Shown: positions 1-64,000 of the stretch, in pieces
Layout of the letters: each line of letters starts with the position of its first letter
Position numbering within the stretch: position 1 is the first letter of the stretch
IMG/VR virus record: IMGVR_UViG_3300022538_000960
Span: 1-64,000 of that record
DNA length: 64,000 bases
Direction: 5' to 3' (one strand)
Source of the DNA: a virus
Translations under genes and position numbers: made by a program
The notes under the pieces: generated by a model
Database searches by the model: none
Told to the model about the DNA's origin: nothing
Seen by the model: only the letters and a program-made list of their open reading frames with translations

Positions 1-48
1 GGACCCCTTCCCCAGCCCATCTCCCCTACCTTATTCTCCAACAACGAC

Positions 49-339
49 TTACGCACTGGGAAGTGCCCTCCTCAGCATACCTATATGGAGGGAATTCATC
101 CATTGCTTCAGCGTCCCGTCCTTCTTCCTATATGGTCGTACGGGCCCGTCCACCCTGATGAAGTCGCCCTTCCTGACTGAACTAAATAGTGAAGATACAC
201 TGATAAATTCGGTCATGCCCTTGTGATGAATTCCTATGTCGAAGACATAGAACGACTTACCGGATGCCCCGGTCCTCTTCTGGGGATCCTGGCATACATT
301 TCCAACGATGTAACTGTACGTGGGACATTGATCTTTCAT
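49..339 (-). CDS. Single-stranded DNA-binding (SSB-like OB-fold) protein without an acidic C-terminal tail
   Basis: IVGNVCQDPQKR..SGK..F.I...TEFI.V...VRKGDFIRVDG.V..Y.KKDG follows the SSB pattern. Start moved to ATG 339, behind AGGAGAAGG. Confidence 0.7.
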   Translation of the reverse strand: MKDQCPTYSYIVGNVCQDPQKRTGASGKSFYVFDIGIHHKGMTEFISVSSLFSSVRKGDFIRVDGPVRPYRKKDGTLKQWMNSLHIGMLRRALPSA

Positions 340-409
340 ATCCTTCTCCTTTCTGGAAATGCCAATATGCCATTTCCGGGAAAATCGTATCACCCCTTGA
401 CACAATGGG

Positions 410-850
410 TTACACGGAATTCCCTTGGTTTCTCCTATTTATTTTGCCACTCCTATGGCGATTGGTAATTAATTCACAGTAGTCGAGGAATTCATTGAGA
501 GTCCTACGGCCCTTGATTGTGTTACATTCATGACAAATTATGGCAATGTTGTTCTTATCAATGAACCTCTCGTTATCTAGCCGGTCAATGGTTGGGCTAT
601 TAGGCATAGTCCTTCCTTTACCCGGTGACCAATCAAGCTTGCACTTGCATAGATAACAATGATTCACGGATTTGATGATATCCGTAAGTTCATCAATTGT
701 TATCCGCATTTCGATTCCTCTCCTACGATGGGATCCAATTGTGCCTTGGGCCCAGGCTGTTCTTGGATGCGCCCGCTTCCATTTCCGACCGTATACTGTA
801 CTCTTTGCTGGCACAACTTTCCCATCAATTCTCTCAATCCTTCGTTTCAA
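410..850 (-). CDS. HNH/EndoVII-like endonuclease (family A, copy 1)
   Basis: CYLCKC...SPTIDRLDN...NIAIICHECNTIK; TTG start behind AGAAAGGAGG; paralogous to 9392 and 29537. Confidence 0.8.
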   Translation of the reverse strand: MKRRIERIDGKVVPAKSTVYGRKWKRAHPRTAWAQGTIGSHRRRGIEMRITIDELTDIIKSVNHCYLCKCKLDWSPGKGRTMPNSPTIDRLDNERFIDKNNIAIICHECNTIKGRRTLNEFLDYCELITNRHRSGKINRRNQGNSV

Positions 851-864
851 ACTATCCTCCTTTC

Positions 865-1006
865 TGATCTGAACTCTGATTTCAGAGTCATTGGCCCCTC
901 CCGGCCATCCCTCCCTTGGGAGGGGAGGGGATGGGTGTCGTATACAGGAGCGTATACGAATATCACTCGGTGGCAGGGGATTTGGTGGGTTTGGTGGCAG
1001 GGGCCA
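865..1006. other. GC-rich multi-hairpin / G-tract non-coding element
   Basis: Stems ACTCTG/CAGAGT, TGGCCCCT(892-899)/AGGGGCCA(999-1006), CCATCCC/GGGATGG and TCGTATAC/GTATACGA; four G-tracts at 918-935. Confidence 0.6.
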
Positions 1007-1288
1007 TCATACCCCAAGTAGATATCTTCGAGATTCTTCCACATCTTTGAATTCAATCCCCAGCTCCTTCAGAATCTCCACGCATCTACTATGAATATTC
1101 ACTCTCCATTGATCCAAGTCATTGAATTCTATGATGATAGGATCATTATACAGATCCCCATCAGAGAGCCACTCCTTCAGCTCAGGATATCTGATCTCCA
1201 TCTCCTCAATAGTCCTACAGACCCTCTTATATCCGGCTGTAGCAACTTGAAGATGCATCTCCAGAGTATCCCTATCCTTCCTGGTCAT
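1007..1288 (-). CDS. Hypothetical protein (93 aa)
   Basis: ATG 1288 behind GAAGGAG; ATGA overlap with the upstream small ORF. Confidence 0.7.
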   Translation of the reverse strand: MTRKDRDTLEMHLQVATAGYKRVCRTIEEMEIRYPELKEWLSDGDLYNDPIIIEFNDLDQWRVNIHSRCVEILKELGIEFKDVEESRRYLLGV

Positions 1289-1416
1289 GATCTCCTTCCT
1301 TTCACTTGAATTACTATGCACTCCTTGCAGAACTTCATAACTCCTAATGGAGTATTGACTTTGACAAGATCCTTCTCATCAAACTTCTTCATGCAAGTGC
1401 TACGTACGTCTTTCAT
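1285..1416 (-). CDS. Small hypothetical protein (43 aa, CxxC), not in ORF track
   Basis: AAAGGAGGTGAA then ATG; MKDVRSTCMKKFDEKDLVKVNTPLGVMKFCKECIVIQVKGRRS. Confidence 0.65.
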   Translation of the reverse strand: MKDVRSTCMKKFDEKDLVKVNTPLGVMKFCKECIVIQVKGRRS

Positions 1417-1421
1417 ACAAT

Positions 1422-1910
1422 TCACCTCCTTTCATATGTTTTCAAACATTTCGCCTTCTTTTCCATGAACTTATCTTTGATGTCCATCCACAATCCTTTT
1501 CTCCGTAATACTTCCTCCGCTATCTTCCACGCTTGGACTTCATCCTCAAATATGAGACCAACACCAAATCCATACTTCCTTGCTATCCTCTGCAGATGAT
1601 TCAGAATAGGATGGCGTCGTCCATATATTTGATGTCCCACCTCATGAGCAGCAATAATCATTGCTAATATCTTGCAGTCTGTCCGGATGGCAATCCATAG
1701 TTTCGACCCACTGAGTCCCTGATTTTCACCCAGATTATATAAATCAATGATATGCCTTGAAGCTTCCTCATCCTGAGTTAGCCTCCTCGCAATCCCTGGC
1801 TCAACAAGGTATTTTGTGGTGCCCTCACAACAGACAGCATCCACTGGAAATCCAGCGATGACCTTCTTAATAGCATCCTTAACATCCCTCCTAGCAGATC
1901 CAGTTATCAT
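1422..1910 (-). CDS. Zincin-like metallopeptidase domain protein
   Basis: HEVGH (HExxH) plus a downstream EDEVQAW third-ligand helix; SD AGGAGGTGA. Confidence 0.7.
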   Translation of the reverse strand: MITGSARRDVKDAIKKVIAGFPVDAVCCEGTTKYLVEPGIARRLTQDEEASRHIIDLYNLGENQGLSGSKLWIAIRTDCKILAMIIAAHEVGHQIYGRRHPILNHLQRIARKYGFGVGLIFEDEVQAWKIAEEVLRRKGLWMDIKDKFMEKKAKCLKTYERR

Positions 1911-1938
1911 CTATTTCACCTCCTCCTGTCTGTGATGC

Positions 1939-1969
1939 CGCTCAGTGCCCCTAGGAGCTCCACTGAGCG
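1939..1969. promoter_or_regulatory. Intergenic 9-bp perfect inverted repeat
   Basis: CGCTCAGTG(1939-1947)/CACTGAGCG(1961-1969); no U-tract. Confidence 0.45.
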
Positions 1970-1977
1970 ACGATCTC

Positions 1978-2301
1978 TTATTCATTGACTCTGAATCGGC
2001 TGAATACAGGCCAGCGGTCAACGGTTCCTTCGACCTCCCGGTCCTCGGTCTCAATCCAGACCCGAGTCAGTCCACTCACATCCCTGGCATATCCAATCAG
2101 ATCAAATTCTCCCGATATGATCTGACCATGATGCTCAATTCTGGTAATCCCTGGAATGACAACCTTCTGCATATGATTCTTAGCAAAGTTATTATCATTC
2201 CGGACGTGTCCTTCCCAGATTGCTGTGCCAGAGTCTATACGGATGGCATGATGACCCCGACTGTCCAGGGTCTTGCCATCCTGAATGAGTCTATTGCACA
2301 T
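1978..2301 (-). CDS. Miniature SRAP/YedK(HMCES)-like protein
   Basis: ATG 2301 behind AAAGGAGGTGAA gives N-terminal MCNR; W-x-G-x-x-R, VVIP..E and a C-terminal DRWPV. Confidence 0.5.
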   Translation of the reverse strand: MCNRLIQDGKTLDSRGHHAIRIDSGTAIWEGHVRNDNNFAKNHMQKVVIPGITRIEHHGQIISGEFDLIGYARDVSGLTRVWIETEDREVEGTVDRWPVFSRFRVNE

Positions 2302-2419
2302 ATTCACCTCCTTTCCTTTTGGTCAATTCCTCCCTTTCCTGCTCCTTGGTCGCCACCTCCAGTTCTTCAATCTTACTCAGATCGATGATCCGTTGGGCGT
2401 CCCTATCTATGAGCGGCAT
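2291..2419 (-). CDS. Small hypothetical protein (42 aa), not in ORF track
   Basis: AAGGAGGT SD then ATG; MPLIDRDAQRIIDLSKIEELEVATKEQEREELTKRKGGEYVQ. Confidence 0.6.
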   Translation of the reverse strand: MPLIDRDAQRIIDLSKIEELEVATKEQEREELTKRKGGEYVQ

Positions 2420-2439
2420 CTTACCTCCTTACTGCGACA

Positions 2440-2619
2440 TTATGAATAGGTTCTCTCTTCCTTCCGGAAGAATCCAATGATCCAGATGCCGGTCCGCAGT
2501 GCAAGACACACTGCAATGATCAGCATCCAATGATCTACAACAGCATACATGGCTTTCTCAATGGTATACCAATTGAATATACCATGGAGAATAGTTACAA
2601 GTTCTTCTGCTGCTCCCAT
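2440..2619 (-). CDS. Small membrane protein (59 aa), not in ORF track
   Basis: TTGAAAGGAGGTGAA SD; hydrophobic WMLIIAVCLALRTGIWIIGFF. Confidence 0.65.
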   Translation of the reverse strand: MGAAEELVTILHGIFNWYTIEKAMYAVVDHWMLIIAVCLALRTGIWIIGFFRKEERTYS

Positions 2620-2915
2620 ACTTCACCTCCTTTCAACGTCAACCTTAGTTGATTCTTCGTTCCTGTCTTCCGGAGAGACCGTATCTCATTAGCTACCATG
2701 GTCTTCATTCCACGTCCGATGAGAGGCTCCCCGATACATAGGACCCAGGTTCCAGGCTCCAGATCCGACCTGTCAGTAAATACCCTGACATAGTGGGATT
2801 CCTTGCCTCTTTTGGTTATGATCTGGATATAGGGCATATTCTTCCCATCCAGAACTCCAACCTGCTGTCCTCCAACTACCCCTCCAAAGAGGGAGATCCT
2901 ATTTGTGAACATCAT
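2595..2915 (-). CDS. Divergent OB-fold (SSB/PriB-like) protein
   Basis: NRISLFGGV...HYVRVF....LEPGTWVLCIGEP...MVANEI resembles the SSB beta-strand pattern; SD GAAAGGAGG. Confidence 0.45.
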   Translation of the reverse strand: MMFTNRISLFGGVVGGQQVGVLDGKNMPYIQIITKRGKESHYVRVFTDRSDLEPGTWVLCIGEPLIGRGMKTMVANEIRSLRKTGTKNQLRLTLKGGEVWEQQKNL

Positions 2916-2924
2916 ATCCTCCTT

Positions 2925-3053
2925 TCAGTTATAGATATAAGTATTGTTGATTGGATATGCCATGTCATGCATGATCTCGCCCTTCTCCAACCTCATCTTC
3001 CCATAGTTAAGACAGAATACGAAGATGAGGAACGGCGGTGATTTCCAATACAT
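2925..3053 (-). CDS. Small hypothetical protein (42 aa), not in ORF track
   Basis: TAAGGAG SD then ATG; MYWKSPPFLIFVFCLNYGK... Confidence 0.5.
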   Translation of the reverse strand: MYWKSPPFLIFVFCLNYGKMRLEKGEIMHDMAYPINNTYIYN

Positions 3054-3077
3054 CAGATCTCCTTAAGTTAGAAGGTT

Positions 3078-3131
3078 GCCATCCTATGGCTACTCTAGTT
3101 TACACTCTTAAGAAGAGGCCATCCTATGGCC
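3078..3131 (-). repeat. Two copies of the hairpin motif GCCAT-AGG-ATGGC
   Basis: gccatcctatggc at 3078-3090 and 3118-3130, both intergenic. Confidence 0.8.
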
Positions 3132-3141
3132 AATTTGATAA

Positions 3142-3351
3142 CTACTCACCATCAACATTCGGCTCAATCCTCGACTCAATCCTGGTATTGACGTTGTTCA
3201 ATACCTTGTGAGTCAGAGTCAAGCTCTTGAGAGTCAAGCGATTGGCTCTCGATGTCACTGCATGAGAAGCAGACATCACTGCCTTCTCAATCTTCGGCTG
3301 ATTCTCGTCACAGAAATCAGCAGCTTTCCTGATAAGGTTTCCTAACTGCAC
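3142..3351 (-). CDS. Hypothetical protein (69 aa)
   Basis: GTG start behind TTGAAAGGTGGTGA. Confidence 0.65.
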   Translation of the reverse strand: MQLGNLIRKAADFCDENQPKIEKAVMSASHAVTSRANRLTLKSLTLTHKVLNNVNTRIESRIEPNVDGE

Positions 3352-3393
3352 CTATATCACCACCTTTCAATATGTTACAGGTTCATGATTACA

Positions 3394-3507
3394 CTACTCC
3401 TTCCACATCCAAAGGAGCAGCATTGCCATTACTGCACATACCAATATCCAATCCACATCGCGTAGCACTATGTGTAGGTTGGATACCAGTAACCATATGT
3501 TACTCAT
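3394..3507 (-). CDS. Small membrane peptide (37 aa), not in ORF track
   Basis: TTGAAAGGAGGTGAA SD; MSNIWLLVSNLHIVLRDVDWILVCAVMAMLLLWMWKE. Confidence 0.6.
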   Translation of the reverse strand: MSNIWLLVSNLHIVLRDVDWILVCAVMAMLLLWMWKE

Positions 3508-3545
3508 CTACTTCACCTCCTTTCAATAGCATAGATGATTACATC

Positions 3546-3716
3546 CTATTTCTTAGGATCGATATCATCCAGATGTAAGATCGTATCAATCCCATTTCTT
3601 ACGGCCAGTAAAGCTTTCCTTCCTATCGGATCAACTACGTGATTCATGAATCCGCAATAATAATCAATAAGCTTATTCACTTTACTGACCACATTGGATT
3701 TCAATGTCTTTTCCAT
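3546..3716 (-). CDS. Small hypothetical protein (56 aa), not in ORF track
   Basis: TTGAAAGGAGGTGAA SD; MEKTLKSNVVSKVNKLIDYYCGF... Confidence 0.65.
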   Translation of the reverse strand: MEKTLKSNVVSKVNKLIDYYCGFMNHVVDPIGRKALLAVRNGIDTILHLDDIDPKK

Positions 3717-3747
3717 CTAATTCACCTCCTTTCAACATGATAATGGA

Positions 3748-3900
3748 TTATATCTTGGTAGCAAGATAACACACTATTGCAGCACCTACTGTGAAGTAGG
3801 GATGCCTTATAGCATAAAGTATTATATTAAAACTAAACTTTATGATATAATAGATAGCAACAGCGACGAACATCGGTATCCGATATATCATCTTCAACAT
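3748..3900 (-). CDS. Small membrane protein (50 aa), not in ORF track
   Basis: GGAAGGAGGTGG SD; two hydrophobic segments. Confidence 0.6.
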   Translation of the reverse strand: MLKMIYRIPMFVAVAIYYIIKFSFNIILYAIRHPYFTVGAAIVCYLATKI

Positions 3901-4050
3901 CCCATCCACCTCCTTCCAACAGTATAAGGTTTATATTTAGACGTCGGGCATGAAACGAAATTCTCAATTCCTCTCTATATACATCCTGGACGTCAAATTA
4001 TCCATCCTCATTTCTGATCCCTACGCGCGAAAATATTGTGGAAGATTTTT

Positions 4051-4123
4051 TCGTCAAATCGGAGATTTTGAACTATAACATATGTAGGAAATAAATTGTG
4101 TCAGGATGGATTTGAACTATAAC
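4051..4123 (+). promoter_or_regulatory. Tandem putative promoters (TTTGAACTATAAC x2) at the strand switch
   Basis: Motif at 4067-4079 and 4111-4123; TCGTCA lies 17 bp upstream of the first TATAAC. Confidence 0.6.
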
Positions 4124-4202
4124 ATAAATATACGAGTGGAGGGCACAGCCACACCTGACGACTATGCCCTGGAAGAAAAAAAGAGGAAGGGGGTGAAAAG
4201 AG

Positions 4203-4403
4203 ATGAACGTTTGGATCATAAAACACTTTCCCGTAACCGGGGAAGCCATAGTGGTTGACAAGTGGTTCGGAGATGCCCTTGATACCGCTGCATCAAAAGA
4301 TTCAGCTGACGGTCGGGTTCATGCTATAGCTATGGAAGGAAAAGAGAAACAGATGCTGGATATGGCACGGGAGCTGGAGAAAGAAGAGCAGAAGAACAAT
4401 TAA
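4203..4403 (+). CDS. Hypothetical protein (66 aa)
   Basis: SD AGGGGGTGA; first rightward ORF. Confidence 0.65.
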   Translation: MNVWIIKHFPVTGEAIVVDKWFGDALDTAASKDSADGRVHAIAMEGKEKQMLDMARELEKEEQKNN

Positions 4404-4428
4404 CCCATTAATTTGAACAGGAGATTCT

Positions 4429-4569
4429 ATGTCTGACAAAAAGTCCGTTCTTGGAAGGCTGTGGAATGGTATTCGTAATGTTGGGATGGTTGTAGCTATC
4501 CCCGTAAATCTCCTTTGTCACTTTGGGAAGTATGTGTTTAGTAAAGACTTTTGGAAGGATGGAATATGA
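4429..4569 (+). CDS. Small hypothetical protein (46 aa), not in ORF track
   Basis: AGGAG SD; its TGA overlaps the protease ATG (ATGA). Confidence 0.55.
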   Translation: MSDKKSVLGRLWNGIRNVGMVVAIPVNLLCHFGKYVFSKDFWKDGI

Positions 4570-5573
4570 ACCTAGAAAATGTAAAGGCTTTGGGGTTGGT
4601 TGACCTCCGCGACCTGTATACCGAAGACTTATTGACCCGGTCTGGTGTGGTGGGCGTTGGAATAGGAACCAAAAAAACGAAGGGGATCGACACCAACAAG
4701 CTCGCAATAATAGTATATGTGAAGAAGAAGCTAAAACTTGTTGATCTCAATGATAGAGATAAGATTCCTAATATATTAAATTCCCGATGGGTTGCCTTCC
4801 CTACGGATGTCGTCCAGGTTGGTGAATTTCGGGCCCTATCTAGGACAGACAGGGTTCGCCCATGTCCTGGAGGCATGAGCATAGGACATCATAAGATAAC
4901 CGCCGGGACCTTTGGATTCGTGGTGAAAGACACGGATAGCGGCACAAAGCTGATCCTGAGTAATAATCACGTCCTGGCAAATTCTAATGATGCCATGGTT
5001 GGTGACGCCATTCTACAACCGGGGCCCTATGATGGTGGGATCCTAAGTGACAAGATAGCCGGGCTCCTAAGATTTATCCCTATACAATTTGCCGAGGATA
5101 CCTGCCCGATGACCAATATTTATATCTGGCTCGGGAATCTCTTTGCAAGGCTGTCCAGGAGTAAGAGTCGGCTCTATGCCAAGAGGCAGATTGAGAACTA
5201 CGTTGATTGCGCGGTTGCCGTTCCGGATCCTGATGATGTTCTTCCTACAATTTTGGAGATAGGAGAAGTGGCGGGAATAAATGAGGATGTTTCTGTCGGG
5301 ACGAAACTTAAGAAATCTGGAAGGACCACAGAACTTACCTTCGGCCACGTCCAATCAATAGGAACGACCGTGATGGTAAATTATGGCGGGAAAAATGCCT
5401 TATTCGTTGATCAAATAATCTCTGATGTGGGATCCGATGGGGGTGATTCCGGGTCGGCAATCCTGGATGACGATAATAAATTTGTAGCTCTCTTATTCGC
5501 TGGTGGAGAAGGGACTACCATAGGGAATCGGGCCAGGTTGGTCATGGATTCTTTGAATATCTCGATTTTATGA
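4566..5573 (+). CDS. Trypsin-like (PA clan, Nal1-like) serine protease
   Basis: ILSNNHV (His), VDCAVA (Asp), GGDSGS (Ser), KSGRTT, and an N-terminal pro-like domain. Confidence 0.85.
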   Translation: MNLENVKALGLVDLRDLYTEDLLTRSGVVGVGIGTKKTKGIDTNKLAIIVYVKKKLKLVDLNDRDKIPNILNSRWVAFPTDVVQVGEFRALSRTDRVRPCPGGMSIGHHKITAGTFGFVVKDTDSGTKLILSNNHVLANSNDAMVGDAILQPGPYDGGILSDKIAGLLRFIPIQFAEDTCPMTNIYIWLGNLFARLSRSKSRLYAKRQIENYVDCAVAVPDPDDVLPTILEIGEVAGINEDVSVGTKLKKSGRTTELTFGHVQSIGTTVMVNYGGKNALFVDQIISDVGSDGGDSGSAILDDDNKFVALLFAGGEGTTIGNRARLVMDSLNISIL

Positions 5574-5616
5574 CAAAAATCTTCGACTGGCGAGAGAATA
5601 AGGCCGAATAGGAGGA

Positions 5617-5904
5617 ATGATGATATTTCGTTGGGCCAAGGATCACTTCTTTACCAAGTCCCTGGAATTCGATAAGCTCTATCATTTCGTAGGTGGAGGT
5701 TGGTGGTTCGCAATATTATTTATCATAGGCACCCCCACATTATGGTGTCTTCTTGGTTCATCCTTCTTTTCCCTCCTATGGGAAATCAAGGATGGATTGA
5801 AGCATAATTTTATATCTTCTGAATCAAAAGAAGGATTCAGCTGGAAGGATCTCCTTTGTGGTATCCTGGGTGCAGTCTTATTTTTCATAATCAACCTACT
5901 ATAG
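5617..5904 (+). CDS. Membrane protein (VanZ/YfiM-like motifs)
   Basis: DKLYHF...WEIKD...FSWKDL with three hydrophobic helices. Confidence 0.55.
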   Translation: MMIFRWAKDHFFTKSLEFDKLYHFVGGGWWFAILFIIGTPTLWCLLGSSFFSLLWEIKDGLKHNFISSESKEGFSWKDLLCGILGAVLFFIINLL

Positions 5905-5916
5905 AAAGGAGGGAAA

Positions 5917-6075
5917 ATGTTCGTATGGACTGATAGGAATTGGCAACTGAGGCCAATTTCGAATTGTGCGAAGGGATGCTGAATTCTGGCCATAGGATGG
6001 CTGCATTTAAAGGGAGAAAAAATGAAAGTGACAATTTTAGATCGGTTTAAGTTTCTCATTTTTAACAAACTGTAG
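5917..6075 (+). pseudogene. Small ORF with an in-frame TGA at 5980-5982
   Basis: Strong SD AGAAAGGAGG; the frame continues past TGA to TAG 6073. Confidence 0.35.
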
Positions 6076-6095
6076 TACTCTTGGCTGGAGGAAGT

Positions 6096-6404
6096 ATGTT
6101 TGGAGAGATCTTCGTATTAACAGCTGCTCAGACATTCATCATGGCATTTGTCATAGGCACCGCTGCATTCATCATCACGAAATCCAAATTATTCGAGAAT
6201 TTTCGTGACCAAATTACCCACCCATTTTTCAAAAAACTTATAAATTGCCCTTATTGCCTCAGCTTTTGGCTGGCGGCACTGTGGATAGGACTCTATTTCT
6301 TCGAAATCTTCCTGGCACTGGCATTGTTGATATTTCTGATTGGAGGCCTAGGTGGCATCGCTGCAATCCTGATCACATGGATATGTAAGAAGGCAGATCT
6401 ATGA
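6096..6404 (+). CDS. DUF1360-like membrane protein
   Basis: LFENFR...LINCPYCLSFW motif with TM helices. Confidence 0.65.
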   Translation: MFGEIFVLTAAQTFIMAFVIGTAAFIITKSKLFENFRDQITHPFFKKLINCPYCLSFWLAALWIGLYFFEIFLALALLIFLIGGLGGIAAILITWICKKADL

Positions 6405-6414
6405 GAAAATACAA

Positions 6415-6615
6415 ATGAAAAAACTCTTCAGAGACATACTGACATCAGATGGAAAGAAGATAAGCCTAGGAAGAGTATCATTCTGCATCGCTTTCATTAT
6501 ATCTATGATAATGTATGTCCTCAATGGTGTCATTTCCGCATCCATGATCACCCTCTTGGGATTACTACTTGGGTATGGAACATTATCGAAGGTTCCAGGA
6601 ATTAAAAGGGGATAA
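6415..6615 (+). CDS. Two-TM membrane protein, holin-like
   Basis: DG.KISLGR followed by two TM helices and a basic tail. Confidence 0.5.
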   Translation: MKKLFRDILTSDGKKISLGRVSFCIAFIISMIMYVLNGVISASMITLLGLLLGYGTLSKVPGIKRG

Positions 6616-6616
6616 T

Positions 6617-7600
6617 TTGAGAGTAAACAAAAGTAAAACCTTATTTAACCTGGTTCTGTTATTTTTTCTTCTGGCAAATTCAGCCTATAGTGCAGACCAG
6701 ACAGTTCATACCGCAGCATTTTTTGACCGGGATGGACCGGGAACAACGTCTGCCAATTTTTTGAAAATCGGAATAGGGGCTAAAGCCAGGGGTATGGGCG
6801 GTGCCTTCGTGGGTTTAGCCGATGATGCTTCTGCTATCTTTTGGAATCCTGCCGGTCTGTCTCAGCTCGGCTCTCCCCAGGTCATGTTTGTACATAACCT
6901 GTGGGCACAGGATGTAAGACATGAATATCTTGGTTATGCTTTGCCCATTGATACAAAGAACACTGTGGCGGTTGCCGTTATGTTCCTTCACATGGGTGAA
7001 ATTTTGGGATATGATGAGAATGATAAGCCCACCTCATTTTTCTCGGCCTACGATGCGGCCATGCTTTTAGGATACTCCAGAAAAATCTCCTCACATCTTT
7101 CCTTAGGTTGGACAGCTAAAGGCATTTTAGAGAAGCTGGAAGATCAGAAAGCGCAGGCGGTAGCATTTGATATGGGACTTTTTTACGATTCATACATTCT
7201 CTCTTTTGGTCTCTCTTTAAGAAACTTGGGAACAAAATTGAAATTCATGGAGAAAGAGCATCCTTTGCCCACAGACTTAAAAGTTGGAATTGCCTTCAAG
7301 GCTTTGAACAATCACCTTCTTCTAAGCACAGATATAGACTTTCTCACTGATACCTCGCCTGTATTACAGCAAGGAATTGAATGTAATTTTCAAAATGTTT
7401 TGTTTATAAGAAGTGGTGTCGAGTATAAGACCCAAAATCAGAGCTTGGGAAACTCGACCAGCCCAGCTGTAGGAGGGGGCATACGAATTTCAAAGTTTCA
7501 ATTTGACTACACCTATTCTTCCGTGAAACCCTTAGGGGACCTGCACAACTTCTCGCTGATTTATAGATTTAATGATAATTTAAATAAAAATGGGAAATAA
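6617..7600 (+). CDS. PorV/PorQ (UPF0164)-family outer-membrane beta-barrel
   Basis: Signal peptide, then ANFLKIGIGAKARGMGGAFVGLADDASAIFWNPAGL, amphipathic strands and a terminal HNFSLIYRF. Confidence 0.85.
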   Translation: MRVNKSKTLFNLVLLFFLLANSAYSADQTVHTAAFFDRDGPGTTSANFLKIGIGAKARGMGGAFVGLADDASAIFWNPAGLSQLGSPQVMFVHNLWAQDVRHEYLGYALPIDTKNTVAVAVMFLHMGEILGYDENDKPTSFFSAYDAAMLLGYSRKISSHLSLGWTAKGILEKLEDQKAQAVAFDMGLFYDSYILSFGLSLRNLGTKLKFMEKEHPLPTDLKVGIAFKALNNHLLLSTDIDFLTDTSPVLQQGIECNFQNVLFIRSGVEYKTQNQSLGNSTSPAVGGGIRISKFQFDYTYSSVKPLGDLHNFSLIYRFNDNLNKNGK

Positions 7601-7734
7601 ATGGAAATTTCATCATTTTTTGCCAATTTTTTTCATTAAATATCCAAATTTTGTCAATTTCATGGTAATAAACAAGGAAAATTTGGCATTTTTATTCATA
7701 ATATTATATTTTTGGATCTGAATGGAGGTAATTT

Positions 7735-8409
7735 ATGTTGTATATAATCGGGGCGAGCGGCCACGGCAGGGTTGTGCTTGATGTCTTAAATGCCATGCGG
7801 GAATTTTTTTCTGGAGAACCATTACATCCAATGACGATGCCCATACCAGAATTGTATACCGATAAAATTTGTTTTGCCGATCAAAATTCAGAGCTGGCTG
7901 GCAGATACCTGGATGGGCACAAGATTCTATGTATGAAAACGTATGCCTTACATGATGTCAGTTTCTTTTTTGTTGCCATTGGTGATAATGGAGTCAGACA
8001 GAAAATCTATGATGAATTGAAGTCGCGGGGCTACCCCACGGGTGTTCTTACAAGCCCCTTTGCCTATGTATCTCCAGAAGCAACCATAGGAAATGGAACA
8101 TTGATCAATCATGGGGCAATTATTCAACCGGGGATCCTAATTGGAGAAAATTGTATAATCAATACTGGCGCCAAGATAGATCACGACTGCAAAATTGGAA
8201 ATCATGCGCATATTTCACCGGGAGCAACGCTGTGTGGAAGCGTCCATATAGGGAATAATACAATGGTGGGGGCGGGAACAATCATAAAACCTGGTGCATC
8301 AATTGGCAGTAATTGTTTTATTTCGATGGGTTCCAAGATTAAATGTGATATTCCTGATGGATATATTGTGAATACCAAAGGGGTGATCAAAGAAAGGAGC
8401 AAATTGTGA
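7735..8409 (+). CDS. PglD/NeuD-type amino-sugar acetyltransferase
   Basis: IIGASGHG, VAIGDN.VR, hexapeptide repeats and INTGAKIDHDC. Confidence 0.9.
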   Translation: MLYIIGASGHGRVVLDVLNAMREFFSGEPLHPMTMPIPELYTDKICFADQNSELAGRYLDGHKILCMKTYALHDVSFFFVAIGDNGVRQKIYDELKSRGYPTGVLTSPFAYVSPEATIGNGTLINHGAIIQPGILIGENCIINTGAKIDHDCKIGNHAHISPGATLCGSVHIGNNTMVGAGTIIKPGASIGSNCFISMGSKIKCDIPDGYIVNTKGVIKERSKL

Positions 8410-9383
8410 ATATTCTCGTCACTGGCTGTGCTGGATTCATAGGGAGCCATTTTTTGAAATACGTATTCAAAAATACAGATTGGAAAATTTTTGGACTTGA
8501 TTCAATAACATATGCTGGGCAATTAGAAAATATAGGTGACGAAATACTCGAAAATTACAGATTTAAATTTATTTACGATTCTATTCAAAATGTCCAAATT
8601 GTCGATAAGTTGATGTCCAAATGTGATTATTGTGTCCATTTCGCAGGAGCAACTGATGTTAATAGATCAATTGAAAATGCGGATGATTTTATTGATACCA
8701 ATGTTGGAGGAACGAAAAACATATTGGATGCGCTGAGAAAATATAATTTAAAGCGCCTTATCTATATCTCAACGAGTGAAGTATATGGCGCGGTGAAAAT
8801 CGACCCAATGACTGAATCTCATCCTTTGGATCCTAGATCTCCATATGCTGCAACAAAATGTTCAGCAGACAGACTTTGCCAATCATATATAACGACATTT
8901 GATGTCCCTATCACCATAATTAGACCATTTAATAATTATGGACCTAATCAGCATCCAGAAAAATTGATACCTGGCGTTATTACATCAATATTGCAAGGGA
9001 AGCCGGGGAGAATATATGGGAGCGGACAAGCTGAAAGGGACTGGCTTTTTGTCAAAGATAATGTACGAGGAATATTTGAAGCAATGATAACTGACGTTGC
9101 ACACCAAAAAATAATAAATTTAGCAACAAATGAGTCTCATTCTGTTAATGAAGTCGTTGATATAATAATACAAAAAATTGGCGGATCAGTTGAACATATC
9201 GATGCAAGACCAGGGGAAGTATCGGCACATCGGGGGTCATACGATCTTGCAAAAACAATGCTCGATTGGTCTCCAAAGGTGAATTTAGAATCTGGCATAG
9301 AGCAAACCATAAATTGGTATAATCAAAATCAAGATTGGTGGAAAAGTAAACGAATCCAATTTGGATGTAAATTGGTCGAATAG
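8406..9383 (+). CDS. rfbB: NDP-glucose 4,6-dehydratase (RmlB-like)
   Basis: GCAGFIG, TYAG, VNRSI, STSEVYG, SPYAATK and NNYGPNQHPEKLIP. Confidence 0.85.
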   Translation: MNILVTGCAGFIGSHFLKYVFKNTDWKIFGLDSITYAGQLENIGDEILENYRFKFIYDSIQNVQIVDKLMSKCDYCVHFAGATDVNRSIENADDFIDTNVGGTKNILDALRKYNLKRLIYISTSEVYGAVKIDPMTESHPLDPRSPYAATKCSADRLCQSYITTFDVPITIIRPFNNYGPNQHPEKLIPGVITSILQGKPGRIYGSGQAERDWLFVKDNVRGIFEAMITDVAHQKIINLATNESHSVNEVVDIIIQKIGGSVEHIDARPGEVSAHRGSYDLAKTMLDWSPKVNLESGIEQTINWYNQNQDWWKSKRIQFGCKLVE

Positions 9384-9391
9384 GTGAGAAT

Positions 9392-9952
9392 ATGATTAAA
9401 CAATGCATTATGTGTAAATTGCATAAAGATGTTTCAGAATTTTATCGAAAAGGCGAAAATCGAAAAGGTAAGATACATTATGCATCTTATTGCAAAAAAT
9501 GTGATGCTATTCGGAGGATGAATTACTACAAAAGTAATGAAAAGATTGTCAAACGGAAAGCTAAGGAATACCGAGAAAAGAATAAAGAAAAATTAACCGC
9601 ATATAGACACAAAAATTGGATACGGAAATGGTGTATCGGGACAATTAATCATCATAGAAATTGTGGCTATGTATTAAAATTTACACTTGATGATCTTTAT
9701 AATTTGGCAATGAATACAAAAAAATGTTTTTATTGTGGTTGCGATCTCAAATGGTATCCAGGAAAACTTCAACCTTATTCCCCAACTTTGGATAGAATCG
9801 ATAATGGCAAAGAATTAGAACGTAATCAAATTGAAATTATATGCAGAAAATGCAATTCAACAAAACAAGATAGGAATTTTCATGAATTTATAAGATATTG
9901 CATATCTATTTCTAATAAATTTAAAAATTCCATATTACCAATGGAGTCTTGA
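9392..9952 (+). CDS. HNH endonuclease (family A, copy 2)
   Basis: N-terminal CxxC..EFY..CxxC; SPTLDRIDN...ICRKCNSTK. Confidence 0.85.
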   Translation: MIKQCIMCKLHKDVSEFYRKGENRKGKIHYASYCKKCDAIRRMNYYKSNEKIVKRKAKEYREKNKEKLTAYRHKNWIRKWCIGTINHHRNCGYVLKFTLDDLYNLAMNTKKCFYCGCDLKWYPGKLQPYSPTLDRIDNGKELERNQIEIICRKCNSTKQDRNFHEFIRYCISISNKFKNSILPMES

Positions 9953-9953
9953 G

Positions 9954-11030
9954 ATGATTAGATACGTATATCCGGAACTTCCAGATCTTTCGGAAATATC
10001 ATTTGATTTACAAGACGCATTACAAACAGGATCAGTTACGATGTGCTCACAAGTTGGACAATTTGAAAATGAAATTGCTAAATTTTTAGATGTTCCATAT
10101 GCCCTTTGTATGTCCAATGCCACGGCATGTCTGATGCTCATGCTTCGGAACATAGATGGAGATATTCTTGTTCCGTCTTGGACTTTTCATGCCACTTTGG
10201 CTGCATGCTGGTGGAATAAGCTGAAACCAATATATGTAGATATAGATCCAAAAACGTGGACCATTGATGTAGAAGATGCTCAAAGAAAAATGACACCGAA
10301 TACCAAGGCGATTCTGGCGATCAACATATTCGGATTGCCCCCAGATGTTGACGATTTGGTGGAGTTTGCTGATGCAAATAAAATTAAACTATTTTTTGAT
10401 TCCAGCCAGGGTATTGGATCAACATATCATGGCAGGCGCATTGGCAGTTTCGGAGACGGTGAGTGTTTTAGTCTGAGTGCGACCAAAGTACTTACAACGG
10501 GGGAGGGTGGCATTTTTACTACTTCTGATAAATATATGTATGAGTCAATGAAAGCGGGAAGACATTGGGGGGATCCCGGAGTTTCTTTCAATGGAGGAAC
10601 CTATAATCCCAGGACTCCCGGCCTAAATGGTCATATGACTGAATTTCAGGCAATTTTAGGTAAATGGGGACTAAGTCATTTAGACCGTTGGATTGAGGAG
10701 AAACATAAGCTCGTGGACATATATAAAAAATATCTTGGCAACCATGTGGTATATCAAGAAATTCCTCCTAATAGAACAACCACTTATAAAGATTTTTCAA
10801 TTTTAGTGCCACTGCAAAAGCATGAAGCAGTAATGGAAAATTTACTTAGAAATCTAATTCAGTTCAAGAATTATTTCTATCCTTGTCACTGGACCGATGC
10901 TTATAAAAATGGTACCAGCCTGCCGATTACCGAAGAATTTTATTATAGATCCATTTCCCTTCCAATATATAATAGACTCCCGGAAAAGGAAATAAAGTTC
11001 ATATGCGACGTCGTTTTGGAGATGTTATAA
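9954..11030 (+). CDS. DegT/DnrJ/EryC1/StrS PLP-dependent sugar aminotransferase
   Basis: SNATACL, DSSQGIG and FSLSATKVLTTGEGG (PLP lysine). Confidence 0.92.
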   Translation: MIRYVYPELPDLSEISFDLQDALQTGSVTMCSQVGQFENEIAKFLDVPYALCMSNATACLMLMLRNIDGDILVPSWTFHATLAACWWNKLKPIYVDIDPKTWTIDVEDAQRKMTPNTKAILAINIFGLPPDVDDLVEFADANKIKLFFDSSQGIGSTYHGRRIGSFGDGECFSLSATKVLTTGEGGIFTTSDKYMYESMKAGRHWGDPGVSFNGGTYNPRTPGLNGHMTEFQAILGKWGLSHLDRWIEEKHKLVDIYKKYLGNHVVYQEIPPNRTTTYKDFSILVPLQKHEAVMENLLRNLIQFKNYFYPCHWTDAYKNGTSLPITEEFYYRSISLPIYNRLPEKEIKFICDVVLEML

Positions 11031-11055
11031 TGAAAGTTTCAATAGGAGGATACAC

Positions 11056-12114
11056 ATGAGAGTTTTGGTAATCGGATTCTATGGAATGGGTAATACAGGA
11101 GACGAAGCTATTCTGAATGGATTAGTTGTAACTATGCGCAGAATTGATCCCGATATTGGAATTGATGTGGGGACGGAATTGCCATTTATATATTTTGGTG
11201 ATTATAATGAATGGAGAGGTGTCTCGTCATTAATGAAAGACGGCATTTATTATGACGTAGGATCTAGGTCGTTAACTAATTATGCCTTTGGAGAAGGAAC
11301 GGAGCGGATTGGATTGGTCATACTTGGGGGTGGTGGGCTATCAATTGGGTATGGGTATGGCCTGGTCATGCGTGCAATGGATGCGGGAATTCCTGTAATA
11401 AATATGGGAATTGAATATAGAAATGAATGTAGAACTTTCTCTTTATTTCATGAATTTCTTAAACGGTTTTCTGATATTGCGGTCCGATCTCGAGATTCGA
11501 GTAATTTTCTAACTTCTCTGGGAATTCATCACCATCTTACTTTTTGCCCCAGTTTGCAGGTTGATCCTGTAACGTGTGATCCATTGCCTGACGATTACAT
11601 AGTAATAACTCCGAGACGCACAAATGATTCTGACGATGAAATGCAAGTGCAGATCATAGTCGATAAATTGAAAGAATTGAACAAACCGGCGATTCTGATT
11701 CCATTTAGTAAATACGATTTAGCTGGATTCCCGATAGATATGAAAATTTGCGAAGAAGTGAAGTCTCAATATCAGAATTCATCTATAATTCCGAAACTTG
11801 ATGGATATAAACCTGGGTCATATAAATTTATTATTTCCAAAGCCTCTCTGCTTATAAATTCTGGAAGATTTCATGCATCCATATTCGCGGCGGAATTTGG
11901 GGTTCCAACAATCCATAGCTGTCCTGCGGACAGTGCGGACAAAATTTACAATTTTCTCTCTGAATTTGGAATTGAAAAACGCCACTCATGGGCAGATGGA
12001 TTTGGTCCCCCAGTTGATTTTGGTAGTTTGGAAAACAAAGATATTATGAATAGATTTCGTGGACTGGAAAAAATGAATTCGGAAATTCTAAAAACATATA
12101 TTCCCAGTTCTTAA
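11056..12114 (+). CDS. Polysaccharide pyruvyl transferase (CsaB/WcaK family)
   Basis: GFYGMGNTGDEAIL, GGGGL, VRSRDS and RFHASIFA. Confidence 0.85.
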   Translation: MRVLVIGFYGMGNTGDEAILNGLVVTMRRIDPDIGIDVGTELPFIYFGDYNEWRGVSSLMKDGIYYDVGSRSLTNYAFGEGTERIGLVILGGGGLSIGYGYGLVMRAMDAGIPVINMGIEYRNECRTFSLFHEFLKRFSDIAVRSRDSSNFLTSLGIHHHLTFCPSLQVDPVTCDPLPDDYIVITPRRTNDSDDEMQVQIIVDKLKELNKPAILIPFSKYDLAGFPIDMKICEEVKSQYQNSSIIPKLDGYKPGSYKFIISKASLLINSGRFHASIFAAEFGVPTIHSCPADSADKIYNFLSEFGIEKRHSWADGFGPPVDFGSLENKDIMNRFRGLEKMNSEILKTYIPSS

Positions 12115-12154
12115 AATTTTTTTGGAATAATTTTGACATTAACGCGGAAGGATA

Positions 12155-13075
12155 ATGAAAATTTCAATTATTTGTACTTTGTTTAATCGCTTAAGTTATT
12201 TGAAAATGCTGATGTGGAATATATTTAATTACCAAGATTTCAATAAATCACAATTAGAATTTATTGTTGTTGATGATGGGGGATCTCAAGATATTTTATC
12301 GTATTTGAAGACCGACTATGCAGGAAAAAATGTTCAGTACATCAGGACAAACAGAAAAGCGAGAGCTGGATATGGTAATCTGCCAGCTGGGCGAGCAATT
12401 CCCACAAATTTAGGTGTATCTTTTTCAAAAGGCGAAATAATTCTTATTTGTGACGCAGAAGATTTTATGTTAGACCCGAATCATTTGTCATTTTTTTGTG
12501 AAAATTTAGAAGACCCAAAACAAATTGCTGCGGCCAATGCAATGGAAACATTGACAATTGGCGAATTATCATATGTTAGAGAAAATTATAAAAATGTTTC
12601 ACTTATTAAAAAATATATAGCCGAACGCCGCAATGTGGATCTTTCTAGAGAGCATTATTTTGCTGGAAGACATTCTGGCTATTGGGCGCAACCCCGCGAA
12701 GGATTTGTTTCTATTGGAGGATTTGATGAAAGATTAATTGGTCTTTGCGGTGATGATTCTGAATTTAACTATAGGCTTAGAAAATTAAATTATACATATG
12801 TGCCTTCTCCTTTATTTATAGTACATAATTATCATGGGGAAAATGTCGGTGGACCTATGCGTCATTGGGGAGATGAGTTTAATAATGTAAATCAATATAC
12901 CCCCGAACTTAAGGCAAAGAATAGTAAATTTACAGAGAAACATAATGAGATGGGAAGAATAATTAATGCCGAACAAGACTCTGGAAAAAGACAACTTAAA
13001 TTACGGATGGGGGTAAAATTTTATGATGATGATATTCACATCGATTTATCAAGATACAAAAAGGAGAAACAATGA
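12155..13075 (+). CDS. GT2 glycosyltransferase (A)
   Basis: IVVDDGG, CDAED, GGFDE..G..GDD.E. Confidence 0.85.
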   Translation: MKISIICTLFNRLSYLKMLMWNIFNYQDFNKSQLEFIVVDDGGSQDILSYLKTDYAGKNVQYIRTNRKARAGYGNLPAGRAIPTNLGVSFSKGEIILICDAEDFMLDPNHLSFFCENLEDPKQIAAANAMETLTIGELSYVRENYKNVSLIKKYIAERRNVDLSREHYFAGRHSGYWAQPREGFVSIGGFDERLIGLCGDDSEFNYRLRKLNYTYVPSPLFIVHNYHGENVGGPMRHWGDEFNNVNQYTPELKAKNSKFTEKHNEMGRIINAEQDSGKRQLKLRMGVKFYDDDIHIDLSRYKKEKQ

Positions 13076-14040
13076 AAGTATCTATAACGATCCCAATTTG
13101 GAATCGGGCAGCATATCTTCAGTATTCGTTATATTTGTATGCGAAACAAACTATCAAGGATTTTGAAATTATAGTGATCGATGATAATTCGGATGATAAT
13201 CCATATGATGTGTGCAAAATTTTCAAGGATCATATGAATATCAGGTTTTTCAGATGCGGAAGAAAGGAAGACCAGTCCCTTCCTCAAGGTTGTGGTCCAT
13301 TGTTAAATTTTGCAGCAAAAAATGTAGCGAAAGGTGAGATAACAATCTATGCCGATCCAGAAGTTATGCCATTTCCCGATTTTGTGGAACAACACTATTT
13401 ATCTCATCAGCCCGGACATATTATTAAGGAACCAGACTTTATAGCGCCGGGGGTTCCTGGGAAAATTAGAAATCCAATAGCAATCGAAATGGAAACATAC
13501 TACAATATCAAAGGATTGACATTAAAAACATGGATTGAGCATAGAAACCTATTTGGAACTTTAGAAGGTTGGATGAAAGAGGGAAGAATAAAAGATATTG
13601 TCAGTATGTGGAATTGGATGTGGTCCATTATAATGAAATTGCCAAATGATCATACCGGGGAACATAACAAAGATTCCAGTTATAGAAATGGGGATCAGTC
13701 TTTTTGGGGGTTCCAAGGATCACAAGCAGGCTGGTCATACAGAACAGATAAATATGTTGAACTGAGAGGTTGGAATGAAGACTGTTCTAAGCTTGGCTAT
13801 TGGATGGCTGAAGATTGTGAATTTGGAGCAAGGATGAGGCGCGCAGGTATTCAGTCCATTGAAAATGCTAATATTCGCGCAATTCATTTATGTCATCCAA
13901 AAGCGACTATTGGTTCCGATGAAATGATAGATAACTGTGTCCGAGATCCATATGAACGAAATGAAGATTGTATTATTGGCAATGTCGGGCACAAGTGGGG
14001 TGATCCAGAGATTTTAAAAATTGAAGAGATTAAGTTGTAA
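13072..14040 (+). CDS. GT2 glycosyltransferase (B)
   Basis: IVIDDNSDD, ADPE, GWNE...AEDCE. Confidence 0.85.
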   Translation: MKVSITIPIWNRAAYLQYSLYLYAKQTIKDFEIIVIDDNSDDNPYDVCKIFKDHMNIRFFRCGRKEDQSLPQGCGPLLNFAAKNVAKGEITIYADPEVMPFPDFVEQHYLSHQPGHIIKEPDFIAPGVPGKIRNPIAIEMETYYNIKGLTLKTWIEHRNLFGTLEGWMKEGRIKDIVSMWNWMWSIIMKLPNDHTGEHNKDSSYRNGDQSFWGFQGSQAGWSYRTDKYVELRGWNEDCSKLGYWMAEDCEFGARMRRAGIQSIENANIRAIHLCHPKATIGSDEMIDNCVRDPYERNEDCIIGNVGHKWGDPEILKIEEIKL

Positions 14041-14063
14041 CCAAATTTAAATGGAGATCATGG

Positions 14064-14645
14064 GTGAGATTCGAAGAATCACAAAAAAGAGTAATGGCAA
14101 TGGGAGGACAGGATAATAGTTTAGATCTCGGTTATAGATATTTATATGATGTCGTTATGGATAGCCCAGATGGGGCTGTCGTCGAAATAGGCGTTTTGGG
14201 TGGAGTTGCCGCTGCCACTTTATGTGCTGCTGCAGAAGAAAAAAATGTTAAATATTATGGAATTGATCCGTGGGACATGTTAACTTCAAATGATCATTTG
14301 AGACATTTGGTTGGAGATCCGGTAAAAAATGAAGAACTGGCTAAAAAAACCATGTCTGAGTTAAAATTTACAAACTACGAATTCATTAAGGGATTTTCCT
14401 ATGATGTTGCAAAAAATTTTAACGAATCGATTGGATGTCTATTTATTGATGGATGCCATTGTTACGAATGTGTAAAAAAGGATTTTCTCCTATGGCAGTC
14501 CAAAATAGCTTTGAATGGCACAATCGTATTTCATGATGCAGGGTGGGATGGTGTTGGAAAAGTAATAGAAGGCATAGTAAAAAACGACCATAATTTTGTA
14601 GAAATACAAAACGTTCAAATTGAAACATATAAAAAAATTTCATAG
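14064..14645 (+). CDS. Class I SAM methyltransferase (Methyltransf_24-like)
   Basis: VEIGVLGG, GIDPW, FIDGCH.YE.V..D and IVFHD. Confidence 0.85.
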   Translation: MRFEESQKRVMAMGGQDNSLDLGYRYLYDVVMDSPDGAVVEIGVLGGVAAATLCAAAEEKNVKYYGIDPWDMLTSNDHLRHLVGDPVKNEELAKKTMSELKFTNYEFIKGFSYDVAKNFNESIGCLFIDGCHCYECVKKDFLLWQSKIALNGTIVFHDAGWDGVGKVIEGIVKNDHNFVEIQNVQIETYKKIS

Positions 14646-14660
14646 ATTGCAAGTGGTGTT

Positions 14661-15419
14661 ATGGTTCCAAAAATGTCTGTTGGAATTGATTTTTTCCATG
14701 ATAGGAAACCGTTTATAAAAAGTCTAATACATTCATTAAACTCGCAAACGTTTAGGGATTTCGAAGTAATATTTATGGATGATGGACCCGAATGTGGTGC
14801 ACTTGATGAATTAAAAAACCTAAAACATTTTTTTCCTATAAGATATTATTATGTGAATAGGAGACCAGAAGCGGAAACTTTGGAAAATCCATCATTTCTT
14901 GCATGTGGGAATCTTACAAATTTTGTTGTAGATAATATGAATTCGGATAAATATATAAGATGTGATCCAGAAGTGATACTACCACCAAATATATTGTATA
15001 ATTACTATATAGCTCTATATGTTTCGCTGTTACATAATATAAAGAATTTTTTTGTTTGCGGCAGATATTGTGCAGAAAAATCATCCGAAGAATTTTTGCT
15101 CCATAATTGGAATAATATTCCAGCTATGATGAAACATTGTGAATCAAATTGTCCAACAGATTGTGGATATTTTTCATGCATGGCAATATCTAAATCCGAT
15201 TTCCAAGATATTGGTGGATTCACCACAAATGAAAAAGGATGGGGAGGCATAGACCAGGAGTTTACAGCAAGAGCGACAAAATTAAAATATAGGCATCATA
15301 GTTTACCTATGTTAACTATTCATCAATGTCATAAAAGAAATAGCGACTATAAAATGAGTAGTGGTATCGATCATCCGATAACGAACCCAAAATTAACAAT
15401 TTTAGAATCAAATTTATAA
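14661..15419 (+). CDS. GT2 glycosyltransferase (C)
   Basis: IFMDDG, CDPE, IGGF...GWGGID.E. Confidence 0.8.
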   Translation: MVPKMSVGIDFFHDRKPFIKSLIHSLNSQTFRDFEVIFMDDGPECGALDELKNLKHFFPIRYYYVNRRPEAETLENPSFLACGNLTNFVVDNMNSDKYIRCDPEVILPPNILYNYYIALYVSLLHNIKNFFVCGRYCAEKSSEEFLLHNWNNIPAMMKHCESNCPTDCGYFSCMAISKSDFQDIGGFTTNEKGWGGIDQEFTARATKLKYRHHSLPMLTIHQCHKRNSDYKMSSGIDHPITNPKLTILESNL

Positions 15420-15427
15420 AATTTTTT

Positions 15428-16447
15428 ATGAACCCAATAATATCTGTGATATTGGAAACTGCGCGATATGGCGGTCTTGATTGGCAATTAAAACTGCTTG
15501 CAAACCAGTCATTCAAGGATTTTGAATTAATTCTTATTGATGGATGTTATAATGAACGAAAGGAATTTGTTTTAGTTCTTGCGGAAGAATTAAATATAGA
15601 TTTGATATATCTAGAAGAACAATTTCCATTTAAAACTTCGCATGTGCGTCCTTTGAATGTAAATACCTGCATGAAATTCGCAACAGGTAAATATTTTGTT
15701 TTTCTTGATGATTATCATCTTTTTCCAAATAATTTTTTGGAAGAGCATTATAAAATTTGTGAACACGGGTGTGGCGGGATAGTTCAGTGGCTTGGTATTA
15801 AATATGAAGATCAAATAGATTATTCGGAAAAGTCTCCAATAATTATTGATAAGGATCCAAGAATAGATTATTTTTTAGATCACATTAATGATTTTGTAAA
15901 GTTTGACAATTGGTATTTGGGCGTTCCTTGGGATTGGTGGTGGCCAAATTCTGTAAGCATCCCGGCTAAATATATACGAACAGTAAATGGTTTCAATGAG
16001 ATATATTGTGGGGGAAGTGGGGGAGAGGACAATGATGTTGCATATAGGATGTTTTCTACCGGGGCGAAATTTGCTTTCAATCCAATTTTAATTGCTTATC
16101 ATGTACAACATAGGAAGGATGATATTCCCATGCGAGAACCCCCTCATAGAATTGGATTAAATTCTGTACCAGATTGTAGTTTTGCTCATGATCGACGGCC
16201 ATTTACAAAGAATGAATATTGGCCGCATGGTGACCCTAATTTAATAGAAAATGATCAATTGTTTACATGGTTTGAATCCGGGTACAAACTTTTTCAATGC
16301 AAACATTGCGGCGAATTTGGATGTGTGGATGGGCACCAAATGTTGCAAAATACTAAAATTCGATATGCTCAAAACAATCAGATGCCACCAGATGAAATTC
16401 ATTTTTCTGACGGAACAACCCATAAATGTATAAACATAAGGAAATAA
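15428..16447 (+). CDS. GT2 glycosyltransferase (D) with C-terminal CxxC
   Basis: LIDG, FLDD, NGFNE..GGSGGED and CKHCG. Confidence 0.82.
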   Translation: MNPIISVILETARYGGLDWQLKLLANQSFKDFELILIDGCYNERKEFVLVLAEELNIDLIYLEEQFPFKTSHVRPLNVNTCMKFATGKYFVFLDDYHLFPNNFLEEHYKICEHGCGGIVQWLGIKYEDQIDYSEKSPIIIDKDPRIDYFLDHINDFVKFDNWYLGVPWDWWWPNSVSIPAKYIRTVNGFNEIYCGGSGGEDNDVAYRMFSTGAKFAFNPILIAYHVQHRKDDIPMREPPHRIGLNSVPDCSFAHDRRPFTKNEYWPHGDPNLIENDQLFTWFESGYKLFQCKHCGEFGCVDGHQMLQNTKIRYAQNNQMPPDEIHFSDGTTHKCINIRK

Positions 16448-16448
16448 A

Positions 16449-17015
16449 ATGAAGTATGAAATAATGAAAGAGCTATGGATTAAGCATCACCCTGATTGGC
16501 TTGGCGATATTCCGCAAGTAGAGTTTTTATATAATGCTGCGATGGATGCGCCCACAGATTCCAAATTTTTCGTAGAGATTGGAACCCAATATGGAGAATC
16601 GGCACTGATGTTAACTGCCGCCGCCGAAGATAAAGGACAAATTTTATATTGCATTGATCCATTTGATCTTCATTCTCAAGGCCAATCTCAGACTGAATTA
16701 ACGTTCCGTAAAAACATGGAAACAGTTGGTCTTACTAATTGGATTCTTATCAGAAAACTTGCGGAAGACGCTGCACCCACCTTTGAATTTTCAATTGCTT
16801 TGTTATATATAGATGGAAATCATAACTACGAGTACGTACTAAAAGATTGGGAATTATGGGCGCCGAAATTAATTCCTGGAGGTGTATTGATCTTTCATGA
16901 TCGTGATTGCGACGGCGTATCTAAAGTATTGAATCTAGTTAGACAAGATCAATTATTTTGTAATGAGAAAATTGGGCCCGATCCTTTGATTTCATTTGAA
17001 AGGAAAAAGAATTGA
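16449..17015 (+). CDS. Class I SAM methyltransferase (paralog of 14064)
   Basis: VEIGTQYGES, IDPF, YIDGNHNYE and GGVLIFHD. Confidence 0.85.
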   Translation: MKYEIMKELWIKHHPDWLGDIPQVEFLYNAAMDAPTDSKFFVEIGTQYGESALMLTAAAEDKGQILYCIDPFDLHSQGQSQTELTFRKNMETVGLTNWILIRKLAEDAAPTFEFSIALLYIDGNHNYEYVLKDWELWAPKLIPGGVLIFHDRDCDGVSKVLNLVRQDQLFCNEKIGPDPLISFERKKN

Positions 17016-17016
17016 A

Positions 17017-17916
17017 ATGAAGATTTCAGTGATTACGGTAGTTGCTAATAGGTTGGCATACCTAAAGATGCTAATGTGGAATTTATTTAATTATCAAGAT
17101 TTAGCTCATTTGGAATTCGAACATGTTATCATTGACGATGGTAGCATAGAGGATATTTTATCTTATTTGAAAACTAATTATTCCGGAAAAAATGTTCAGT
17201 ATGTTCGGACTAATAGAAAAGAACGTCGTGGTATGCCAAATGTCCCCGCCGGCCGCTCGATTCCTACCAATTTGGGTGTCAAATTTGCCCGTGGTGACAT
17301 TATATTAATTTGTGATGCGGAAGACTGCATGCTTGAACCTAGTCATTTATCCGAATTTTGTAAAAGAATTGGGCCAAATCAAATAATGGCAGCGATACCA
17401 ATTGAAACACAAAACGAAAATGACTTAATGTATTATGAAAAAAATTATAATGATCCATTGGGGTTTAAAAAATATTTGGAAGGATGCTATCCGGATTCAA
17501 TGCACCCGTCAAACATACCTCCGCATGATCGATTATATTCTATGATCGATGGAAATCTTCATTATTTGTACAGATGTTCAGGATATTGGGCGCAACGCAA
17601 GGAGGATTATATTTCTATTGGAGGATTTGATGAAGAAGCCTGGGGGATGGCCGGAGACGACTATGAATTATCTTATCGTCTGGACAAAGCAGGTTTTACA
17701 TATATTGCATCTCCATTGTACATAATACATATCTTTCATGGTCGAGGGATGGAAAGACATTCTTGCTCTGAAATCAACGAGGAATTGATCAAAGAGAGTA
17801 TGAAAATTCGCGATGGATTTTTTGAAAGAATGGAGAATAAAACGCTACCGATATCTATAAAATTTGATCCAAAGTTCCATTATGATGACGTTTACGTTGA
17901 TATATCGAAAGTGTAA
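17017..17916 (+). CDS. GT2 glycosyltransferase (A', paralog of 12155)
   Basis: Shares YLKMLMWN.FNYQD, GKNVQY.RTNRK, IPTNLGV and ILICDAED with 12155. Confidence 0.85.
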   Translation: MKISVITVVANRLAYLKMLMWNLFNYQDLAHLEFEHVIIDDGSIEDILSYLKTNYSGKNVQYVRTNRKERRGMPNVPAGRSIPTNLGVKFARGDIILICDAEDCMLEPSHLSEFCKRIGPNQIMAAIPIETQNENDLMYYEKNYNDPLGFKKYLEGCYPDSMHPSNIPPHDRLYSMIDGNLHYLYRCSGYWAQRKEDYISIGGFDEEAWGMAGDDYELSYRLDKAGFTYIASPLYIIHIFHGRGMERHSCSEINEELIKESMKIRDGFFERMENKTLPISIKFDPKFHYDDVYVDISKV

Positions 17917-17957
17917 ATTTGATACAGTGAAAGAAGTAAAACTATAAGGAGCTTAGT

Positions 17958-19001
17958 ATGAAAATATCTGTTTGTCTTTCGACACGAAGATATGGTGGGT
18001 TGCTTCAGCAATTAGAATTTTTTAGATATCAAACATTTCCGAAACAAGATTTTGAAATTGTTATTATTGATGGTCTCTATTGGCAACGAACGCAAAGTGT
18101 TATAGAAAAAGCAAAAGAATGGGGCCTAAACATAGTTTATGATGCGCCAAGAAAATTGAATTGGAAAGTTTCTATTGATCATTCGTCTACAAGAAATGAT
18201 GCGTTGGCATTGGCAAATGGGGAACTCATTGTGTTTTTTGATGATTATCAAATTCCTGTTGAACACTTGCTGGAGGAACATTGGAAGATATATCAACAAG
18301 GATATTGTTGCCAAGGTCGCCAGCATTATTTCGAGGCAACCGATTTCGATAATGTGAAAGATATTAAATTAAAAAAATCCGGGAATCCTGATTTGGGAAG
18401 TGTTGAAAGAGAGATGCCCCCAACAACTTTTTATACTCACAATTGTTCAGCCCCGCTGGCCGAATTAATAAAAGTTAATGGCTTTGATGAACGATTTAAT
18501 AGCGCAAACGGCGGGGAAGACTATGAATGTGGTTCTCGTTTGAGCCGGATAGGAAATAAAATGAAGTATAATCCAAAGGCATTATGTTATCATATGAGCC
18601 ATGAAGCTATTAGGATTTATCCTGCAGATCCGACAATTTGTTCTTTTATATATGATGCAAAGACAAAAGAAACTTTCCTCGAATTATATCCTACAATCAG
18701 TGAGAATGAAATTGAATGGATAGATTGGGTCAATATTGAAAAATATAATGGGAAAAATCATGATAGAAGCCCCATTTATTGCCATCCAAATTTTACCGGC
18801 ACATTCAAGACTGAAACGCTCGAAACTTGGGACGAAAATGGATTAATTTTTTGCAAATGTAAGGTTTGTGGATGGATGGGCGTAATTGATAGTATACCCT
18901 TGTTTCATTGGAATACCCAACATAATATTGTTGAGGCGCCAAAGAAATATTTTGATTTAATAAAAGCAAGGGAAAATATTCACGTGTCGCCGGAGATATA
19001 A
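17958..19001 (+). CDS. GT2 glycosyltransferase (D', paralog of 15428)
   Basis: RYGGL, FFDDY, NGFDE..GGED, HDR.P and CKVCG. Confidence 0.82.
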   Translation: MKISVCLSTRRYGGLLQQLEFFRYQTFPKQDFEIVIIDGLYWQRTQSVIEKAKEWGLNIVYDAPRKLNWKVSIDHSSTRNDALALANGELIVFFDDYQIPVEHLLEEHWKIYQQGYCCQGRQHYFEATDFDNVKDIKLKKSGNPDLGSVEREMPPTTFYTHNCSAPLAELIKVNGFDERFNSANGGEDYECGSRLSRIGNKMKYNPKALCYHMSHEAIRIYPADPTICSFIYDAKTKETFLELYPTISENEIEWIDWVNIEKYNGKNHDRSPIYCHPNFTGTFKTETLETWDENGLIFCKCKVCGWMGVIDSIPLFHWNTQHNIVEAPKKYFDLIKARENIHVSPEI

Positions 19002-19034
19002 TTTTTCCAATGAAACTATAAATTTCAAAGATAT

Positions 19035-19574
19035 ATGCCTTCGAGTTATTTTACATTTGAAGTTATATCCCTTACAGAACAGTTATCTCATAAATCAATC
19101 CTAGATGTTGGTCCAGGATTCGGAAAATATGGGATGTTACTGAGGGAATACTTGGATATTTGGTTTGGTAGATATCACAAAAAAAGTTGGGAGTGCCGTA
19201 TTGATTGCATTGAAGCGTTTAAAGATTACATCACCCCGGTCCATGAATACATCTATAATCAAATTTATATTGGTAAGGCCGAAGAAATGATAAATCAATT
19301 GCCTTCATATGATTTAATATTAATTTTAGATGTCATTGAACATTTGGAAAAAGATATAGGAATTAATTTTATAATAGATTGCAAGAAGAAATCATCTGCC
19401 ATTATAATTATGACACCAAAAGGATTTACAGAACAAGCGCCATATATGAGTAATCAATTTGAAATTCATAGATCAGGTTGGATAGAAAAAGATTTCGAAA
19501 CACTAGGGTTTAATTATAAAATTATCAAACCATGTCATGATAAAATTTTAGCACATTGGATTAAGAAAGATTAA
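19035..19574 (+). CDS. Class I SAM methyltransferase
   Basis: ILDVGPGFGKYG, DVIEHL and H.SGW...DF. Confidence 0.82.
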   Translation: MPSSYFTFEVISLTEQLSHKSILDVGPGFGKYGMLLREYLDIWFGRYHKKSWECRIDCIEAFKDYITPVHEYIYNQIYIGKAEEMINQLPSYDLILILDVIEHLEKDIGINFIIDCKKKSSAIIIMTPKGFTEQAPYMSNQFEIHRSGWIEKDFETLGFNYKIIKPCHDKILAHWIKKD

Positions 19575-19581
19575 ATTAGAA

Positions 19582-20424
19582 TTGGATAATTTAAGTATAA
19601 CATATATAATAAATACATGTAATCGGGGATATTTTTTAAAACAGAATATACAAGATCAAATTCTTTCGAAACATTTTGATATAGCCGGAATCAATTTTGA
19701 TATAATTATCGTTGACGATGGAAGTATTGACGGCACGTTTGGTAAAATTAAACCGTTGTGTGTTGGAAAATTGGGAATCCCAATCAAATATATATATCTA
19801 AAAAGACGAATACGCAATTGTTATTATTCTGATTCAGTGCCCAAAAATACTGCTGTATCATATAGTAATTCAAAATTTATTTACGTGGCAGATTCCGATT
19901 GTTATATATGCAATTCTGATATTTTTCATCATTTATTTGAACTTCATGAAAATGAGTATCTGTGTCCAAATATGTTTCGAATTAATTATAAAAAAGAATT
20001 CTATGATTTTTGTTCGAAAAATTGGATGCACCCATTAAAATGCCTTGAACATTTTAAGAAATTCGGGCACATATCTACGGAGTGCTATTATCCTACGATA
20101 TACGATGAAAAAGCGACCCAAGTTATTCCATTTAAATCTGGGCTCTTTGGGATGCATCGAGAAACATTTCATAATATTGGTGGGATTCCGCCGATTCGAA
20201 CACCCTTTGGAACAGATGAAGTGATGCAGGGATTAATTAAAGAACATAATATAATATTAAATGAAGACGCAAATTCAAAATTATTCGTCGTCCATTTTCC
20301 GATCAAATATGCCAAAGATTTTTTCTCGATATGTTCTCCTTATATAGACGAACATTATGAACAAATAAATGGAATTACTATTCTCAAAAAGGAATTTTTG
20401 GATGTATATGAATTAACGTTATAA
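19582..20424 (+). CDS. GT2 glycosyltransferase (E)
   Basis: IIIVDDGSIDGT, DSD and IGG. Confidence 0.8.
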   Translation: MDNLSITYIINTCNRGYFLKQNIQDQILSKHFDIAGINFDIIIVDDGSIDGTFGKIKPLCVGKLGIPIKYIYLKRRIRNCYYSDSVPKNTAVSYSNSKFIYVADSDCYICNSDIFHHLFELHENEYLCPNMFRINYKKEFYDFCSKNWMHPLKCLEHFKKFGHISTECYYPTIYDEKATQVIPFKSGLFGMHRETFHNIGGIPPIRTPFGTDEVMQGLIKEHNIILNEDANSKLFVVHFPIKYAKDFFSICSPYIDEHYEQINGITILKKEFLDVYELTL

Positions 20425-20437
20425 AAAGGAATATTAT

Positions 20438-20908
20438 ATGAAAGAAAGCGTTTTTGCTGGCGAGATGAAACAGAGTTTGTTGCATTATTATCCAGATGCG
20501 ATGTATATCAAGATCCCCGACAGTTTTGGTCAACGGTTCGGAACTGAAAAATTTTTTGATGCATTTTTCTACATCGATGGGCGATTCTTTGCCTTTGAGT
20601 ACAAGCAGCACAAATCGCATAGGGCATTTCCCTTGTCGAAGATAAGACCCATACAAGAAGAATATCTACAGAAAGCAAAGAATAATCGCGGGGTTGCATA
20701 TTTTGTTTTTAATATTAGGTATAAGGAATCAAAGCGGGTTGACGTAGCGATTTTTATAGATATAGACACTTGGAGTATATTGAAACAGGAATTGGGTTCT
20801 AGGAAGTCAATTCCCTTGGATGTCTTAATGGATAATGGCATCACGATCTCATATGAGCGAATTGAGGGGAGAAAAATATGGCAAGTGGACGGGATTATAC
20901 AAGCATAA
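20438..20908 (+). CDS. Holliday junction resolvase (RecU/Hjc-like PD-(D/E)xK)
   Basis: MKESVF, KIPD, FD.F...AFEYK and IRPIQ..YL. Confidence 0.75.
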   Translation: MKESVFAGEMKQSLLHYYPDAMYIKIPDSFGQRFGTEKFFDAFFYIDGRFFAFEYKQHKSHRAFPLSKIRPIQEEYLQKAKNNRGVAYFVFNIRYKESKRVDVAIFIDIDTWSILKQELGSRKSIPLDVLMDNGITISYERIEGRKIWQVDGIIQA

Positions 20909-20936
20909 ATTCTGGAACGGCATATGAGAAAACAAG

Positions 20937-20965
20937 TTGCGAAAGAAGGTATGATGAGCTATAAC
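20937..20965 (+). promoter_or_regulatory. Putative promoter TTGCGA-N17-TATAAC
   Basis: Contains the TGAGCTATAAC motif; intergenic. Confidence 0.6.
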
Positions 20966-20975
20966 AACCCTGAAA

Positions 20976-21467
20976 ATGAATGCGCATGTTTGTCCATTAT
21001 GCCTGTCAGACGCGACCGATACTCTGTGTAAGCTATGTAGAACCAAATATTTATTGGATAAAAAATATAAAATATTTAGGAAAAAACTAAATACTACTAG
21101 GACGAAATATAAGACTCAACATTTGCTCTACGAGATTTGTAAATTATTATATGGCACGGCATTCGAAGAAGTTGCATTTCCAAAATGCTACAGTGAGAAG
21201 GGGGCGCTTCTTCGTTTTGATATCTATATTCCAAGTAAAAAACTTCTTATAGAATATCAAGGACAGGCACACTTTGAATACAATAAATTTTTTCATAAAA
21301 CTAAGAAAGAGTTTAGGAAAGCCCAATTACGGGATCTTAGAAAGAAAGTGTTTTGTTCAAAATATGATTATGCATTTTTGGAATTTTTTCCTACTGATAA
21401 AATTTTTGCTCATGAAGTAAAACAAAAAATTGAAGCTATAATAAAAAATGAAAAAAAAGTGGTCTGA
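20976..21467 (+). CDS. Vsr/DUF559-like endonuclease with N-terminal Cys cluster
   Basis: LRFDIYIP...LIEYQG.AH...RD..K..FC. Confidence 0.75.
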   Translation: MNAHVCPLCLSDATDTLCKLCRTKYLLDKKYKIFRKKLNTTRTKYKTQHLLYEICKLLYGTAFEEVAFPKCYSEKGALLRFDIYIPSKKLLIEYQGQAHFEYNKFFHKTKKEFRKAQLRDLRKKVFCSKYDYAFLEFFPTDKIFAHEVKQKIEAIIKNEKKVV

Positions 21468-22023
21468 AAAACACAATCTTGATTCATGCAAAAATTGTGG
21501 AACTAAAGATCAATCGCATCACGCGAAAGGATTATGCAGAAAATGCTATATGCAACAAGATAATATTAAAAAATATTATCGATCATATATGTATGAATAT
21601 AATCGCTCATCTGAAAAAAGTAGAAAATATCAGCGGGAATATAAAAAATTACGCCGGTCTGAAAAATATAAAAGAAACCAAGAACAATATCAAAAAGATT
21701 GGGCAAAATCTCCAATTGGTCGAAGCATCCATCGATTTCATGATCGGAAAAGAAGAGCGAATAAAAAATTAGTAGATTTTTGGACAAGATCAATGGAAGA
21801 TTGTTGGGGATGGATGCTAGATGCAACCGAGGGATATTGCATAAAATGTGGCGATTATTATGGAATAGATAATCTTACTATGGACCACATAGTTCCATTG
21901 ATTCTCGTAGATAAGTTGGGCACCCAAAAAGCAATTGAAATTGGTGCAATTCATCATATTGATAATGTTCAAGTATTATGCAAAAGTTGCAATAGTAAAA
22001 AACATGATGCAAATAATATTTAA
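21448..22023 (+). CDS. HNH endonuclease (family B, copy 1)
   Basis: CKNCG..H.AKGLCRKCY; CIKCG..LTMDHIVP..NVQVLCKSCNSKK. Confidence 0.88.
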   Translation: MKKKWSEKHNLDSCKNCGTKDQSHHAKGLCRKCYMQQDNIKKYYRSYMYEYNRSSEKSRKYQREYKKLRRSEKYKRNQEQYQKDWAKSPIGRSIHRFHDRKRRANKKLVDFWTRSMEDCWGWMLDATEGYCIKCGDYYGIDNLTMDHIVPLILVDKLGTQKAIEIGAIHHIDNVQVLCKSCNSKKHDANNI

Positions 22024-22798
22024 CTTTTTAAATAAATTATTAGCACGTTCATCAATAATTGACAGCGAATCGAAGAATCCATCAAGAAACATCGTAAGGC
22101 TCATTAGTGTCGTTATTCCAAGTATCTATATGGTTCGAGGCAAACGAATCGACTTACCGCCACCCCTTAACAAATTGGTCGTGGGCGCAGCAGAGACTCT
22201 TAATTTGATGGAACAGGATGTCTTGGCTGCTGGGGGCAATTTGTATCTTTCCGATGCATTCAGGACACATGATATGCAACTTCAGGCTCATCTGGATTAC
22301 GTGAATAAAAAGAAGAAGTCATATTCACCCCTACCAGGCAGTTCATTCCATGAAGCAGGAAGAGCCATCGACATAGACGTTGGAAATCTCGGAATCAGTC
22401 TTGCTGAATTCTGGGAAATTGCAGGTAGATATGGATGGAGTCCAATTATTGAAGGACCCAATCCCAGAGCGAGTGAATGTTGGCATTTTGATTACAGAGA
22501 ATTTTGGGATATAATTGTCAAGTATGCTGGCTACAAGATTGCCGCAAAATTAGCGATTATGGATATTGACATAGATTGTGATCCTATATGGATCATTCAG
22601 GGGCATTTAGCCATCCAGAAAATATACGAGGGGAAGATTGATGGCCTTTATGGTCCATTGACGGAAAAGGCAATTTTATCCTTTAAACACAATAATGGAC
22701 TGACAATAGATACCTCATATGATCCAAAATTTATTGAGCAGTTGAAACTTAAGACATATGATTTCTGGGAAAAAGGAGTCAATAATGAAGAAGGATGA
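22004..22798 (+). CDS. Endolysin: M15 metallopeptidase plus C-terminal peptidoglycan-binding domain (start uncertain)
   Basis: FRT..MQ, PGSSFHEAGRAID, ECWHF; GKIDGLYGPLTEKAI..F...NGL. Confidence 0.8.
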   Translation: MMQIIFNFLNKLLARSSIIDSESKNPSRNIVRLISVVIPSIYMVRGKRIDLPPPLNKLVVGAAETLNLMEQDVLAAGGNLYLSDAFRTHDMQLQAHLDYVNKKKKSYSPLPGSSFHEAGRAIDIDVGNLGISLAEFWEIAGRYGWSPIIEGPNPRASECWHFDYREFWDIIVKYAGYKIAAKLAIMDIDIDCDPIWIIQGHLAIQKIYEGKIDGLYGPLTEKAILSFKHNNGLTIDTSYDPKFIEQLKLKTYDFWEKGVNNEEG

Positions 22799-23990
22799 AT
22801 CCAAGCGATTATATAAAGACACAATTGCTGACAAATCTATCGAACCATTCAATAAGCATTTAGAAGTCCCAATTGACAACCAAATCGATATCGAACTGGG
22901 ATTTAGTGGATTAAGAAGCGTGATGGCGGCATTGGCTATGGAAAAATTAATTCCATATGCATCGAAAATTATAAGGTATGGGGATAAAGGAGAAGAACTG
23001 AGACCAATATATAAGTCCTTCACCGTTGATTATAAAAAAGAAAAAACGCTGCCATGGATGCTGAGTCTGCATGGAAAATTTGGAGACACTCCATATGTGG
23101 CATCTATATCTCCTGGATGGAATGGATGTTCCATAATTTTTACATTTAATAAGGATTCGAATTATCAGCCGTTCGTTGAAAAATTCCGAGCGTCTGTCCG
23201 AGCAAATAATATCTATAAGGGAAAGGTATTTTCTTCCAGTGGAAGATTCATTCCCAGAAAAGATCTTATCCTTGATAACATTTATTTGCCTTCGGAAACG
23301 AAAACATTGATTAAAAATAATGTTTTGAATTTTTTCGATAAAAAGGAAATATTTGAAGCTAATGATATACCATTTAGGCGCGGGATTCTTTTAATAGGTG
23401 CGCCTGGAACGGGAAAAACATATTTGGGCGGAATATTGTCTTCTATTATGAAAGACATTAGTTTTGTTTGGACAAAGGCTGCAGATCTTGATTATCGACA
23501 AAGTTTTCAAATGATTGCGGAATTTGCATCTACCGTAGGTCCAAGTGTTTTATTTTTTGAAGATATAGATTATATAGAAACTCAAAATCGTATTGTCATG
23601 AGTGAATTTCTAAATGTATTGGATGGACAGCCAGCATTGGAAAACGTTTTGTTCATAGCGACGTGCAATTCTGATAAATTGCCTCCCAATTTGGGTGATC
23701 GTCCCGGAAGAATCGATTGCAAAATTAAATTTCCTCTCCCGGATGAAAGCCTGAGATTAATATATCTACAGGATTTTGCAAAAGCTAAAAATTTAATTTT
23801 TGATGATTCCGAACTGCAGGAATTGGCAAAAAAGACTGAGGGATTTAGCCCCGCCCATCTGAAAAATTTTATAGAATTTTCAATTCTGTTGGCAATCAAT
23901 GAAGATTCTCTCCATGAAGATAAAACTGTAAAGATGAGTATTGGCTTGGCGAACAGAGCTCTCGAAATAATAAAAGATGGCCGACCATGA
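22785..23990 (+). CDS. AAA+ ATPase
   Basis: GAPGTGKT, LFFEDID, LNVLDG and DRPGRID. Confidence 0.9.
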   Translation: MKKDESKRLYKDTIADKSIEPFNKHLEVPIDNQIDIELGFSGLRSVMAALAMEKLIPYASKIIRYGDKGEELRPIYKSFTVDYKKEKTLPWMLSLHGKFGDTPYVASISPGWNGCSIIFTFNKDSNYQPFVEKFRASVRANNIYKGKVFSSSGRFIPRKDLILDNIYLPSETKTLIKNNVLNFFDKKEIFEANDIPFRRGILLIGAPGTGKTYLGGILSSIMKDISFVWTKAADLDYRQSFQMIAEFASTVGPSVLFFEDIDYIETQNRIVMSEFLNVLDGQPALENVLFIATCNSDKLPPNLGDRPGRIDCKIKFPLPDESLRLIYLQDFAKAKNLIFDDSELQELAKKTEGFSPAHLKNFIEFSILLAINEDSLHEDKTVKMSIGLANRALEIIKDGRP

Positions 23991-24793
23991 TAGAATACCC
24001 AATGAAATCCTCACATGCTATAAAAATGGGCATAGCTTCAATTGAAAAAGTGCCAATATCTGGATTCACGGAATTCGATTTTCTGAAAGACTATTTTCCA
24101 GAGAAATATTTTGACAATTATGTAATACCAAAAGAAAACCAGCGAAAACTTTTGATTCAACTGGACAATATAACGAGTTCACTATATGGCGGAATTCCTG
24201 TAATTTGTGCCGGTCCAAAATGCGAGATGAAGCATATTTGTCCTTTCGATAAACAAGGAATTGCCCCAGTGGGCTATCAATGTCCATTGGAAAGGATTTT
24301 TTTGGAGAAAGCAATCAGAGGATATATTGAAAGCGAAAGCCTAAATATGAGCAACAAGGATGAAATGGAGAAAGCCAGGGAATTAGCTGAATGCGACTTA
24401 TATATCAAATTCCGCACTCCCGCCATACTAGCTAAAAATCCCACGGCATTTCAAGAAATCGCAAGACGATATCATCCAGAAACCGGGCAATTGATTGAGG
24501 AAAAGACTGAAGTTTCGAAAGCGATGGACGTGCGCATGAAAATGACGAAGAGACGGGATCAAATCTTGGAAGAACTTGTATCTACTCGAAAGGGAAAACT
24601 TAAACATAAACTCATCAGGCCTGGCGAGGATTATGCTACTGCCGCTGCGAGATTATTGAAAAAATTGACAAATATTGAGATAAAAGATACTGAATTCGAA
24701 ATTGTCGAGGAGAGTAAAAGCGATGAAAATGGCAGGGACTCTGAGGGAGATAGCTCGGGGAAAATTGCTCCAGACGATTCAGACAATTCATAA
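23987..24793 (+). CDS. Cys-cluster protein, possible terminase small subunit
   Basis: C-x4-C-x5-C...CPLE, a helical C-terminal half, and position upstream of terL; the function is inferred. Confidence 0.4.
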   Translation: MIEYPMKSSHAIKMGIASIEKVPISGFTEFDFLKDYFPEKYFDNYVIPKENQRKLLIQLDNITSSLYGGIPVICAGPKCEMKHICPFDKQGIAPVGYQCPLERIFLEKAIRGYIESESLNMSNKDEMEKARELAECDLYIKFRTPAILAKNPTAFQEIARRYHPETGQLIEEKTEVSKAMDVRMKMTKRRDQILEELVSTRKGKLKHKLIRPGEDYATAAARLLKKLTNIEIKDTEFEIVEESKSDENGRDSEGDSSGKIAPDDSDNS

Positions 24794-25049
24794 TTTATCA
24801 CCAACGGCAAAACGAAAATTAGCAGTATATGGAGGCATTGCTGCAGGATTCGGGGTCCTGGGCATAGCCAATAGCTGGAGAATGAATCGATACCGTGGCC
24901 AAATGACTCGGGATCAATATCAAAGATTCTTGCAAAGTCAGGGATATGTTCAACGGTTGCATAATGATAGGCGAAAATCTTATATGATGGGGCGCTCACT
25001 CCAGGAAGATCAGCTTCAACGTTTATTCCAGACTGGAGGCGTCCGGTAG
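24723..25049 (+). CDS. Small basic protein with Gly/Ala hydrophobic segment
   Basis: LAVYGGIAAGFGVLGIA; Arg-rich. Confidence 0.65.
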   Translation: MKMAGTLREIARGKLLQTIQTIHNLSPTAKRKLAVYGGIAAGFGVLGIANSWRMNRYRGQMTRDQYQRFLQSQGYVQRLHNDRRKSYMMGRSLQEDQLQRLFQTGGVR

Positions 25050-25561
25050 TGGGAACCCACGCATCTGTACTCAAATCGGTATCCTCTGCATTAAAGTCTG
25101 TTAAATCCAGAGTTACTAGACCTTCCGCTCAGATTGTTAGTAAGCCGGACGAAATGCGGATCATTCGGCATTTAAAACATATGGAAGGTAAATTGCCATT
25201 TAAGGTCGAAGGGAATATAATACGGACCGAAGGCCAAAATATCAAATTTGTTGAAAAACCAATTGGATCTATGGCAATAGCTGAGCATAGTAAACCTTGG
25301 TTTCCGTCCAATATTTCTCCGATGGAGAAACTCATATCCACCATACATGAAGTTGGCCGGGTCAAAGATCCATATCTGAATATCTATCCAAAAAGCGTAT
25401 TGGGTTCCAGATGGAGGGAATTGACAATATTGAATAATCCGACCAGGCTTGGGCCTAAGAGCTATGAGAAATTCACAAAAGGTGTTCAATTGTCATCAAA
25501 AGATAATATGCACGATTTTATTATCAGACAAGTTAAGGCTAAATATAAAAAGGTGGAATAG
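25049..25561 (+). CDS. Basic hypothetical protein
   Basis: ORF coupled to the upstream gene; SD GGAGG. Confidence 0.65.
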   Translation: MGTHASVLKSVSSALKSVKSRVTRPSAQIVSKPDEMRIIRHLKHMEGKLPFKVEGNIIRTEGQNIKFVEKPIGSMAIAEHSKPWFPSNISPMEKLISTIHEVGRVKDPYLNIYPKSVLGSRWRELTILNNPTRLGPKSYEKFTKGVQLSSKDNMHDFIIRQVKAKYKKVE

Positions 25562-25569
25562 GAACTGGT

Positions 25570-26028
25570 ATGGGAATTTTTGGGCCGACTCGCGTATCCG
25601 TATTCGGTGCAGTTCAAAATCAATTGAAGCGAGGATATAGAAAAATTGTACCAATACAATCAGAATTTCCAAAATTGGTTGAGAAAAATCTTAAAAAGTT
25701 GGGAGCTACCAGGAAATATCATCCATTTACTATGAGGAAGGGCGCAAGAAAAACATATGGATACGAAATTGCGGACTACGCTAAGCCTCCCACTGAAGAT
25801 AAATTAACTCATGCTCTTGCTACTCATATAAATCAGATCAAGGGACGACCCCTATATCGTAAGCCATTGAATAATCCGGCCGTGATGGGAGGACATTGGA
25901 AATTCAAAATGGAAAGATATATGAAATTCGGCCAGCATCTATTTCCAACCCTTGGTGAGCATGTGCCACTGAGTTCTGCTGGAAGAATACTTCAGGGCAA
26001 AAAGCCATTTGTAGCAAAAACTGGATAA
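25570..26028 (+). CDS. Basic hypothetical protein
   Basis: K/R-rich ORF within the operon. Confidence 0.65.
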   Translation: MGIFGPTRVSVFGAVQNQLKRGYRKIVPIQSEFPKLVEKNLKKLGATRKYHPFTMRKGARKTYGYEIADYAKPPTEDKLTHALATHINQIKGRPLYRKPLNNPAVMGGHWKFKMERYMKFGQHLFPTLGEHVPLSSAGRILQGKKPFVAKTG

Positions 26029-26037
26029 GGAGTTGGA

Positions 26038-26196
26038 ATGATGAAAGATAAACTTAATTTAAGAGGACTCAAGATTAAATATCCGAACAAAAAACAAATC
26101 AAGAGGTTTCAGAGGAAAATCGAGGAATTTGACAGAGCGATGGATGAAGCCATGAGAGTTACGGGAAAAGATCTTCGGCGAGAGTTTGAAATCTAA
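26038..26196 (+). CDS. Small hypothetical protein (52 aa), not in ORF track
   Basis: AAGGAG SD; MMKDKLNLRGLKIKYPNKKQIKRF... Confidence 0.55.
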   Translation: MMKDKLNLRGLKIKYPNKKQIKRFQRKIEEFDRAMDEAMRVTGKDLRREFEI

Positions 26197-26216
26197 TATA
26201 GGGAGAAAAATTTGAT

Positions 26217-26561
26217 ATGTTTGCAAAAGATATAAATTCTTGGCGGTCCATCGGCCGTTTCGTAAGCAGGTGGCTCGGACGACCAGCGGCTCAAGTATTG
26301 AGACACAAATGGCCAAGGAGATTAATTGCTGGTGGTGGTATGGGGGCATTCGCTGGCTATAAAGGTTTAACTGGGATTGCCTCCGGCTATAATATGATGG
26401 TTCAAAGTCCGGAAGATATGGCGAATCGAGCAAGGAATTACGGAATTTATGGGGATGAGCAGTTTTTTAGACGGCAAGGCAGGATGCCTAGCGCACATCT
26501 CGGCCATCCGGGCATTGGCTTGGCGATGTCTCGATTGAGACACGGAACTGGACTAAGATAG
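26217..26561 (+). CDS. Gly/Arg-rich basic protein, probable internal virion protein
   Basis: LIAGGGMGAFAGY; C-terminal GLAMSRLRHG. Confidence 0.65.
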   Translation: MFAKDINSWRSIGRFVSRWLGRPAAQVLRHKWPRRLIAGGGMGAFAGYKGLTGIASGYNMMVQSPEDMANRARNYGIYGDEQFFRRQGRMPSAHLGHPGIGLAMSRLRHGTGLR

Positions 26562-26599
26562 GATGACAATTATGAACGTCCAATCTGAAGGAGCGGACT

Positions 26600-26776
26600 A
26601 TGACAGACGGACTGATATTTGTGGGGATCATTATAATTTGGGATATTTTCAGAAGTTGGATCATTGCCCCCCGGAAAACAGAAAAGCGAATAAAAAAGCA
26701 CTTAATAAAATTGGAAGAGATATTAAAACGGCTGGAAAATAATCAGAACCATTGTATGAAAAATGGAGAGGAATAA
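26600..26776 (+). CDS. Small protein with N-terminal TM helix and coiled coil (58 aa), not in ORF track
   Basis: GAAGGAG SD; MTDGLIFVGIIIIWDIF... Confidence 0.55.
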   Translation: MTDGLIFVGIIIIWDIFRSWIIAPRKTEKRIKKHLIKLEEILKRLENNQNHCMKNGEE

Positions 26777-27616
26777 ATGTTAGGATTTTTAGCGACGTCA
26801 TTAATGTATATGAATTTAACGAAATCGAGATCCTTATTGAATGCTGCAATGTCTGGCAGTCCCGGAATAGTAGGAATGCGCTGGCTTGGCGCCGGCAAAT
26901 GGTATGATCCGCTCAGATATGCTAAGGGTCTTTTACTTCCTGGCGGAAAACCCCGAACTGATATCCTTGCTATAAATCCAGAAGGCCGATTGGGAACAAT
27001 GCTAACTAGAGGGTTTGCCGGCATGGCGGAAAGATTTCCAAGTCCGTGGACCAGAGGTATGGCAACTGTTACCGGAGCCCCGATTGGCGGGGGTCTCCGC
27101 TTCGGTGCATTTACTGGGCAAGGAATGATGTCTGCTGAATCCGCGTTGGCTGTCAGAACAAGTCTATCCAAGATGAATTATAAACAATTATTGAAAATGA
27201 CGGAAGGGGATGCTGGGAAATTATTGATGAGGACTGATCCGGCTCGTCTTACAGTTGCTGGAGCGAAGGGATTGGCTCCATCTCTGACTAGTAGTGCCAA
27301 AATGGCTGGAAGACTAAGAGTTGTAGGTGGGGTTGCCACACCATTAAATTATTTAATGTGGGGGTGGCTATTCGGATCATTGGCATATGGGGTCGGCCGA
27401 GGAGTTGGCGCAGTTGCCGGTGCGGTGCAGACATCGGCCGAACGAGTGGTGGGCCAAATCCGGAGCTTAGAGTTCGGTGGAGGTATGGCCCCAGCATTTC
27501 AAACTAGACTTGCGATAACCGAGCGGCAAAGAGCCATCCAAGAGATCGGAAGACACTCGCTTAATGCGCGTAGCTTGATGGGCCAAGAAGGCCGCCACAT
27601 GCAGGACATATATTGA
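26777..27616 (+). CDS. Gly/Ala-rich protein, probable virion protein
   Basis: Gly-rich hydrophobic segments; C-terminal TERQRAIQEI...LNARS.MGQEG; immediately upstream of terL. Confidence 0.65.
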   Translation: MLGFLATSLMYMNLTKSRSLLNAAMSGSPGIVGMRWLGAGKWYDPLRYAKGLLLPGGKPRTDILAINPEGRLGTMLTRGFAGMAERFPSPWTRGMATVTGAPIGGGLRFGAFTGQGMMSAESALAVRTSLSKMNYKQLLKMTEGDAGKLLMRTDPARLTVAGAKGLAPSLTSSAKMAGRLRVVGGVATPLNYLMWGWLFGSLAYGVGRGVGAVAGAVQTSAERVVGQIRSLEFGGGMAPAFQTRLAITERQRAIQEIGRHSLNARSLMGQEGRHMQDIY

Positions 27617-27626
27617 CAAAGGGAAA

Positions 27627-29516
27627 TTGACAATGCCTCTTGAAAAATCAGAAGCTAGGAAAAAATTAGCATTACTAAAAACTTTGACTCCGGCTCAGTT
27701 AAAATCCGCGAAGTTAACTCAGTCAGATATGGATTATCTTGAAACTCTGTTGGATCCACTGAAGTGGGTGAAAAAGAATCTTAAAAATCCGGAGGATCCA
27801 AATAAAGGATTTATACCTTATGTTACTCAGGAATATATTATCTCGGAGGAAGCCTCCAAAGTTGCTGTAAGAACCTCAAGGCGCACAGGAAAGACAGTTG
27901 GAATAGCGGCAAAAGCTATTTACTTGGCATATACTGAGCCCAATACGCCTATTTTATTCATAGCACCCTACCAGGCTCAAATCCAAGAAATTTTTAGGGA
28001 CATGCAATCGTTGATTTCGGATACTCATTTGCGGGATTCAATAAAACGATCTGTGGAGCACCCCTTTTATCAAATTCACCTAAAAAATGGATCCACCATA
28101 TTTGGAATGACTGCTGGAGCCAAATCTGGTAGACGAGGCACAGTGGTGCGAGGCCAGGGGGCAAAGTATTTATTTCTGGATGAGTTCGACTTCCTTCCGG
28201 AGGATGCTGTTGCAGCCATATTGATCATTATGAAATCTAGGAAGGATTCCCATCTATTTGTAACATCCAATCCTTCTGGCGCACGCTCATATTTTTATCA
28301 GTGGTGTAATTTTCCGGACAAACATGGATTTACTACCACACATTTTGGGAAAGAATATATACCGAATTGGACAGAAGAAGATGATAAATTTTTTATGGAA
28401 AACTATTCCACAAATGCGTGGTATAGGGAAGTTCTTGGAGAATTCGGCGAGGAAATGGTTGGGGTGTTCCCTCATCGATTCATAGACATGTCATTATTCG
28501 AATATGACTATAATATATTGGCACACAATCAACAAAACGCCTATATCATAGGGGTAGATTGGAACGCATCCCAAATAGGAGTGAAAATAATTCTTCTGGA
28601 ATATATTAGGAATACGGTTCCTACCCAGTCTGATAAATTATTCTTGAAGAGTGTCAATGGGATGAGGGATGAATTGAATCGCCAAGAAAAAACCAAAAAT
28701 TATGATAAATTGGATTGGGATTATTTTATTAGTAAATATCGCATATTTAGAATATATTCGATTGAGGGGGAAGAATTCACACAGAATGCCGCCGTTGATA
28801 AAATTCTTCGGCTATATAAGGAATATAATCCGGCATTTATATATGTTGATCAAGGGTACGGCGACGTTCAAATCGAATTACTACAAAAACAAGCATCTGA
28901 GTGGAACGATAAATTCCTTGCCAAGAAAGTTGTTGGGTGTAATTTCAGTACTACCATAGATGTTAAGGATCAATGGACAAATAAGCCTGTGAAGAAACGC
29001 CTTAAGAATTTTATGGTAAATTTGTCTGTTCGGACCCTTGAGCAATATCAGCTTGCACTTCCATATTCGGAAGACAATAAAGGATTGCTGGTTGGTCAAA
29101 TGAGGGAATATCGTGTTACAAAGGAAGGACCGACTCCCGCATACTCTTCTGAAAATGATCACTACTTGGATGCACTCATGTTGGCGATTTTGGGGTTTGA
29201 ATCGAATTTTGGTGAACTCTCTTCTGTTGCCAGAAAGAGGGAACCAATAAACATCCGAAAATCCTTCATTCCCATTATGGTGCAGCCCAAGGGAAAAGAA
29301 AATAGAATCATGGCTACAGCAACCCATGATGGGAGGCTGAAACCATTTGCTGATGAAATGGGTCTTCCATATGAATACAAGGAAGGGACCATACCAGATT
29401 TTACGTCAAAGCCAAGATCGAAAGCAAAAGCAAAACAGTTTAGGAAACCATTTAAACGAAGATTCACCGGAGTTCAAGGGAGAAAATGGCCACATTCTCG
29501 TTTAAGCTGGGAATGA
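27627..29516 (+). CDS. terL: Terminase large subunit
   Basis: SRRTGKT Walker A, LFLDEFD Walker B, SNP coupling motif, IGVDWN and DHYLDA nuclease motifs. Confidence 0.93.
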   Translation: MTMPLEKSEARKKLALLKTLTPAQLKSAKLTQSDMDYLETLLDPLKWVKKNLKNPEDPNKGFIPYVTQEYIISEEASKVAVRTSRRTGKTVGIAAKAIYLAYTEPNTPILFIAPYQAQIQEIFRDMQSLISDTHLRDSIKRSVEHPFYQIHLKNGSTIFGMTAGAKSGRRGTVVRGQGAKYLFLDEFDFLPEDAVAAILIIMKSRKDSHLFVTSNPSGARSYFYQWCNFPDKHGFTTTHFGKEYIPNWTEEDDKFFMENYSTNAWYREVLGEFGEEMVGVFPHRFIDMSLFEYDYNILAHNQQNAYIIGVDWNASQIGVKIILLEYIRNTVPTQSDKLFLKSVNGMRDELNRQEKTKNYDKLDWDYFISKYRIFRIYSIEGEEFTQNAAVDKILRLYKEYNPAFIYVDQGYGDVQIELLQKQASEWNDKFLAKKVVGCNFSTTIDVKDQWTNKPVKKRLKNFMVNLSVRTLEQYQLALPYSEDNKGLLVGQMREYRVTKEGPTPAYSSENDHYLDALMLAILGFESNFGELSSVARKREPINIRKSFIPIMVQPKGKENRIMATATHDGRLKPFADEMGLPYEYKEGTIPDFTSKPRSKAKAKQFRKPFKRRFTGVQGRKWPHSRLSWE

Positions 29517-29536
29517 AAATATAGTATGGAACAGAA

Positions 29537-30082
29537 ATGGAAACTATAATTACAAAAAAATGTTGTAGATGCAAGGAAATAAAATCCATAACAGAATTCT
29601 ATAAAAATAGATCAAAACGTGGTGGAATAGTTTCATTATGCAAATCTTGCGCAAGTATGGCTATAAAGGATTTACGGAAAAATGATCCTGAAAAATATCG
29701 GAATCAGATTCGCCATTTTTATGAAAGAAGACCTTTTTATGCTTGGGCACAAGGAACAATACGTCATCATAAAGATAATGGGATAAAAATAGAAATAAAT
29801 GTCAAAGAATTGGAAGAATTGGCGATCAACACCAAATATTGTCCCTTATGCGGATGCGAATTAAAACGTAATAATGGAATAGGACCAAATAATACTTCAC
29901 CGACTCTTGATAGAGTGAATGGTGAAAAAGTAATAAAAAAAGATAATATAATGATAATGTGTCATAAGTGTAATGCTACCAAAAGGGATCGAAGCTTAAG
30001 CGAATTCATACAATATTGCGAACATATTGTTTCTCTGAAAAATGCGATTTTGATTCGCATAAACCAATCTGCTGCGGAATAG
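29537..30082 (+). CDS. HNH endonuclease (family A, copy 3)
   Basis: WAQGTI..H, CPLCGC, SPTLDRVN and MCHKCNATK. Confidence 0.85.
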   Translation: METIITKKCCRCKEIKSITEFYKNRSKRGGIVSLCKSCASMAIKDLRKNDPEKYRNQIRHFYERRPFYAWAQGTIRHHKDNGIKIEINVKELEELAINTKYCPLCGCELKRNNGIGPNNTSPTLDRVNGEKVIKKDNIMIMCHKCNATKRDRSLSEFIQYCEHIVSLKNAILIRINQSAAE

Positions 30083-30155
30083 GACGTAATATAAACTATT
30101 AATTTTGAAACCCTTGCTGTGGCAAGGGATGTGCCCGAAAATTTAAAGAAATAAA

Positions 30156-32105
30156 ATGAGTACATTTTCATTTAATGCCATAATTAGATCAATCAAATCT
30201 TTCAGAAAAGACCCAAAGTATAGTAAGAAAAATACTCTTGGGGAAGAATCTGAGCAAAAACGATGGATCACAGAGGGAAATAAGAAGGAAGTTAATAGAC
30301 TATTAAGTCCTTCCGTAAAAGTTGCCCATTTAGGTGCAGATGAGTCCCCAGCAGAAATGAGCAAGAAGCGGGATGCCGAGGATCGGAAATCCAAAATAAA
30401 CTCCGCGAAACAATTAATTGAATCTATTGACGATAAGTTCAATGATATAGAAAAATTAATTAATGACAGCGTGTCTACATTTTACATATTATTTGACCCT
30501 GATAAGTATCCTTTGGTATCTGATGCAGTTTCATTTTTTAGCGATGAAAGAAAAAACAACTTTATTGATTGGGACATATATGCCAAAGCTAAAACTAATT
30601 ATTTTATTGAGTTAAAAAGAGTTGGAAAGCAATATTCGGAGATAATGCAAGATGGTGGCCCCACTGCTATGTCGATTACACAGCAAACCGCCAAAGTCAA
30701 AAAAACGAATGTAATACTATTAGCATTTAAAGTTTTATTGGAACATTTGGAACAATGGTTTTGGGGTCTCCCAATTATCAAACAAGTATGTAAAATTAAA
30801 GTCCTGGGAAAACGATTGTTTAAATGTGAACAGAAAAGAAGTGATTATACCGGACGGGACGGCCAATTGTATATCCCAAAATCTCATGTTTCGAGTTCTA
30901 GTCTGGCAGATGCGGAACTGCTCGTTTCCAATGCCAAATACGTGCTGGAATACGTGCGAGGCGCTGCGTCTGGAGAAGAGGAATATATTGAGGCCGAATG
31001 GGGGAAAAACAAGCAGGTTTTTTTAATTGGTTATCTTCTTGAACCTGTCAAGATGGTTTTTACTAATTCGGCACATATAGCTTCTGGGGTGACAGATGAT
31101 GATCGAATAACTGCTATTGGATCCCAATCTTTATTTTACTCATCCGAGTTGCAAAAAGCCACAGCCAAAATTTCCATGGATACTAAGGATTTGGATTTGC
31201 TTCTGCATGGCAAATATTTGGAAGAATTGGATAGAATACTGGGCAGAATCATCAAGATATTGCATGGGTGGTACTTAGATCCAAGAACATATTGTTGCCT
31301 GATTAATGCATTCGGCGGGATTAATCGGGCAGTGCCAGAATGGCTGAGAACTATCAAATATGTCCTGGGTGCCGGAATGATTTTCTGTGAATTGGAAATG
31401 GATCTAAATGAAAAGAAATTGACTAATATTTTGAATCTGCTAATTACCAGCGCAACTGGATCCATAATTAATTCATTGGGAAATTTCCTAAGGGGATGGA
31501 CCAGGCAAAATGAAATTAAATTTATGAAATCTTTTTTGGCAGATAAATCGAAATTTATGAGATGCTTACCATTTGATCAATTGATAACTGAATTTGGCTT
31601 TTTCTTTGATGAAATGATCAATGATCTGGAGCATCTTTTGAGACAATATACGGAGTATCTTACAATTTCAAATTTAAATTTTGGAATCTATGTGTATGAT
31701 TTGGAAAGAAAGCAAAGACTCCAAGTACTATATGAATTTGTAGATCGATTTATTAATGCGTGGGATTGGGGGTACTTGTGCTCTGATCGTACTTCAAGAT
31801 CAGATGTAAGATCTACAGTTGATAGAAAGAAATATGATCCCCCAATGGTCGAAGCTGATGTGACAACATATGACAGGGATCCGGATGGAAGTTTTACTGC
31901 TGAAAAATCAGCGATGCAACCTATCGTGTCCAAAAGCGAGGCAAATTATTTCTTAAGACATGTTCTGAATGTCGAGCAGGATGTGATTGATGAAGTTATG
32001 ACACTGTACGAGGATCCAGATCAAATCGCAAATTGTTTGGAGGGTTGGGGAACCCAAGATGTTGAAATTTTGAAGAGACAGATAGAAAAGTTAGTGAATT
32101 TGTAA
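30156..32105 (+). CDS. Large helical hypothetical protein between terL and portal
   Basis: 649-aa ORF; no recognised motif. Confidence 0.75.
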   Translation: MSTFSFNAIIRSIKSFRKDPKYSKKNTLGEESEQKRWITEGNKKEVNRLLSPSVKVAHLGADESPAEMSKKRDAEDRKSKINSAKQLIESIDDKFNDIEKLINDSVSTFYILFDPDKYPLVSDAVSFFSDERKNNFIDWDIYAKAKTNYFIELKRVGKQYSEIMQDGGPTAMSITQQTAKVKKTNVILLAFKVLLEHLEQWFWGLPIIKQVCKIKVLGKRLFKCEQKRSDYTGRDGQLYIPKSHVSSSSLADAELLVSNAKYVLEYVRGAASGEEEYIEAEWGKNKQVFLIGYLLEPVKMVFTNSAHIASGVTDDDRITAIGSQSLFYSSELQKATAKISMDTKDLDLLLHGKYLEELDRILGRIIKILHGWYLDPRTYCCLINAFGGINRAVPEWLRTIKYVLGAGMIFCELEMDLNEKKLTNILNLLITSATGSIINSLGNFLRGWTRQNEIKFMKSFLADKSKFMRCLPFDQLITEFGFFFDEMINDLEHLLRQYTEYLTISNLNFGIYVYDLERKQRLQVLYEFVDRFINAWDWGYLCSDRTSRSDVRSTVDRKKYDPPMVEADVTTYDRDPDGSFTAEKSAMQPIVSKSEANYFLRHVLNVEQDVIDEVMTLYEDPDQIANCLEGWGTQDVEILKRQIEKLVNL

Positions 32106-32113
32106 GATTTTTG

Positions 32114-32142
32114 TTGCAAAGGTGAGTGATTTGAGCTATAAC
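32114..32142 (+). promoter_or_regulatory. Putative promoter TTGCAA-N17-TATAAC upstream of portal
   Basis: TTTGAGCTATAAC at 32130-32142. Confidence 0.65.
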
Positions 32143-32210
32143 TCAACTGAATTGGCGAAAATTAATTTATTCAAAATATTATGCAAATCATGTAGTAGCT
32201 TGAAGCGTGG

Positions 32211-33650
32211 TTGTATGATTTAAAAATGAAAAATTTTTTCATATTTAATCCCAGGAAAAAAGTTCGCGATAAGGTAAGAAAGAGACAGATCGCAGTTGGA
32301 AAATTTTTAAATGCTATCGCGAGTAAATTCCATCGAGCTAAGTTTGAATCCCCCGAATATAATTTCTTTGTAATCAGAGATGCTCTTAATGAAGAGAGTT
32401 TGTTCCGAAGAGCTGTTGATAAATATCAAGAGCAAATTTGGAAAAATGGGTGGAAATTTAGTGGGAAGAATTCCAAAACTCTTAAATTAGTTCAGAAGAG
32501 ATTTCGGGAAATGGAAGTTGTCACCGGAATTTCTACGCATGATCTACTTGAAAGAATAAGTCGGCAATTGATAACATTTTCAAACAGCATGATTGTCAAG
32601 GTCAGAAATAAGAATTCTACCTCGGCTCATGCCTATCGGACATTTGATGGAAAGCTGCGGCAGCCAGTTGCCGGATATTTTGTCCAACCCATGGAATATA
32701 TGCAAATTTGTCGGGATGAATCTGGGAATATTGAAAAATATAGGTTGGGTTCCGATGCAAAGAAGGAATGGGGCCCTGAAGATGTTATACATGTATCAGT
32801 CCATAAGCATGAGGGTTATGCATTTGGAACCCCAATGGTTGTGCCAGTGATGGATGATATCTTATCATTGAGGCAGGTTGAAGAAAATCTCCAAATTTTG
32901 GTATTTCAGCATGCCATACCCCTGTATCATTTCGTAATTGGCACTGATGATGAAGAAGGGCATACAGATGAGATTGCAGATCTAAATCTTCAACTCGAGC
33001 AAATGCCAACGTATGGCTCTCTCACAACTACGAATAGGGTAAAAATCGATGTACTGGGTGCCCAGCGGGAGTCTATGGATCTGGAGCCCATACTTGACTA
33101 CTGGATAAACAGAGTTTTGGGTGGATTCGGAATGTCTAGTGTTTCCTTCGGTCGCCCTGATACGGCAAATAGAGGAACGGCCACCACCGTAGTTAAGGAA
33201 TTTCAAACAACCACCGCGATGTTTCAGCGGGCTATCAAGCATGCGGTGGAATTTAATATAATCCGTGAAATCTTAGAAGAAGGTGGATATAATTACTTAA
33301 CCCTCAAAGATCGCGATAAAGTCGAACTGTATATACCGGAAGTTGACCTTGATGAACAGATAAAAAGGGAGGTTCACGGTATTTATAAATATGAACACAA
33401 TTCGATTTCCGAGAGTGAAATGCGAGTTGATTTGGGAATGGACCCCATTGATAATGAAAATCGTCAGTCCATGTATATATGGCTCGTGAGAATTCCATTG
33501 GCATTAGTTGGTGCCGGGGATGAAACATTGGCTGATTATCCTAGTCTTGCAGAAATCTATGGAATTAGCTCAAAAGCAACCAGTAATTTAGAGCAACCAG
33601 CTAATCAATACGGACGAAAGCCCGTCAAAAATATGCCGAAGAATGATTAA
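32211..33650 (+). CDS. Portal protein
   Basis: EDVIH....GYAFGTP...V.DDI..LR..E and SE.R..LG.DP; position after terL. Confidence 0.88.
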   Translation: MYDLKMKNFFIFNPRKKVRDKVRKRQIAVGKFLNAIASKFHRAKFESPEYNFFVIRDALNEESLFRRAVDKYQEQIWKNGWKFSGKNSKTLKLVQKRFREMEVVTGISTHDLLERISRQLITFSNSMIVKVRNKNSTSAHAYRTFDGKLRQPVAGYFVQPMEYMQICRDESGNIEKYRLGSDAKKEWGPEDVIHVSVHKHEGYAFGTPMVVPVMDDILSLRQVEENLQILVFQHAIPLYHFVIGTDDEEGHTDEIADLNLQLEQMPTYGSLTTTNRVKIDVLGAQRESMDLEPILDYWINRVLGGFGMSSVSFGRPDTANRGTATTVVKEFQTTTAMFQRAIKHAVEFNIIREILEEGGYNYLTLKDRDKVELYIPEVDLDEQIKREVHGIYKYEHNSISESEMRVDLGMDPIDNENRQSMYIWLVRIPLALVGAGDETLADYPSLAEIYGISSKATSNLEQPANQYGRKPVKNMPKND

Positions 33651-33713
33651 TAAATATGAAACTTTATTTGCTAGTATGGAAATTAAAACAATTAACTATT
33701 CTATGAAAGAGAG

Positions 33714-35282
33714 GTGATAGCGAAATTGTATATTCGAGAGTCGTACAAATTTGGCAAGGATTATATAGTTCGTGCGAAATCTGGTGTTAAGGTAACCGAC
33801 GGGGTCTACCCGGATCGGCTCCGAGTCAGGGTACCTGGCACCCATGGTGGATTCGTCAATAAGAATGGATACTTTTATAAGGTTGACGGTATGAAAAAGG
33901 CTTATAAATCTTGGGTATCACCATATAAGAAACCAGTATTAATTGGGCATGGCGATAACGAAGATCCGATAGGCCGAGTTGTCACCGCAAACTTAATAGA
34001 AGACGATCCCATGGATTATGTGAATAGATTTGGACGAACAGATAATATTCCTGCAGCTCATATAGATATGGAGCTCGAAATTACAGATCAAGAGAGCATC
34101 GGAAAAATATTGAATGGCGTATATCTTACTGTTTCCCAGGGAGCGGATTGTGATGAGGTGAAATGTTCAATTTGTGACCAAAATATTTCTGAAGAAGGCC
34201 CATGTGATCATAAGAGAGGAAGAACCTACGATGGAGAATTAGCCTATTGGATTTTTGGTCCTTTGAATTATCAAGAACTTAGTATTGTTAATGTTCCCTC
34301 TGATGAGTTCGCTATCCTTGAGCCTGTAAAAAATACTAATATGGAAAAACAAGAGGTTATGACTTTTCAGCCACCCGCAATGGATATGAACTGCGGCTTG
34401 GAATTCATAACAATTAAAGATTCAAAGGAGGACAAATCATTGGCTAAGAAGACTCCGAATTTCGATGATTGGACTGAGGAAGATGTGAAGCTGAGCCAGG
34501 AAATATGGAAGCAGGTTGATGAATTCCTGATGGATGGCCTAGAAGAGGAAGATAAGAAACTCACAGCTGCCGCAAGGAAGAAATTATCCGCTAATGTATT
34601 TTGTGGACCAGAAAGATCTTTCCCAGTTCCAGATTGTCTTCACTATCGTGTGGCCAAAACATATCTTGGAAGATATAAGGGGCCTGGCGATAAGAAAAAA
34701 ATCTTAGCTTGTATTGAGCGGCGCGGTAAACTTCTGAAGTGCGGAACCCAGGCAAAGAAGAAGGACGAACTCTTGGATCAGATCAATGAAGAAGTCAGAC
34801 CTTTCGTGGAGGAGAATTTCATCGCGAAGGACGAATTTGTTGAACTGAATGAGAAATTCGAGGATATTTCCGCAAAACAAGAAGATTCTGCCGGAGAAGC
34901 AGAAATACAGAAAACTAAGATTGGCGGGCTCGAAAAACAAGTAGAGGAATATGAGAAGGAAGTCAAAGATTCCTTAGCCCACCGGATAGTAGATATCCGA
35001 CTTCTCTTTGGTGAGTATCGGTTTACCAAAGAGGATAAGAAAGAGCAATATAAAGAATGGAGTGGTGCATTGGCAGATAGGGCCAAGGAATCTCTGTTGG
35101 ATACATTGACTGATTTGCAAAATAAGATGTTTTCTGGAAAATTGGAACCAGTCATTGATCCCGGTGCTCATACTGTGATTGATAATCTGAATCCTAAACT
35201 GAAAGATAAACCAAAAAAATTCGATTCTACTAAAGATGTCTTACACTTTTTTGTGTTTGGAAAAGAACTAAAAAAAGAATAA
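33714..35282 (+). CDS. Prohead protease fused to scaffold coiled coil
   Basis: KPVLIGH...DPIGRV, TVSQG, CSIC..CDH, ELSIVNVPSD and an acidic coiled-coil C-terminus. Confidence 0.85.
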   Translation: MIAKLYIRESYKFGKDYIVRAKSGVKVTDGVYPDRLRVRVPGTHGGFVNKNGYFYKVDGMKKAYKSWVSPYKKPVLIGHGDNEDPIGRVVTANLIEDDPMDYVNRFGRTDNIPAAHIDMELEITDQESIGKILNGVYLTVSQGADCDEVKCSICDQNISEEGPCDHKRGRTYDGELAYWIFGPLNYQELSIVNVPSDEFAILEPVKNTNMEKQEVMTFQPPAMDMNCGLEFITIKDSKEDKSLAKKTPNFDDWTEEDVKLSQEIWKQVDEFLMDGLEEEDKKLTAAARKKLSANVFCGPERSFPVPDCLHYRVAKTYLGRYKGPGDKKKILACIERRGKLLKCGTQAKKKDELLDQINEEVRPFVEENFIAKDEFVELNEKFEDISAKQEDSAGEAEIQKTKIGGLEKQVEEYEKEVKDSLAHRIVDIRLLFGEYRFTKEDKKEQYKEWSGALADRAKESLLDTLTDLQNKMFSGKLEPVIDPGAHTVIDNLNPKLKDKPKKFDSTKDVLHFFVFGKELKKE

Positions 35283-35309
35283 AATTTAATTGAAGGAGGA
35301 ACATTAGTA

Positions 35310-36626
35310 ATGTCCTTACTCGATTTCCCAGGGGATAGAAGCCGAAATATTCCGGCAAGGCGGAGACCTAGTAAATATGCGGAAAGTCAGATACGTCCGA
35401 ATATTTTAACTTCGCCTGGAATTTTTGCTGATCGCCCATTCCCTCCTTACAAATATTTGCCTGTGATGTTCAGGGATGTCACGACCGAAGACTATGTTGT
35501 ACTACTCAAAGGAACTATTGTTTCTTGTCTGTCCAACATGAGTTCGGATCCTAAATATAATTTTACGGATCAGGCGGATTTGTCGGGAAAATTTGATCTT
35601 ATGACACCTTCTGGTTGTGCCGATGAAGGCCATATTTATATTGGTCTTGGCGCAAACAATGTCATGAGGCAAGCGGGCGTAGATAGCTCTTACTGGGGCT
35701 ATGAGGATAGTCAGGCGGGGTTGCTCGTTCCTTGTAATGGAGGATTTGATTCCCAATTGCTGTATACCACTGATGACGTTACCGCCCAGACGATTACTGT
35801 GTCTGGTACCGAGGTTACTACCACCAATGTTACCAATGAGTATACAGTTCCAGTGGAAGCCAATTTCCCAATCGGCGTTACATATCAGGACGTGTACCAG
35901 GATATTGAAGGAAAATGGCTGAATTATAATTTGAATCCGAAAGCATCATGGGGCGTTGTATTTGACCATGTCATTGCGATTCCTTACGTTGATAACTATC
36001 AGCTGATTCATGGTGAAGGTGCTCATCCCTCTTGGACCAGAAATTGCTACGTGAATGATCGGAATTTCGATCTATCATGGCCATGGCAAACTGACGGAAC
36101 CTATACGGGTGCGCATAACATCTATGAAAGTCTTAGACGGGAATTTGCATTCTTGTATTCTCCGATCATATCCGACTATTTGGAGGAAGGGACTTTGACG
36201 GACGAAACTGCATTGCTTTATAAGATGCTGCGTCCGGGAAGCGCATTGGTCTCTGATAGATTTGGAAAGTTCATTCTATTGGACTGTTGGGGCACTGATG
36301 ATATTGCAACTGCAGAACTTAGAGGCCCAAGAGATGCTTTGAAGTTCTATTTCTGTCCGCCTTATTACTCCGTTGGAAAACTTATTACCACCGATTGTAG
36401 ATTTCCGAAGATGAGACTGGACACTGTTGACACATATCCAGGCTCTGGACTTACCGGAACTGAAACAGGTGGAATAGATTATCATCTATATCAATTTGCA
36501 TATACTATACTGACTGCGTGCATTGCTGCCAATAGTCTGACTTCTGTTCCGACTATTGAGAATGTTGTAGACTTCATACAATGCGGCACTGTAGGGATGG
36601 CATACATTAATCTTCAAGTAACCTAA
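35310..36626 (+). CDS. Head decoration / structural protein
   Basis: Lies between protease and major capsid genes; strong SD; LRPGSALVSDRFGKF. Confidence 0.6.
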   Translation: MSLLDFPGDRSRNIPARRRPSKYAESQIRPNILTSPGIFADRPFPPYKYLPVMFRDVTTEDYVVLLKGTIVSCLSNMSSDPKYNFTDQADLSGKFDLMTPSGCADEGHIYIGLGANNVMRQAGVDSSYWGYEDSQAGLLVPCNGGFDSQLLYTTDDVTAQTITVSGTEVTTTNVTNEYTVPVEANFPIGVTYQDVYQDIEGKWLNYNLNPKASWGVVFDHVIAIPYVDNYQLIHGEGAHPSWTRNCYVNDRNFDLSWPWQTDGTYTGAHNIYESLRREFAFLYSPIISDYLEEGTLTDETALLYKMLRPGSALVSDRFGKFILLDCWGTDDIATAELRGPRDALKFYFCPPYYSVGKLITTDCRFPKMRLDTVDTYPGSGLTGTETGGIDYHLYQFAYTILTACIAANSLTSVPTIENVVDFIQCGTVGMAYINLQVT

Positions 36627-36641
36627 AGGAGGCTAGCAATA

Positions 36642-38003
36642 ATGAAATTAAAGAAGTTGGAAAAATTGATCCTTACTGACGACGATAGAAAGAAAATTGC
36701 CGAGGATCAAGAGATTACGGAGAATATATATCGCATCTTCACTAATGATGGATATATAGTTGATGCTGGCTTCTCTCAGAAGGTTACGATTAATGACCTT
36801 TTGACATTACCGGATGTCCAAAGGTTCGTACCTCAAGTCGTTACCAGAATTCTTCATGAAGCTCGGGAACCGGCTCTTGTTATTTCGAGCATATTTGATA
36901 AAATTCGACTCGAGAGAGGTCAGACCATTCAAATCGGCGCCATTGGCGCAATAGCTGTTCACGAAGTGCCCGAAGGTGGAGAATACCAGCCATCCGATAT
37001 CGTATACGATTCCGGGAATATGGTAGGACTTTCTGTCAGGAAATATGGAACTTTACTCCAATTTACTGAGGAAATGTTCGAAGAATCCCAATGGGACGTT
37101 ATAGGACTTTGGATGAGAGCAGCTGGTCGTGCTTTTGCTCGGAATAGAGAGCAAAGGGCATCTCTGCTTTTGAATGAGCAGGGGGTCGTATACTTCGATA
37201 ACCGTTCGCCAAGTACTGCTATCTCTGGAGTCACCCATGGTAGGAATATCGCGGGTGTCGCAAATGGTAGTATCACAGCGAATGATATATTCGATATGTA
37301 TGCGTTTCTTGCTATGAGGGGCTTTGTGCCTGACACTCTTCTGATTCACCCGTTGGCTTGGGCGGTTTTTGCAACCGATCCTGATATGAAAGAAATTGTT
37401 CTGGAAAATGGACAACTTACTTCTAGAAGGATGCCAGAAGGTGGACCAGATCCGGGTTGGGGAACGGAACTGAATAGACTTGGATGGAGAACCAAGGCTG
37501 AGGGAGTTGGACTCGGTTCTACTACTGGAGCAGGGACTGCTTATGCTGGATGGACTGATCCCAATATTCCTGCAGCCATGCAGAAGATCGGAGCCATCCC
37601 TTATACTACTTATCTGAGTGCTCTTGGGGCTACTTTCAATGTCCAGCCTCGCTATCTACCCGGACCCCTAACTGTTCTCGTGTCTCCATTTGTTCCGTTT
37701 ACTGCATCGACCAGTGCAACTGGCAATGAGAATACTGTTGCCACATGTTCGGTGATCATGTTGGATTCCAGTGCAACCGGAGCTTTCATTGAGAAAACTC
37801 CATTGACCACGGAGGAATTCAATAATCCGATGACAGATACTCGGAGCCTGAAGCTAAGGGAGCGATGGGGAATGGCACTCTATGAACAGGGTAAAGGTGT
37901 TGTGATTGCTAAGAATCTCGTTGTCACTAGACACTATAATTTCCAGAATACTCATAATGTGACTTTGGGTGAAATCAACGATAGAACTGCAATCGTATCC
38001 TAA
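36642..38003 (+). CDS. Major capsid protein (HK97 fold)
   Basis: EVPEGGEY, VRKYG..LQFTEEM.EESQWDVI and PDTLLIHP. Confidence 0.9.
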   Translation: MKLKKLEKLILTDDDRKKIAEDQEITENIYRIFTNDGYIVDAGFSQKVTINDLLTLPDVQRFVPQVVTRILHEAREPALVISSIFDKIRLERGQTIQIGAIGAIAVHEVPEGGEYQPSDIVYDSGNMVGLSVRKYGTLLQFTEEMFEESQWDVIGLWMRAAGRAFARNREQRASLLLNEQGVVYFDNRSPSTAISGVTHGRNIAGVANGSITANDIFDMYAFLAMRGFVPDTLLIHPLAWAVFATDPDMKEIVLENGQLTSRRMPEGGPDPGWGTELNRLGWRTKAEGVGLGSTTGAGTAYAGWTDPNIPAAMQKIGAIPYTTYLSALGATFNVQPRYLPGPLTVLVSPFVPFTASTSATGNENTVATCSVIMLDSSATGAFIEKTPLTTEEFNNPMTDTRSLKLRERWGMALYEQGKGVVIAKNLVVTRHYNFQNTHNVTLGEINDRTAIVS

Positions 38004-38009
38004 TCACAC

Positions 38010-38047
38010 TGGTAATCGGGGGGTGAATTTCTCACCCCCCACTGCCA
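38010..38047 (+). terminator. GC-rich hairpin after the capsid gene (no U-tract; terminator or mRNA stabiliser)
   Basis: GGGGGTGA/TCACCCCC stem. Confidence 0.55.
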
Positions 38048-38063
38048 ACGACTGGAGGAAATC

Positions 38064-38531
38064 ATGGCAGAAGATGTGAAACTTCAAGGAAAATTTATTC
38101 AGCTCAATACTAGGAGAGAGGGAATGTTTTATGATCCCTTGTCGGGGATCCAGATGGATGTTTTTGACAAAGGAACATATAAGGTAATTCCTAAAGATTT
38201 GGAAGACGAAAAGCTGGAGAATATTAAACGGGCATTACAATTTGGTATTCTATTCCTCAAAGAAGTTGCTCCTAAAGTTGTTGTCGATAATGATCAAAAG
38301 ACGCAGCAACTAAGGAACATATTGGCAATGAATGTTGATGCAGTTAGGAGTAGAGTATATAAAGTTAATGATCAAAAACTTTTGGATTTTCTGATGCAGG
38401 AGGAAGAAGCTGGTAAAAACCGAGTTTCTATTATTAAACTAATAAAATATAGAAAACAATCATTGGCTAGTGGAAATATAACAGCCAGGAAGGAAGCAAA
38501 GTACCAGATTAAGAATATCGTGGAGAAATAA
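38064..38531 (+). CDS. Hypothetical head-associated protein
   Basis: SD GGAGG; E..GKNR.SII motif; directly follows the major capsid gene. Confidence 0.7.
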   Translation: MAEDVKLQGKFIQLNTRREGMFYDPLSGIQMDVFDKGTYKVIPKDLEDEKLENIKRALQFGILFLKEVAPKVVVDNDQKTQQLRNILAMNVDAVRSRVYKVNDQKLLDFLMQEEEAGKNRVSIIKLIKYRKQSLASGNITARKEAKYQIKNIVEK

Positions 38532-38536
38532 AAAAT

Positions 38537-39397
38537 ATGACTGAAGTATTATCCACTTCTCCGAGTGCTGGTGAAGTAAATGTACCATTAACTCAGATTG
38601 TCGAAGTGAAATTCGACGAACCTATGGATCCGTCAACTATAAATGAGTTGACGATCTTGCTATATTATGGGGATAATGTAGTTGTTTCTGGTACTGTCAA
38701 ATATTCAAACTCTACAATGATTGCGTATTTGACACCATCAACATACTTACTCCCAAGTACAGAATATGGCGTGATGGTAATTGGCGACTTTGGAGGATTG
38801 GGATCTGGTGTTAGATCAATAGAAGGGGTTGGATTAGCTTCTAATTATCTATTTTCATTCACCACCGCTCCCGAATTGCCGGAGACTTCTGGTCTGTATG
38901 TTGCAAAGGTTGAGTATTGGATTGATACGACTGGAGTATTTGATGCCGGATCATCCTGTAATCCAACTGATGGATCATATGATTCAGATTGGGAGAGCTT
39001 CTATGCGAATATTGATATTTCCCTATTAGCTACCGGCGATCACTCGGTCTATGTTCACGGAAAAGATTCATTCGATAATTGGGGAGCGATGCAATCAATT
39101 CCGTTTACTGTGACATCCGGAAGCTACCAAAGTAGTTATACTCAGATAGATTACGATCCCAATTATGAAGGACCATTTGTATTTGGATTGACTGTGACAC
39201 CAACTCCTACGGCCGGTGCACCCGCGCTCAATCTTGTTGGAACTGCGACTACAAGAACAGCCTATTGGGAATCCCCCGTGGAGCCAGAAACCGAGCGGAG
39301 TGGATATTTGCAAGTGCGATCTGTAAATCCTGAGAACTATGATTCCCAGGTTTCACCATATATTCCAATAACCATAATATTCAGCGATAATTTATAA
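38537..39397 (+). CDS. Ig-like (Big_5/SbsA) virion protein, N-terminal part of a split gene
   Basis: One complete Big_5 domain (VLSTSP...FDEPMDPSTI...FTT); the ORF ends partway into a second one (VRSVNP...IIFSDNL). Confidence 0.8.
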   Translation: MTEVLSTSPSAGEVNVPLTQIVEVKFDEPMDPSTINELTILLYYGDNVVVSGTVKYSNSTMIAYLTPSTYLLPSTEYGVMVIGDFGGLGSGVRSIEGVGLASNYLFSFTTAPELPETSGLYVAKVEYWIDTTGVFDAGSSCNPTDGSYDSDWESFYANIDISLLATGDHSVYVHGKDSFDNWGAMQSIPFTVTSGSYQSSYTQIDYDPNYEGPFVFGLTVTPTPTAGAPALNLVGTATTRTAYWESPVEPETERSGYLQVRSVNPENYDSQVSPYIPITIIFSDNL

Positions 39398-39438
39398 AGA
39401 TGATTATATGTGATCATTAAATATTAGGATAGCAGACT

Positions 39439-39795
39439 ATGGACAATGACACCAAATTAATACTTGATAGAATAGAGGATCTTAAAAGTTATACAGTTGA
39501 ACGGACAAATGATTTAAAAAAGTTTTACAATGGGAAAATTAATCAATTTAAAGAATTCTATACTGCATCTAGACTTGACATGAAGGAAGATATTGGGGAA
39601 ATAAAACAGAGCAATAAAGAAGTATCGGAAACACTGGATAATTATGTAACCAATCATCAGCGGCATCACAATAAAATCTTAAAGTGGCAGACTAAAATAA
39701 TAATAATTGTTGCAGTAATTGGATTTTTGGCCTCTATAGGGAATCCTTTCGTGCTACCAATAATTATGAAATTTATCTTCGGAATAACATTATAA
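39439..39795 (+). CDS. Coiled coil plus C-terminal TM protein (holin/XhlA-like architecture)
   Basis: Helical N-terminus; IIIIVAVIGFLASIG TM segment. Confidence 0.55.
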   Translation: MDNDTKLILDRIEDLKSYTVERTNDLKKFYNGKINQFKEFYTASRLDMKEDIGEIKQSNKEVSETLDNYVTNHQRHHNKILKWQTKIIIIVAVIGFLASIGNPFVLPIIMKFIFGITL

Positions 39796-40430
39796 TGTCC
39801 TTTCAAAAAGGAAATCAGATCTGGAAGTTAAAAAAGAGAATCGGATGCTGGTCAAGAAGATATGATTGCTGTCAAAAATGTGGGACTACCGAAATCAAAC
39901 ATTGGGCTAAAGGATTGTGCGAAAAATGTTATTTGAAATTAATGGCTCCACGTATGAAACAACAAAATTTGATAAATTCCAGGAAAAGAAATGAAACAGA
40001 TCATAGACGGCAATATATGAAAGACTATGAGCAGGATCCAAAAAATAGGGAAATTATAAAAAGTCGGCGGCAAAGTATAAAATATAGAAATAAAAGAAAA
40101 GAGTATGAACAATCGCCAATAGGAAAAGATCGCAATAGGCAAAATGCGAATCGATATAAAGCCGCAAAGTTATTTGTAGATTTCTGGCAGCCTTGGATGA
40201 CTGAAAGATGGTGGTGGATGATAGATGTAACAGAAGGATATTGTCCAAATTGTGGGAAGTTATTCGATGATGGCGGTCATAAATTGACAATGGATCATAT
40301 AATTCCATTAAATTTGGTGGACAAGTTAGGAAAAGATAAAGCTGTTGAAATTGGTGCAATTCACCACATAAATAATATTCAGGTGTTGTGCAAGAGTTGT
40401 AACAGTTCGAAAAATGGTAGAATAATATAA
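39795..40430 (+). CDS. HNH endonuclease (family B, copy 2)
   Basis: Close paralog of 21448: TEGYC..CG..LTMDHI.PL.LVDKLG..KA.EIGAIHHI.N.QVLCKSCNS.K. Confidence 0.88.
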   Translation: MSFQKGNQIWKLKKRIGCWSRRYDCCQKCGTTEIKHWAKGLCEKCYLKLMAPRMKQQNLINSRKRNETDHRRQYMKDYEQDPKNREIIKSRRQSIKYRNKRKEYEQSPIGKDRNRQNANRYKAAKLFVDFWQPWMTERWWWMIDVTEGYCPNCGKLFDDGGHKLTMDHIIPLNLVDKLGKDKAVEIGAIHHINNIQVLCKSCNSSKNGRII

Positions 40431-40435
40431 TCTCT

Positions 40436-41191
40436 ATGAACTATCAAGATTTCATTTTTATTCGCCAGTACAACGTTCTGGCTGGAATTTATGAGAGTGA
40501 TGTTTCTGGAACATTCACCCTCGCCGAAAATATTGTTACATTCACTCCGGCTTGTCCTTGGCCATATAATAAAGAAATCCACATCACTATTGAAGCCGGT
40601 CTAGAGGGAGTAAGTACGAATGCTCTGCAAGCTGACTATGAGAGCATCTTTACTACTGTGTTCTATCCGCTCTATTCCAGCGCCATACTTGTAAAGATGA
40701 CCGGGGGAGCATTATTGGATGCAATGAAAGAAGATCCGATTAATAGGCTGATACTCGAGCATTCGATTATAATGCAGAATCTGTGGTATGAAGATATTGA
40801 TGATTGTGATATCCGTTGGTTCATTCCTCGGTATGTCACCTGCAAAGTTGCATATGAGATATTATCCGGAAATATTCAGCAGTTTGTTGGAACTGCGATA
40901 TCAAAACGGCTGGGTGATTTTGAAATTGAAGGAATTCGGGATGTGCCAGGTCTTGTCCGACCCAAGTTGCAGGAATTAGACGCGTGTATCGCTTCGACCA
41001 TGGCTTTCATTTTGAATCAGGGCAAATTGCATGCTGAGCCAAGGTGGAGTGCCAGAGCAAAGCAGGCTCTGGAATCGTCCACACATCTCAATAGAGTTCC
41101 ATTTCGGCAGCCAAGTACGAGGGATATGGAAGATATTAGTTCAGAGAGGTATTACACGGATGGGCCTGGCCCAAAAAGGATCAGATTTTAA
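40436..41191 (+). CDS. C-terminal half of a Big_5 domain plus head-tail adaptor-like domain
   Basis: VSGTF...VTFTP...ITIEAGL...FTT, then YPLYS...YVTCK...SKRLGDFEI. Confidence 0.7.
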   Translation: MNYQDFIFIRQYNVLAGIYESDVSGTFTLAENIVTFTPACPWPYNKEIHITIEAGLEGVSTNALQADYESIFTTVFYPLYSSAILVKMTGGALLDAMKEDPINRLILEHSIIMQNLWYEDIDDCDIRWFIPRYVTCKVAYEILSGNIQQFVGTAISKRLGDFEIEGIRDVPGLVRPKLQELDACIASTMAFILNQGKLHAEPRWSARAKQALESSTHLNRVPFRQPSTRDMEDISSERYYTDGPGPKRIRF

Positions 41192-41201
41192 TGTATAAAA
41201 G

Positions 41202-41720
41202 GTGTCCATGATGACAAGATACAGTTCGCAATATCAACCATATAAGCGGTTCGGGCCGGGATTAATTGATTTGCGTGCAGAACTGAAAAAGCTATTTGAG
41301 ATTGATAAAACCGCTCATTGGGTAATTTTGCGACAATTTGACAAGACAAAACCAACTGAACATTTGAATCCATTGACAAAAGAGGCTGTTGGCGGCCCTG
41401 CGTGGGAGTATGACGATCAATTAATTCTTGCCAGGAGATCTTCGGGGAGACAAGTTTTTTTTCCGGGAAGTCAGGAGTCATTCACTCCACCCGGATTAAT
41501 GGATAATACTGAATTTAGATTTTATCTGACTTCTGATGTTACACCATACTTGGAAGATGTAATTTATGAAATAGAGTATCAGGGGGATAAAAAACCCACT
41601 ACTGTTGATTTGCCATTCGTAGCTAAATGGAATATTATAACTATAGTTCCCCTAAGAGAGCAGGAGTATGGGCGTGTAGAATATTGGATTTGTTTCGTGT
41701 CGGCAGAAGGGCACAAATAA
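41202..41720 (+). CDS. Head closure / neck protein
   Basis: IDLRAE, D.IYEI and GRVEYW; position in the neck module. Confidence 0.6.
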   Translation: MSMMTRYSSQYQPYKRFGPGLIDLRAELKKLFEIDKTAHWVILRQFDKTKPTEHLNPLTKEAVGGPAWEYDDQLILARRSSGRQVFFPGSQESFTPPGLMDNTEFRFYLTSDVTPYLEDVIYEIEYQGDKKPTTVDLPFVAKWNIITIVPLREQEYGRVEYWICFVSAEGHK

Positions 41721-41736
41721 TTGAACCCGATGAATT

Positions 41737-42426
41737 ATGAATTATGAAGAATATTTAAGACGATTTCTAATTAAACCGATTATCCTATCTGAAGTACCTG
41801 AATGGATCTCAGATAACATTATTGATCCGGAGAGATTGCGTTTAGGTCAATCTGGAAATATAGCTGATTTTTTTGCAATTTTTTATGCCATTATGAAATT
41901 GGATTCTCCGAGTATTGTGACATGTCCGGCATATCCTGATGCTGTCATACAAAATAAGAATTTTACTCCGACTTTGGATAATCCAGTTCCAAAAATACCT
42001 GCAATTATCACTTGGAAGGTTGTTCGAAGGGCTCCCGCTGCGATCCGGGGGAAGCCATTCAATTCGCAACGACAGGTGAAACCGCGGACAATGGAGGAGG
42101 TTGCAAAAAATAAGAGATATTCTTATATATCAACTATAGTTCAAGATTTTGATAACATTGTACAGTTTGATTGCTGGGAGAAAACTCATTATCAGGCTGA
42201 GATTTTGGCCGATTATATTGAACACAGTATGGTCATCTATGCTCAATTATTTAAAGAATTTGGAGTTAAGGAGCTGTTTTTCAGCGAAAGGCCGGAAGAC
42301 GAAGTACTGAGAGATTTTAAAATTCCAGTGATCCCGATGCGTTACTATGTAAAAACTGAAACCATATATAAATTAGAAAGACATAAAATAGAGGAAATAA
42401 GACTAAAATTAACTACAAAATCGTAA
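41737..42426 (+). CDS. Tail terminator / neck protein
   Basis: KPR..E, QDFDNIVQFDCW...AE.LA; precedes the sheath gene. Confidence 0.6.
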   Translation: MNYEEYLRRFLIKPIILSEVPEWISDNIIDPERLRLGQSGNIADFFAIFYAIMKLDSPSIVTCPAYPDAVIQNKNFTPTLDNPVPKIPAIITWKVVRRAPAAIRGKPFNSQRQVKPRTMEEVAKNKRYSYISTIVQDFDNIVQFDCWEKTHYQAEILADYIEHSMVIYAQLFKEFGVKELFFSERPEDEVLRDFKIPVIPMRYYVKTETIYKLERHKIEEIRLKLTTKS

Positions 42427-42444
42427 TTAAGGAGGTTTTGATTA

Positions 42445-45162
42445 ATGCCTTTTAACGATAGCTCACTGAATCGGATAGGTTCAAACCTGATCGATTTCAA
42501 TCTTCGAGTTACTGCTCAGGCTGATATTGGAAAGAGTTTGCTGATCATTGGCACGTCTAGTGATGGACCTGTTAATGTTCCGATTAGAATAACGGAAATA
42601 GGTGGACTAGGCGCGGCAGCCGAGGTGTTCGGCGATGTTAGCAAAGGTTCTCTCCTGCATACAGCCATGGAAGCTAATCGTGCGAACAGGCGCGCAAAAG
42701 ATATCCGTCTCATGAGAATTAGTAACGGCAATGAAGCACAATTGTGTTTCAAAGAAGTTGATATTTCTGGTGAGTACGGAATATCTCCTCCAGCGAAAAG
42801 TGTTGACGAGGAATCTTATTATTGCACACCAGCTCCGGCAGTTCAAATGCCGGATGTGTTCTGTTTGACTGCAAAATACCCGGGTCAGATTTATAATCAA
42901 GTTTCGGTCAGAGCTGAAACCGGTGATGGCGACCTACATCCTGCGTCTCAATATATTGTGATTTATAATCCGAAAACTGCGAAGGAGTCCTGGTTTTCTT
43001 TTAATTACACAGATTTTGACGCAATTGTTGATTGCCATACTGTTGAAGACCTAGCTGATGCCATTAATGCGGATTCGAATTTGAATAGCATAATTATAGC
43101 AACAGTTAAAGAATTGAACGCAATTTTTGAACTCACCGCTTCTGATCCAAATGATCCAGCAAATACCAGGTGTGACCGGGGTGTTTCATATGACAGCAAC
43201 GGATATTTGAAGATCCAACTTAGTGAAATAACTCCAGTGTTTTATAATGATAATGCGAACTGCTGCATATCGAATGTTACTACCACTGGTGGAACTTGTA
43301 ATGTGCCCACGGCTGGTGATTTGATTGTGCAATTCAATGAGCTTTATGAGGTTCGTGAATATAAAGAATCAAATAAGAAACTCAAAGGACTTACCAACTG
43401 CATTCTTGATCATATTCCTGTAAAAGGTGTTGCTACGATTCCAACGACTACTCTGATAAAATATCGAAGTTTCACCGATGCCGAGTATGCCACCCCGCAA
43501 CTGATCATGCATTACAGAGGAATTGTCATAGCAACCATAACCGATACCGGGACTTTGGCTTTTGAGTTTGCATCCGAGATTTGCCCCGATGATGGCTATG
43601 TGGATGATCTATACTGTTTAGCGACCGATAGTATGTATATGGCAAACTATGGCGCTATTGGTGCCCTTCGCTCTAATGTTCAATTGGATGCTCTTCAGAC
43701 TACGTTCCATTTGTATGGAACAAAAAGTAGTCTTAAATATGAAATTCCATCTGGCCATTATAGGTGCGAATATGTCCCTGGAACTGAAATAGTTACAGTG
43801 AGTTTCTGTTCTGGGGAGGTTTTGCCTGCAGTTGGAACCGTACTGAGCTGCGATTATGATTCTTGCATTGAGGATTTGTCGTCAGAGGCTGGAACTTTGA
43901 CCGCCTGTTTGAACAGTAATGACTGGCATACATGGTTTGTGAGTGGAAAGACACTAACATTTGGTAAATCTCTTCCTGGAAATGCATCCTTCAGATATAG
44001 ATATAAAAATAAATTGGAAGAGGGAGCTGATTTTGTCGTCACGAGTTCGACTGGAAGAAAAAATGATATTGTCCAATTCACAAGTCTTGAAACTCAGCCG
44101 GAATTGAGCGGAGCTATGGATACTTCTGGAGTATTGCTTGGATTTGATTATATTTATCTTCCAGAGTGGATATCAGATGGTGCGGTTAAAACACTTACTG
44201 GTGGCACGAATGGAATTGATATGAGCAACTATGAAAAGTATGAGATTTTGCGCGAAGCTCTTGAAGTTGTCCAAGATTATCCAGTGTCATACATAGTTTT
44301 AGCTGGAATATATTTTGATGATACCAAAATCGTGTATGATCCAGAAACCGGCATTCCGCTGGAAACCAATGCTGGATTTCATACATTGCTTCATAATCAT
44401 CTTGAGGAATTGACCGGTTCGACCAGTGAGACCACTGGAATCATGTCGGCTAAACCCGCTGATGGAAATACGCCGGCAGATGTCAGAGCTTGGGTTGAAA
44501 GACTCACAGTGACAGATGCCAGCGATCCGAATCGGGCAGCGAATATCTTATCAAGTTTCGGAAGCAAATATATGACCATTGTCGGTGGAGAATTAATTTT
44601 CTCTAATGAGGCGGCATATATTCCTTATGCAAATACTACTGAAGGTTTGTATGGGGGACTGCTTTCCGCACTGCCAATAAATACGTCTCCGAGTAATAAG
44701 ACAGTGTTTGGGGTGACGAATGTAAGATATCTGATGTCCGGTGGTGAAAATGGTCAATTGGATCGATTGACAAGACTCAGACTTGTGACTTTCAAGCAAA
44801 AGCAAGATGGTGATATTGCCGTTGTTTCCGGAGTTACTGCTGCTCCATCTGGAAGTGATTATCAACGAGAAATGACCAGGAATACTGTGTTTGAATCGAT
44901 GGCGCTAATCCGTGCAGTCTGTGAACCATTTTTGGGTGAAGGTAATAGTCCACAAATTCGAGCTGCTATGGAAACTGCCATCAATTCGGCGCTCCAGAAA
45001 TTGGTCGAAATGAATCCTCCGGCTCTTAGTGAATATGATTTTACTATAAGATCTACCGCTGCTGATCAAGTACTAGGAATTGTAAACATTGATCTCGTGC
45101 TCGTTCCTGTGTTCGAGCTCAGAGAGATTCGCGTAACTGTAAAGTTGCGAGCTGAATTATAA
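42445..45162 (+). CDS. Tail sheath protein (905 aa, large insertion domains)
   Basis: LIIGTSSDGPVNVP N-terminus, LTGGTNG, and C-terminal EPFLGEGN...LVPVFELREIRVTV. Confidence 0.92.
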   Translation: MPFNDSSLNRIGSNLIDFNLRVTAQADIGKSLLIIGTSSDGPVNVPIRITEIGGLGAAAEVFGDVSKGSLLHTAMEANRANRRAKDIRLMRISNGNEAQLCFKEVDISGEYGISPPAKSVDEESYYCTPAPAVQMPDVFCLTAKYPGQIYNQVSVRAETGDGDLHPASQYIVIYNPKTAKESWFSFNYTDFDAIVDCHTVEDLADAINADSNLNSIIIATVKELNAIFELTASDPNDPANTRCDRGVSYDSNGYLKIQLSEITPVFYNDNANCCISNVTTTGGTCNVPTAGDLIVQFNELYEVREYKESNKKLKGLTNCILDHIPVKGVATIPTTTLIKYRSFTDAEYATPQLIMHYRGIVIATITDTGTLAFEFASEICPDDGYVDDLYCLATDSMYMANYGAIGALRSNVQLDALQTTFHLYGTKSSLKYEIPSGHYRCEYVPGTEIVTVSFCSGEVLPAVGTVLSCDYDSCIEDLSSEAGTLTACLNSNDWHTWFVSGKTLTFGKSLPGNASFRYRYKNKLEEGADFVVTSSTGRKNDIVQFTSLETQPELSGAMDTSGVLLGFDYIYLPEWISDGAVKTLTGGTNGIDMSNYEKYEILREALEVVQDYPVSYIVLAGIYFDDTKIVYDPETGIPLETNAGFHTLLHNHLEELTGSTSETTGIMSAKPADGNTPADVRAWVERLTVTDASDPNRAANILSSFGSKYMTIVGGELIFSNEAAYIPYANTTEGLYGGLLSALPINTSPSNKTVFGVTNVRYLMSGGENGQLDRLTRLRLVTFKQKQDGDIAVVSGVTAAPSGSDYQREMTRNTVFESMALIRAVCEPFLGEGNSPQIRAAMETAINSALQKLVEMNPPALSEYDFTIRSTAADQVLGIVNIDLVLVPVFELREIRVTVKLRAEL

Positions 45163-45184
45163 TTCAAAAGGAGGTTAATAAATT

Positions 45185-45838
45185 ATGCCAGTTGGATTGG
45201 AAACTAGTTCAGTAACACGAACATATACGTCTTTTACGGGCGCGGATCTTAAAGCCATCTTCCATAACATCGTTATAGCTGAACTCATTGGTATTTCCTA
45301 TACTATTACCAGAGAAATTGCTCCTATCTATACTACAGGTTCTGCTGATCCGAGAAGTTTTAGCAAAGGCAAAAGAGGAATAGCTGGAACCATGGTAATG
45401 CACAATTTTGATAGGCACGCTTTGAGGAACATCATGGATAAGTCCACGTATGTAGCGAAGAATGACGACTTTCAAAGTGTAGGTTGGAAGCCAATAGATG
45501 AAATCAGTGGAATCGCTGGTGAAGGAAGATTAGGGGTCAGACTTGCAAATCCAATATATGTTGATCAGATTCCGCCATTTGATATTACAATTGCGTATGC
45601 GAATGAAACAGGACAAATGGCAACTGAGAGACTGATGGGGGTGCAAATTCTGAATGAAGGTCATGGGATCTCTATCGATGATCTAACAAATGAGACTAAT
45701 ATGACCTTTGTGTGCAGACATATTCAGGGTATGATCCCGGCGGAAACCATTAGCCCGTCAACTCAAGACCTGGAAAGACCTAACTATTCACCGTGGCGCA
45801 ACCTCGGAGGTGGAGCATTTACAGCCCCCGGTGAATAA
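45185..45838 (+). CDS. Tail tube protein
   Basis: Directly after the sheath gene; SFTGAD, ISYTITRE, GKRGIAG and DQIPPFDI. Confidence 0.8.
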   Translation: MPVGLETSSVTRTYTSFTGADLKAIFHNIVIAELIGISYTITREIAPIYTTGSADPRSFSKGKRGIAGTMVMHNFDRHALRNIMDKSTYVAKNDDFQSVGWKPIDEISGIAGEGRLGVRLANPIYVDQIPPFDITIAYANETGQMATERLMGVQILNEGHGISIDDLTNETNMTFVCRHIQGMIPAETISPSTQDLERPNYSPWRNLGGGAFTAPGE

Positions 45839-45841
45839 AGC

Positions 45842-45930
45842 ATTTATTTGGAGGAAAACTTCTTCATGGATCCTCCAGCCACGGTTGTGGGAGGGCCACT
45901 CCCCATGGTCCTCCTGCAGCCGAAATAAAT
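45842..45930 (+). promoter_or_regulatory. Structured intergenic RNA (three-way junction)
   Basis: ATTTATTT/AAATAAAT closing stem, TGGAGGA/TCCTCCA stem, and a 16-bp G-U-containing stem 45883-45898/45906-45921. Confidence 0.55.
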
Positions 45931-45932
45931 TT

Positions 45933-46121
45933 ATGAAAAAAATCATTGAATATACGTACGATGAGGAATCGGACGTTATGTATATATCCTTTGGTAAACC
46001 CAAACCTGCCGTTTGTCATGAAGTAGAAGAAGGGATGCTGCTTCGTAAAGATGCTGGTACGGGAATGTGGTGTGGTTTGACTATAATAAATTTTAGTAAG
46101 CGGTGTAATAAAGAAAAATGA
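45933..46121 (+). CDS. DUF2283-family protein, copy 1
   Basis: YDEESDVMYISF...EVEEG.LLR.D..TG...GLTIINFSKR. Confidence 0.75.
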   Translation: MKKIIEYTYDEESDVMYISFGKPKPAVCHEVEEGMLLRKDAGTGMWCGLTIINFSKRCNKEK

Positions 46122-46297
46122 TTACATGGAATTACGATAAGAAAGCTGATGTAATGTATATCACTTTCGGTAAACGACAAAAAGACAATATTGATCACCA
46201 AGTTGAAGGGGGTATATACCTCAGCAAAAGCATAAATAATAAAAAGTGGTGTGGTCTAACAATTGTTGATTTCAGCAAGCGATGTAATTCGACATGA
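46118..46297 (+). CDS. DUF2283-family protein, copy 2 (59 aa, not in ORF track)
   Basis: MITWNYDKKADVMYITFGK...WCGLTIVDFSKRCNST; ATGA overlaps on both sides. Confidence 0.75.
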   Translation: MITWNYDKKADVMYITFGKRQKDNIDHQVEGGIYLSKSINNKKWCGLTIVDFSKRCNST

Positions 46298-47172
46298 AAA
46301 TACAACATAGACAATATGGGAAGGTGGGAAATCTGCGGCCTGCGGCGTATGATTCTCCACAGTCTATAACCACATTCACTGGGGCTGATATTACAGCTGT
46401 CGCCTATATTCATGATCAGCTTAAAGTGTTGGGTGAATTACAGACGATCTCCTATTCGATTCATCGTGAGAAAAGTGCAGTCATGCTTTTAGGGAGAATA
46501 GATCCTCCATGTTTTACTCGTGGTCCTCGGACGGTGGCCGGATCATTAATCTTTACAGTTTTTGATCGGGAAGTATTGGAAGAACTTCTTAATACATATC
46601 CGGACGATACCGTTGATAATGATTTCAGTACGCTCCTATTGGATCAGATTCCCCCATTTGATGTAACAATTTCGTTTATGAATGAGGATGGGTATCTATC
46701 CTCTATGGTTATCTACGGACTTGAAATTGTTGATGATGGGCAGGTTATGTCGATCAATGATATGATCATAGAAAATGTTAAAGCATATAAGGCTCGCGGA
46801 ATCGACCTGATGTATAAGAAATCTGGTGGAGTCTGGACTCCAGCTAGAAAATTTAATCCATCTGCTCGATTCGAATCTCTGAATCCAATGAAAGTTAGGA
46901 ATATTGAGGGGGATTATATAAAATATGTTGAAGAATTGGATGGTCAAATCGATGTTCTATACGCGCAAATAGTGGTTCTTAGTTCCGAGAATACTAGACT
47001 TGAGCTTACGGGCGGAAGCCAAAATGATATGGATGCAAATGAATTGGAAATTGTGAAATTGGAGGCACAAATTGAAAATTTGAGAAGAGAAAAGAGAACC
47101 ATAGAAGTTAAACTTGGAATTGAGGAAAGAAGGAAGGATTTAGGTTTATTGGGAACGAGCTGGGTTTCATAA
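46294..47172 (+). CDS. Tail tube-like protein 2 with C-terminal coiled coil
   Basis: TFTGAD, LQTISYSIHRE, GPRTVAGSLIF and DQIPPFDV; paralog of 45185. Confidence 0.75.
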   Translation: MKIQHRQYGKVGNLRPAAYDSPQSITTFTGADITAVAYIHDQLKVLGELQTISYSIHREKSAVMLLGRIDPPCFTRGPRTVAGSLIFTVFDREVLEELLNTYPDDTVDNDFSTLLLDQIPPFDVTISFMNEDGYLSSMVIYGLEIVDDGQVMSINDMIIENVKAYKARGIDLMYKKSGGVWTPARKFNPSARFESLNPMKVRNIEGDYIKYVEELDGQIDVLYAQIVVLSSENTRLELTGGSQNDMDANELEIVKLEAQIENLRREKRTIEVKLGIEERRKDLGLLGTSWVS

Positions 47173-47205
47173 GTTCCTATCTTACTCATATTCAATAACT
47201 TATCG

Positions 47206-47238
47206 GGCGGATATAAATTTTAATATCCGCCATTTTTT
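47206..47238 (+). terminator. Rho-independent terminator
   Basis: GGCGGATAT/ATATCCGCC stem followed by T6. Confidence 0.8.
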
Positions 47239-47254
47239 GTGGGAAAATTGGGAA

Positions 47255-47267
47255 TTTGAGCTATAAC
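47255..47267 (+). promoter_or_regulatory. Putative promoter motif TTTGAGCTATAAC
   Basis: Immediately after the terminator and before the SD of 47286. Confidence 0.6.
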
Positions 47268-47285
47268 ATTCGATAGGAGCAAATT

Positions 47286-48605
47286 ATGAATAAATTTCGT
47301 AGTGGAGAAAAATTGTCATCCATTGATATAACCAGTGAACGGAAGTTTGATCTTGATCAAATCCGATTAAAGCAGTTACGTAAGCTGAGAGAATATTACA
47401 CCGAATTTTATTCCGGGCAACAGGTAAAGGTGTATATTAACGATGTTCTTCTTGATTTAGTGGCTATTGCGTGGAATGCTACACAGAATAAGATGCCGGT
47501 GTATGGATTTGCCTCGCAGCTCTTTGATGCCGTTGCCGAAGGAACATTTATTGTCAATGGGGAATTTACATTAGCCTTCAAAGATGTTGCAACAATGCAT
47601 TTCATAAATAGACATATCAAAGGTCAGGAATATGATGCAGAGACTTATGCCGCAAATATTAAAAAACTGCGGGCACTTCCTAGCGCGTCGGTCATACATG
47701 AAATGGGACCGGGTTCCGTTGGACTTACCCCGGTGGTTGCTCAAGTTCAGGAACTTACAATAGATGAAGAAGGGAATGTTGTTCCAGACGGAACCAAGGG
47801 CAAAATATACGTATCAAAAAATCGAGTAGAAGATCTTTTTGGTGGGCCAGATAATTTTGATGATCTATGTGATGCGATGGAGGATTCTATTTGGGGGATC
47901 GGAGACTACTATAAAAATCAATATAAAAGGCCTGACGAAATTGATAAGGAACAGAGATTTGATTCATATGGAATAGGCTATGATGTTGCAGGAAAAGGGT
48001 TTAATTTATTAGTCACATATGGTAATCCAAATAATTCTGAATCTGAACATACATTGAAAACGCTAAATGATGTGCATATCCTGGGTAGTGCCCAATCTAT
48101 AGATCCAAATGCTGGATTCATTATCGAGACATATTCATTCTTTGCTAGGAATATGGATCAGCCCATGTCCAACTATAAGGGATTTGATAAACCGAATATT
48201 CCTACAGACAGAATTGGAAGGAGCCCAACTGTTCTTAATTTTACAGTTCCTCTCACCGCATTTGATCACTGCAATAGGGAATTTTTTGAAGAGCCAACAA
48301 GCATGATTCTGTCAATAAAAGATAAAATTTGGGATTTAAGGAGGGAGGACAAAAATTCAAAAACTTATTTTATAAGGTCGGAAATATTAATTCCAAGTGA
48401 TTGGACCGTTGATAATCCAGAAAATGAAACTAGAATTATTGAAAAAGGCCCCGTTACCAGAAAGAATCTTCTCAATTATTTTGCCAGCAAAATACATGAG
48501 GTTATTAAAGATGCTGCCAGGGCAACTGAGACCACTTTTTCATTCGTTACTAATATTTCATCTTCTCTTAAAACTGAATTTATCATAAATGTGTCGATTG
48601 AGTAA
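47286..48605 (+). CDS. Tube-like / baseplate hub protein
   Basis: FYSGQQVKVYI, K.PVYGFAS..FDAVAEG..IV.G and IETYSFFAR. Confidence 0.6.
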   Translation: MNKFRSGEKLSSIDITSERKFDLDQIRLKQLRKLREYYTEFYSGQQVKVYINDVLLDLVAIAWNATQNKMPVYGFASQLFDAVAEGTFIVNGEFTLAFKDVATMHFINRHIKGQEYDAETYAANIKKLRALPSASVIHEMGPGSVGLTPVVAQVQELTIDEEGNVVPDGTKGKIYVSKNRVEDLFGGPDNFDDLCDAMEDSIWGIGDYYKNQYKRPDEIDKEQRFDSYGIGYDVAGKGFNLLVTYGNPNNSESEHTLKTLNDVHILGSAQSIDPNAGFIIETYSFFARNMDQPMSNYKGFDKPNIPTDRIGRSPTVLNFTVPLTAFDHCNREFFEEPTSMILSIKDKIWDLRREDKNSKTYFIRSEILIPSDWTVDNPENETRIIEKGPVTRKNLLNYFASKIHEVIKDAARATETTFSFVTNISSSLKTEFIINVSIE

Positions 48606-49233
48606 AATCGTAGAACTTCAAAGAAAATATACGGATATTTATTTATCAAACTTACGTGGTAAGACCTATATTTTTAGAGATCCTACTTTGGGCGAATGGA
48701 TGAAGCTGGAGAAGTTTGAATTTTCAAAATTGAATGCCAGCGCATACTTGGTCGATACCTTATTGCTTCATCCTTCGAAAGAAAGCCTACTAGCGGGCGA
48801 GATCCTATCATTAGGCAATGAAATTTATAAGGTTGCTTCCAAATTTGCAGATGATAATGTAATTGCTGGAACGTTGGATACGATATCAAAGGACCTGAAT
48901 AGTGGAGATAGTATAGAAAGTGTTATTATGATTATCTGTTCGGCATTTCCATCCTATAAACCCGAAGACATATATGAATTCAATTTTGATAGATTGATGA
49001 CAAGACTAGCTCAAGCTGAAAAAATTCTTTCCCCACCGGAAGTTCCAGGGACTGTTGGAGATGGAACTCCTATTTTGCCGGAACAGGCTTCAGGAATTGC
49101 CAGATCGAAAAATGATTTGCAAATTGCATTGGCAAAACATAGAAGCCAAATAAAGAAACTTACGCCACATAAAGATTCGAAACCTTATCAAGATCTGAAC
49201 ACGAAAAAACCTAATAAGTTAAGGAGGGAATGA
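48589..49233 (+). CDS. Hypothetical protein, tail-chaperone-like
   Basis: YIFR.PT.GE, ICSAFPSYKPEDI; position in the tail module. Confidence 0.5.
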   Translation: MCRLSKIVELQRKYTDIYLSNLRGKTYIFRDPTLGEWMKLEKFEFSKLNASAYLVDTLLLHPSKESLLAGEILSLGNEIYKVASKFADDNVIAGTLDTISKDLNSGDSIESVIMIICSAFPSYKPEDIYEFNFDRLMTRLAQAEKILSPPEVPGTVGDGTPILPEQASGIARSKNDLQIALAKHRSQIKKLTPHKDSKPYQDLNTKKPNKLRRE

Positions 49234-49234
49234 A

Positions 49235-49483
49235 ATGAGTTGGAAGATATGCCCCGCGTGCAAAGGAAAATGTTATATAATTTGCAAAGATTCGGATGGG
49301 AATGAAATTCCTCATAAATGCCCGGTTTGTGATTCTAAAGGCGAAATTTTTGTTGACGAAGTAAATCCCTACAGATGGTGGAGCCATCCATGCTATCCTT
49401 GTTACCCCATTTCTCCATGCATTGAATCAGATAGTACCGGGAATTGGCCGCCCGATGGCATAATTATTCAATATCAATACTAA
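49235..49483 (+). CDS. Small zinc-finger protein (DnaJ-type CxxCxGxG-like)
   Basis: CPACKGK...CPVCDSKG. Confidence 0.6.
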   Translation: MSWKICPACKGKCYIICKDSDGNEIPHKCPVCDSKGEIFVDEVNPYRWWSHPCYPCYPISPCIESDSTGNWPPDGIIIQYQY

Positions 49484-49499
49484 GGAAGGAAGGTAAATT

Positions 49500-49739
49500 A
49501 TGGATTTCCAAACTGGTGTATATTATTATCATTCAAAAGAAAAAAGAAATTACTTGTGTGTTGAAGTTAATAAAAGTCCGCATTGGGTTGAACCCGAAGA
49601 ACATGCTGCGGATGAAATACTTTATTCATTTAAGAGATGCAAGAAAAATAGTACTGCAATCGAAGATCATATCCCGGTCTATATATCTGATAGGCGATGG
49701 CTTAATCAATTAATTAATCAATTAAAGGAGGTGGAATGA
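49500..49739 (+). CDS. Hypothetical protein
   Basis: SD GGAAGG; overlaps the next start codon. Confidence 0.55.
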   Translation: MDFQTGVYYYHSKEKRNYLCVEVNKSPHWVEPEEHAADEILYSFKRCKKNSTAIEDHIPVYISDRRWLNQLINQLKEVE

Positions 49740-50143
49740 TGTCTGTGGATCAGAAAGAAGAACAGACAGAATGGACATACCCGTTTACTGCGGAAATGAT
49801 GAATGGCTGGAAAGAAAAATTCAAGGATGTTTTTTGTCTTAAGATTAATGATAAGTTTTATGCTTATAAACCCTTGAGCGTGGGGGAACTTAGGGAACTT
49901 CAAGTTGCCGAGATGAAAACAATCAGAGAGCTGGAGTCAAATAATGAATTAACTGACGATGAAAAAATGACTTTTGTCCAAAGCAAATCGATGGAGCGGA
50001 CGGTCGCCACATGTGTCCTCTGGCCGGAGGATTTTAGTTCGCAATTAGATAGTGTCCCATGTGGAGTCGTTGATAGGTTGAACGCAGAAATATTCAAAGT
50101 TTCCGGTTATGAGGAAGCCACAACTGAGCCGATGAAATTATAA
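49736..50143 (+). CDS. Tail assembly chaperone
   Basis: WKEKF..V, YKPLS..E, CVLWP, G.V..L...I..VSG; precedes the tape-measure-position gene. Confidence 0.7.
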   Translation: MMSVDQKEEQTEWTYPFTAEMMNGWKEKFKDVFCLKINDKFYAYKPLSVGELRELQVAEMKTIRELESNNELTDDEKMTFVQSKSMERTVATCVLWPEDFSSQLDSVPCGVVDRLNAEIFKVSGYEEATTEPMKL

Positions 50144-50185
50144 TGGGTAGGCTGGGGAGATAATAATTTCATGATATAAAATTAT

Positions 50186-50218
50186 GGCGGGAGGATTTGA
50201 TGATTCCCCCGCCTTTTT
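50186..50218 (+). terminator. Rho-independent terminator-like hairpin
   Basis: GGCGGG/CCCGCC stem followed by T5. Confidence 0.65.
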
Positions 50219-50229
50219 CATTAATACTT

Positions 50230-53200
50230 ATGTACCAAGACTATTTTTACGAGCAAAGAGAGAATCTGGATTATAGGGATCGGCAACTACCCAGTCCTTT
50301 GAAAACTATAGGGGCTGGGGCGTTTTCACTCCTGGCTTTTGTGGTCATCAGGGGGGCGGCGGTTCGTGGGTCTTCTGCTGCGAGCAAAGCCCTGTCTCGC
50401 AACTTGGCAAGAGTAGTAAGATCAGTTCAAGCCCCGGCATGGGCTAAATCCTATAGGAATTTAAGAGCTGCGGCGATAAGAAGTGGCCGGGCTGAAGCTA
50501 GGGAATTTGGAGTATTGGCTCCCAAGGATATTGGAATAGCCGCCACGGTAAAAGAAATACCCTTAATTCATAGAGCTCGAGCCAAATTTACAACTACCTT
50601 TGCAAAGCAAATTGAATCCAGGCGGCAGTATTATTATAGGGACTTAGGCTTACGCCAGAAAGAACTGTACGCCGCATTAAAGCATGGCCATCACCCAAAA
50701 TCTCTTGATCAAAGACTCAAGGCTTTAAAAACATTCATGAAACCCGATGGGGCATTTTCTGCCCGTTTCATGGCCGCTGCTGGGAAATGGGGCGAACGAT
50801 ATGCCAAGATGATCCCTGGGTTTTATGTTGCGGATCAAGCATTGGGTCTATTTTCAAAGGCGCGACCAGAACACCTGAAACCAGCATGGTATAATATACC
50901 CGGACATGTCGCTGGGATGGTCAGATTTGGAATCGAATTTGCTCCAATTGATTTAGCATTTAGTGGTGCTTTGCGGGTGCTTAGATATGGCAGAGCCGTA
51001 GCTGCAAGAAGTGCCCAATTGGGCGTCCGCGAATTCCCACACGTAAGAGAGGGATTTACAAAAGCCGTTGAAACCTTGCACATAAAAGGTGCTCAATGGC
51101 ATGCGTCTATTTCTAAGCATTGGGCTACTCGCAGACGTGGAGCATGGCCTTCGATTCAGGAACTCAAACGTGGCATCAGAGATCGCAAGGCTCCGCATTC
51201 AATGGATATTATCAGATTGTATTCTGATATCGTAAAAGATGCCAAAGTCCAGAGGAAACCCTATTTCAAAATGGAGCAGCAACTTACTCAGATCCTAGGT
51301 GTTCTTGGTATGAGGAAGGATCCCACACTGCTCCGCGAAATGTCTAGAAATACTGAAATCAAAAAGGCATTTGATGAAGTTCTTGCAAAATTTGAGAGGC
51401 GACCAAAACAGACATTTATAGAATATGCACTTAAAACTCCGGAGAGGCCGGCGGATTGGGCTCCACGTAGGTTGTCAACTACATCATATATTAAGAGATA
51501 TGCGAAAGAAGCCCAATGGGATCCGGAAACTACAAATAATGCTTTAAAGTTGCTTGGAGGAAAAGAATTATATTATGGCCAAAATATCCTTAGAAAAGGC
51601 AATTTTTCAATGTTCAATGCTAGCTTTGCGGCTGGCAAGGTAATAGATGTAATGGGGAAATGGAAGGTGCCGTTTATTAGCTGGCATCCTTTCAGACGAA
51701 TGATGGTTGCTGGAATTCCCAGAATAGGAATTCCGGGCAAAGGTCCCGCATTCAGAATTCTTGATGAAAAACAATCTGCATTGATGGCTGAGGCTGCAGC
51801 CAATGCCGATCTAAATGTTACTAGGTCTCCGCAACTCAAAGTCGGGGAATATTTCATGAGGATTGGAGATCATCTTTTTAGGCTTAGCCCTGAGAAACTT
51901 ATCGAAAGAGTTTCCGGACATTGGAGAGTCAGCGTTGATACAATTACTGCTGGAGAAAGAAGACATTTCCAAGGTCTGGTTGAAAGTCAGACTGATTATG
52001 AACATACTGGTTGGTTGGGACATCTGCGGCAAAAGTTTGAATTAGGCCGATCTCCTCACTTCATAGGAAAGCGACTTAAAGAATATATTATTCAAGATTT
52101 TAATCCCGAGAGCCCCCACGTATTGATGCATGAAAAAGGGAAATATGTTAATATGCTCAGACATCTCCAAGGCGATAAGATCCTCAGTCCTCGAGAACAG
52201 AAGGAATTTATAAATTATTCAAGAGCGGTGGGTCGCCACTTATATGGATCAGAACAAACGGCTTTAGAAGTCTTTCATAATAATCAAGGTCTCAGAGGGA
52301 AAGTCCTTGATATCTTAGGTGGCGTTGATGCAAAGAAGGCTAAGAAGATTTTAAATGATGCAAATATAGATAGGGTAATTGACGATCTATCCTTATTTGA
52401 CTATGCACTACCAGAAACATATTCCCAAAGAACCATTCAACAAGTTCGCCGAGCACTCCACGATGTCCAAAATCTTACAGGCCCTGATCGAGAATTCCTA
52501 TTAAGATCAAGATCAAGTATTCTTGAACAGTCTAGCAATTTGACCGTGGAAGATTATCTGATGGGGCAGTATTTTAAGAAGACATTGGAAAATTACAGCC
52601 AGGCTGGAAAGATCACGGAAGGCGTCTACGATAAAATTTTCAAATCCATTGATGATACGCTCCTGGCCAAAAGGGAAAAATCTAAGGCAAAATCATTATT
52701 TACTAGTATGAAAATTAATAGGCCTATGTCCGATTATCTGAATGTATATAGTGATCAGGAAGTAATCAATAGTTTGGATACTGTCGGGCATCTTAGGGAT
52801 ATTATTACCCCAAATGAAAGTTTGCTTAGGGAAGTATTTAAATTGGATTATAAGTCTCTTCGGGAATCTATGAAAATAAATAGATTCATGAAGGACACTC
52901 TTGTTCCCCTTGAGATCCAAGGATTTTTGGGACCCATAGATGAGATATGGAGGGTTCAAGGTCATGGAGCTCCAGCTGCTCCAAAGGATCTTTTTGGCGC
53001 CGCCCCAGGATTTGGGGACATGCTTAAAAGCGATTTTAAAAAATTCTTTAGGATTTCTGATTCCGCAACCCAAATAAATTACGAGCCATATGTTACCAAG
53101 CAAAGCATGCTCCTTCATAGATGGGCAATTAGGCCATTCAATATGACATTAGGATGGATTGGTCTGGATTTACATTATAGATCAAACGCTGAATTTATGA

Positions 53201-56200
53201 AAAAATTCTTATGGAAACGCGCTTTGGCTATTCCCGCTGCCATTTATGGTTACCGCGCCCTCGATACCTTCCTGACGGTAAATCCACTCTTAGACCACAC
53301 CATGTTTGATGATGGTTTGACATCCGCTGGGGCGCAGGCAATCGGGAAAGCCAATCTTGCTAGGGCCGAAGTGTTTGACACATTGGGAATAACAGACTTT
53401 GCTCAACATATGGAAGGTCTTATGCCTGGCTCTATGGAATCCCCAGCCGCAAAACTATTTAGGGGTGCCGTCCTTCCACTCTTAGGAAGAAGATTTGGTG
53501 GGGGACCGGGACTTATGATTGGACTAGGAGCCGCGGCTGCAACAGGATTTGGACTCCCAGATCTTACGAGATCTGCGGATGAACTTCGAGATGTTTATTC
53601 TGGACGAAAGCTTTTACCTGTCAGGTCTGGCAGATTTTGGGAGACCTCAAAATTGTCGTATTTTGGAGGAAGAATATCATCATTTCAACCAAGTTGGTAT
53701 ACGAAAATTGTAAGTCAATATAAATACACGGATGCTGCCTTGGGGACTAAATTAGAATCGCTATTATATACTGGTCCTTTGGGTGCAATAACCGATTCGT
53801 ACCACTACGAGCGTGTTCGGTACCACGATAGACCTTATCCCACGACGGCTCCATTGTTTAGCGACATTCCAATAATCGGATCCGTAGCAGATATGACGAT
53901 TGGAAGACTCTTAAAACCCCAGACTATGATGCATGAAGATGAATTAGCTGCTGCCCAGATGGGATTTGATGTGGAGACGAAGAACCGGATTCTGCCGGGA
54001 TATAATAAGAATACAATGCCACCCCTACATGAAGCCCGCCCAGGCTATTTTGCTCCTAGGCATACTGTCCCATCTGTGAGTATGAAGGGAATGTTGGGAG
54101 AGTCATTCTATAGACTTACTGAAGCGGCTGGACTTCGGGGATTTATGACACAAGCAATATTAGGTCGAGAGGGCATCGGTCAATATGCGCCAATATATGA
54201 TGATGCATCTGCAATCACCAGTTTCGGCCGACAATTTTGGGACCTTCAGGCTGGGGGTGGGCTGGCATCGGAAGCCTGGAGAAGATTGTATCCAAGAGAA
54301 AGATTTAAAAATTTGGTAAATCCAATTCGTAATTTGGCTCCGACGTGGTTGCCGGAAGATTTCAAATTCGGAGATCCGTATACAAAAATCAAAGGGGGTT
54401 TGATATTATTACCATCCCGAGCTCATGAGAAACTTTACAAAGTGCGTCATAATTTCCCAGTTGACCTAGAATATTTCGGATACGAACCAGGAGAAGCTGC
54501 TGGGAGGATGCTGAAGCTGATTAGACCAGAGAGAGAAGAGGAATATCATTACTCGTTCATTAAAGAGTTGGTTCAAAAACAATTACTGATGAATAGACAA
54601 TTGCTGAGCAAGGATGTTTTTCAATTTGATCCTTGGAATAAATTGGAGGGAACTGTTGATGCTATAATAATGAATCAATCAGGGAACCCAGAATTGATGC
54701 AGATAAAGGCGACCACTTCTGAAAAGCTTGGATTTATGCAGCAACCGAAGCCCGCGCACGTTGCTCAACTTAATTTTGCCATGAGACAGATGAAACGGAG
54801 ACATGGACAAATACTCTATGTCGCCTCGGATAATCCAGAACTAACTAAATCCTTCTATGTGGAATACAGCTCCGAACGATTTCATAATGACATGGCAAGA
54901 ATGAATGAAGCCCGAGAATTAGCATCGGATATGCTACTCAAGGGAATTGGTCAGGTTGGAGAATCCTATTCTTATCCAGATAGATTGCAGGTGTTGGCAA
55001 ATTCGGCTCCGTGGAGTCCAGAATATAAGAAGGTTTTGAAGCAATGTAAGATGTTAGATAAATTTGGATTGTTGGATGAAGAAGATCGGGTTAAAGTAAA
55101 TGAATCGCGCAGGCAGCACGACGCAATTATGCGGAAGTTTGATTTTTATCCTCATCGATTTAGTCATGGAAAATGGCTTACGCCTGATCCAATTTATAAT
55201 TTGATGTCTCAGAATGTGAATATCAAGGCAGCGGCAGAATATAATGTTGTCGAAAGATTAATGGGAGCGGCATATGAACGACTATTAGAATTTGACATCC
55301 CAGTGGTGCACTCAAAACTGCTACCATATTACACAAGTGAACAAATGTATGAGAGACAGATCGGAGGCAGTTTCAGTGGAAACTGGTCTAGACCCATCCA
55401 TGATTATATAAGACCATGGTGGCATAGCTTCTTATTATCTTCTGGTCCTGCAGAAGCTGCGGCAAAACTTGGATTCGCAGGTGCGCTGTTTGCTGGTCCC
55501 CCCGGCGCCGCCATTGGTGTGAGTGCTGGACTATTATATGGCGGAGGGAGAGCTGTTGCCGGTCGAGGAACTTGGGTCCCAGGAGAAGTTAAGAGAATTC
55601 GGGAAATTGATGAATATTTTGATGCCTTGGAATATATAAAGAATAATCAATTGTATGAACAAACCGGGGATCCGGAATATCTTAAGCGCTCAAGGGAGAC
55701 AATCTATGGGATTACTCCTATGAGCACCCCAGCTGAATTTTATAGAGCAGTGCCGTACATGGAAAGACCATTTTTCTGGTCGTTCGCCTCTATTCAGGAC
55801 AAGGCTCAGCAAAATAGAATTAAACAAAGAGTTTCACCGACTATGAGGACGCTTTTGGAACATTATTGGTCTGGAGATAAGAAATTTACGAATCCCATGA
55901 TAGAGGACTATAATCCAAAATTCCGAATGCCAGCAGAAGATTGGATGGGGTGGAGAGAAGATATTCCTCTGGAAGATATTCAGCTCAAGACCGTTAAGAA
56001 TGAAGGACTTGATAATTTTGACTTTGGATTGGGATGGAAACCACAGGAATTAAGAATGCATAATTCCCCATATGCAATCAAGCCGATAGATATTTCTAGT
56101 CCTTCTGGAGTTCCATATGGTCAGGAAGATTTGGATGCTGGCGACATAAAGAATTTTATTCGAAATGTTTTACAAAGGTATGGCGTAATGAATTCGAATG

Positions 56201-56256
56201 TAACCGTTACAAAATCTCAGGGCAAAGGTGCCCACATATCTTTAAATATTACATAA
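50230..56256 (+). CDS. Giant (~2008 aa) tape-measure-position/ejection protein with Cas4-like PD-(D/E)xK domain
   Basis: Follows the tail chaperone; basic and helical with Gly/Ala TM-like segments; GTVDAII...MQIK...HVAQLN.AM....GQILYV near 54640-54830. Confidence 0.7.
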   Translation: MYQDYFYEQRENLDYRDRQLPSPLKTIGAGAFSLLAFVVIRGAAVRGSSAASKALSRNLARVVRSVQAPAWAKSYRNLRAAAIRSGRAEAREFGVLAPKDIGIAATVKEIPLIHRARAKFTTTFAKQIESRRQYYYRDLGLRQKELYAALKHGHHPKSLDQRLKALKTFMKPDGAFSARFMAAAGKWGERYAKMIPGFYVADQALGLFSKARPEHLKPAWYNIPGHVAGMVRFGIEFAPIDLAFSGALRVLRYGRAVAARSAQLGVREFPHVREGFTKAVETLHIKGAQWHASISKHWATRRRGAWPSIQELKRGIRDRKAPHSMDIIRLYSDIVKDAKVQRKPYFKMEQQLTQILGVLGMRKDPTLLREMSRNTEIKKAFDEVLAKFERRPKQTFIEYALKTPERPADWAPRRLSTTSYIKRYAKEAQWDPETTNNALKLLGGKELYYGQNILRKGNFSMFNASFAAGKVIDVMGKWKVPFISWHPFRRMMVAGIPRIGIPGKGPAFRILDEKQSALMAEAAANADLNVTRSPQLKVGEYFMRIGDHLFRLSPEKLIERVSGHWRVSVDTITAGERRHFQGLVESQTDYEHTGWLGHLRQKFELGRSPHFIGKRLKEYIIQDFNPESPHVLMHEKGKYVNMLRHLQGDKILSPREQKEFINYSRAVGRHLYGSEQTALEVFHNNQGLRGKVLDILGGVDAKKAKKILNDANIDRVIDDLSLFDYALPETYSQRTIQQVRRALHDVQNLTGPDREFLLRSRSSILEQSSNLTVEDYLMGQYFKKTLENYSQAGKITEGVYDKIFKSIDDTLLAKREKSKAKSLFTSMKINRPMSDYLNVYSDQEVINSLDTVGHLRDIITPNESLLREVFKLDYKSLRESMKINRFMKDTLVPLEIQGFLGPIDEIWRVQGHGAPAAPKDLFGAAPGFGDMLKSDFKKFFRISDSATQINYEPYVTKQSMLLHRWAIRPFNMTLGWIGLDLHYRSNAEFMKKFLWKRALAIPAAIYGYRALDTFLTVNPLLDHTMFDDGLTSAGAQAIGKANLARAEVFDTLGITDFAQHMEGLMPGSMESPAAKLFRGAVLPLLGRRFGGGPGLMIGLGAAAATGFGLPDLTRSADELRDVYSGRKLLPVRSGRFWETSKLSYFGGRISSFQPSWYTKIVSQYKYTDAALGTKLESLLYTGPLGAITDSYHYERVRYHDRPYPTTAPLFSDIPIIGSVADMTIGRLLKPQTMMHEDELAAAQMGFDVETKNRILPGYNKNTMPPLHEARPGYFAPRHTVPSVSMKGMLGESFYRLTEAAGLRGFMTQAILGREGIGQYAPIYDDASAITSFGRQFWDLQAGGGLASEAWRRLYPRERFKNLVNPIRNLAPTWLPEDFKFGDPYTKIKGGLILLPSRAHEKLYKVRHNFPVDLEYFGYEPGEAAGRMLKLIRPEREEEYHYSFIKELVQKQLLMNRQLLSKDVFQFDPWNKLEGTVDAIIMNQSGNPELMQIKATTSEKLGFMQQPKPAHVAQLNFAMRQMKRRHGQILYVASDNPELTKSFYVEYSSERFHNDMARMNEARELASDMLLKGIGQVGESYSYPDRLQVLANSAPWSPEYKKVLKQCKMLDKFGLLDEEDRVKVNESRRQHDAIMRKFDFYPHRFSHGKWLTPDPIYNLMSQNVNIKAAAEYNVVERLMGAAYERLLEFDIPVVHSKLLPYYTSEQMYERQIGGSFSGNWSRPIHDYIRPWWHSFLLSSGPAEAAAKLGFAGALFAGPPGAAIGVSAGLLYGGGRAVAGRGTWVPGEVKRIREIDEYFDALEYIKNNQLYEQTGDPEYLKRSRETIYGITPMSTPAEFYRAVPYMERPFFWSFASIQDKAQQNRIKQRVSPTMRTLLEHYWSGDKKFTNPMIEDYNPKFRMPAEDWMGWREDIPLEDIQLKTVKNEGLDNFDFGLGWKPQELRMHNSPYAIKPIDISSPSGVPYGQEDLDAGDIKNFIRNVLQRYGVMNSNVTVTKSQGKGAHISLNIT

Positions 56257-56265
56257 GGAAAAACT

Positions 56266-58524
56266 ATGAAAATTTCTGCGATAAACCTGACCGTTAATTC
56301 CATCAAGGTTTTGGAGAGAAGGTATCTTAAGAAGGACAAAAACGGAAAGGTCGACGAAACCCCAGAAGAGCTCTTCTGGAGGGTGGCTGAGGTTATATCT
56401 TCTGCGGATAAGGATTATGGAGCTACCGAATCTGAGATAAAGAAGGCCAAAGAAGAATTCTATGAGATGATGGCAAAGTTGGAATTTATGCCCAACTCCC
56501 CCACCCTGATGAATGCGGGTAGACCTCTGGGCCAGCTCTCCGCCTGCTTTGTCATACCGATCGAAGATACCATGGAATCCATCTTCACTGCGGTGAAGGA
56601 TACTGCCCTGATTCACAAAAGCGGAGGCGGAACCGGATTTTCATTCTCAAGATTAAGACCCAAAAATTCGCCTGTGGCATCCACCAGCGGGGTGGCTTCG
56701 GGTCCCATATCTTTCATGAAAGTTATCAATGCCGCAACTGAAGCGGTCAAGCAGGGAGGGACGCGACGTGGAGCTAACATGGCAATATTGAGGGTGGATC
56801 ATCCGGACATTCTGGAGTTTATCTGTTCCAAGGACGATCTGAAAGAACTTACCAATTTCAATATCTCTGTGGCTGTCACCGATGCCTTCACGAAGGCGAT
56901 GGAAAAGGATAAGTACTACGATTTGATCGATCCCCGCACCGGAAAAGAATACAATTTGAACGATAAACCAGTTCGGTATAGGGCCAAAGAGATCTTCGAC
57001 TTGATCGTGGAACATGCCTGGAGAACCGGTGAACCAGGGATGATGTTTCTGGATAAGATGAATCAGGGCAATCCCATTACCAAAGTTGGATTATATGAAT
57101 CCACCAACCCCTGCGGAGAGCAGCCCCTTTTGCCTTACGAAAGCTGTAACTTAGGATCCATCAATCTCTCCAAGATGCTTAAAGTCAGTGGTCAGTCGTC
57201 AGTGGTCAGTGATCAGACCCCACCCACCACTGTTATGGAGGTGGATTGGGACAAATTGGAAACCACGGTCAAAAAGGCGGTTCATTTTCTGGATAATGTG
57301 ATAGACGCCAACAATCATCCGCTTTCAGAAATTAAAAAGAACACCGAAGCCAATCGGAAAATCGGCTTGGGGGTGATGGGTTGGGCAGATATGTTGGTTC
57401 AGTTAAGGATTCCATATAATTCCACTGAGGCGGTGAAGTTAGCTGATAAGGTGATGGGATTTATCAAAGAAAAATCTCACCAGACTTCGTCTGAATTAGG
57501 AAAAGAAAGGGGCAACTTCCCCAATTGGGAGAAAAGCGTCTATTACGAGAAAAAAATCCCCATGCGCAATTCCACCGTTACCACCATTGCGCCGGCAGGA
57601 ACCATCAGCATCATCGCTGGTTGTTCCTCCGGGATTGAGCCGCTTTTTGCCATCTCCTACATCCGCACGGTGATGGACAACACCAAACTGGTGGAGGTAA
57701 ATCCCTTCTTTGAAGAAGAGGCGAAAAAGAGAGGTTTTGACACCAAGGATTTGATGAAGAAAATTGCCCAGAAGGGATCGATTCAGGATCCCGATTTCAT
57801 CGGGATTCCCGAGGACGTCAAAAAGGTATTTGTGGTTTCTCATGACATAGCACCGGAATGGCACGTGCGAATGCAGGCCGCTTTCCAGAAGTATACGGAC
57901 AATGCAGTTTCCAAGACTATAAACCTCCCCAACCAAGCCACGGTGGGGGACGTGGAGACTGCTTATAGATTAGCATACCAATTGGGTTGTAAGGGGGTGA
58001 CCATCTATCGGGATGGATCCAGAGAGGCACAAGTGTTATCCACCAAAAAGGAAAAAGAAAAAGAGCAGGAGAAAATCGCTCCCATGGAGAGACCGGCTTG
58101 CCTTTCCGGCATAACTGACAAGATTAAAACCGGATACGGGAATCTTTATGTGACCATCAACAGCTTAAATGGAAAGCCTTTTGAGGTTTTTGCCCAGATA
58201 GGAAAATCCGGATATTCCACCATGGCCGACACCGAAGCCATCTGCAGGTTGATCTCCCTGGCGCTTCGGAGCGGGATAAGTGTGGAAAAGACCATCGAGC
58301 AACTGATTGGAATTGGCGGCGCATCTCCCATCTATCAGGAGGGCGGACTGGTCATGTCCATCCCGGATGCCATTGCCAAAGTTTTGAATAAGCATTTTGG
58401 TAATGGCCAAAATGCCAATCACGATATAGATCTTACTATGGAATTCTGTCCCGACTGTGGAGCTAAATTGAATCGTGATTCTGGGTGTATTGTCTGCACT
58501 CAATGTGGATTTTCAAAATGTTAA
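56266..58524 (+). CDS. nrdJ: Class II (adenosylcobalamin-dependent) ribonucleotide reductase with TSCPD/Zn-ribbon C-terminus
   Basis: PNSPTLMNAG, LSACFV, GGGTGF, TNPCGEQPL, TIAPAGTIS, KGVTIYRDGSR and C-terminal CPDC..CTQC. Confidence 0.93.
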   Translation: MKISAINLTVNSIKVLERRYLKKDKNGKVDETPEELFWRVAEVISSADKDYGATESEIKKAKEEFYEMMAKLEFMPNSPTLMNAGRPLGQLSACFVIPIEDTMESIFTAVKDTALIHKSGGGTGFSFSRLRPKNSPVASTSGVASGPISFMKVINAATEAVKQGGTRRGANMAILRVDHPDILEFICSKDDLKELTNFNISVAVTDAFTKAMEKDKYYDLIDPRTGKEYNLNDKPVRYRAKEIFDLIVEHAWRTGEPGMMFLDKMNQGNPITKVGLYESTNPCGEQPLLPYESCNLGSINLSKMLKVSGQSSVVSDQTPPTTVMEVDWDKLETTVKKAVHFLDNVIDANNHPLSEIKKNTEANRKIGLGVMGWADMLVQLRIPYNSTEAVKLADKVMGFIKEKSHQTSSELGKERGNFPNWEKSVYYEKKIPMRNSTVTTIAPAGTISIIAGCSSGIEPLFAISYIRTVMDNTKLVEVNPFFEEEAKKRGFDTKDLMKKIAQKGSIQDPDFIGIPEDVKKVFVVSHDIAPEWHVRMQAAFQKYTDNAVSKTINLPNQATVGDVETAYRLAYQLGCKGVTIYRDGSREAQVLSTKKEKEKEQEKIAPMERPACLSGITDKIKTGYGNLYVTINSLNGKPFEVFAQIGKSGYSTMADTEAICRLISLALRSGISVEKTIEQLIGIGGASPIYQEGGLVMSIPDAIAKVLNKHFGNGQNANHDIDLTMEFCPDCGAKLNRDSGCIVCTQCGFSKC
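57184..57216 (+). repeat. Heptamer tandem repeat (GTCAGTS) inside nrdJ
   Basis: GTCAGTG GTCAGTC GTCAGTG GTCAGTG ATCAG, encoding VSGQSSVVSDQ. Confidence 0.85.
57788..57806. repeat. Short palindromic element inside nrdJ
   Basis: ATCCCGAT-TTC-ATCGGGAT, encoding PDFIG. Confidence 0.75.
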
Positions 58525-58536
58525 TGGGTGATTCTA

Positions 58537-61500
58537 ATGCCAATTATTTATGATCCGGAAGAAGATCAGTTTGTAGATCGGCACGGATATTTATTTCCAA
58601 CTGTCCTATTAGGTGGCGGGTTCCTGGCTTGGAAAAAATATTATGGATCTCCACAGCTTGGAAGGAAATTTTCGCCCCGAGCATTTGTAGGATTTGTTAA
58701 AGATTTAGACCCTCAAGATTATCTAAGGAAATATCTTACAAGACCAGACAAGCCAGAACTCCCTCTCCAACGTAGGTTGGTAGAAACTGCGGTAGAATAT
58801 GAAAAAAGCAAATCAGTAATAGAATTTCTCACCGATGCCGATATGAAAACTATTCACTCAATCGGCTCAGCTCTTCCGACTCCGATGAAAGCGGAAGAGA
58901 TAGAATTCAAGCGGCAGGTAATTAGACAATTTAATCCGGTAACTTATGACTTGGTAAGATCCAATGTGGAAAAAACCCAGGAGGTATTCAACGAGTTGCT
59001 TGAAAATGTTGAAGAATCTAAACATTTACAAAGTGTTCTTAAACAACAGCTTGAACGATATAGATTTAAAAAATCTCGCCTATTGATATATTCGAAATTT
59101 TCTGAAATTATCAGTCCGGAAATGCTGAAGAGCGAAGCTGGACATCCTGTTTTGATGAGACAGCTATGGGATATGCAGAAGAAACAAGTTCAGGAAGCTA
59201 GGAGATTGGCGCAGATATTACAAAATGAAACTCCGGAAACTATAGTAAACTTAAAGATTCCAAAAGTTTTGGAGCGCATTGATCCAACCACTATCATAGA
59301 CGAGAGACGAGCGAGACTCCAACCCGCAGGGAAAACGATTAGTGATACGGGCATCAAGTTATCTTATACAAATTATAAATCATTTCTTCAGGAACTCCGA
59401 AGAGCGAGGGTCGATTCCAAAGCTGTGGCTGCAATCGAATCTATAGACCCATTACTAAGGCAGCATCTAAATGAACTTGCCCATACAAAACCTCGAATTA
59501 CGTATGCCCTTCGCGATAATGCATTCAACTTACAGGCCGTGATTAAATTATCTATTCAAACTAAAGAGGAAGGCAAAAGGGAGATCATTAATCTGAAAAT
59601 TCCTCTTGCTCGTGGTGGGAGATTAAGAATCAATGGGACCGGGTACATCCCTCAGAGATACCGAGGCATTAAGCCGCTTATCCCAGAAATAGAACGAATT
59701 GAATCTGATATCTACGAGTCGGTGATTCGTAATTTGAATAAGAGATTCAAAAGTGAAGTTTGGCATAAAGTTATGGATGGAGATGCCCGTGGAGGTGAAC
59801 GATCCATTAATGCATTGATTAAGGAACCGATTGATGAAAGATTAATCATCGAATCGGGGCGCCCAGTCCATGATTTCATTGAGCAGAATATAATCCAGGA
59901 TGCTAGACTCGGCTATCTGTCGCCTACACGTGGATTCAGAACTGAAGATGAGCGGCGTGTGGTGCTTGATCGATTCAAAAAAATGCAAAAACTTAAATTA
60001 CTTCTATTGGAGGGTGGAGGAAAGTTAAAATTACCAAATAGATATGCATTTATAGATTTTGAAACATTCGGAACAAAAACGAATTACCTGCCGCATCAAG
60101 TGACCGTAGGTATAATTGAAAATGGCGCAGTCGTTGATTGGTATACAGGAAAAATCGATCCTCGAAGCATTAATACCAACTATGCTTTTCCGGAAGTTGA
60201 TTTGAAGTTGTCATTCAAGGGAAAAACGAGAGAACAAGTTATGAAGGAATTCGATGAAATTGGACAACCTATTAGTAAGATTCGGAGAGATTTGGAAGAA
60301 TTCCTGCGGAAAAATGCCAAAGGAGGAAAGCTTCCAGTTGCTGCTTGGAGTGCTGGATTCGATGTGGATCGGGTAATGGGGCAGCAATTCTTGGGGGCCA
60401 AAGCATATTTGGGAGAAACTTGGGATCCGATGGATCTCCAAAAAGCTATTGATCCAGATGTTCAAGCTTCAGTTTCTCTTAGATCCGTTGGGCGATCTCG
60501 TAAAATCTTTGTGCCAACTTCTTCGAAAAAAGATTTGATTCTTAATAAAAAAGTTATTGAATTATTTAAAAAGAATCGCAATTTAATGTCTATCTTGAAG
60601 GACAAAGATCCTGGATTTCATGGTAAGTTAATGAAGGCAGTTTCCGAAAAACAAATAAGGGATCTGGTAATGCACGAGGCATCAATTGATGTACTTGTAG
60701 CAAATAAGGTCTTTCAGGATATTGCGAAAGATATTAATTTGCATTCATCTGTAGTGATGCGTGATTTGAATGCAATGTTATTGTCTTATCATAGAGCCCT
60801 GACCCGCTCAATAAATCCAATAGGTATCAATCACTGGACAACCAGAGCACTGGGATCTAATTTCCCCTCACTTTCTCCAGCTCAAATTTTGCAAGGTAAA
60901 TTTACAAAATTTGATATCAGAGATTTAGCTCCCCTTACTAGGTTAGGCTTAGATCCAACACGGCCATTTTATCAACAATGGGTTTCAGCGCACTTAATTA
61001 CCAAAGATGTTCCCGACTTGATTACGAAAACGTATAAGAAGATTGCTGATAAGCATGGCGAGCTCTTTAAATCGATAGATACATTAACAATTTTTAATCC
61101 ATTAACTGCAGAAAGTGCAGGCCTAATAGATTTTCAGGCTGCGGATGAAATGGCAATTAAAATGGGGACAAAAGAGATTAGAATTCCGCATACGGGCAAA
61201 TTGAAGCTCATACCCGAACTCAGAGAATATTTTGAACAAATAAAATCAACAAGGAGTCCGAGAGAGCGTGAAATAGTTTTATCTAAATTAAGACAGAAAA
61301 TGGCGAAGTCATATCAAAAGGGATCTCATTTCCAGGAATGGTTGCCTGGGTATACCTTACTTGGAGAAGCAGAAGGATTTACATTTAATACCTCGACTCC
61401 ATTGATGTCAACAATCGAGAACATTGAATACAATAATGAGAACAAGGAAATAGCCATTCGTCTCCAGACGGCGAGCCGTCCTGAAAAGTATGGGCATCCA

Positions 61501-64000
61501 ATGAAAGTTTTTGCCCGTGAACATAAGGGGATGTTGACCCCTGTAGAGGGACTGAGATCCATTACATGGGTTGATGCGGTTCTTCGTAAAGATCTTGTAA
61601 AACGCGGTAGGATGTCATTTATGTTGGGGCAAATTCAGAGATTAACCAGGAATTTTCAAGCAATTCATTCGAAATTAACCCCAGCTCAGACATTTCAATT
61701 TTTCGAAACAGTTAAGACTTTTGTAAGTAAGATAAACTCGATGGGGGGAATTAAATTAGATTGGCAAGTTAACCGAGGCAAACTTCAATTTATAGATGAA
61801 ATAACAGGTAAAGAGTGGCAAAAATTGGATCTTGGGAAAATCGAAAAAAACTGGTTGCAATTTTCCGAAGGTGGATGGGTTAAATTCATGAAAGAATATT
61901 CCCAAAAGATCCGGCATATGATGATTTCGTTTGGAGTTAAATATTCTAGGCATGATCCTCGCCTGCCCTATTGGACTCAGGGCCAAATTGAATCGATGTT
62001 ATCGACTGAGTGGGGTCGACGATTCCCCAAAAAGTTAGTGTTTGCTGATCTGTCCCGGGCTGAACAAAATGCATTCCGAGAGAAAATAGAGGTAGAAATG
62101 CATGATCAGCTATCAAAAAGTGAATTATCCAAGTTTTTTACCAAAGCAGAATTAGAGCGATGGAAATCCGGAACCTTAATGAAAGGTCATCTTTCTTTGA
62201 TTCAGCTCTTTGGTGGTTCTTGGGGGGTTTTAGAAGTTACCCCAGCATCGAGGGCATATGAGGCCGGCGAATTATACGCAAAGGGAACCGATGTTGCAAT
62301 TCCTCGTCTAAGTGAATTAGTTATATCAGGACCAGTTGGACAAAGATTGGCGCGATCATTTACCCCCCAGCAACGTGATATGATGAATTATATGTCAAAC
62401 ATTCAACCCCTTTTAAGATATGGTGTTTTGCCGGAATCCCATTATCCGATTGTAAAAGCTTCGGAAATAAATCTTGACCCTATGACAACTCACTTGGGAT
62501 TTAAGCAAGAAGTTGGGATTATAGAAGATAAATCCTTCAGAATTAAGTGTGTTGAAACTGGAGAAATTTTTAATTCTCTCGAAGAAGTTCCTGGCCGTTA
62601 TTTGAAACAATATACACTGAGGCCCATGGGCATGAATGCCTATATGCATCCTAAAACTTTGGAATCATTGTACGGACAGCAGCCAACCATAGCAGAATTT
62701 AATATAGGGAAGAAGACAGTTTATGTTCCCAGACCAGCATTATCATTTATTCGGGGTGCCCCAGCGAAAGTTACAAAGAGTGGGGACCCTTATACAATAG
62801 TTGGGAAGGAAATCCAAACATTTAAAAACCTCTTTGTGATGGCTGCCGATTATAAGTTAATCGAAGATAAAGAGGCGAAGAAACTTGCCGAACGGGAATT
62901 TTTTGCAAGAGTTGAAGATTATAGAAATATGTTATTGACCGATAAGTCCGCCTATATAAAACTTACCAAGCCGACTATTCCAGGAGTACAAGGTAAAATT
63001 TCCATGGCATTCCCTCCAGGAATGGCCAAGGCATTGGGATTGCCGCAGGATATGTTCGCTCATATAACTACGGGATTTGGAGTCCAGGGTGTGTCCATGG
63101 AGTCGATTGGAGAGGAGTATTTTAATAAGGCCATGGATGCTCACCAGATAAAAATCGGGCCAGACACCGGAAAATTTAGGGGTGGCACAGGATCGATTTA
63201 TCCAAATAAATTGGCATTTAGAGAGTCCCTTAGTAAAGGCGAGGAACTGCTGGCTGGGACCCTTATTCGAATCCCACCAGAAAGTAAATTCGCAGCTTTT
63301 GATACGTTAATTGACGTCAGAAGGGATCAAGCCGCTGGGATGCGTCTTCAGCTTAGAGAGGCTATGATGGCCCATTTCGATTTTGACGGGGATATTGCGC
63401 CACTAGGATTTGCGAATCTTACACCGGAAGACCAGGAGCAGGTTTTGAAGGATCTTGTGAATAAGCAACATATTGATCGCGAGGCACATAAAACATTAGC
63501 TGAAAGAATAAAAAAGTTGCATGCCAATGTTCTTGAATATGAAACCAGCAAAGATGCTGCAACCAAGAAGCAACTTGTCAAAGAGCTTGAGCAAATTCAA
63601 GAACTCGAAAAGACAATGAATGTCAATGTCTATGGCCAGGGTATTTGGGTGAGGGAAGCCAAGCCGGGAGTAACTCCAAAGGAAATTAAATTAGGAGTTG
63701 GCGATGAGATGAGGTTCCGGAAGATGAATTTGCACCAGTTTATGAAGGGATTACCATCTATTGATCTTCCAGGAAAGTTGATTAGCCTTCCGGGTGAAGA
63801 ATTGGAGCTACATCTTTCTAATATGCTTACAAAGACGGCTACAGCGTATTCTTATCGAGAAACAATGAGAATGAGAGCGTCCGGCAGATTATTTGGCGGA
63901 AAGTTGACCCAACAATACTTGGATTTGTATGATCAACTGGTTGGGAAAGTTACCGCATTCAAAAAAATTCCGCTTGCGGATGCAGAGGCTTTGACTCGGG
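58537..64000 (+). CDS. Giant single-chain two-barrel (DPBB) polymerase with fused DEDDh exonuclease; putative virion RNA polymerase (partial, >1821 aa, not in ORF track)
   Basis: Stop-free frame from ATG 58537. Exonuclease motifs FIDFETFG (60055), AWSAGFD (60361) and HEASID (60673-60690). Polymerase motifs MKVFAREHKG (61501), LIRIP (63268) and HFDFDGD (63373-63393). Confidence 0.8.
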   Translation, partial: MPIIYDPEEDQFVDRHGYLFPTVLLGGGFLAWKKYYGSPQLGRKFSPRAFVGFVKDLDPQDYLRKYLTRPDKPELPLQRRLVETAVEYEKSKSVIEFLTDADMKTIHSIGSALPTPMKAEEIEFKRQVIRQFNPVTYDLVRSNVEKTQEVFNELLENVEESKHLQSVLKQQLERYRFKKSRLLIYSKFSEIISPEMLKSEAGHPVLMRQLWDMQKKQVQEARRLAQILQNETPETIVNLKIPKVLERIDPTTIIDERRARLQPAGKTISDTGIKLSYTNYKSFLQELRRARVDSKAVAAIESIDPLLRQHLNELAHTKPRITYALRDNAFNLQAVIKLSIQTKEEGKREIINLKIPLARGGRLRINGTGYIPQRYRGIKPLIPEIERIESDIYESVIRNLNKRFKSEVWHKVMDGDARGGERSINALIKEPIDERLIIESGRPVHDFIEQNIIQDARLGYLSPTRGFRTEDERRVVLDRFKKMQKLKLLLLEGGGKLKLPNRYAFIDFETFGTKTNYLPHQVTVGIIENGAVVDWYTGKIDPRSINTNYAFPEVDLKLSFKGKTREQVMKEFDEIGQPISKIRRDLEEFLRKNAKGGKLPVAAWSAGFDVDRVMGQQFLGAKAYLGETWDPMDLQKAIDPDVQASVSLRSVGRSRKIFVPTSSKKDLILNKKVIELFKKNRNLMSILKDKDPGFHGKLMKAVSEKQIRDLVMHEASIDVLVANKVFQDIAKDINLHSSVVMRDLNAMLLSYHRALTRSINPIGINHWTTRALGSNFPSLSPAQILQGKFTKFDIRDLAPLTRLGLDPTRPFYQQWVSAHLITKDVPDLITKTYKKIADKHGELFKSIDTLTIFNPLTAESAGLIDFQAADEMAIKMGTKEIRIPHTGKLKLIPELREYFEQIKSTRSPREREIVLSKLRQKMAKSYQKGSHFQEWLPGYTLLGEAEGFTFNTSTPLMSTIENIEYNNENKEIAIRLQTASRPEKYGHPMKVFAREHKGMLTPVEGLRSITWVDAVLRKDLVKRGRMSFMLGQIQRLTRNFQAIHSKLTPAQTFQFFETVKTFVSKINSMGGIKLDWQVNRGKLQFIDEITGKEWQKLDLGKIEKNWLQFSEGGWVKFMKEYSQKIRHMMISFGVKYSRHDPRLPYWTQGQIESMLSTEWGRRFPKKLVFADLSRAEQNAFREKIEVEMHDQLSKSELSKFFTKAELERWKSGTLMKGHLSLIQLFGGSWGVLEVTPASRAYEAGELYAKGTDVAIPRLSELVISGPVGQRLARSFTPQQRDMMNYMSNIQPLLRYGVLPESHYPIVKASEINLDPMTTHLGFKQEVGIIEDKSFRIKCVETGEIFNSLEEVPGRYLKQYTLRPMGMNAYMHPKTLESLYGQQPTIAEFNIGKKTVYVPRPALSFIRGAPAKVTKSGDPYTIVGKEIQTFKNLFVMAADYKLIEDKEAKKLAEREFFARVEDYRNMLLTDKSAYIKLTKPTIPGVQGKISMAFPPGMAKALGLPQDMFAHITTGFGVQGVSMESIGEEYFNKAMDAHQIKIGPDTGKFRGGTGSIYPNKLAFRESLSKGEELLAGTLIRIPPESKFAAFDTLIDVRRDQAAGMRLQLREAMMAHFDFDGDIAPLGFANLTPEDQEQVLKDLVNKQHIDREAHKTLAERIKKLHANVLEYETSKDAATKKQLVKELEQIQELEKTMNVNVYGQGIWVREAKPGVTPKEIKLGVGDEMRFRKMNLHQFMKGLPSIDLPGKLISLPGEELELHLSNMLTKTATAYSYRETMRMRASGRLFGGKLTQQYLDLYDQLVGKVTAFKKIPLADAEALTR

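Follow-up and report, generated by a model that had tools for sequence, protein, structure and literature searches.

PorV is the cargo shuttle of a secretion system, type IX (T9SS), and the occurrence of a gene for a PorV/PorQ-family outer-membrane barrel in viral DNA raises the questions of whether the gene belongs to a phage at all, from where it was acquired, which member of the family it represents, and what it might do during infection. The window analyzed here, that is, the whole stretch of 64,000 nucleotides, comes from a linear IMG/VR virus record of 98 kb (IMGVR_UViG_3300022538_000960; CheckV completeness ~38%), which derives from an uncultured jumbo-type myovirus of marine sediment and carries the terminase, portal, major head protein, and tail sheath genes at 27.6–45.2 kb. 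The evidence set out below makes it very probable that the barrel is a captured host gene of the PorV/PorQ family residing on a real phage.

The barrel gene and its phage surroundings

The features on which the argument draws are, in order of position:

4551..5573, plus strand: trypsin-like protease of a phage family (phrog_20754, E 1.9e-63), which marks the left flank as phage DNA
5617..5904, plus strand: protein of 95 aa, hydrophobic in sequence and with no family match, in the same gene string as the barrel
6081..6404, plus strand: membrane protein of 107 aa, DUF1360/phrog_781 (PF07098, 22.9 bits against a cut-off of 21; phrog_781, E 1.9e-5), likewise in this gene string
6415..6615, plus strand: protein of 66 aa, hydrophobic in sequence and with no family match, whose TAA stop lies 1 nt before the barrel start
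6613..7570, plus strand: captured segment, outside which nothing in the first 20 kb resembles cellular genomes at the DNA level
6617..7600, plus strand: gene for the PorV/PorQ-family outer-membrane barrel, recognized by its open reading frame, NF033709, the AF2 model, and PDB matches
6617..6691, plus strand: signal peptide (residues 1–25), read from the sequence, with probable cleavage after AYS
7571..7600, plus strand: phage-specific 3' end, where DNA homology stops and the last 9 codons, NDNLNKNGK, stand in place of the cellular G/A-S-E end
7601..7734, plus strand: AT-rich intergenic gap of 134 nt, with a promoter-like site at 7683–7710 found by consensus scan, a match that does not demonstrate function
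7735..20424, plus strand: glycan-building cluster, recognized by Pfam/NCBIfam matches and given as context, outside the capture

The barrel reading frame runs intact from a TTG codon at 6617 to a TAA stop at 7598–7600 on the plus strand and encodes 327 aa. The program-made list of open reading frames begins it at 6569, the only addition being an in-frame TTG further upstream. The N-terminus, MRVNKSK-TLFNLVLLFFLLA-NSAYS/ADQ, follows the n/h/c pattern of a signal peptide, as judged from the letters rather than by a predictor; this layout is common to 23/23 aligned members of the clade described below, and in the AF2 model the region forms a helix (residues 5–24) followed by a low-confidence linker.

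The neighboring genes are those of a phage. The protease is 32% identical to one in a 484-kb uncultured phage record (LR756508.1), and two Endonuclease VII/HNH paralogues with 40% identity to each other (E 3e-29) flank the barrel at 410–850 and 9392–9952. Phage genes thus lie on both sides of the barrel in one molecule, as expected of a moron, with the caveat that the contigs of the source run break inside the gene. Because only 1 nt separates the stop of the 66-aa reading frame from the barrel start, their joint transcription and translation is probable; among the runs listed, no RNA run contains the stretch. A lysis cassette, in which the small membrane proteins and the outer-membrane protein would serve as holin and spanin, was considered and rejected, the endolysin candidate being 15 kb off (21935–22798) and the barrel a near-identical copy of a host gene.

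One explanation of the locus, an assembly chimera in which the barrel gene fuses two unrelated contigs, can be weighed against the probable source run, X1, whose Logan contigs cover 3000–6903 and 6878–11000 with 0 mismatches each. The junctions at 6613 and 7570 are each bridged, since one of these contigs crosses each of them, and the continuity that the preliminary description had asked to see at the gene borders is in this respect present; within the gene, however, the contigs break and are joined by an overlap of just 26 nt (6878–6903). The junctions, moreover, are seen in no independent run, the phage flanks not being covered in the runs examined other than X1. Against a chimera stand the 0-mismatch contigs themselves with their similar depths (10.3 and 8.9), the phage-like character of both flanks, which have an endonuclease paralogue family in common, the failure to find a cell-type copy of ≥88% from run X1, and the coincidence of the junctions with the gene borders at either side. 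We regard a chimera as extremely improbable.

Family, fold, and relation to type IX secretion

The barrel matches the NCBIfam subfamily model NF033709 (PorV_fam) over its entire length (model positions 1–326/326) with 202.2 bits against a cut-off of 90 (E 1.6e-59); Pfam UPF0164 is likewise above its cut-off (33.9 bits against 21.4), and Pfam PorV is slightly below (25.3 bits against 27). The AF2 model (pLDDT 89.7, pTM 0.84) has 14 main strands, and its best PDB matches by Foldseek are two chains of Flavobacterium johnsoniae PorV, 8gl6_F and 6h3i_F (E 1e-17/1e-14, TMq 0.75/0.73), with which VIA-align gives Z 34.8/34.5 at 24–25% identity over 278–283 aligned residues. These chains (6H3I / 8GL6 chain F) share with the phage protein a FadL-type barrel of 14 strands and a plug segment at the N-terminus and belong to the same broad NCBIfam family, but are 345–402 residues long. 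Family match, PorV-like fold, and surrounding phage genes together uphold the initial identification of an intact PorV/PorQ-family outer-membrane barrel with a signal peptide.

An unrelated barrel such as plain FadL, which the preliminary description named as the outcome that would overturn it, is the best match neither by structure nor by profile, although the structural margin is narrow: FadL itself aligns with Z 32.2 at 12% identity, just 2–3 Z units behind PorV. A profile built from 95 homologues retrieves PorV from the PDB at E 9.6e-35 and TodX at E 4e-4 over 30 residues only, and FadL/Toluene_X (PF03349) gives the barrel 15 bits, below the gathering cut-off of 29.7. The hydrophobic-substrate channels of the FadL/TodX type have the barrel architecture in common with the phage protein (Z 28–32), but at an identity of 12–19%.

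A narrower name does not fit. The barrel scores below the cut-offs of the equivalog models for PorV (NF033710, 101.6 bits against 250), PorQ (NF033711, 136.3 bits against 220, nonetheless the top-scoring of these models), and PorV2, and PorP/SprF models score below cut-off both on the phage barrel (PF11751, 17.5 against 22.3) and on the cellular orthologue L090 (TIGR03519, 26.6 against 90.55). PorQ, the attachment-complex barrel, is the partner of PorZ, but no PorZ neighbor was seen, the sole hint being a weak PorZ-like match (46.6 bits against 260) ~7 kb off in locus L082. The PorV gene stands beside that of the sortase PorU in Bacteroidota, and PorU–barrel linkage was observed in locus L101 and in both of two related metagenome-assembled genomes (MAGs), which hold 9 and 10 members of the PorV/PorQ family above cut-off. 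PorU (745 and 715 bits) is encoded there at G001:C14:38649-41873 and G002:C24:26013-29195, adjoining paralogues of 921 and 877 aa; the orthologues of the phage gene, at G001:C44 and G002:C10, are not beside it. Nor are they the best PorQ-like genes of these MAGs, which are a third paralogue with 179–185 bits as against 115–124 for the orthologues. The phylogenetic tree places the phage gene in an orthologue clade of 11 rows (support 98) that is sister, with a weak support of 80, to the best PorQ-like pair. The phage gene is neither PorV proper nor PorQ proper; what stands of the name first given to it is the broad family and the PorV-like fold, whereas both equivalog scores fall short, PorU is linked to another paralogue, and the best PorQ-like gene is a third one.

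These results bear directly on the proposal that the barrel acts as a PorV or PorQ, binding the C-terminal sorting domains of cargo or anchoring the attachment complex, and so alters the proteins that the infected cell displays. Family and fold speak for it, as does the full T9SS of the related MAGs (SprA 720–733 bits, PorU 715–745 bits, 54 and 67 cargo-tail matches), in which several other family paralogues directly follow cargo genes. On another IMG/VR contig, L083, a family barrel comes immediately after the gene for a cargo protein whose tail is of type A (TIGR04183, 30.1 bits, cut-off 23), and phage-encoded T9SS cargo proteins are described in a paper on a "Cryophage" (Bellas et al. 2020, PMC7468147). 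That phage likewise has an FCB-group host and type IX-related genes, but these are cargo with sorting tails, whereas here the gene is for a membrane barrel. The orthologues of the phage gene, unlike the paralogues just mentioned, are not beside cargo genes, and neither type A nor type B cargo tails turned up in the 98-kb record, which represents ~38% of the genome. With the equivalog scores and the genomic position of the paralogue also against it, a diversion of type IX secretion seems unlikely.

Capture from a cellular donor

By blastn, the segment is 89% identical to cellular loci L081/L001 and 78% identical to L082, always within the bounds 6613..7570, and searches against whole MAGs give identical bounds; the 89%-identical MAG carries the label Ignavibacteria. 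A contig of run X5 with cell-type flanks matches 6613–7563 at 96.2%, pieces from run X2 match the gene at 98%, and in runs X5 and X8 contig ends or loose ends fall at 6613 and 7563–7570. Comparison of the phage contig with 10 cellular loci yields the barrel as the sole shared gene, and a conserved region of ~410 nt upstream of the cellular copies is missing from the phage. The metagenome scan gave one close locus, L001, among the matches listed (at least 599 stretches), on a contig of 3.3 kb whose neighboring genes are uninformative. In the tree, the phage protein falls inside a cellular clade of 24 rows (support 100/99), where its branch length, 0.058 beside a median of 0.1, is ordinary, and across the order of the related MAG the orthologues form a graded series of 86%, 71%, and then 44–49%, present in 10/34 genomes. 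Since homology is limited to the gene, identity to cellular copies reaches 89–98% at the nucleotide level, and the protein nests within a cellular clade, we conclude, as the preliminary description had supposed, that this is a captured host gene; the BLAST and phylogenetic comparison it recommended accordingly finds the nearest homologues in cells. The probable host is a T9SS-bearing sediment bacterium of the FCB group, the related MAGs being labeled Ignavibacteria and one close protein Zixibacteria.

The copy is well preserved. Its barrel body differs from the nearest cellular protein at 9/230 residues, and it has 3 private changes at otherwise invariant columns, as compared with 0–5 in the other 23 sequences. 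The dN/dS ratio is 0.20 between phage and cell copies and 0.22 between cell copies (four pairs), although the underlying divergence may be mostly older than the capture, in which case the value is not a measure of selection within the phage. One could read this preservation as that of a passenger, captured very recently by illegitimate recombination, without a role in the phage and with erosion not yet begun; the identity of 96–98% to cellular-type copies, the 3' end swapped at the junction, and the want of a close IMG/VR relative, hence of evidence for retention over phage lineages, all agree with such a history. The insertion is clean, however: start codon and stop context are kept, the gene begins 1 nt after the upstream stop on the phage coding strand, and its frame is intact, with private changes no more numerous than in cellular copies. 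We judge a mere passenger to be improbable, the least favored of the biological alternatives.

Phage-borne relatives were sought in several collections. Scanning of IMG/VR for close relatives with the single protein gave no pattern match, the 27 pattern matches of the clade alignment (A1) included 0 relatives, and wider alignments (A2 and A4) gave two distant viral contigs only; such scans can miss members, because they are based on few peptide patterns. No IMG/VR relatives of the protease were found. Three INPHARED matches were rejected as phage-borne copies, being UNVERIFIED human-fecal scaffolds with Sus loci or PorU-PorV-IspF-MnmA, that is, pieces of bacterial chromosome, and INPHARED contains no credible record with a family barrel. 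The search for other viral carriers that had been suggested thus returned the two distant IMG/VR contigs and nothing credible from INPHARED. BFVD holds no PorV/FadL-like model (best TMq 0.40), and the literature on PorV and phage or on phage-encoded type IX secretion yielded no description of a phage-borne PorV/PorQ-family barrel. Judged from these databases, phage-borne members of the family are rare.

Host-type outer-membrane proteins as such are familiar in phages, from lambda Lom to the Lc/NmpC porins of lambdoid phages, and porins and Lom-type barrels carried by phages are known agents of lysogenic conversion. BFVD contains porin-, OmpW-, and autotransporter-type barrels from uncultured phages; like Lom and Lc/NmpC, these are host-derived accessory outer-membrane barrels, but of a fold family different from that of the barrel described here. 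Such precedents favor the suggestion that the host barrel is a phage receptor and is masked or diluted by the phage copy, either on the cells or on vesicles they shed, in the manner of a decoy that excludes superinfection. A study of Flavobacterium reports that T9SS and gliding mutants become phage-resistant (10.1101/2020.10.02.323337). The near-identity of the barrel body to cellular copies is nonetheless hard to reconcile with a decoy, since the phage copy would present the same surface rather than a mask. In contrast to an arms-race surface, the highest conservation in the clade (0.85–0.94) is that of the long loops, which presumably face outward, and the 98-kb record revealed neither integrase nor repressor, hence no sign of a lysogenic state. 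A decoy is, in our estimation, distinctly unlikely.

Exopolysaccharide loci and a possible role

The surroundings of the cellular orthologues offer another lead. The exosortase XrtA or an exopolysaccharide (EPS) priming transferase is present at 8/10 cellular orthologue loci, with barrel, xrtA (TIGR03109, 213.6 bits, cut-off 208), and EPS priming transferase (TIGR03025, 300.8 bits, cut-off 295.55) directly adjoining in that order in L088, L090, L091, and L092, and with one 122-aa reading frame between barrel and xrtA in L094. Some orthologues sit between an XrtA-system deacetylase and the priming transferase, the deacetylase being found in two loci, where it scores 323 and 347 bits (cut-off 276). 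The term XrtA/EPS-locus-associated barrel, as we use it, denotes the orthologue group defined in this analysis and not a curated family. The two remaining loci are L081, of the closest MAG, where the barrel is without glycan neighbors, and L093, which is cut by a contig end. Full XrtA is absent from the two closest MAGs (best 31–33 bits), and because of this and of the bare locus L081 the exosortase link is possibly ancestral only. At more distant homologue loci our own HMM found xrtA in 0/79, the link being seen in one bacterial order only; Rfam gave no family at gathering score on the cellular loci, and a PEP-CTERM search gave no match in the phage record or the MAGs, nor in the controls, and is for that reason uninformative.

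The literature on XrtA/PEP-CTERM exopolysaccharide loci (Haft et al. 2006, PMC1569441) does not settle which route PEP-CTERM proteins take at the outer membrane, and none of the literature searched describes a PorV-like barrel as part of that system. One might go so far as to propose that the barrel directly upstream of xrtA is the missing outer-membrane partner of the exosortase/PEP-CTERM–EPS pathway, bridging type IX and exosortase sorting, and that the jumbo phage captured it to head its 14-enzyme glycan cluster, such that the infected cell would export or anchor a phage-specified coat; we offer this as a long shot.

The neighbors of the phage copy are glycan enzymes of other origin. The cluster comprises a NeuD-type acetyltransferase, a 4,6-dehydratase, a DegT aminotransferase, a pyruvyl transferase, GT2s, and methyltransferases; its DNA has no match in the related MAGs, and its first gene has no counterpart at E ≤ 1e-10 in 4 related genomes. 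Barrel, protease, membrane proteins, and glycan enzymes may together form a surface-remodeling cassette, a notion that the glycan-locus context of the orthologues favors indirectly. The barrel, however, was captured by itself, without sugar genes, the N-terminus of the protease has no signal-peptide-like features that we could read, and the intergenic gap with its promoter-like site divides the barrel from the sugar genes and suggests a separate transcription unit.

A less elaborate role is that the phage supplies, boosts, or sustains a glycan- or exosortase-linked outer-membrane step, which we put forward tentatively. The barrel would be made from the phage's own operon along with the three small membrane proteins, exported through Sec, and placed in the outer membrane by the BAM machinery of the host, where it would add to or replace the near-identical host barrel. 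An outer-membrane step for surface glycan or exosortase-sorted material could in this way be kept running, or biased, through a long infection, and the adjacent phage glycan cluster may benefit. Taken as a whole, the reading toward which we lean, if only somewhat, is that of a recently captured, intact moron of a jumbo-type myovirus combined with this boosting of a glycan/exosortase step.

Host-type outer-membrane proteins and, seldom, type IX cargo are already on record for phages, and a barrel of the PorV/PorQ family adds to these. With nucleotide identities of 89–98%, the capture is recent enough for the donor, and with it the probable host, of this uncultured jumbo phage to be named at the level of lineage. 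The position of the orthologues beside XrtA, finally, makes the barrel a concrete candidate for what acts at the outer membrane in PEP-CTERM/exopolysaccharide sorting, a side result that may matter more than the phage gene from which it arose.

The barrel gene, its family and its fold

The gene under study is an intact host-type outer-membrane barrel gene, set among genes for small membrane proteins in a phage operon:

6617–7600, + strand, barrel gene: 327 codons, TTG start, TAA stop

It starts 1 nt after the TAA of an upstream 66-codon gene, with the purine-rich AAAAGGGGA preceding its TTG; a mechanical ORF call begins at 6569, which is only an in-frame TTG farther upstream, and 6617 was taken instead. 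The protein opens with basic residues, followed by a hydrophobic run and NSAYS/ADQ, which, judged by eye, is a predicted signal peptide. It matches the whole NCBIfam model of the PorV/PorQ family (NF033709) with 202.2 bits against a cut-off of 90, and stays below the cut-offs of three equivalogs, namely PorQ (136/220), PorV2 (112/325), and PorV (102/250). Among Pfam models, UPF0164 is above cut-off, PorV slightly below, and FadL far below; a PHROG search with the protein returned no match.

The AlphaFold2 model, computed from an alignment of 95 homologues (pLDDT 89.7, pTM 0.84), has 14 main strands and an N-terminal helical plug segment.

Structure and profile matches of the phage barrel
Foldseek, F. 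johnsoniae PorV (8gl6_F / 6h3i_F): E 1e-17 / 1e-14, TMq 0.75 / 0.73
Foldseek, FadL / TodX: TMq ~0.6
VIA-align, PorV: Z 34.8 / 34.5, 24–25% identity
VIA-align, FadL: Z 32.2, 12% identity
Profile against PDB sequences, PorV: E 9.6e-35
Profile against PDB sequences, TodX: E 4e-4

The best structure and profile matches are to PorV and not to a plain FadL, the outcome that would have refuted the preliminary description; the structural margin alone is small, and it is the sequence that decides for PorV over FadL.

Phage setting and capture from cells

The window comprises the first 64 kb of a linear 98,001-bp IMG/VR virus record (CheckV completeness 38%), in which no terminal repeat was found and no integrase was seen. 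Downstream of the barrel, on the same strand, lie genes for terminase, portal, head protease, major head protein, tail sheath (similar to sheaths of jumbo Bacillus phages, e.g., 0305phi8-36), and ribonucleotide reductase, with baseplate and virion proteins encoded past the window end; the protease to the left of the barrel belongs to the phage family phrog_20754 (E 1.9e-63) and has a 32% identical match in a 484-kb uncultured phage record. Just past the tail sheath, three consecutive genes (45185–48605) match phrog_9206, annotated as major head protein; their position speaks rather for tail-tube paralogues. Endonuclease VII/HNH paralogues flank the barrel (410–850, −, and 9392–9952, +; 40% identity, E 3e-29), and at least six genes of this type are scattered over the record, including among the glycan genes and in the structural-gene module (further examples at 21448–22023, 29537–30082, 39795–40430, and at 9133–9825 of L095, the part of the record beyond the window); they look like a homing endonuclease family.

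The marine sediment run X1 is the sole run containing all sampled words and is probably the source run. Its Logan contigs, assembled independently of the record, match 3000–6903 and 6878–11000 with 0 mismatches (depths 10.3 and 8.9), so that both barrel junctions are bridged. The two contigs share just 26 nt, inside the barrel gene, and the phage flanks were found in no run other than X1, which would suit an assembly chimera; as each junction is crossed without mismatch in an independent assembly, such a chimera is extremely improbable.

That the barrel is a captured host gene, as first proposed from the sequence, is strongly supported. A protein search yielded 1837 homologues among 4631 candidates, and 23 of the best 120 of these form a tight group at 65–91% identity, the next standing at 48%. 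DNA was recovered for three members of the group: a 3.3-kb metagenome contig (L001; 89% nucleotide identity to the phage barrel) and contigs of 24 kb (L081; 89% nucleotide, 86% amino acid) and 112 kb (L082; 78% and 71%) from two MAGs titled uncultured Ignavibacteria; P0003, a close protein, carries the source label Zixibacteria. L081 and L082 hold genes for citrate synthase, NDK, oxoacid:ferredoxin oxidoreductase, TsaD, and NAD synthase, and are plainly chromosomal DNA. Similarity between cell and phage DNA is limited to 6613–7570, that is, the barrel gene minus its last nine codons, and no other ORF common to the phage contig and these three contigs, or any of 10 cellular orthologue loci, was found. 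A 1.8-kb contig of run X5 matches 6613–7563 at 96.2% and then continues into unlike, cell-type flanks, and contig pieces of run X2 match the barrel at 98%. Trees place the phage protein within a cellular clade on an ordinary branch, and the orthologue series in the order of the MAG (34 species genomes) descends from 86% and 71% to 44–49% in 10 genomes, next-best paralogues of the same genomes standing at 29–40%. Gene-limited similarity, cell flanks, tree nesting, and orthologue series therefore show that the transfer went from cell to phage and was recent.

Upstream of the cellular genes, ~410 nt of non-coding DNA (L081 7120–7528; L082 9211–9619) are 65–73% conserved between the two genomes, whose flanking genes differ, with all frames closed and no Rfam match; this stretch, found neither in the phage copy nor in more distant orthologues, may serve as a leader or in regulation. 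N-terminal extensions, called in 6 of the 23 clade proteins, are alike among themselves and unlike the phage upstream frame.

Pairwise dN/dS is 0.19–0.20 between phage and cellular copies and 0.22 between two cellular copies. The phage barrel has 3 private changes (S33A, P71A, S320D) at positions that never vary among the other 23 sequences, which carry 0–5 each; its barrel body differs from the nearest relative at 9 of 230 residues, the other differences falling in the signal peptide, linker, plug, and a replaced C-terminal tail. The copy looks functional, but most of its divergence from cells may be older than the capture; that it is a passenger gene is very unlikely.

Paralogue lines and exosortase neighbourhoods

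In the two related MAGs, of 3.2 Mb each, 9 and 10 genes pass the PorV/PorQ family cut-off, and both genomes have a type IX system, with SprA at 720–733 bits (cut-off 200), PorU at 745 and 715 bits (cut-off 420), and 54 and 67 type A sorting tail matches. PorU adjoins a paralogue of 921 or 877 aa that is the best PorV match of the MAGs, yet sub-threshold; this unusually long protein follows the PorU gene (G001:C14:35769-41873 and G002:C24:23110-29195), and a large insertion splits its PorV-like barrel, with family matches at both frame ends. A third paralogue gives the best PorQ-like match, and several more lie directly 3' of cargo genes. In a 30-row tree, each paralogue of one MAG pairs with one of the other, and the phage gene groups with those on G001:C44 and G002:C10 (support 99). 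This group is part of an 11-row orthologue clade (support 98), distinct from the lines linked to PorU or to cargo and with the PorQ-like pair as its weakly supported sister. Paralogue neighbours and tree thus place the phage gene in a separate line, as a member of the broad family that is neither PorV nor PorQ; "PorV/PorQ-family barrel" stands as its description, whereas "PorV" was too specific for this exopolysaccharide/exosortase-linked line. A T9SS carrier role of the phage barrel is unlikely.

We clustered the neighbours in 10 cellular loci (L081, L082, and eight further orthologue loci from the same order) and named representatives with NCBIfam.

Barrel neighbourhoods in the 10 cellular loci
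L088, L090, L091, L092: barrel, exosortase XrtA, EPS priming glycosylphosphotransferase, directly in succession, same strand
L094: barrel, one small ORF, xrtA
L089: xrtA 6 kb off, inserted block between
L082, L087: XrtA-system polysaccharide deacetylase, barrel, priming transferase; Wza-like, chain-length, and tyrosine-kinase genes come before
L093: cut by contig end
L081: no EPS/exosortase neighbours

In all, 8 of the 10 loci have xrtA or the priming transferase; assignments rest on TIGR03109 (XrtA, 213.6/208), TIGR02602 (EpsH, 212/105.55), TIGR03025 (transferase, 300.8/295.55), and TIGR03006 (deacetylase, 323 and 347 against 276). The conserved placing of the barrel ahead of xrtA and the transferase is seen at L088 5657–8038, L090 5888–7963, L091 6923–9179, L092 6812–9110, and, with the small ORF, L094 1779–4317. 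Of 79 more remote homologue loci from metagenomes (28–39% identity; 32 of them with 3 kb or more to each side), none has xrtA and one has an EPS gene, of four sought, within 6 kb, by HMMs built on one order that may miss distant exosortases; the EPS/exosortase link is specific to the orthologue line of the phage gene. Against a simple exosortase reading, the two closest MAGs have only weak exosortase-like fragments (31–33 bits); a PEP-CTERM search gave no match in the phage record or the MAGs, its controls being equally silent.

Role for the phage and other phage-borne barrels

If expressed during infection, the phage barrel would be exported and inserted as the host protein is, and would supplement or replace the nearly identical barrel of the host. 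It might then keep or bias an outer-membrane step that serves surface glycan or exosortase-sorted material, a tentative reading that we favour because the orthologues lie in glycan/exosortase loci and the phage barrel a short way ahead of the phage's glycan cluster (7735–20424, +). A receptor decoy or exclusion function, proposed in the preliminary description, is improbable. The suggestion that barrel, protease, membrane proteins, and sugar genes form a single cassette is countered by the capture of the barrel alone, by the 134 nt that separate it from the sugar genes and contain a promoter-like site (a consensus match only), and by a protease N-terminus that, by sequence, is unlike a signal peptide. 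In 7700–7734, just 5' of the glycan cluster ATG, TATTTTTG fits TAnnTTTG, the -7 motif of Bacteroidota promoters.

An INPHARED search gave 3 weak matches in 50,697 records, MT836010.1, MT835954.1, and MT836897.1 ("UNVERIFIED Bacteriophage sp.", human fecal), rejected as pieces of bacterial chromosome entered as unverified phage: they are Bacteroidales-type, with SusC/D/E/F/G loci and PorU-PorV-IspF-MnmA, and no phage genes were seen among their ORFs of at least 120 aa. BFVD contains no PorV- or FadL-like model (best TMq 0.40), other barrel types from uncultured phages being present. Two further barrels of the family turned up in IMG/VR pattern scans, on L083 and L084, which at ~29% identity to the phage barrel and on long branches elsewhere in the tree are independent acquisitions. 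That of L084 (IMGVR_UViG_3300035698_024657, 9917–10861; 165 bits) lies in a 130-kb phage among replication genes, with DNA ligase on one side, RNR, RNA ligase, and RNase H on the other, and PNK also in the set; its nearest homologues are just 38–51% identical. L083 (IMGVR_UViG_3300031873_001254, 7920–10834), a viral contig on which an amidase, DUF932, and a ParB-like gene also occur, encodes a 695-aa protein bearing a type A T9SS tail and, directly after it, the barrel, which is cut by the contig end; cargo and barrel here form a pair on a mobile element.

One report describes phage-encoded T9SS cargo as a unique occurrence (PMC7468147), and the main texts of the papers listed on PorV or type IX secretion and phages yielded no phage-borne PorV-family barrel. 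The outer-membrane route of PEP-CTERM proteins is left open in Haft 2006 and Veith 2020, the main texts searched on exosortase/PEP-CTERM and PorV or outer-membrane barrels gave no link between the two systems, and the main texts searched contained no description of a barrel-xrtA neighbourhood as an exosortase outer-membrane partner. The phage gene is a PorV/PorQ-family variant of a known theme, the host-derived outer-membrane protein on a phage, and the barrel upstream of xrtA is a candidate partner, in the outer membrane, for the PEP-CTERM/exosortase system.

Follow-up and report, generated by a model that had tools for sequence, protein, structure and literature searches.

A phage gene cluster encoding fourteen soluble enzymes of a predicted glycan-assembly pathway

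The best explanation for positions 7735-20424 of the window (the whole 64,000-nucleotide stretch of viral DNA analysed here) is a phage-owned, cytoplasmic glycan-assembly operon. Fifteen tightly packed ORFs occupy this region on the plus strand. Fourteen of them, all intact and on the same strand as the virion genes, encode enzymes: one NeuD/PglD/VioB-type N-acetyltransferase, one RmlB-like 4,6-dehydratase, one DegT aminotransferase, one pyruvyltransferase, seven GT2 glycosyltransferases and three SAM-dependent methyltransferases. Most class assignments lie far above chance in Pfam and NCBIfam profile searches, with the third methyltransferase assigned on weaker evidence. An initial reading made from the sequence alone had listed these same fourteen enzymes, and each named class was recovered in its place by Pfam, NCBIfam or, for the third methyltransferase, an ESM Atlas model. 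That gene list required one correction. The fifteenth ORF (9392-9952, plus strand), between the dehydratase and the aminotransferase, encodes an endonuclease VII/HNH-type homing endonuclease (phrog_1035 endonuclease VII, 3.9e-21) and is not a pathway enzyme. Its GC content (28.9%) is the lowest within the cluster, and it is missing at that position in the related phage contig L002.

The source element is a phage, since genes for terminase, portal, protease, capsid and tail sheath lie downstream of the cluster on the same strand and IMG/VR lists the record as a virus contig. The terminase gene is located about 7 kb downstream of the cluster, and endolysin, head and tail genes then follow. The phage is large, uncultured and probably lytic. 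Two of its genes share 86-87% identity with genes of Ignavibacteria MAGs, which makes an Ignavibacteria bacterium the probable host. The rightward unit containing the cluster begins upstream with genes for two small membrane proteins and for a host-derived outer-membrane protein of the PorV/PorQ family, directly after which the cluster starts. The 98 kb examined (about 38% of the phage genome) contains seven copies of a promoter-like motif, TTG-N15-TGA(G/A)CTATAAC, all of them on the plus strand and in intergenic sequence. Copies at 4070 and 4114 head the rightward unit. The motif stands, too, before the portal gene and others that look late, and it is from this sharing alone that a temporal expression class would be assigned to the cluster.

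Analysis of related phages argues for a phage origin of the cluster. Contig L002, from another metagenome assembly, carries the same cluster at the same place in a syntenic but shorter form. Its acetyltransferase, dehydratase, aminotransferase, pyruvyltransferase, five glycosyltransferases and two methyltransferases are 52-72% identical to those described here and are followed by RecU/HNH/AAA orthologs (72-84% identity). In a third relative the aminotransferase (P0157) and a glycosyltransferase (P0002) are each assigned to a contig 130,853 bp long, and the two entries presumably refer to one contig. The cluster has been kept, with gene gain and loss, among these phages. Close relatives of the tested glycosyltransferase subfamily and of the aminotransferase were found only in this phage lineage: the former has only four representatives at E<=1e-30 among 1.84 billion sequences, while the latter has six lineage-restricted relatives at 57-85% identity and elsewhere 37% or less. 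Because of this restriction, and because the best of 296 cellular relatives of the pyruvyltransferase reach only 20-27% identity over long alignments, the cluster is judged to belong to the phage and to be neither a recent host capture nor a chimera. A misassembled host locus had been raised by the sequence-only reading as a way in which its interpretation could fail; the recovery of the same cluster, in the same place, in a second assembly from another metagenome upholds the phage origin.

Three of the enzymes form a predicted sugar-nucleotide module. The first (7735-8409, plus strand, 224 aa) is a left-handed beta-helix sugar N-acetyltransferase of the NeuD/PglD/VioB family (Hexapep 1e-22, PglD_N 1e-12) scoring 186.7 bits against TIGR03570 NeuD/PglB/VioB, for which the cut-off is 160.8. 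Its nearest solved structures are the Neisseria pilin glycosylation protein 4m98 (1e-28), perosamine N-acetyltransferase 4ea7 (1e-27), PglD and VioB. Structure-database comparison placed it nearest PglB, PerB, PglD and VioB and distant from QdtC, and its L002 ortholog is 71% identical. The second (8406-9383, plus strand, 325 aa) is an RmlB-like NDP-hexose 4,6-dehydratase (GDP_Man_Dehyd 4e-67). Its match to the TIGR01181 dTDP-glucose 4,6-dehydratase profile (3.4e-89, 299 bits) is under the 365-bit equivalog cut-off, and its best PDB match is the dTDP-glucose 4,6-dehydratase 6bi4 (9e-69). The GxxGxxG and YxxxK motifs are both present. Alignments place a serine at the position of the RmlB catalytic aspartate (STSEVYG replacing STDEVYG), giving a Thr-Ser-Glu triad versus the Thr-Asp-Glu of RmlB, and the same change is present in the L002 ortholog. 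A Thr-Ser-Glu triad is that of GDP-mannose dehydratase and UDP-glucuronate decarboxylases. The substitution, which the sequence-only reading did not mention, counts against the pathway proposed below.

The third enzyme of the module (9954-11030, plus strand, 358 aa) is a DegT/DnrJ/EryC1-family PLP sugar aminotransferase that matches the full profile (PF01041, 4e-79). It contains an SLSATK motif, conserved in L002, the lysine of which we take to be the PLP Schiff-base lysine. The few cellular homologs named at source are mostly perosamine synthetases or 4-amino-4,6-dideoxyhexose transaminases, at 37% identity or less, and the PDB neighbours include the C3 enzyme QdtB together with the C4 enzymes DesI and PerA. 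Profile searches of 7735-20424 detected no further enzyme gene, and the cluster is without a 3,4-ketoisomerase. Because of this absence, and because the acetyltransferase is of the 4-amino class, the aminotransferase is probably C4-specific rather than C3-specific. The three families (TIGR03570, TIGR01181/6bi4 and PF01041) lend support to the product proposed for them at the outset, which we infer to be an NDP-4-acetamido-4,6-dideoxyhexose of viosamine, Fuc4NAc or perosamine configuration; a sugar of the perosamine (manno) type could thus also result. The order of dehydratase, C4 aminotransferase and left-handed beta-helix N-acetyltransferase reactions would be that of the bacterial VioA/VioB, PerA/PerB and PglC-E/PglD pathways, from which the phage set differs in its dehydratase triad and in the lack of a nucleotidyltransferase in 98 kb. 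A search for sugar-1-phosphate nucleotidyltransferases (PF00483) returned no match in the 98-kb record (G000) or in the related record G001, and therefore the NDP-hexose has to be provided by the host or by genes in the unsequenced remainder of the genome.

The remaining enzymes are those expected to build and decorate a glycan. The polysaccharide pyruvyltransferase (11056-12114, plus strand, 352 aa; PF04230, 7e-16, 59 bits against a cut-off of 25) is distantly CsaB-like, has a 72% identical ortholog in L002 and had no match among GenBank phages. Assignment as a CsaB ortholog was ruled out by its TIGR03609 score (77 bits against a cut-off of 213). Seven ORFs score above the PF00535 Glycos_transf_2 cut-off, and these are the sole GT2 genes in 98 kb. 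All seven lie in the cluster on the plus strand. Glycosyltransferase A (12155-13075, 306 aa; PF10111 and PF00535 above cut-off) has no L002 counterpart at that position and is 45% identical to its paralog A', whose ORF opens at 16996; it belongs to the tested subfamily with only four representatives mentioned above. From its ATG, A' occupies 17017-17916 (299 aa; PF00535, PF10111 and PF02709), and its relatives begin at MKIS. Glycosyltransferase B (13072-14040, 322 aa; PF00535, 4e-10) has a 52% identical L002 ortholog, while C (14661-15419, 252 aa; PF02709, 7.5e-9; PF00535, 27.2 bits against a cut-off of 23.3) has none. The distant paralogs D (15428-16447, 339 aa; PF00535, 26.7 bits, plus PF02709) and D' (17958-19001, 347 aa; PF00535, 26.5 bits) are 28% identical to each other, and their L002 orthologs are 59% and 69% identical, respectively. 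Glycosyltransferase E (19582-20424, 280 aa) covers 163 of the 168 PF00535 profile positions (1e-9) and lacks an L002 ortholog. Methyltransferases 1 (14064-14645, plus strand, 193 aa; 3.4e-20) and 2 (16449-17015, plus strand, 188 aa; 2.9e-22) are SAM-dependent enzymes of the Methyltransf_24 family (PF13578) with 37% identity to each other. The third (19035-19574, plus strand, 179 aa), without an L002 ortholog, has weak Pfam matches (E 0.01-0.03), a motif I reading LDVGPGFG and an ESM Atlas model (pTM 0.90) that reached TM 0.9 or higher against clusters of class I SAM methyltransferases.

From these enzyme families we infer a five-step route. The RmlB-like dehydratase would convert a host-supplied NDP-hexose to an NDP-4-keto-6-deoxyhexose, the DegT enzyme would aminate this intermediate at C4, and the PglD/PerB/VioB-type enzyme would N-acetylate it to NDP-4-acetamido-4,6-dideoxyhexose. 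The seven GT-A glycosyltransferases would then add the acetylated amino sugar and host-made sugars singly to an acceptor, and the three methyltransferases and the pyruvyltransferase would decorate the chain.

The claim that the pathway has no membrane parts was borne out. None of the fourteen enzymes has a TM segment. The one hydrophobic window among them, in the methyltransferase at 14064-14645, is taken to be the SAM-binding strand, judged by its position. No ORF in 98 kb has more than two TM-like segments, and neither the initiating phosphoglycosyltransferase (PF02397) nor the Wzx flippase (PF01943) had a match in the phage record or two related records. A Wzx/Wzy- or ABC-dependent surface polysaccharide locus was rejected because the three records lack PF02397 and PF01943 and the 98 kb has no polytopic ORF; as the 98 kb is only about 38% of the genome, the remainder could still encode export or initiation functions. 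GtrABC-type seroconversion was likewise rejected, there being no polytopic ORF for GtrA or GtrC in 98 kb. PHROG GtrB-like matches to the cluster GT2 enzymes were marginal (E 4e-4 to 6e-3). Soluble GT2 enzymes are also standard where O-antigen and cell-wall polymers are made on lipid carriers, so the missing TM enzymes alone do not imply a protein-directed pathway.

By analogy with mycobacteriophage capsids and tail tubes and with Mimivirus fibrils, there is about an even chance that the glycan target is phage proteins, probably exposed virion proteins, that would receive the glycan in the cytoplasm, either ahead of assembly or while it proceeds. The glycan would differ between related phages (five versus seven transferases), a pattern expected for an exposed surface engaged in an arms race. 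An acceptor signature was not evident: Ser/Thr-rich tails were not found on the capsid or other structural proteins, and [ST]-G-S showed no excess (16 observed, 10 expected). The cluster itself holds no acceptor protein gene, the sole gene outside the enzyme pathway being the homing endonuclease.

Several observations count against a virion target and would suit remodelling of the host envelope, which we consider possible if rather unlikely. The soluble transferases would act at the inner membrane face on host undecaprenyl-linked or LPS/cell-surface glycan intermediates, and initiation, flipping and ligation would be left to the enzymes of the host. The surface of the infected cell would thereby be altered, resulting, for example, in superinfection exclusion or in progeny kept from sticking to debris. 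GT2 enzymes of O-antigen clusters are usually 250-350 aa without TM helices, and they and CsaB-type pyruvyltransferases commonly use lipid-linked intermediates, lipid-linked precursors being the substrates of the latter. The AlphaFold model of glycosyltransferase A' (pLDDT 89.6) has a GT-A fold, and its nearest solved folds include the polysaccharide and teichoic-acid enzymes K4CP, RmlT and TarS/TarP beside polypeptide GalNAc-transferases. The two small membrane proteins and the PorV/PorQ-family protein at the start of the same rightward unit point in the same direction; however, the PorV-like gene is absent beside the L002 cluster, and this pairing is therefore not conserved. Known phage seroconversion involves one to three genes with membrane parts (GtrA, GtrC), in contrast to fourteen soluble enzymes, and the 98 kb lacks a polytopic membrane protein. 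The genes of the cluster are confined to the phage lineage and have diverged strongly from every cellular cluster, and a probably lytic large phage would have little time for surface rebuilding. On the other side, OMP genes are reported from 18% of huge phages in a 2026 preprint, where glycosyltransferases next to them are classed as envelope-associated (10.64898/2026.10.24.761521).

Another soluble target, whether non-structural phage proteins, host proteins or a free or secreted oligosaccharide or glycoconjugate, appears improbable. An all-soluble enzyme set suits any cytoplasmic acceptor, and the lack of an acceptor signature on virion proteins would agree with such a target; yet an exposed surface would account for the variable transferase number among relatives better than a target inside the cell, and we know of no precedent for such targets in phages. 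Hypermodification of phage DNA, with a sugar chain on a modified base blocking restriction, is very improbable, as seven transferases plus pyruvylation and methylation go far beyond any DNA glycan known to us, and PF00303 (thymidylate-synthase-family hydroxymethylases, one route to a modified base among others such as TET/JBP) had no match in three incomplete related records (G000, G001 and G002; 98, 73 and 109 kb, 36-53% complete), against which stand RecU and nuclease genes near the cluster. A precedent exists in phage glycosyltransferases by which DNA is hypermodified with varied glycans, as outlined for Pyle et al. 2024 in PMC12619734.

The cultured Flavobacterium phage vB_FspM_immuto (MW353176.1), a 160-kb myovirus, has an analogous cluster of about 13 adjacent genes (genes 89-101). 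Its products are glycosyltransferases, a methyltransferase, an NDP-sugar epimerase/dehydratase, an acetyltransferase resembling PglB and more than one DegT aminotransferase; unlike in the present cluster, GT4/RfaG-type transferases are present and no pyruvyltransferase is annotated. The hosts of the two phages presumably fall in the same wider bacterial group, FCB, and the enzymes in common are only 20-29% identical. We found no functional study of the immuto glycan cluster in the literature. In the nucleosides of immuto DNA, replacement of dG by fdPreQ1 was the only change seen, which further argues against DNA as the target, and the words 'glycosyl' and 'sugar' are absent from the main text of that report (10.1101/2023.04.13.536721).

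The likeness to Mimivirus noted at the outset held for enzyme classes and not for common descent. The Mimivirus R132-L143 fibril cluster of 12 genes (PMC10117803; Notaro et al. 2021, PMC8456856) also combines a 4,6-dehydratase, PLP aminotransferase, N-acetyltransferase, sugar methyltransferase, pyruvyltransferase and several GT2 enzymes in one viral cluster (Table 3, PMC10117803). All enzymes are soluble in both, the Mimivirus set works without host export machinery, and its dehydratase, aminotransferase and N-acetyltransferase together make Vio4NAc (PMC10117803). Mimivirus is a giant virus of amoebae, whereas the present cluster is from a tailed phage of a bacterium. Mimivirus has an acceptor gene (R135) in its cluster, which the phage cluster lacks, and its L142 acetyltransferase is fused to a glycosyltransferase, while that of the phage is a separate PglD/PerB-type protein. 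The phage has three methyltransferases and seven single-domain glycosyltransferases, and its glycan and target are predictions. The phage dehydratase is much nearer bacterial RmlB (9e-69) than PDB 6vlo (1e-40), which we take to be Mimivirus R141, and the resemblance is thus read as an analogy of enzyme classes and not as ancestry.

Two further systems offer a comparison. Tailed actinobacteriophages likewise encode cytoplasmic glycosyltransferases, and glycans are described on their capsid and tail-tube subunits (Freeman et al. 2023, Cell Host Microbe, via PMC12619734 and PMC11256854), where the target in the present phage is a prediction. They have few transferases (two in Maravista, PMC11256854), and these accounts describe no dedicated amino-sugar pathway or pyruvyltransferase, compared to fourteen enzymes here; Ser/Thr-rich C-terminal tails were not found on the structural proteins of the present phage. 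The Pseudomonas syringae flagellin 'Vio island', as cited in PMC10117803, similarly places an amino-sugar module beside methylation and soluble transferases, which glycosylate a protein in the cytoplasm.

The identities of the genes in the predicted glycan cluster (7735-20424) were established through Pfam, NCBIfam, PHROGs and the ESM Atlas. The cluster comprises 15 open reading frames spanning 12.7 kb, all on the plus strand and separated by gaps of no more than 41 nt. Fourteen of them encode enzymes, as the earlier sequence-only reading had correctly counted: an N-acetyltransferase of the NeuD/PglD/VioB type, an RmlB-like 4,6-dehydratase (8406-9383), a DegT aminotransferase, a pyruvyltransferase (PS_pyruv_trans), seven family 2 glycosyltransferases (GT2), two Methyltransf_24 methyltransferases and a divergent class I SAM methyltransferase (19035-19574) recognized through the ESM Atlas. 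The remaining frame (9392-9952) might have supplied an absent step of the pathway, for example a ketoisomerase, but this was rejected, as its PHROG match is a homing endonuclease of the endonuclease VII type; it is a selfish insert, missing from the related phage IMGVR_UViG_3300031553_000354 (L002). At least five such homing-endonuclease-type genes (endonuclease VII-like or HNH; 9392-9952, 20976-21467, 21448-22023, 29537-30082 and 39795-40430) are dispersed across the regions for glycan synthesis, lysis, packaging and the head. The cluster accounts for all seven GT2 genes in the 98-kb record, and several of its enzymes have paralogs: the glycosyltransferases starting at 12155 and 16996 share 45% identity, those at 15428 and 17958 share 28%, and the two Methyltransf_24 genes share 37%. 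The GC content of the cluster is 35.3% versus 39.6% in the rest of the record, with genes lacking an L002 ortholog among the lowest. Scans for sigma-70 promoters and terminators between 4 and 23 kb gave sites no more numerous than in shuffled sequence.

The source record is a linear IMG/VR virus of 98,001 bp, of which the window covers the first 64 kb; CheckV estimates it to be 38% complete, from which a genome of approximately 250 kb is expected. On the same strand and 3' of the cluster lie genes for the large terminase, portal, prohead protease, major capsid protein (36642-38003) and tail sheath (42445-45162). Other candidate virion proteins are encoded just before the capsid gene (35310-36626) and, as Big_5 Ig-like proteins, at 38537-41191. 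The terminase is closest to those of the large myoviruses Moorella MTATph1 and Bacillus 0305phi8-36 and their relatives (25-32% identity), and together with the virion genes this identifies the source as a large tailed phage.

To judge by its relatives, the cluster is phage DNA without a close cellular source. The gene order is the same in L002, a 72.8-kb contig from another metagenome whose capsid protein is 89% identical to that of the source phage. Its acetyltransferase, dehydratase, aminotransferase and pyruvyltransferase retain 63-72% identity and are followed by five GT2s and two methyltransferases (32-69%), and beyond the cluster RecU, HNH, AAA ATPase and other orthologs continue at 56-87%. 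Four genes of the window are extra relative to L002 (the glycosyltransferases at 12155, 14661 and 19582 and the methyltransferase at 19035), while one L002 methyltransferase has no counterpart in the window. The sugar-nucleotide half of the cluster is thus stable, and the other half, with the transferases and methyltransferases, gains and loses genes, a pattern which predicts that sister phages would carry different glycans. In L002 the ortholog of the 16996 glycosyltransferase is split over two overlapping frames (8966-9712 and 9507-9893, within 8966-9893), reflecting either a frameshift or an assembly error.

A second related phage, IMGVR_UViG_3300029812_000326 (108,870 bp; capsid 85% identical), is classed as a 'provirus' and opens with a homing endonuclease and RecU (1-3300) at exactly the point where the cluster should end; the endonuclease directly before RecU is related to the insert in the source cluster. 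An aminotransferase (72% identical) and a glycosyltransferase of the lineage each have a source contig listed as 130,853 bp long, a length equal to 108,870 plus 21,983 bp, and further versions of the cluster are recorded on contigs of 130,853 bp and 21,467 bp. We infer that the cluster was trimmed off this record as 'host'. When the terminase, the pyruvyltransferase and two glycosyltransferase relatives (P0004 and P0005) were searched singly against IMG/VR, no loci were returned, and a metagenome scan gave no additional contig.

Homology searches revealed no close cellular source. Among 1.84 billion proteins, a profile of the 12155/16996 glycosyltransferases matched just four representatives at E<=1e-30, and it matched none in GenBank phages. 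For the aminotransferase, identity is 57-85% in six relatives and 37% or less in all others, and the best relatives of the pyruvyltransferase among 185,579 species genomes are only 20-27% identical over long alignments. A misassembled host locus, one of the conditions under which the sequence-only reading would have failed, and a recently captured one were both considered and rejected in view of the synteny on the second metagenome's contig and of the lineage-restricted glycosyltransferase subfamily, aminotransferase and pyruvyltransferase.

Two recently acquired genes point to an Ignavibacteria bacterium, a diderm, as the probable host. Directly 5' of the cluster (6569-7600, plus strand) lies a PorV/PorQ-family outer-membrane beta-barrel gene (NF033709, 1.9e-59) that shares 87% identity with a gene from an Ignavibacteria metagenome-assembled genome (MAG), where the neighboring SpoIIE/FHA/GAF phosphatase and citrate synthase genes indicate a bacterial context; the phage seems to have acquired the gene recently from its host. 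Independently, the ribonucleotide reductase (RNR) large subunit (56266-58524, plus strand) shares 86% identity with a gene from another Ignavibacteria MAG, where that gene lies on a 97-kb contig and has flanks unrelated to the phage. That contig was considered as a phage relative lacking the cluster and rejected: capsid and pyruvyltransferase homologs were not found in this MAG and its AAA-ATPase match is distant (30%) and on another contig, so the RNR contig was read as host DNA.

With regard to the sugar, the acetyltransferase scored above the NeuD/PglB/VioB cut-off and is closest to the C4-amino acetylating enzymes Neisseria PglB, PerB, PglD and VioB. Among cellular relatives of the aminotransferase, the few with a named source mostly carry the label perosamine synthetase or 4-amino-4,6-dideoxyhexose transaminase, and no ketoisomerase is present among the cluster genes. 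The parsimonious product would be the NDP-4-acetamido-4,6-dideoxyhexose proposed from the sequence at the outset, with the viosamine, Fuc4NAc and perosamine configurations indistinguishable. A caveat had been overlooked. Both the dehydratase and its L002 ortholog (3132-4145) read S-T-S-E-V-Y-G in place of the RmlB motif S-T-D-E-V-Y-G, with serine substituted for the catalytic aspartate. A Thr-Ser-Glu triad is typical of GDP-mannose 4,6-dehydratase and of UDP-glucuronate decarboxylases (UXS, ArnA). The name 'dehydratase' was retained because the protein as a whole clearly resembles RmlB (235 bits, versus 121 bits to UXS1); given the serine variant, this predicted dehydratase may differ from RmlB in its substrate or even in the kind of reaction it catalyzes. 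No sugar-phosphate nucleotidyltransferase was found in the source record, so the starting NDP-hexose must be supplied by the host or by genes in the portion of the genome that the record does not cover.

The pathway was also described at the outset as having no flippase, initiating enzyme or transmembrane enzyme, and this was borne out. A Kyte-Doolittle scan detected no transmembrane segments in the 14 enzymes, no frame of at least 60 aa in the entire 98 kb has more than two transmembrane-like segments, and the Bac_transf phosphoglycosyltransferase and Polysacc_synt flippase families were not found in the source record or in the two related records.

Evidence for the target of the glycan was then weighed, and we give about an even chance to a virion or other phage protein. 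The enzyme set is entirely soluble, it has stayed long in the phage lineage adjoining the virion module, and its transferase content varies among relatives. A promoter-like motif, TTG-N15-TGA(G/A)CTATAAC, is shared by the cluster unit and the portal gene. Its core, GA[GA]CTATAAC, occurs in seven exact copies in 98 kb, all intergenic and on the plus strand (window 4070, 4114, 20956, 32133 and 47258; genome 64586 and 78562), versus an estimated 0.4 or so expected by chance. The copies at 4070 and 4114 head the rightward unit containing the cluster and the others precede the portal and four further genes (HNH and tail-region genes); one copy is at a homologous site in the 108,870-bp relative, and L002 has TGAGATAAATAA at that site. 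Virion glycosylation has precedents in Mimivirus (PMC10117803) and in mycobacteriophages (as summarized in PMC12619734). Counting against a virion target, scans revealed no Ser/Thr-rich tails or windows, the [S/T]-G-S sequon is not in excess (16 observed versus 10 expected), and the cluster contains no acceptor gene.

A host envelope glycan is a less likely alternative. GT2s and CsaB-like enzymes normally act in lipid-linked synthesis, genes for two small membrane proteins and one outer-membrane protein precede the cluster, and a 2026 preprint (10.64898/2026.10.24.761521) counts glycosyltransferases beside huge-phage outer-membrane protein genes as envelope-associated; however, the PorV-like gene does not adjoin the cluster in L002. 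Some other soluble target is less probable still. DNA modification is very improbable, since no thymidylate-synthase-family gene was found in the three partial genomes and the cultured Flavobacterium phage immuto, which has an analogous cluster, carries fdPreQ1 DNA with no glycosylated nucleoside mentioned (10.1101/2023.04.13.536721).

The fold of one transferase was uninformative on the acceptor. An AlphaFold model of the 16996 glycosyltransferase from a 30-sequence alignment (pLDDT 89.6) adopts a GT-A fold whose closest solved structures (TM ~0.5-0.58) are E. coli K4 chondroitin polymerase, Listeria RmlT, animal polypeptide GalNAc-transferases, TarS/TarP and heparosan synthase. Because these enzymes use polysaccharide, teichoic-acid or polypeptide acceptors, the search did not distinguish a protein from a polysaccharide acceptor. 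In terms of language-model features, the protein falls nearest to Atlas clusters of GT2/Glyco_transf_7C families, of which several are largely made up of viral members.

The fuller form of the virion reading is tentative and somewhat doubtful as a whole: using 14 enzymes that it encodes itself, and without membrane machinery, the phage may build on its own particle a pyruvylated, methylated heteroglycan requiring at least seven sugar-adding steps and including an N-acetylated 4-amino-4,6-dideoxyhexose, a bacterial-virus counterpart of the Mimivirus fibril coat diversified among sister phages by gain and loss of transferases and methyltransferases. The proposed likeness to Mimivirus holds for the enzyme classes and not for descent, because the dehydratase is closer to bacterial RmlB than to PDB 6vlo, which we take to be Mimivirus R141.

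Virus-encoded autonomous glycosylation is already known, and immuto establishes that such clusters exist in culture, although its genes are just 20-29% identical to those of the source cluster. DegT homologs (E<=1e-5) occur in only 82 of 50,697 deposited phage records, mostly cyanomyoviruses and all below 30% identity among the matches listed, and homologs of the pyruvyltransferase and the glycosyltransferase subfamily occur in none of the 50,697. Our search of the literature on phage and jumbo-phage glycosyltransferase clusters, including pyruvyl transferase, found no description of such a kit. So far, glycans made by viruses are firmly documented in giant viruses and in a few mycobacteriophages, the latter equipped with a handful of transferases. 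A soluble set of 14 enzymes in a phage that infects an environmental diderm would demonstrate that tailed phages, too, can produce elaborate glycans by themselves, with bearing on phage-host recognition, environmental survival and immune perception of phages. As the probably trimmed 'provirus' record suggests, virus-calling pipelines may be discarding such clusters as host DNA and masking their frequency. The cluster also offers candidate enzymes: the RmlB-like dehydratase with its serine variant, the highly divergent pyruvyltransferase and the GT2 subfamily encountered in this phage lineage alone.

Several neighboring genes were observed in passing. The rightward unit opens with a trypsin-like peptidase-domain protein (window 4551-6404, plus strand; weak Pfam matches), and two small two-helix membrane proteins, one DUF1360-like, are encoded 5' of the PorV-like gene and the glycan cluster. 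The RNR gene is flanked by three frames of approximately 2,000 aa (window 50197-56256; 58528-64581, extending past the window end; genome 64802-71083) that belong to no Pfam family, except for a weak 3'-5' exonuclease-like match in the second.

Follow-up and report, generated by a model that had tools for sequence, protein, structure and literature searches.

What does the giant open reading frame encode that runs off the end of the window, the 64,000-nt stretch of viral DNA analysed here as a whole? A sequence-only reading had proposed an unannotated single-chain two-barrel RNA polymerase (RNAP) for the frame, which starts at ATG 58537 and stays open past the window end. Translation onward in the 98,001-bp record bore out the frame, which reached its stop at genome position 64581 and encoded a 2014-aa protein (P0002). 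The start codon lay 12 nt past the stop of a ribonucleotide reductase (RNR) gene and 8 nt past a GGGTGA Shine-Dalgarno-like site. The Gly-rich hydrophobic segment noted earlier at the N terminus was present, and a second hydrophobic helix was found beyond the window (Table 1).

Table 1. Features of P0002 and of the genes upstream of it (coordinates are window positions unless marked otherwise).
Feature	Residues or length	Coordinates	Strand	Basis or remark
Tail sheath		42445..45162	+	Before tube-like paralogues
Tube-like paralogues		45185-48605		After sheath
Small chaperone-sized ORFs		48589-50143		After tube-like paralogues
Giant A	2019 aa	50197..56256	+	Homologous to 0305phi8-36 gp145 and MTATph1 CDS0026
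RNR large subunit	752 aa	56266..58524	+	Between giant A and P0002
P0002 ORF	2014 aa	58537..64000 in window, on to 64581	+	ORF translation
Gly-rich hydrophobic segment, N-terminal	aa 17-34	58585..58638	+	G26, G28, A31 invariant
DEDDh 3′-5′ exonuclease-like domain	aa ~500-722	60034..60702	+	Pfam Rv2179c-like match, motif columns
Candidate β-like barrel core (DPBB-B)	aa 955-1032	61399..61632	+	Invariant residues, short-profile landings
Two most conserved blocks	aa 1238-1262 (..AKGT.V.IP.L..LV) and aa 1377-1401 (..EF..GK...Y.P.P)	62248..62739	+	Family conservation
Candidate β′-like barrel (DPBB-A)	aa 1481-1625	62977..63411	+	Invariant residues, motif spacing
Putative Mg2+-binding catalytic loop HFDFDGD	aa 1613-1619	63373..63393	+	Invariant H, D, D, G and D across the family
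Long helical hairpin after catalytic loop	aa ~1630-1700	63424..63636	+	Only part modelled with confidence (pLDDT 74-88)
Candidate bridge helix	aa ~1762-1790	63820..63906	+	T1765, K1766, Y1773 invariant
Second hydrophobic helix	aa 1918-1936	Genome 64288-64344, beyond window	+	Sequence

The genes around P0002 followed the order sheath, tube, chaperone-sized ORFs, three giants and baseplate wedge, and the sheath and wedge genes confirmed that the phage is a myovirus. Tight packing on one strand, from the sheath, tube and chaperone genes to the baseplate genes, placed P0002 in the virion (late) gene module. The nearest phage group by terminase and sheath was that of 0305phi8-36; the phage is long-tailed, uncultured and akin to the 0305phi8-36/MTATph1 group. 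Giant A, the conserved upstream partner of P0002, contained a PD-(D/E)xK/Cas4-like nuclease match at aa 1482–1578, and giant C was homologous to gp147, the baseplate hub of the jumbo myovirus 0305phi8-36. The order giant A, P0002, giant C was kept in relatives at 29% identity, the RNR gene being a private insertion in this genome only; paralogy among the three giants was weighed and rejected. Since giant A corresponds to gp145 and giant C to gp147, P0002 fills the slot of gp146, a hypothetical tape measure by its annotation, and gp145 and gp146 are both annotated as virion proteins detected by mass spectrometry. The earlier placement of the gene beside tail and tape-measure genes thus held for the tail-morphogenesis block, but the gene directly upstream codes for RNR and P0002 occupies the tape-measure slot itself.

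The family of P0002 was small, with only six distinct full-length relatives in three lineages and identity down to 27%. A word-indexed search gave two close relatives, an exhaustive phmmer search of 1.84 billion representatives gave two divergent full-length members plus fragments, and scans of IMG/VR and JGI metagenomes gave one further member and some context; no relative was found among the 50,697 GenBank phages searched. Only 15% of all positions were invariant among four family representatives, whose conservation peaks included the GxxGK, IRxPxE and HxDxDGD blocks. These blocks belong to the candidate β′-like barrel, in which the two strings quoted in the sequence-only reading, TLIRIPP (aa 1575–1581) and HFDFDGD (first Asp D1615), were located. 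The order of elements in this candidate was G-x-x-G-K1487, P-G, an inserted helical subdomain, h-R1578-x-P1580-x-E1582 and H1613-x-D1615-x-D1617-G-D1619, with G1486, K1487, R1578, P1580, E1582, H1613, D1615, D1617, G1618 and D1619 invariant in members at 27–30% identity. The proposed equivalence of HFDFDGD to NADFDGD stood for the Asp triad and the Gly but not for F1616, which varied in the family (F/Y/P/A); we write the family motif as H-x-D-x-D-G-D because this residue was not conserved. The whole 98 kb record, translated in six frames, contained a single DxDGD, and when the protein was shuffled 200,000 times with its composition preserved, the combination RxP-(31–37)-DxDGD appeared in 81 shuffles (~4e-4). 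Being rare in shuffles, single in the record and invariant at 27–30% identity, the motif is not a product of chance. The distance from h-R-x-P to DxDxD was 37 aa, compared to 35 aa in E. coli β′, 39 aa in gp66, 38 aa in gp96 and 44 aa in gp99 of 0305phi8-36.

In two-barrel RNAPs, the second barrel (DPBB-B) contributes two conserved basic residues (PMC7824862). The β-like strings quoted for P0002, GHPMKVFAREHKGML (aa 986–1000, with K990 and K997) and VDAVLRKDLVKRGRMSFMLGQ (aa 1012–1032), were recovered and yielded a candidate pattern consisting of the Lys hairpin P-h-K990-h-h-A-x-x-x-K997-G-h, then D1013-A-V-L and, farther on, K1022-R1023-x-R1025; K990, K997, D1013, K1022, R1023 and R1025 were invariant in members at 27–30% identity. 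Both lysines fell within a predicted β-hairpin of the low-confidence AlphaFold2 model (pLDDT 44). The crAss family keeps both of its hairpin lysines, within K..A...KGV and with SQAVL next. A 21-aa profile of the P0002 Lys hairpin landed top-1 on gp66 1004–1014 (E 0.026), and the segment after it landed on the next gp66 motif (gp66 1031–1041). The same 21-aa profile also landed top-1 on E. coli β 1061–1078, the K1065/K1073 site, in a 41-sequence β profile, a landing that was not independent because the segment had been picked in the sequence-only reading for its resemblance to β. A longer β-like segment compared with the 41 β sequences gave neither a correct landing nor significance. The distance between the two candidate barrels was ~460 aa, three times that of gp66 and QDE-1, and Lys-bearing blocks elsewhere in P0002 provide alternatives to the K990/K997 segment.

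The string quoted as a bridge helix, LTKTATAYSYR, was likewise found (aa 1764–1774), with T1765, K1766 and Y1773 invariant in members at 27–30% identity. This TKTA..Y element lay 150 aa past D1615, and gp66's bridge helix starts 168 aa past D1361. It was helical in both AlphaFold models (pLDDT 44 and 59.6), and comparison with known bridge helices gave no significant alignment.

Structure prediction and profile searches, both named earlier as ways to verify the proposal, did not substantiate it. The two double-psi β-barrels were not recovered: the AlphaFold2 models were of low confidence (pLDDT 44 for aa 930–1900; 59.6 for aa 1465–1835, with the catalytic loop below 50), and searches by Foldseek (PDB twice, BFVD) and by the VIA wide search yielded helical-hairpin noise alone, with no RNAP among the matches. 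Two queries of the ESM Atlas gave no usable match, and phmmer and hmmsearch found no match among PDB sequences for either the whole protein or the family profile. Pfam, PHROGs and per-member Pfam scans gave only a weak exonuclease match and no RNAP model, and the Pfam RNAP models PF00623 and PF00562 matched nothing in the genome. HHalign/HMM comparisons were not significant with gp66, alone or as a 119-sequence crAss profile, or with P23-45 gp96. Comparison with 80 β′ sequences aligned only the DFDGD decapeptide (E 0.04). When DxDGD was removed, the upstream barrel segment missed the correct site in β′, crAss and gp96. The comparison with gp99 of 0305phi8-36 was also not significant, and descent of P0002 from this YonO-like protein was unsupported because the catalytic loop alone aligned. 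Agreement with these references was confined to short motif landings, none of the profile comparisons being significant.

N-terminal to the candidate core, P0002 contained a DEDDh exonuclease-like domain with the motifs ExoI IDFE (D507, E509), ExoII F-[D/E] (aa 608–609) and ExoIII H713-x-A-x-x-D718. All DEDDh motifs were kept in the family, the ExoII D609 being Glu in other lineages. The Rv2179c-like model PF16473 matched four of the five members scanned (best E 4.6e-5; 21 bits, below the gathering cut-off of 27), and a profile of this domain matched no PDB sequence at E≤1. To our knowledge, a DEDDh exonuclease fusion has not been described for the two-barrel RNAP superfamily.

Among the closest known systems is gp96 of P23-45, a tape-measure protein that includes a two-barrel virion RNAP with a DFDGD loop; its sequence bore no detectable similarity to RNAPs already known (PMC10770324). 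Both proteins are giants whose genes occupy the tape-measure locus, and both have a DFDGD loop (h-R-x-P lies ~38 aa upstream of it in gp96), hydrophobic or membrane segments, a neighbouring or fused peptidoglycan-degrading function and no detectable RNAP similarity overall. They differ in that gp96 has 5002 aa with an N-terminal RNAP (aa 1–1200), comes from a Thermus siphovirus with a non-contractile tail and has no exonuclease, whereas the candidate core of P0002 is C-terminal (aa ~950–1830 of 2014), the phage tail is contractile and a DEDDh domain is present. The crAss-like phi14:2 gp66 (PDB 6VR4; bioRxiv 10.1101/2020.03.07.982082) is likewise a single chain of ~2000–2200 aa encoded among virion genes beside other giants. 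It has in common with P0002 the K..A...KG-h Lys hairpin followed by AVL, RxP followed by DFDxD, and, as a candidate in P0002, a bridge helix ~150–170 aa past the Asp triad. Unlike P0002, gp66 is a podovirus protein that lacks an exonuclease, carries DFDID without Gly and has a 140-aa rather than a ~460-aa inter-barrel connector. The YonO-like RNAPs (SPbeta YonO; 0305phi8-36 gp99, ABS83659.1) are also single-chain two-barrel proteins, and gp99 shows the signature FRSP...DTDGD; in contrast to P0002, gp99 has 1218 aa, its gene sits with non-structural ones at the end of the genome, and its annotation records a match to Pfam RdRP PF05183. As we propose for P0002, the virion RNAPs of phiKZ/AR9-like jumbo phages (PMC7598289) are two-barrel enzymes delivered by a large myovirus for its early genes. 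They consist of four or five recognisably β/β′-like polypeptides packaged in the head, whereas P0002 is one chain, unrecognisable to HMMs and encoded in the tail block.

The two-barrel reading therefore stood in part: motif order, spacings as in five reference RNAPs and family invariance spoke for it, and no significant fold or profile match was obtained. Because conserved RNAP signatures are joined to a DEDDh exonuclease at the tape-measure position, P0002 probably enters the host together with the DNA, as an enzyme that starts transcription. We assign a probability of about 0.6 to P0002 representing a new exonuclease-fused, tail-delivered candidate two-barrel RNAP lineage analogous to P23-45 gp96. 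A plain tape-measure or ejection protein with a DEDDh domain, whose C-terminal half is structural or a ruler and whose HxDxDGD is a metal (e.g. Ca2+) or protein-contact site, appears unlikely to us, while still a serious contender. It would account for the exact slot, shared with gp146 and with MT27/MT31 of MTATph1, which all lack DxDxD; gp146 is also a giant between homologues of giants A and C but has 2537 aa, and P0002 showed no detectable similarity to gp146 or MT27. The ruler-like constant length (2000–2055 aa at 27% identity), the terminal hydrophobic segments, as in many tape measures, the largely helical character of the modelled region and the lack of RNAP fold or profile matches point the same way. 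Tape measures, however, evolve fast and seldom retain scattered invariant Lys, Arg and Asp residues. The five-element motif set follows the order and spacing of two-barrel RNAPs, its RxP..DxDGD pair having the low chance frequency given above, and neither Pfam nor PHROGs contained a tape-measure family matching P0002. An EF-hand-type Ca2+ loop was judged unlikely because Gly at position 4 gives the RNAP register DxDGD rather than DxDxDG. Moreover, the tape-measure and RNAP readings are compatible, since gp96 is both (PMC10770324).

The fused exonuclease raises the question of another role for a two-barrel core. A fused DEDD exonuclease marks out replicative DNA polymerases, and none is known from two-barrel RNAPs; a two-barrel core is common to PolD and QDE-1 (PMC7281927; PMC9508822); and the related phage 0305phi8-36 encodes a YonO-like enzyme. 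A proofreading DNA polymerase or primase with PolD-like logic, or a QDE-1/YonO-clade polymerase that is RNA-dependent, is nevertheless very improbable: the gene lies in the tail module and not in a replication module, the family matched in Pfam (Rv2179c-like) is one of exoribonucleases, and similarity to gp99 is confined to the catalytic loop. In addition, the only polymerases that we know to be encoded among virion genes and delivered with the DNA are RNAPs (N4, crAss gp66, P23-45 gp96 and the phiKZ virion RNAP). The most far-reaching proposal, a polymerase that proofreads or processes 3′ ends, with a two-barrel core joined covalently to the DEDDh exonuclease and delivered through the contractile tail from the tape-measure position, or alternatively a virion-delivered two-barrel DNA polymerase/primase, is quite improbable. 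It is scarcely probable that P0002 is active but unpackaged, acting late in the infected cell despite its gene's place in the tail block. The unrelated metabolic RNR gene lies in the same block, so non-structural genes can reside there; against this, the order of the triad, unlike the RNR, is conserved at 29% identity, gp145 and gp146, which hold the first two triad positions in 0305phi8-36, were found in virions, and the terminal hydrophobic segments fit an ejected protein.

We propose that P0002 is a giant tail-lumen virion protein in which aa ~950–1830 would form a two-barrel nucleotide polymerase in one chain, highly divergent and in all likelihood a DNA-dependent RNAP; gene position and analogy suggest its packaging in the virion and its role in early transcription. 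The protein would be made late with the tail genes, in keeping with its position, and, by synteny with 0305phi8-36, would be built into the tail with the nuclease-like giant A and the peptidoglycan-degrading hub giant C. Sheath contraction would then expel it into the host, the terminal hydrophobic segments aiding membrane passage. There it would transcribe the first phage genes, with D1615, D1617 and D1619 predicted from the conserved motifs to hold Mg2+ and K990 and K997 to contact the substrate. The DEDDh exonuclease may trim or proofread RNA 3′ ends or attack host nucleic acid.

We know of only a few lineages of virion-delivered two-barrel RNAPs, namely crAss-like podoviruses, P23-45 with its fusion to a tape measure, and phiKZ-like jumbo phages with their multisubunit enzymes. 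If the RNAP reading is true, a polymerase in the tail lumen would be a recurrent route to host-independent early transcription, and a very divergent branch would become available for reconstructing two-barrel polymerase evolution. A proofreading or 3′-end-processing enzyme would be without precedent among two-barrel RNAPs in having an exonuclease domain of its own, and either it or a DNA polymerase/primase would mark a third origin, independent of the others, of two-barrel polymerases carried in tail or virion. The DEDDh fusion raises the possibility of exonucleolytic RNA 3′-end editing by a transcriptase. The finding also suggests what the conserved three-protein cassette of 0305phi8-36-like phages may do, its ~2000-aa members being nuclease-like, polymerase-like and cell-wall-degrading.

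Two other parts of the protein deserve mention. The strongest conservation peaks of the family lay outside both proposed barrels (two most conserved blocks in Table 1) and are possible alternative barrel elements or parts of a connector or clamp. The helical hairpin following the catalytic loop, as modelled, may be the counterpart of the clamp element located after DPBB-A in other RNAPs (PMC10770324).

The open frame starting at ATG 58537 ran without a stop to the window end, as the sequence-only reading had claimed, and translation into the remainder of the 98,001-bp IMG/VR record (window, bases 1–64000; CheckV completeness estimate, 38%) placed its stop codon at genome position 64581, yielding a 2014-aa target protein. 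Its ATG lies 12 nt 3′ of the upstream gene's stop and 8 nt 3′ of a GGGTGA site. All motifs quoted in that reading were found at their residue numbers, and the N-terminal Gly-rich hydrophobic segment was present.

Relatives of the target are scarce: three at 84–85% identity (P0003, which has the same sequence as the locus L005 protein, P0004 and the locus L004 protein) and three divergent full-length ones (2000, 2015 and 2055 aa; 27–30% identity), and tblastn found no homologue among 50,697 deposited phage genomes. Invariant residues of the family alignment comprised K990, K997, D1013, K1022, R1023 and R1025 in the β-like segment, G1486, K1487, R1578, P1580 and E1582 in the β′-like segment, H1613, D1615, D1617, G1618 and D1619 in the putative catalytic loop, and T1765, K1766 and Y1773 in the bridge-helix candidate. 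The proposed HFDFDGD signature was thus present with its H, D, D, G and D invariant, but F1616 varied, making the family motif H-x-D-x-D-G-D. Reduced to a single member from each lineage, the alignment had just 15% invariant positions, and the GxxGK, IRxPxE, HxDxDGD and ExoI blocks were among the conservation peaks. The two highest peaks fell between the proposed barrels; the second looks like a degenerate catalytic hairpin and was paired by HHalign, in a greedy alignment, with DFDIDKMYVMLP of gp66, the virion RNAP of crAss-like phage phi14:2.

Features of the target protein and its surroundings
Feature	Position	Size	Details
DEDDh exonuclease signature	target aa ~500–720		ExoI D507/E509; ExoII Asp or Glu; ExoIII H713/D718
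Gly-rich hydrophobic segments	target aa 17–34 and 1918–1936		
Top two conservation peaks	target aa 1238–1262 and 1377–1401; window 62248–62739		..AKGT.V.IP.L..LV and ..EF..GK...Y.P.P, respectively
Giant A	window 50197–56256	2019 aa	PD-(D/E)xK/Cas4-like nuclease match, aa 1482–1578
RNR large subunit	window 56266–58524	752 aa	PHROG 84, E 5e-165; between giant A and target
Giant C	genome 64802–71083	2093 aa	N-terminal M15 peptidase; lysozyme-like aa 1760–1944; two hydrophobic helices
HNH/endonuclease VII-like gene	genome 72133–72825 (locus L002 14133–14825)		between giant C and baseplate wedge gene
TGAGCTATAAC, five exact copies	window 20955, 32132, 47257; genome 64585, 78561		all +; ahead of structural genes
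TGAACTATAAC, two one-mismatch copies	4069, 4113		

We compared the target with motifs read from the fetched sequences of E. coli β and β′, gp66, P23-45 gp96 and 0305phi8-36 gp99. The DxDxD references and the target shared a hydrophobic residue, R-x-P and the DxDxD loop in this order, the distance from R to the first Asp being 37 aa in the target, 35 in β′, 39 in gp66, 38 in gp96 and 44 in gp99. The invariant TKTA..Y follows the first Asp by 150 aa, compared with 168 aa for the bridge helix start of gp66. Shuffling the target protein 200,000 times produced RxP-(31–37)-DxDGD in 81 cases, and DxDGD had a single occurrence when the record was translated in all six frames. Both gp66 lysines are kept in the crAss family (K..A...KGV then SQAVL; 119-sequence alignment), and the target family counterpart reads K..A...KG-h then [VF]D[AM][VI]L. 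In landing tests, the 21-aa Lys-hairpin profile matched best at the K1065/K1073 site of the β profile and, in the crAss profile, at the 1004–1014 site (E 0.026), and the segment following the hairpin landed on the following motif of gp66; the upstream barrel segment without DxDGD did not land correctly. The β landing is not independent, because the sequence-only reading had picked the segment for its resemblance to β; the two crAss landings are independent.

No method used gave a significant RNAP match to the target, including searches of PDB sequences, Pfam with its RNAP models run against the genome, HMM comparison with reference RNAPs, and HHalign against gp66, the crAss profile, gp96, gp99, 80 β′ and 41 β sequences; with the β′ set, the DFDGD decapeptide alone aligned (E 0.04). 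AlphaFold2 models from the shallow alignment reached pLDDT 44 (aa 930–1900) and 59.6 (aa 1465–1835, catalytic loop <50), and fold searches matched only the confident helical hairpin at aa ~1630–1700. Sequence similarity is likewise missing among RNAP families outside the DxDxD region, and gp96 was discovered by way of this motif (PMC10770324). We place the target as a candidate in the two-barrel superfamily at the level of motifs, not of fold. Its exonuclease region gave a sub-threshold Pfam Rv2179c-like match in four of five family members, and the domain profile found nothing among PDB sequences.

In the record, genes for terminase, portal, protease, capsid, sheath and tube-like paralogues, along with small ORFs, precede giant A, ribonucleotide reductase (RNR), the target, giant C and baseplate genes, in that order. 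The giant A–target–giant C order is kept, without RNR, in the 29%-identity relatives, and together these three proteins of ~2000 aa constitute a conserved, enzyme-bearing cassette of the tail. RNR was missing from this junction in all five related loci, including those at 84–85% identity, indicating that this metabolic gene entered the tail-gene cassette recently and in this genome alone. The HNH/endonuclease VII-like gene is another insertion in the tail block that looks mobile.

By terminase and sheath, the nearest phages were Moorella phage MTATph1 and jumbo myovirus 0305phi8-36; in the latter, tail chaperones precede gp145, gp146 ("hypothetical tape measure") and gp147, a baseplate hub with peptidoglycan-degrading domains; gp145 and gp146 are virion proteins by MS. 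Homologues of giant A are gp145 (E 7e-26) and MTATph1 CDS0026; those of giant C are gp147 (E 4e-16) and CDS0032. The target therefore occupies the tape-measure slot, and in its lineage only, this slot holds the exonuclease/DxDGD protein. The target resembled neither gp146 nor the MTATph1 protein in that position, both of which lack DxDxD. The main rival to a polymerase reading, which we consider rather unlikely, is that the target acts as tape measure or in ejection and that its conserved acidic loop serves another role. The YonO-like RNAP gp99 of 0305phi8-36 comes from another part of that genome, and its resemblance to the target is limited to the catalytic loop. In MTATph1 (record 30512–37868), transposase CDS0028 sits between CDS0027 and CDS0031, which match separate parts of gp146; the slot gene appears split by the transposase.

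Taken together, we favor, at a probability of about 0.6, a single-chain two-barrel polymerase that is carried in the tail and ejected and is most likely an RNAP for early genes, a reading compatible with a tape-measure or ejection role. A polymerase of another kind (DNA polymerase/primase or RNA-dependent) and a non-packaged enzyme are still less probable. As an ejected RNAP, the target would be a functional analogue of gp96, differing in its contractile-tailed phage and fused DEDDh exonuclease, and would represent a new, very divergent virion RNAP family with a new position, phage type and domain fusion for such enzymes. Several crAss-like gp66 homologues of 2700–3400 aa (P0069, P0071, P0073, P0095, P0097, P0111, P0113 and P0125) have precomputed Pfam matches to SF1 helicase/RecD-like domains, indicating that extra nucleic-acid enzymes are fused to virion RNAPs there too.

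Finally, TGAGCTATAAC looks like a phage late-promoter element. Usually ATT follows it and a TTG about 17–20 nt 5′ of TATAAC precedes it; allowing one mismatch, the element occurred seven times forward and once in reverse, compared with one and one for the control pattern. One exact copy is located 4 nt past the target stop codon, before giant C.
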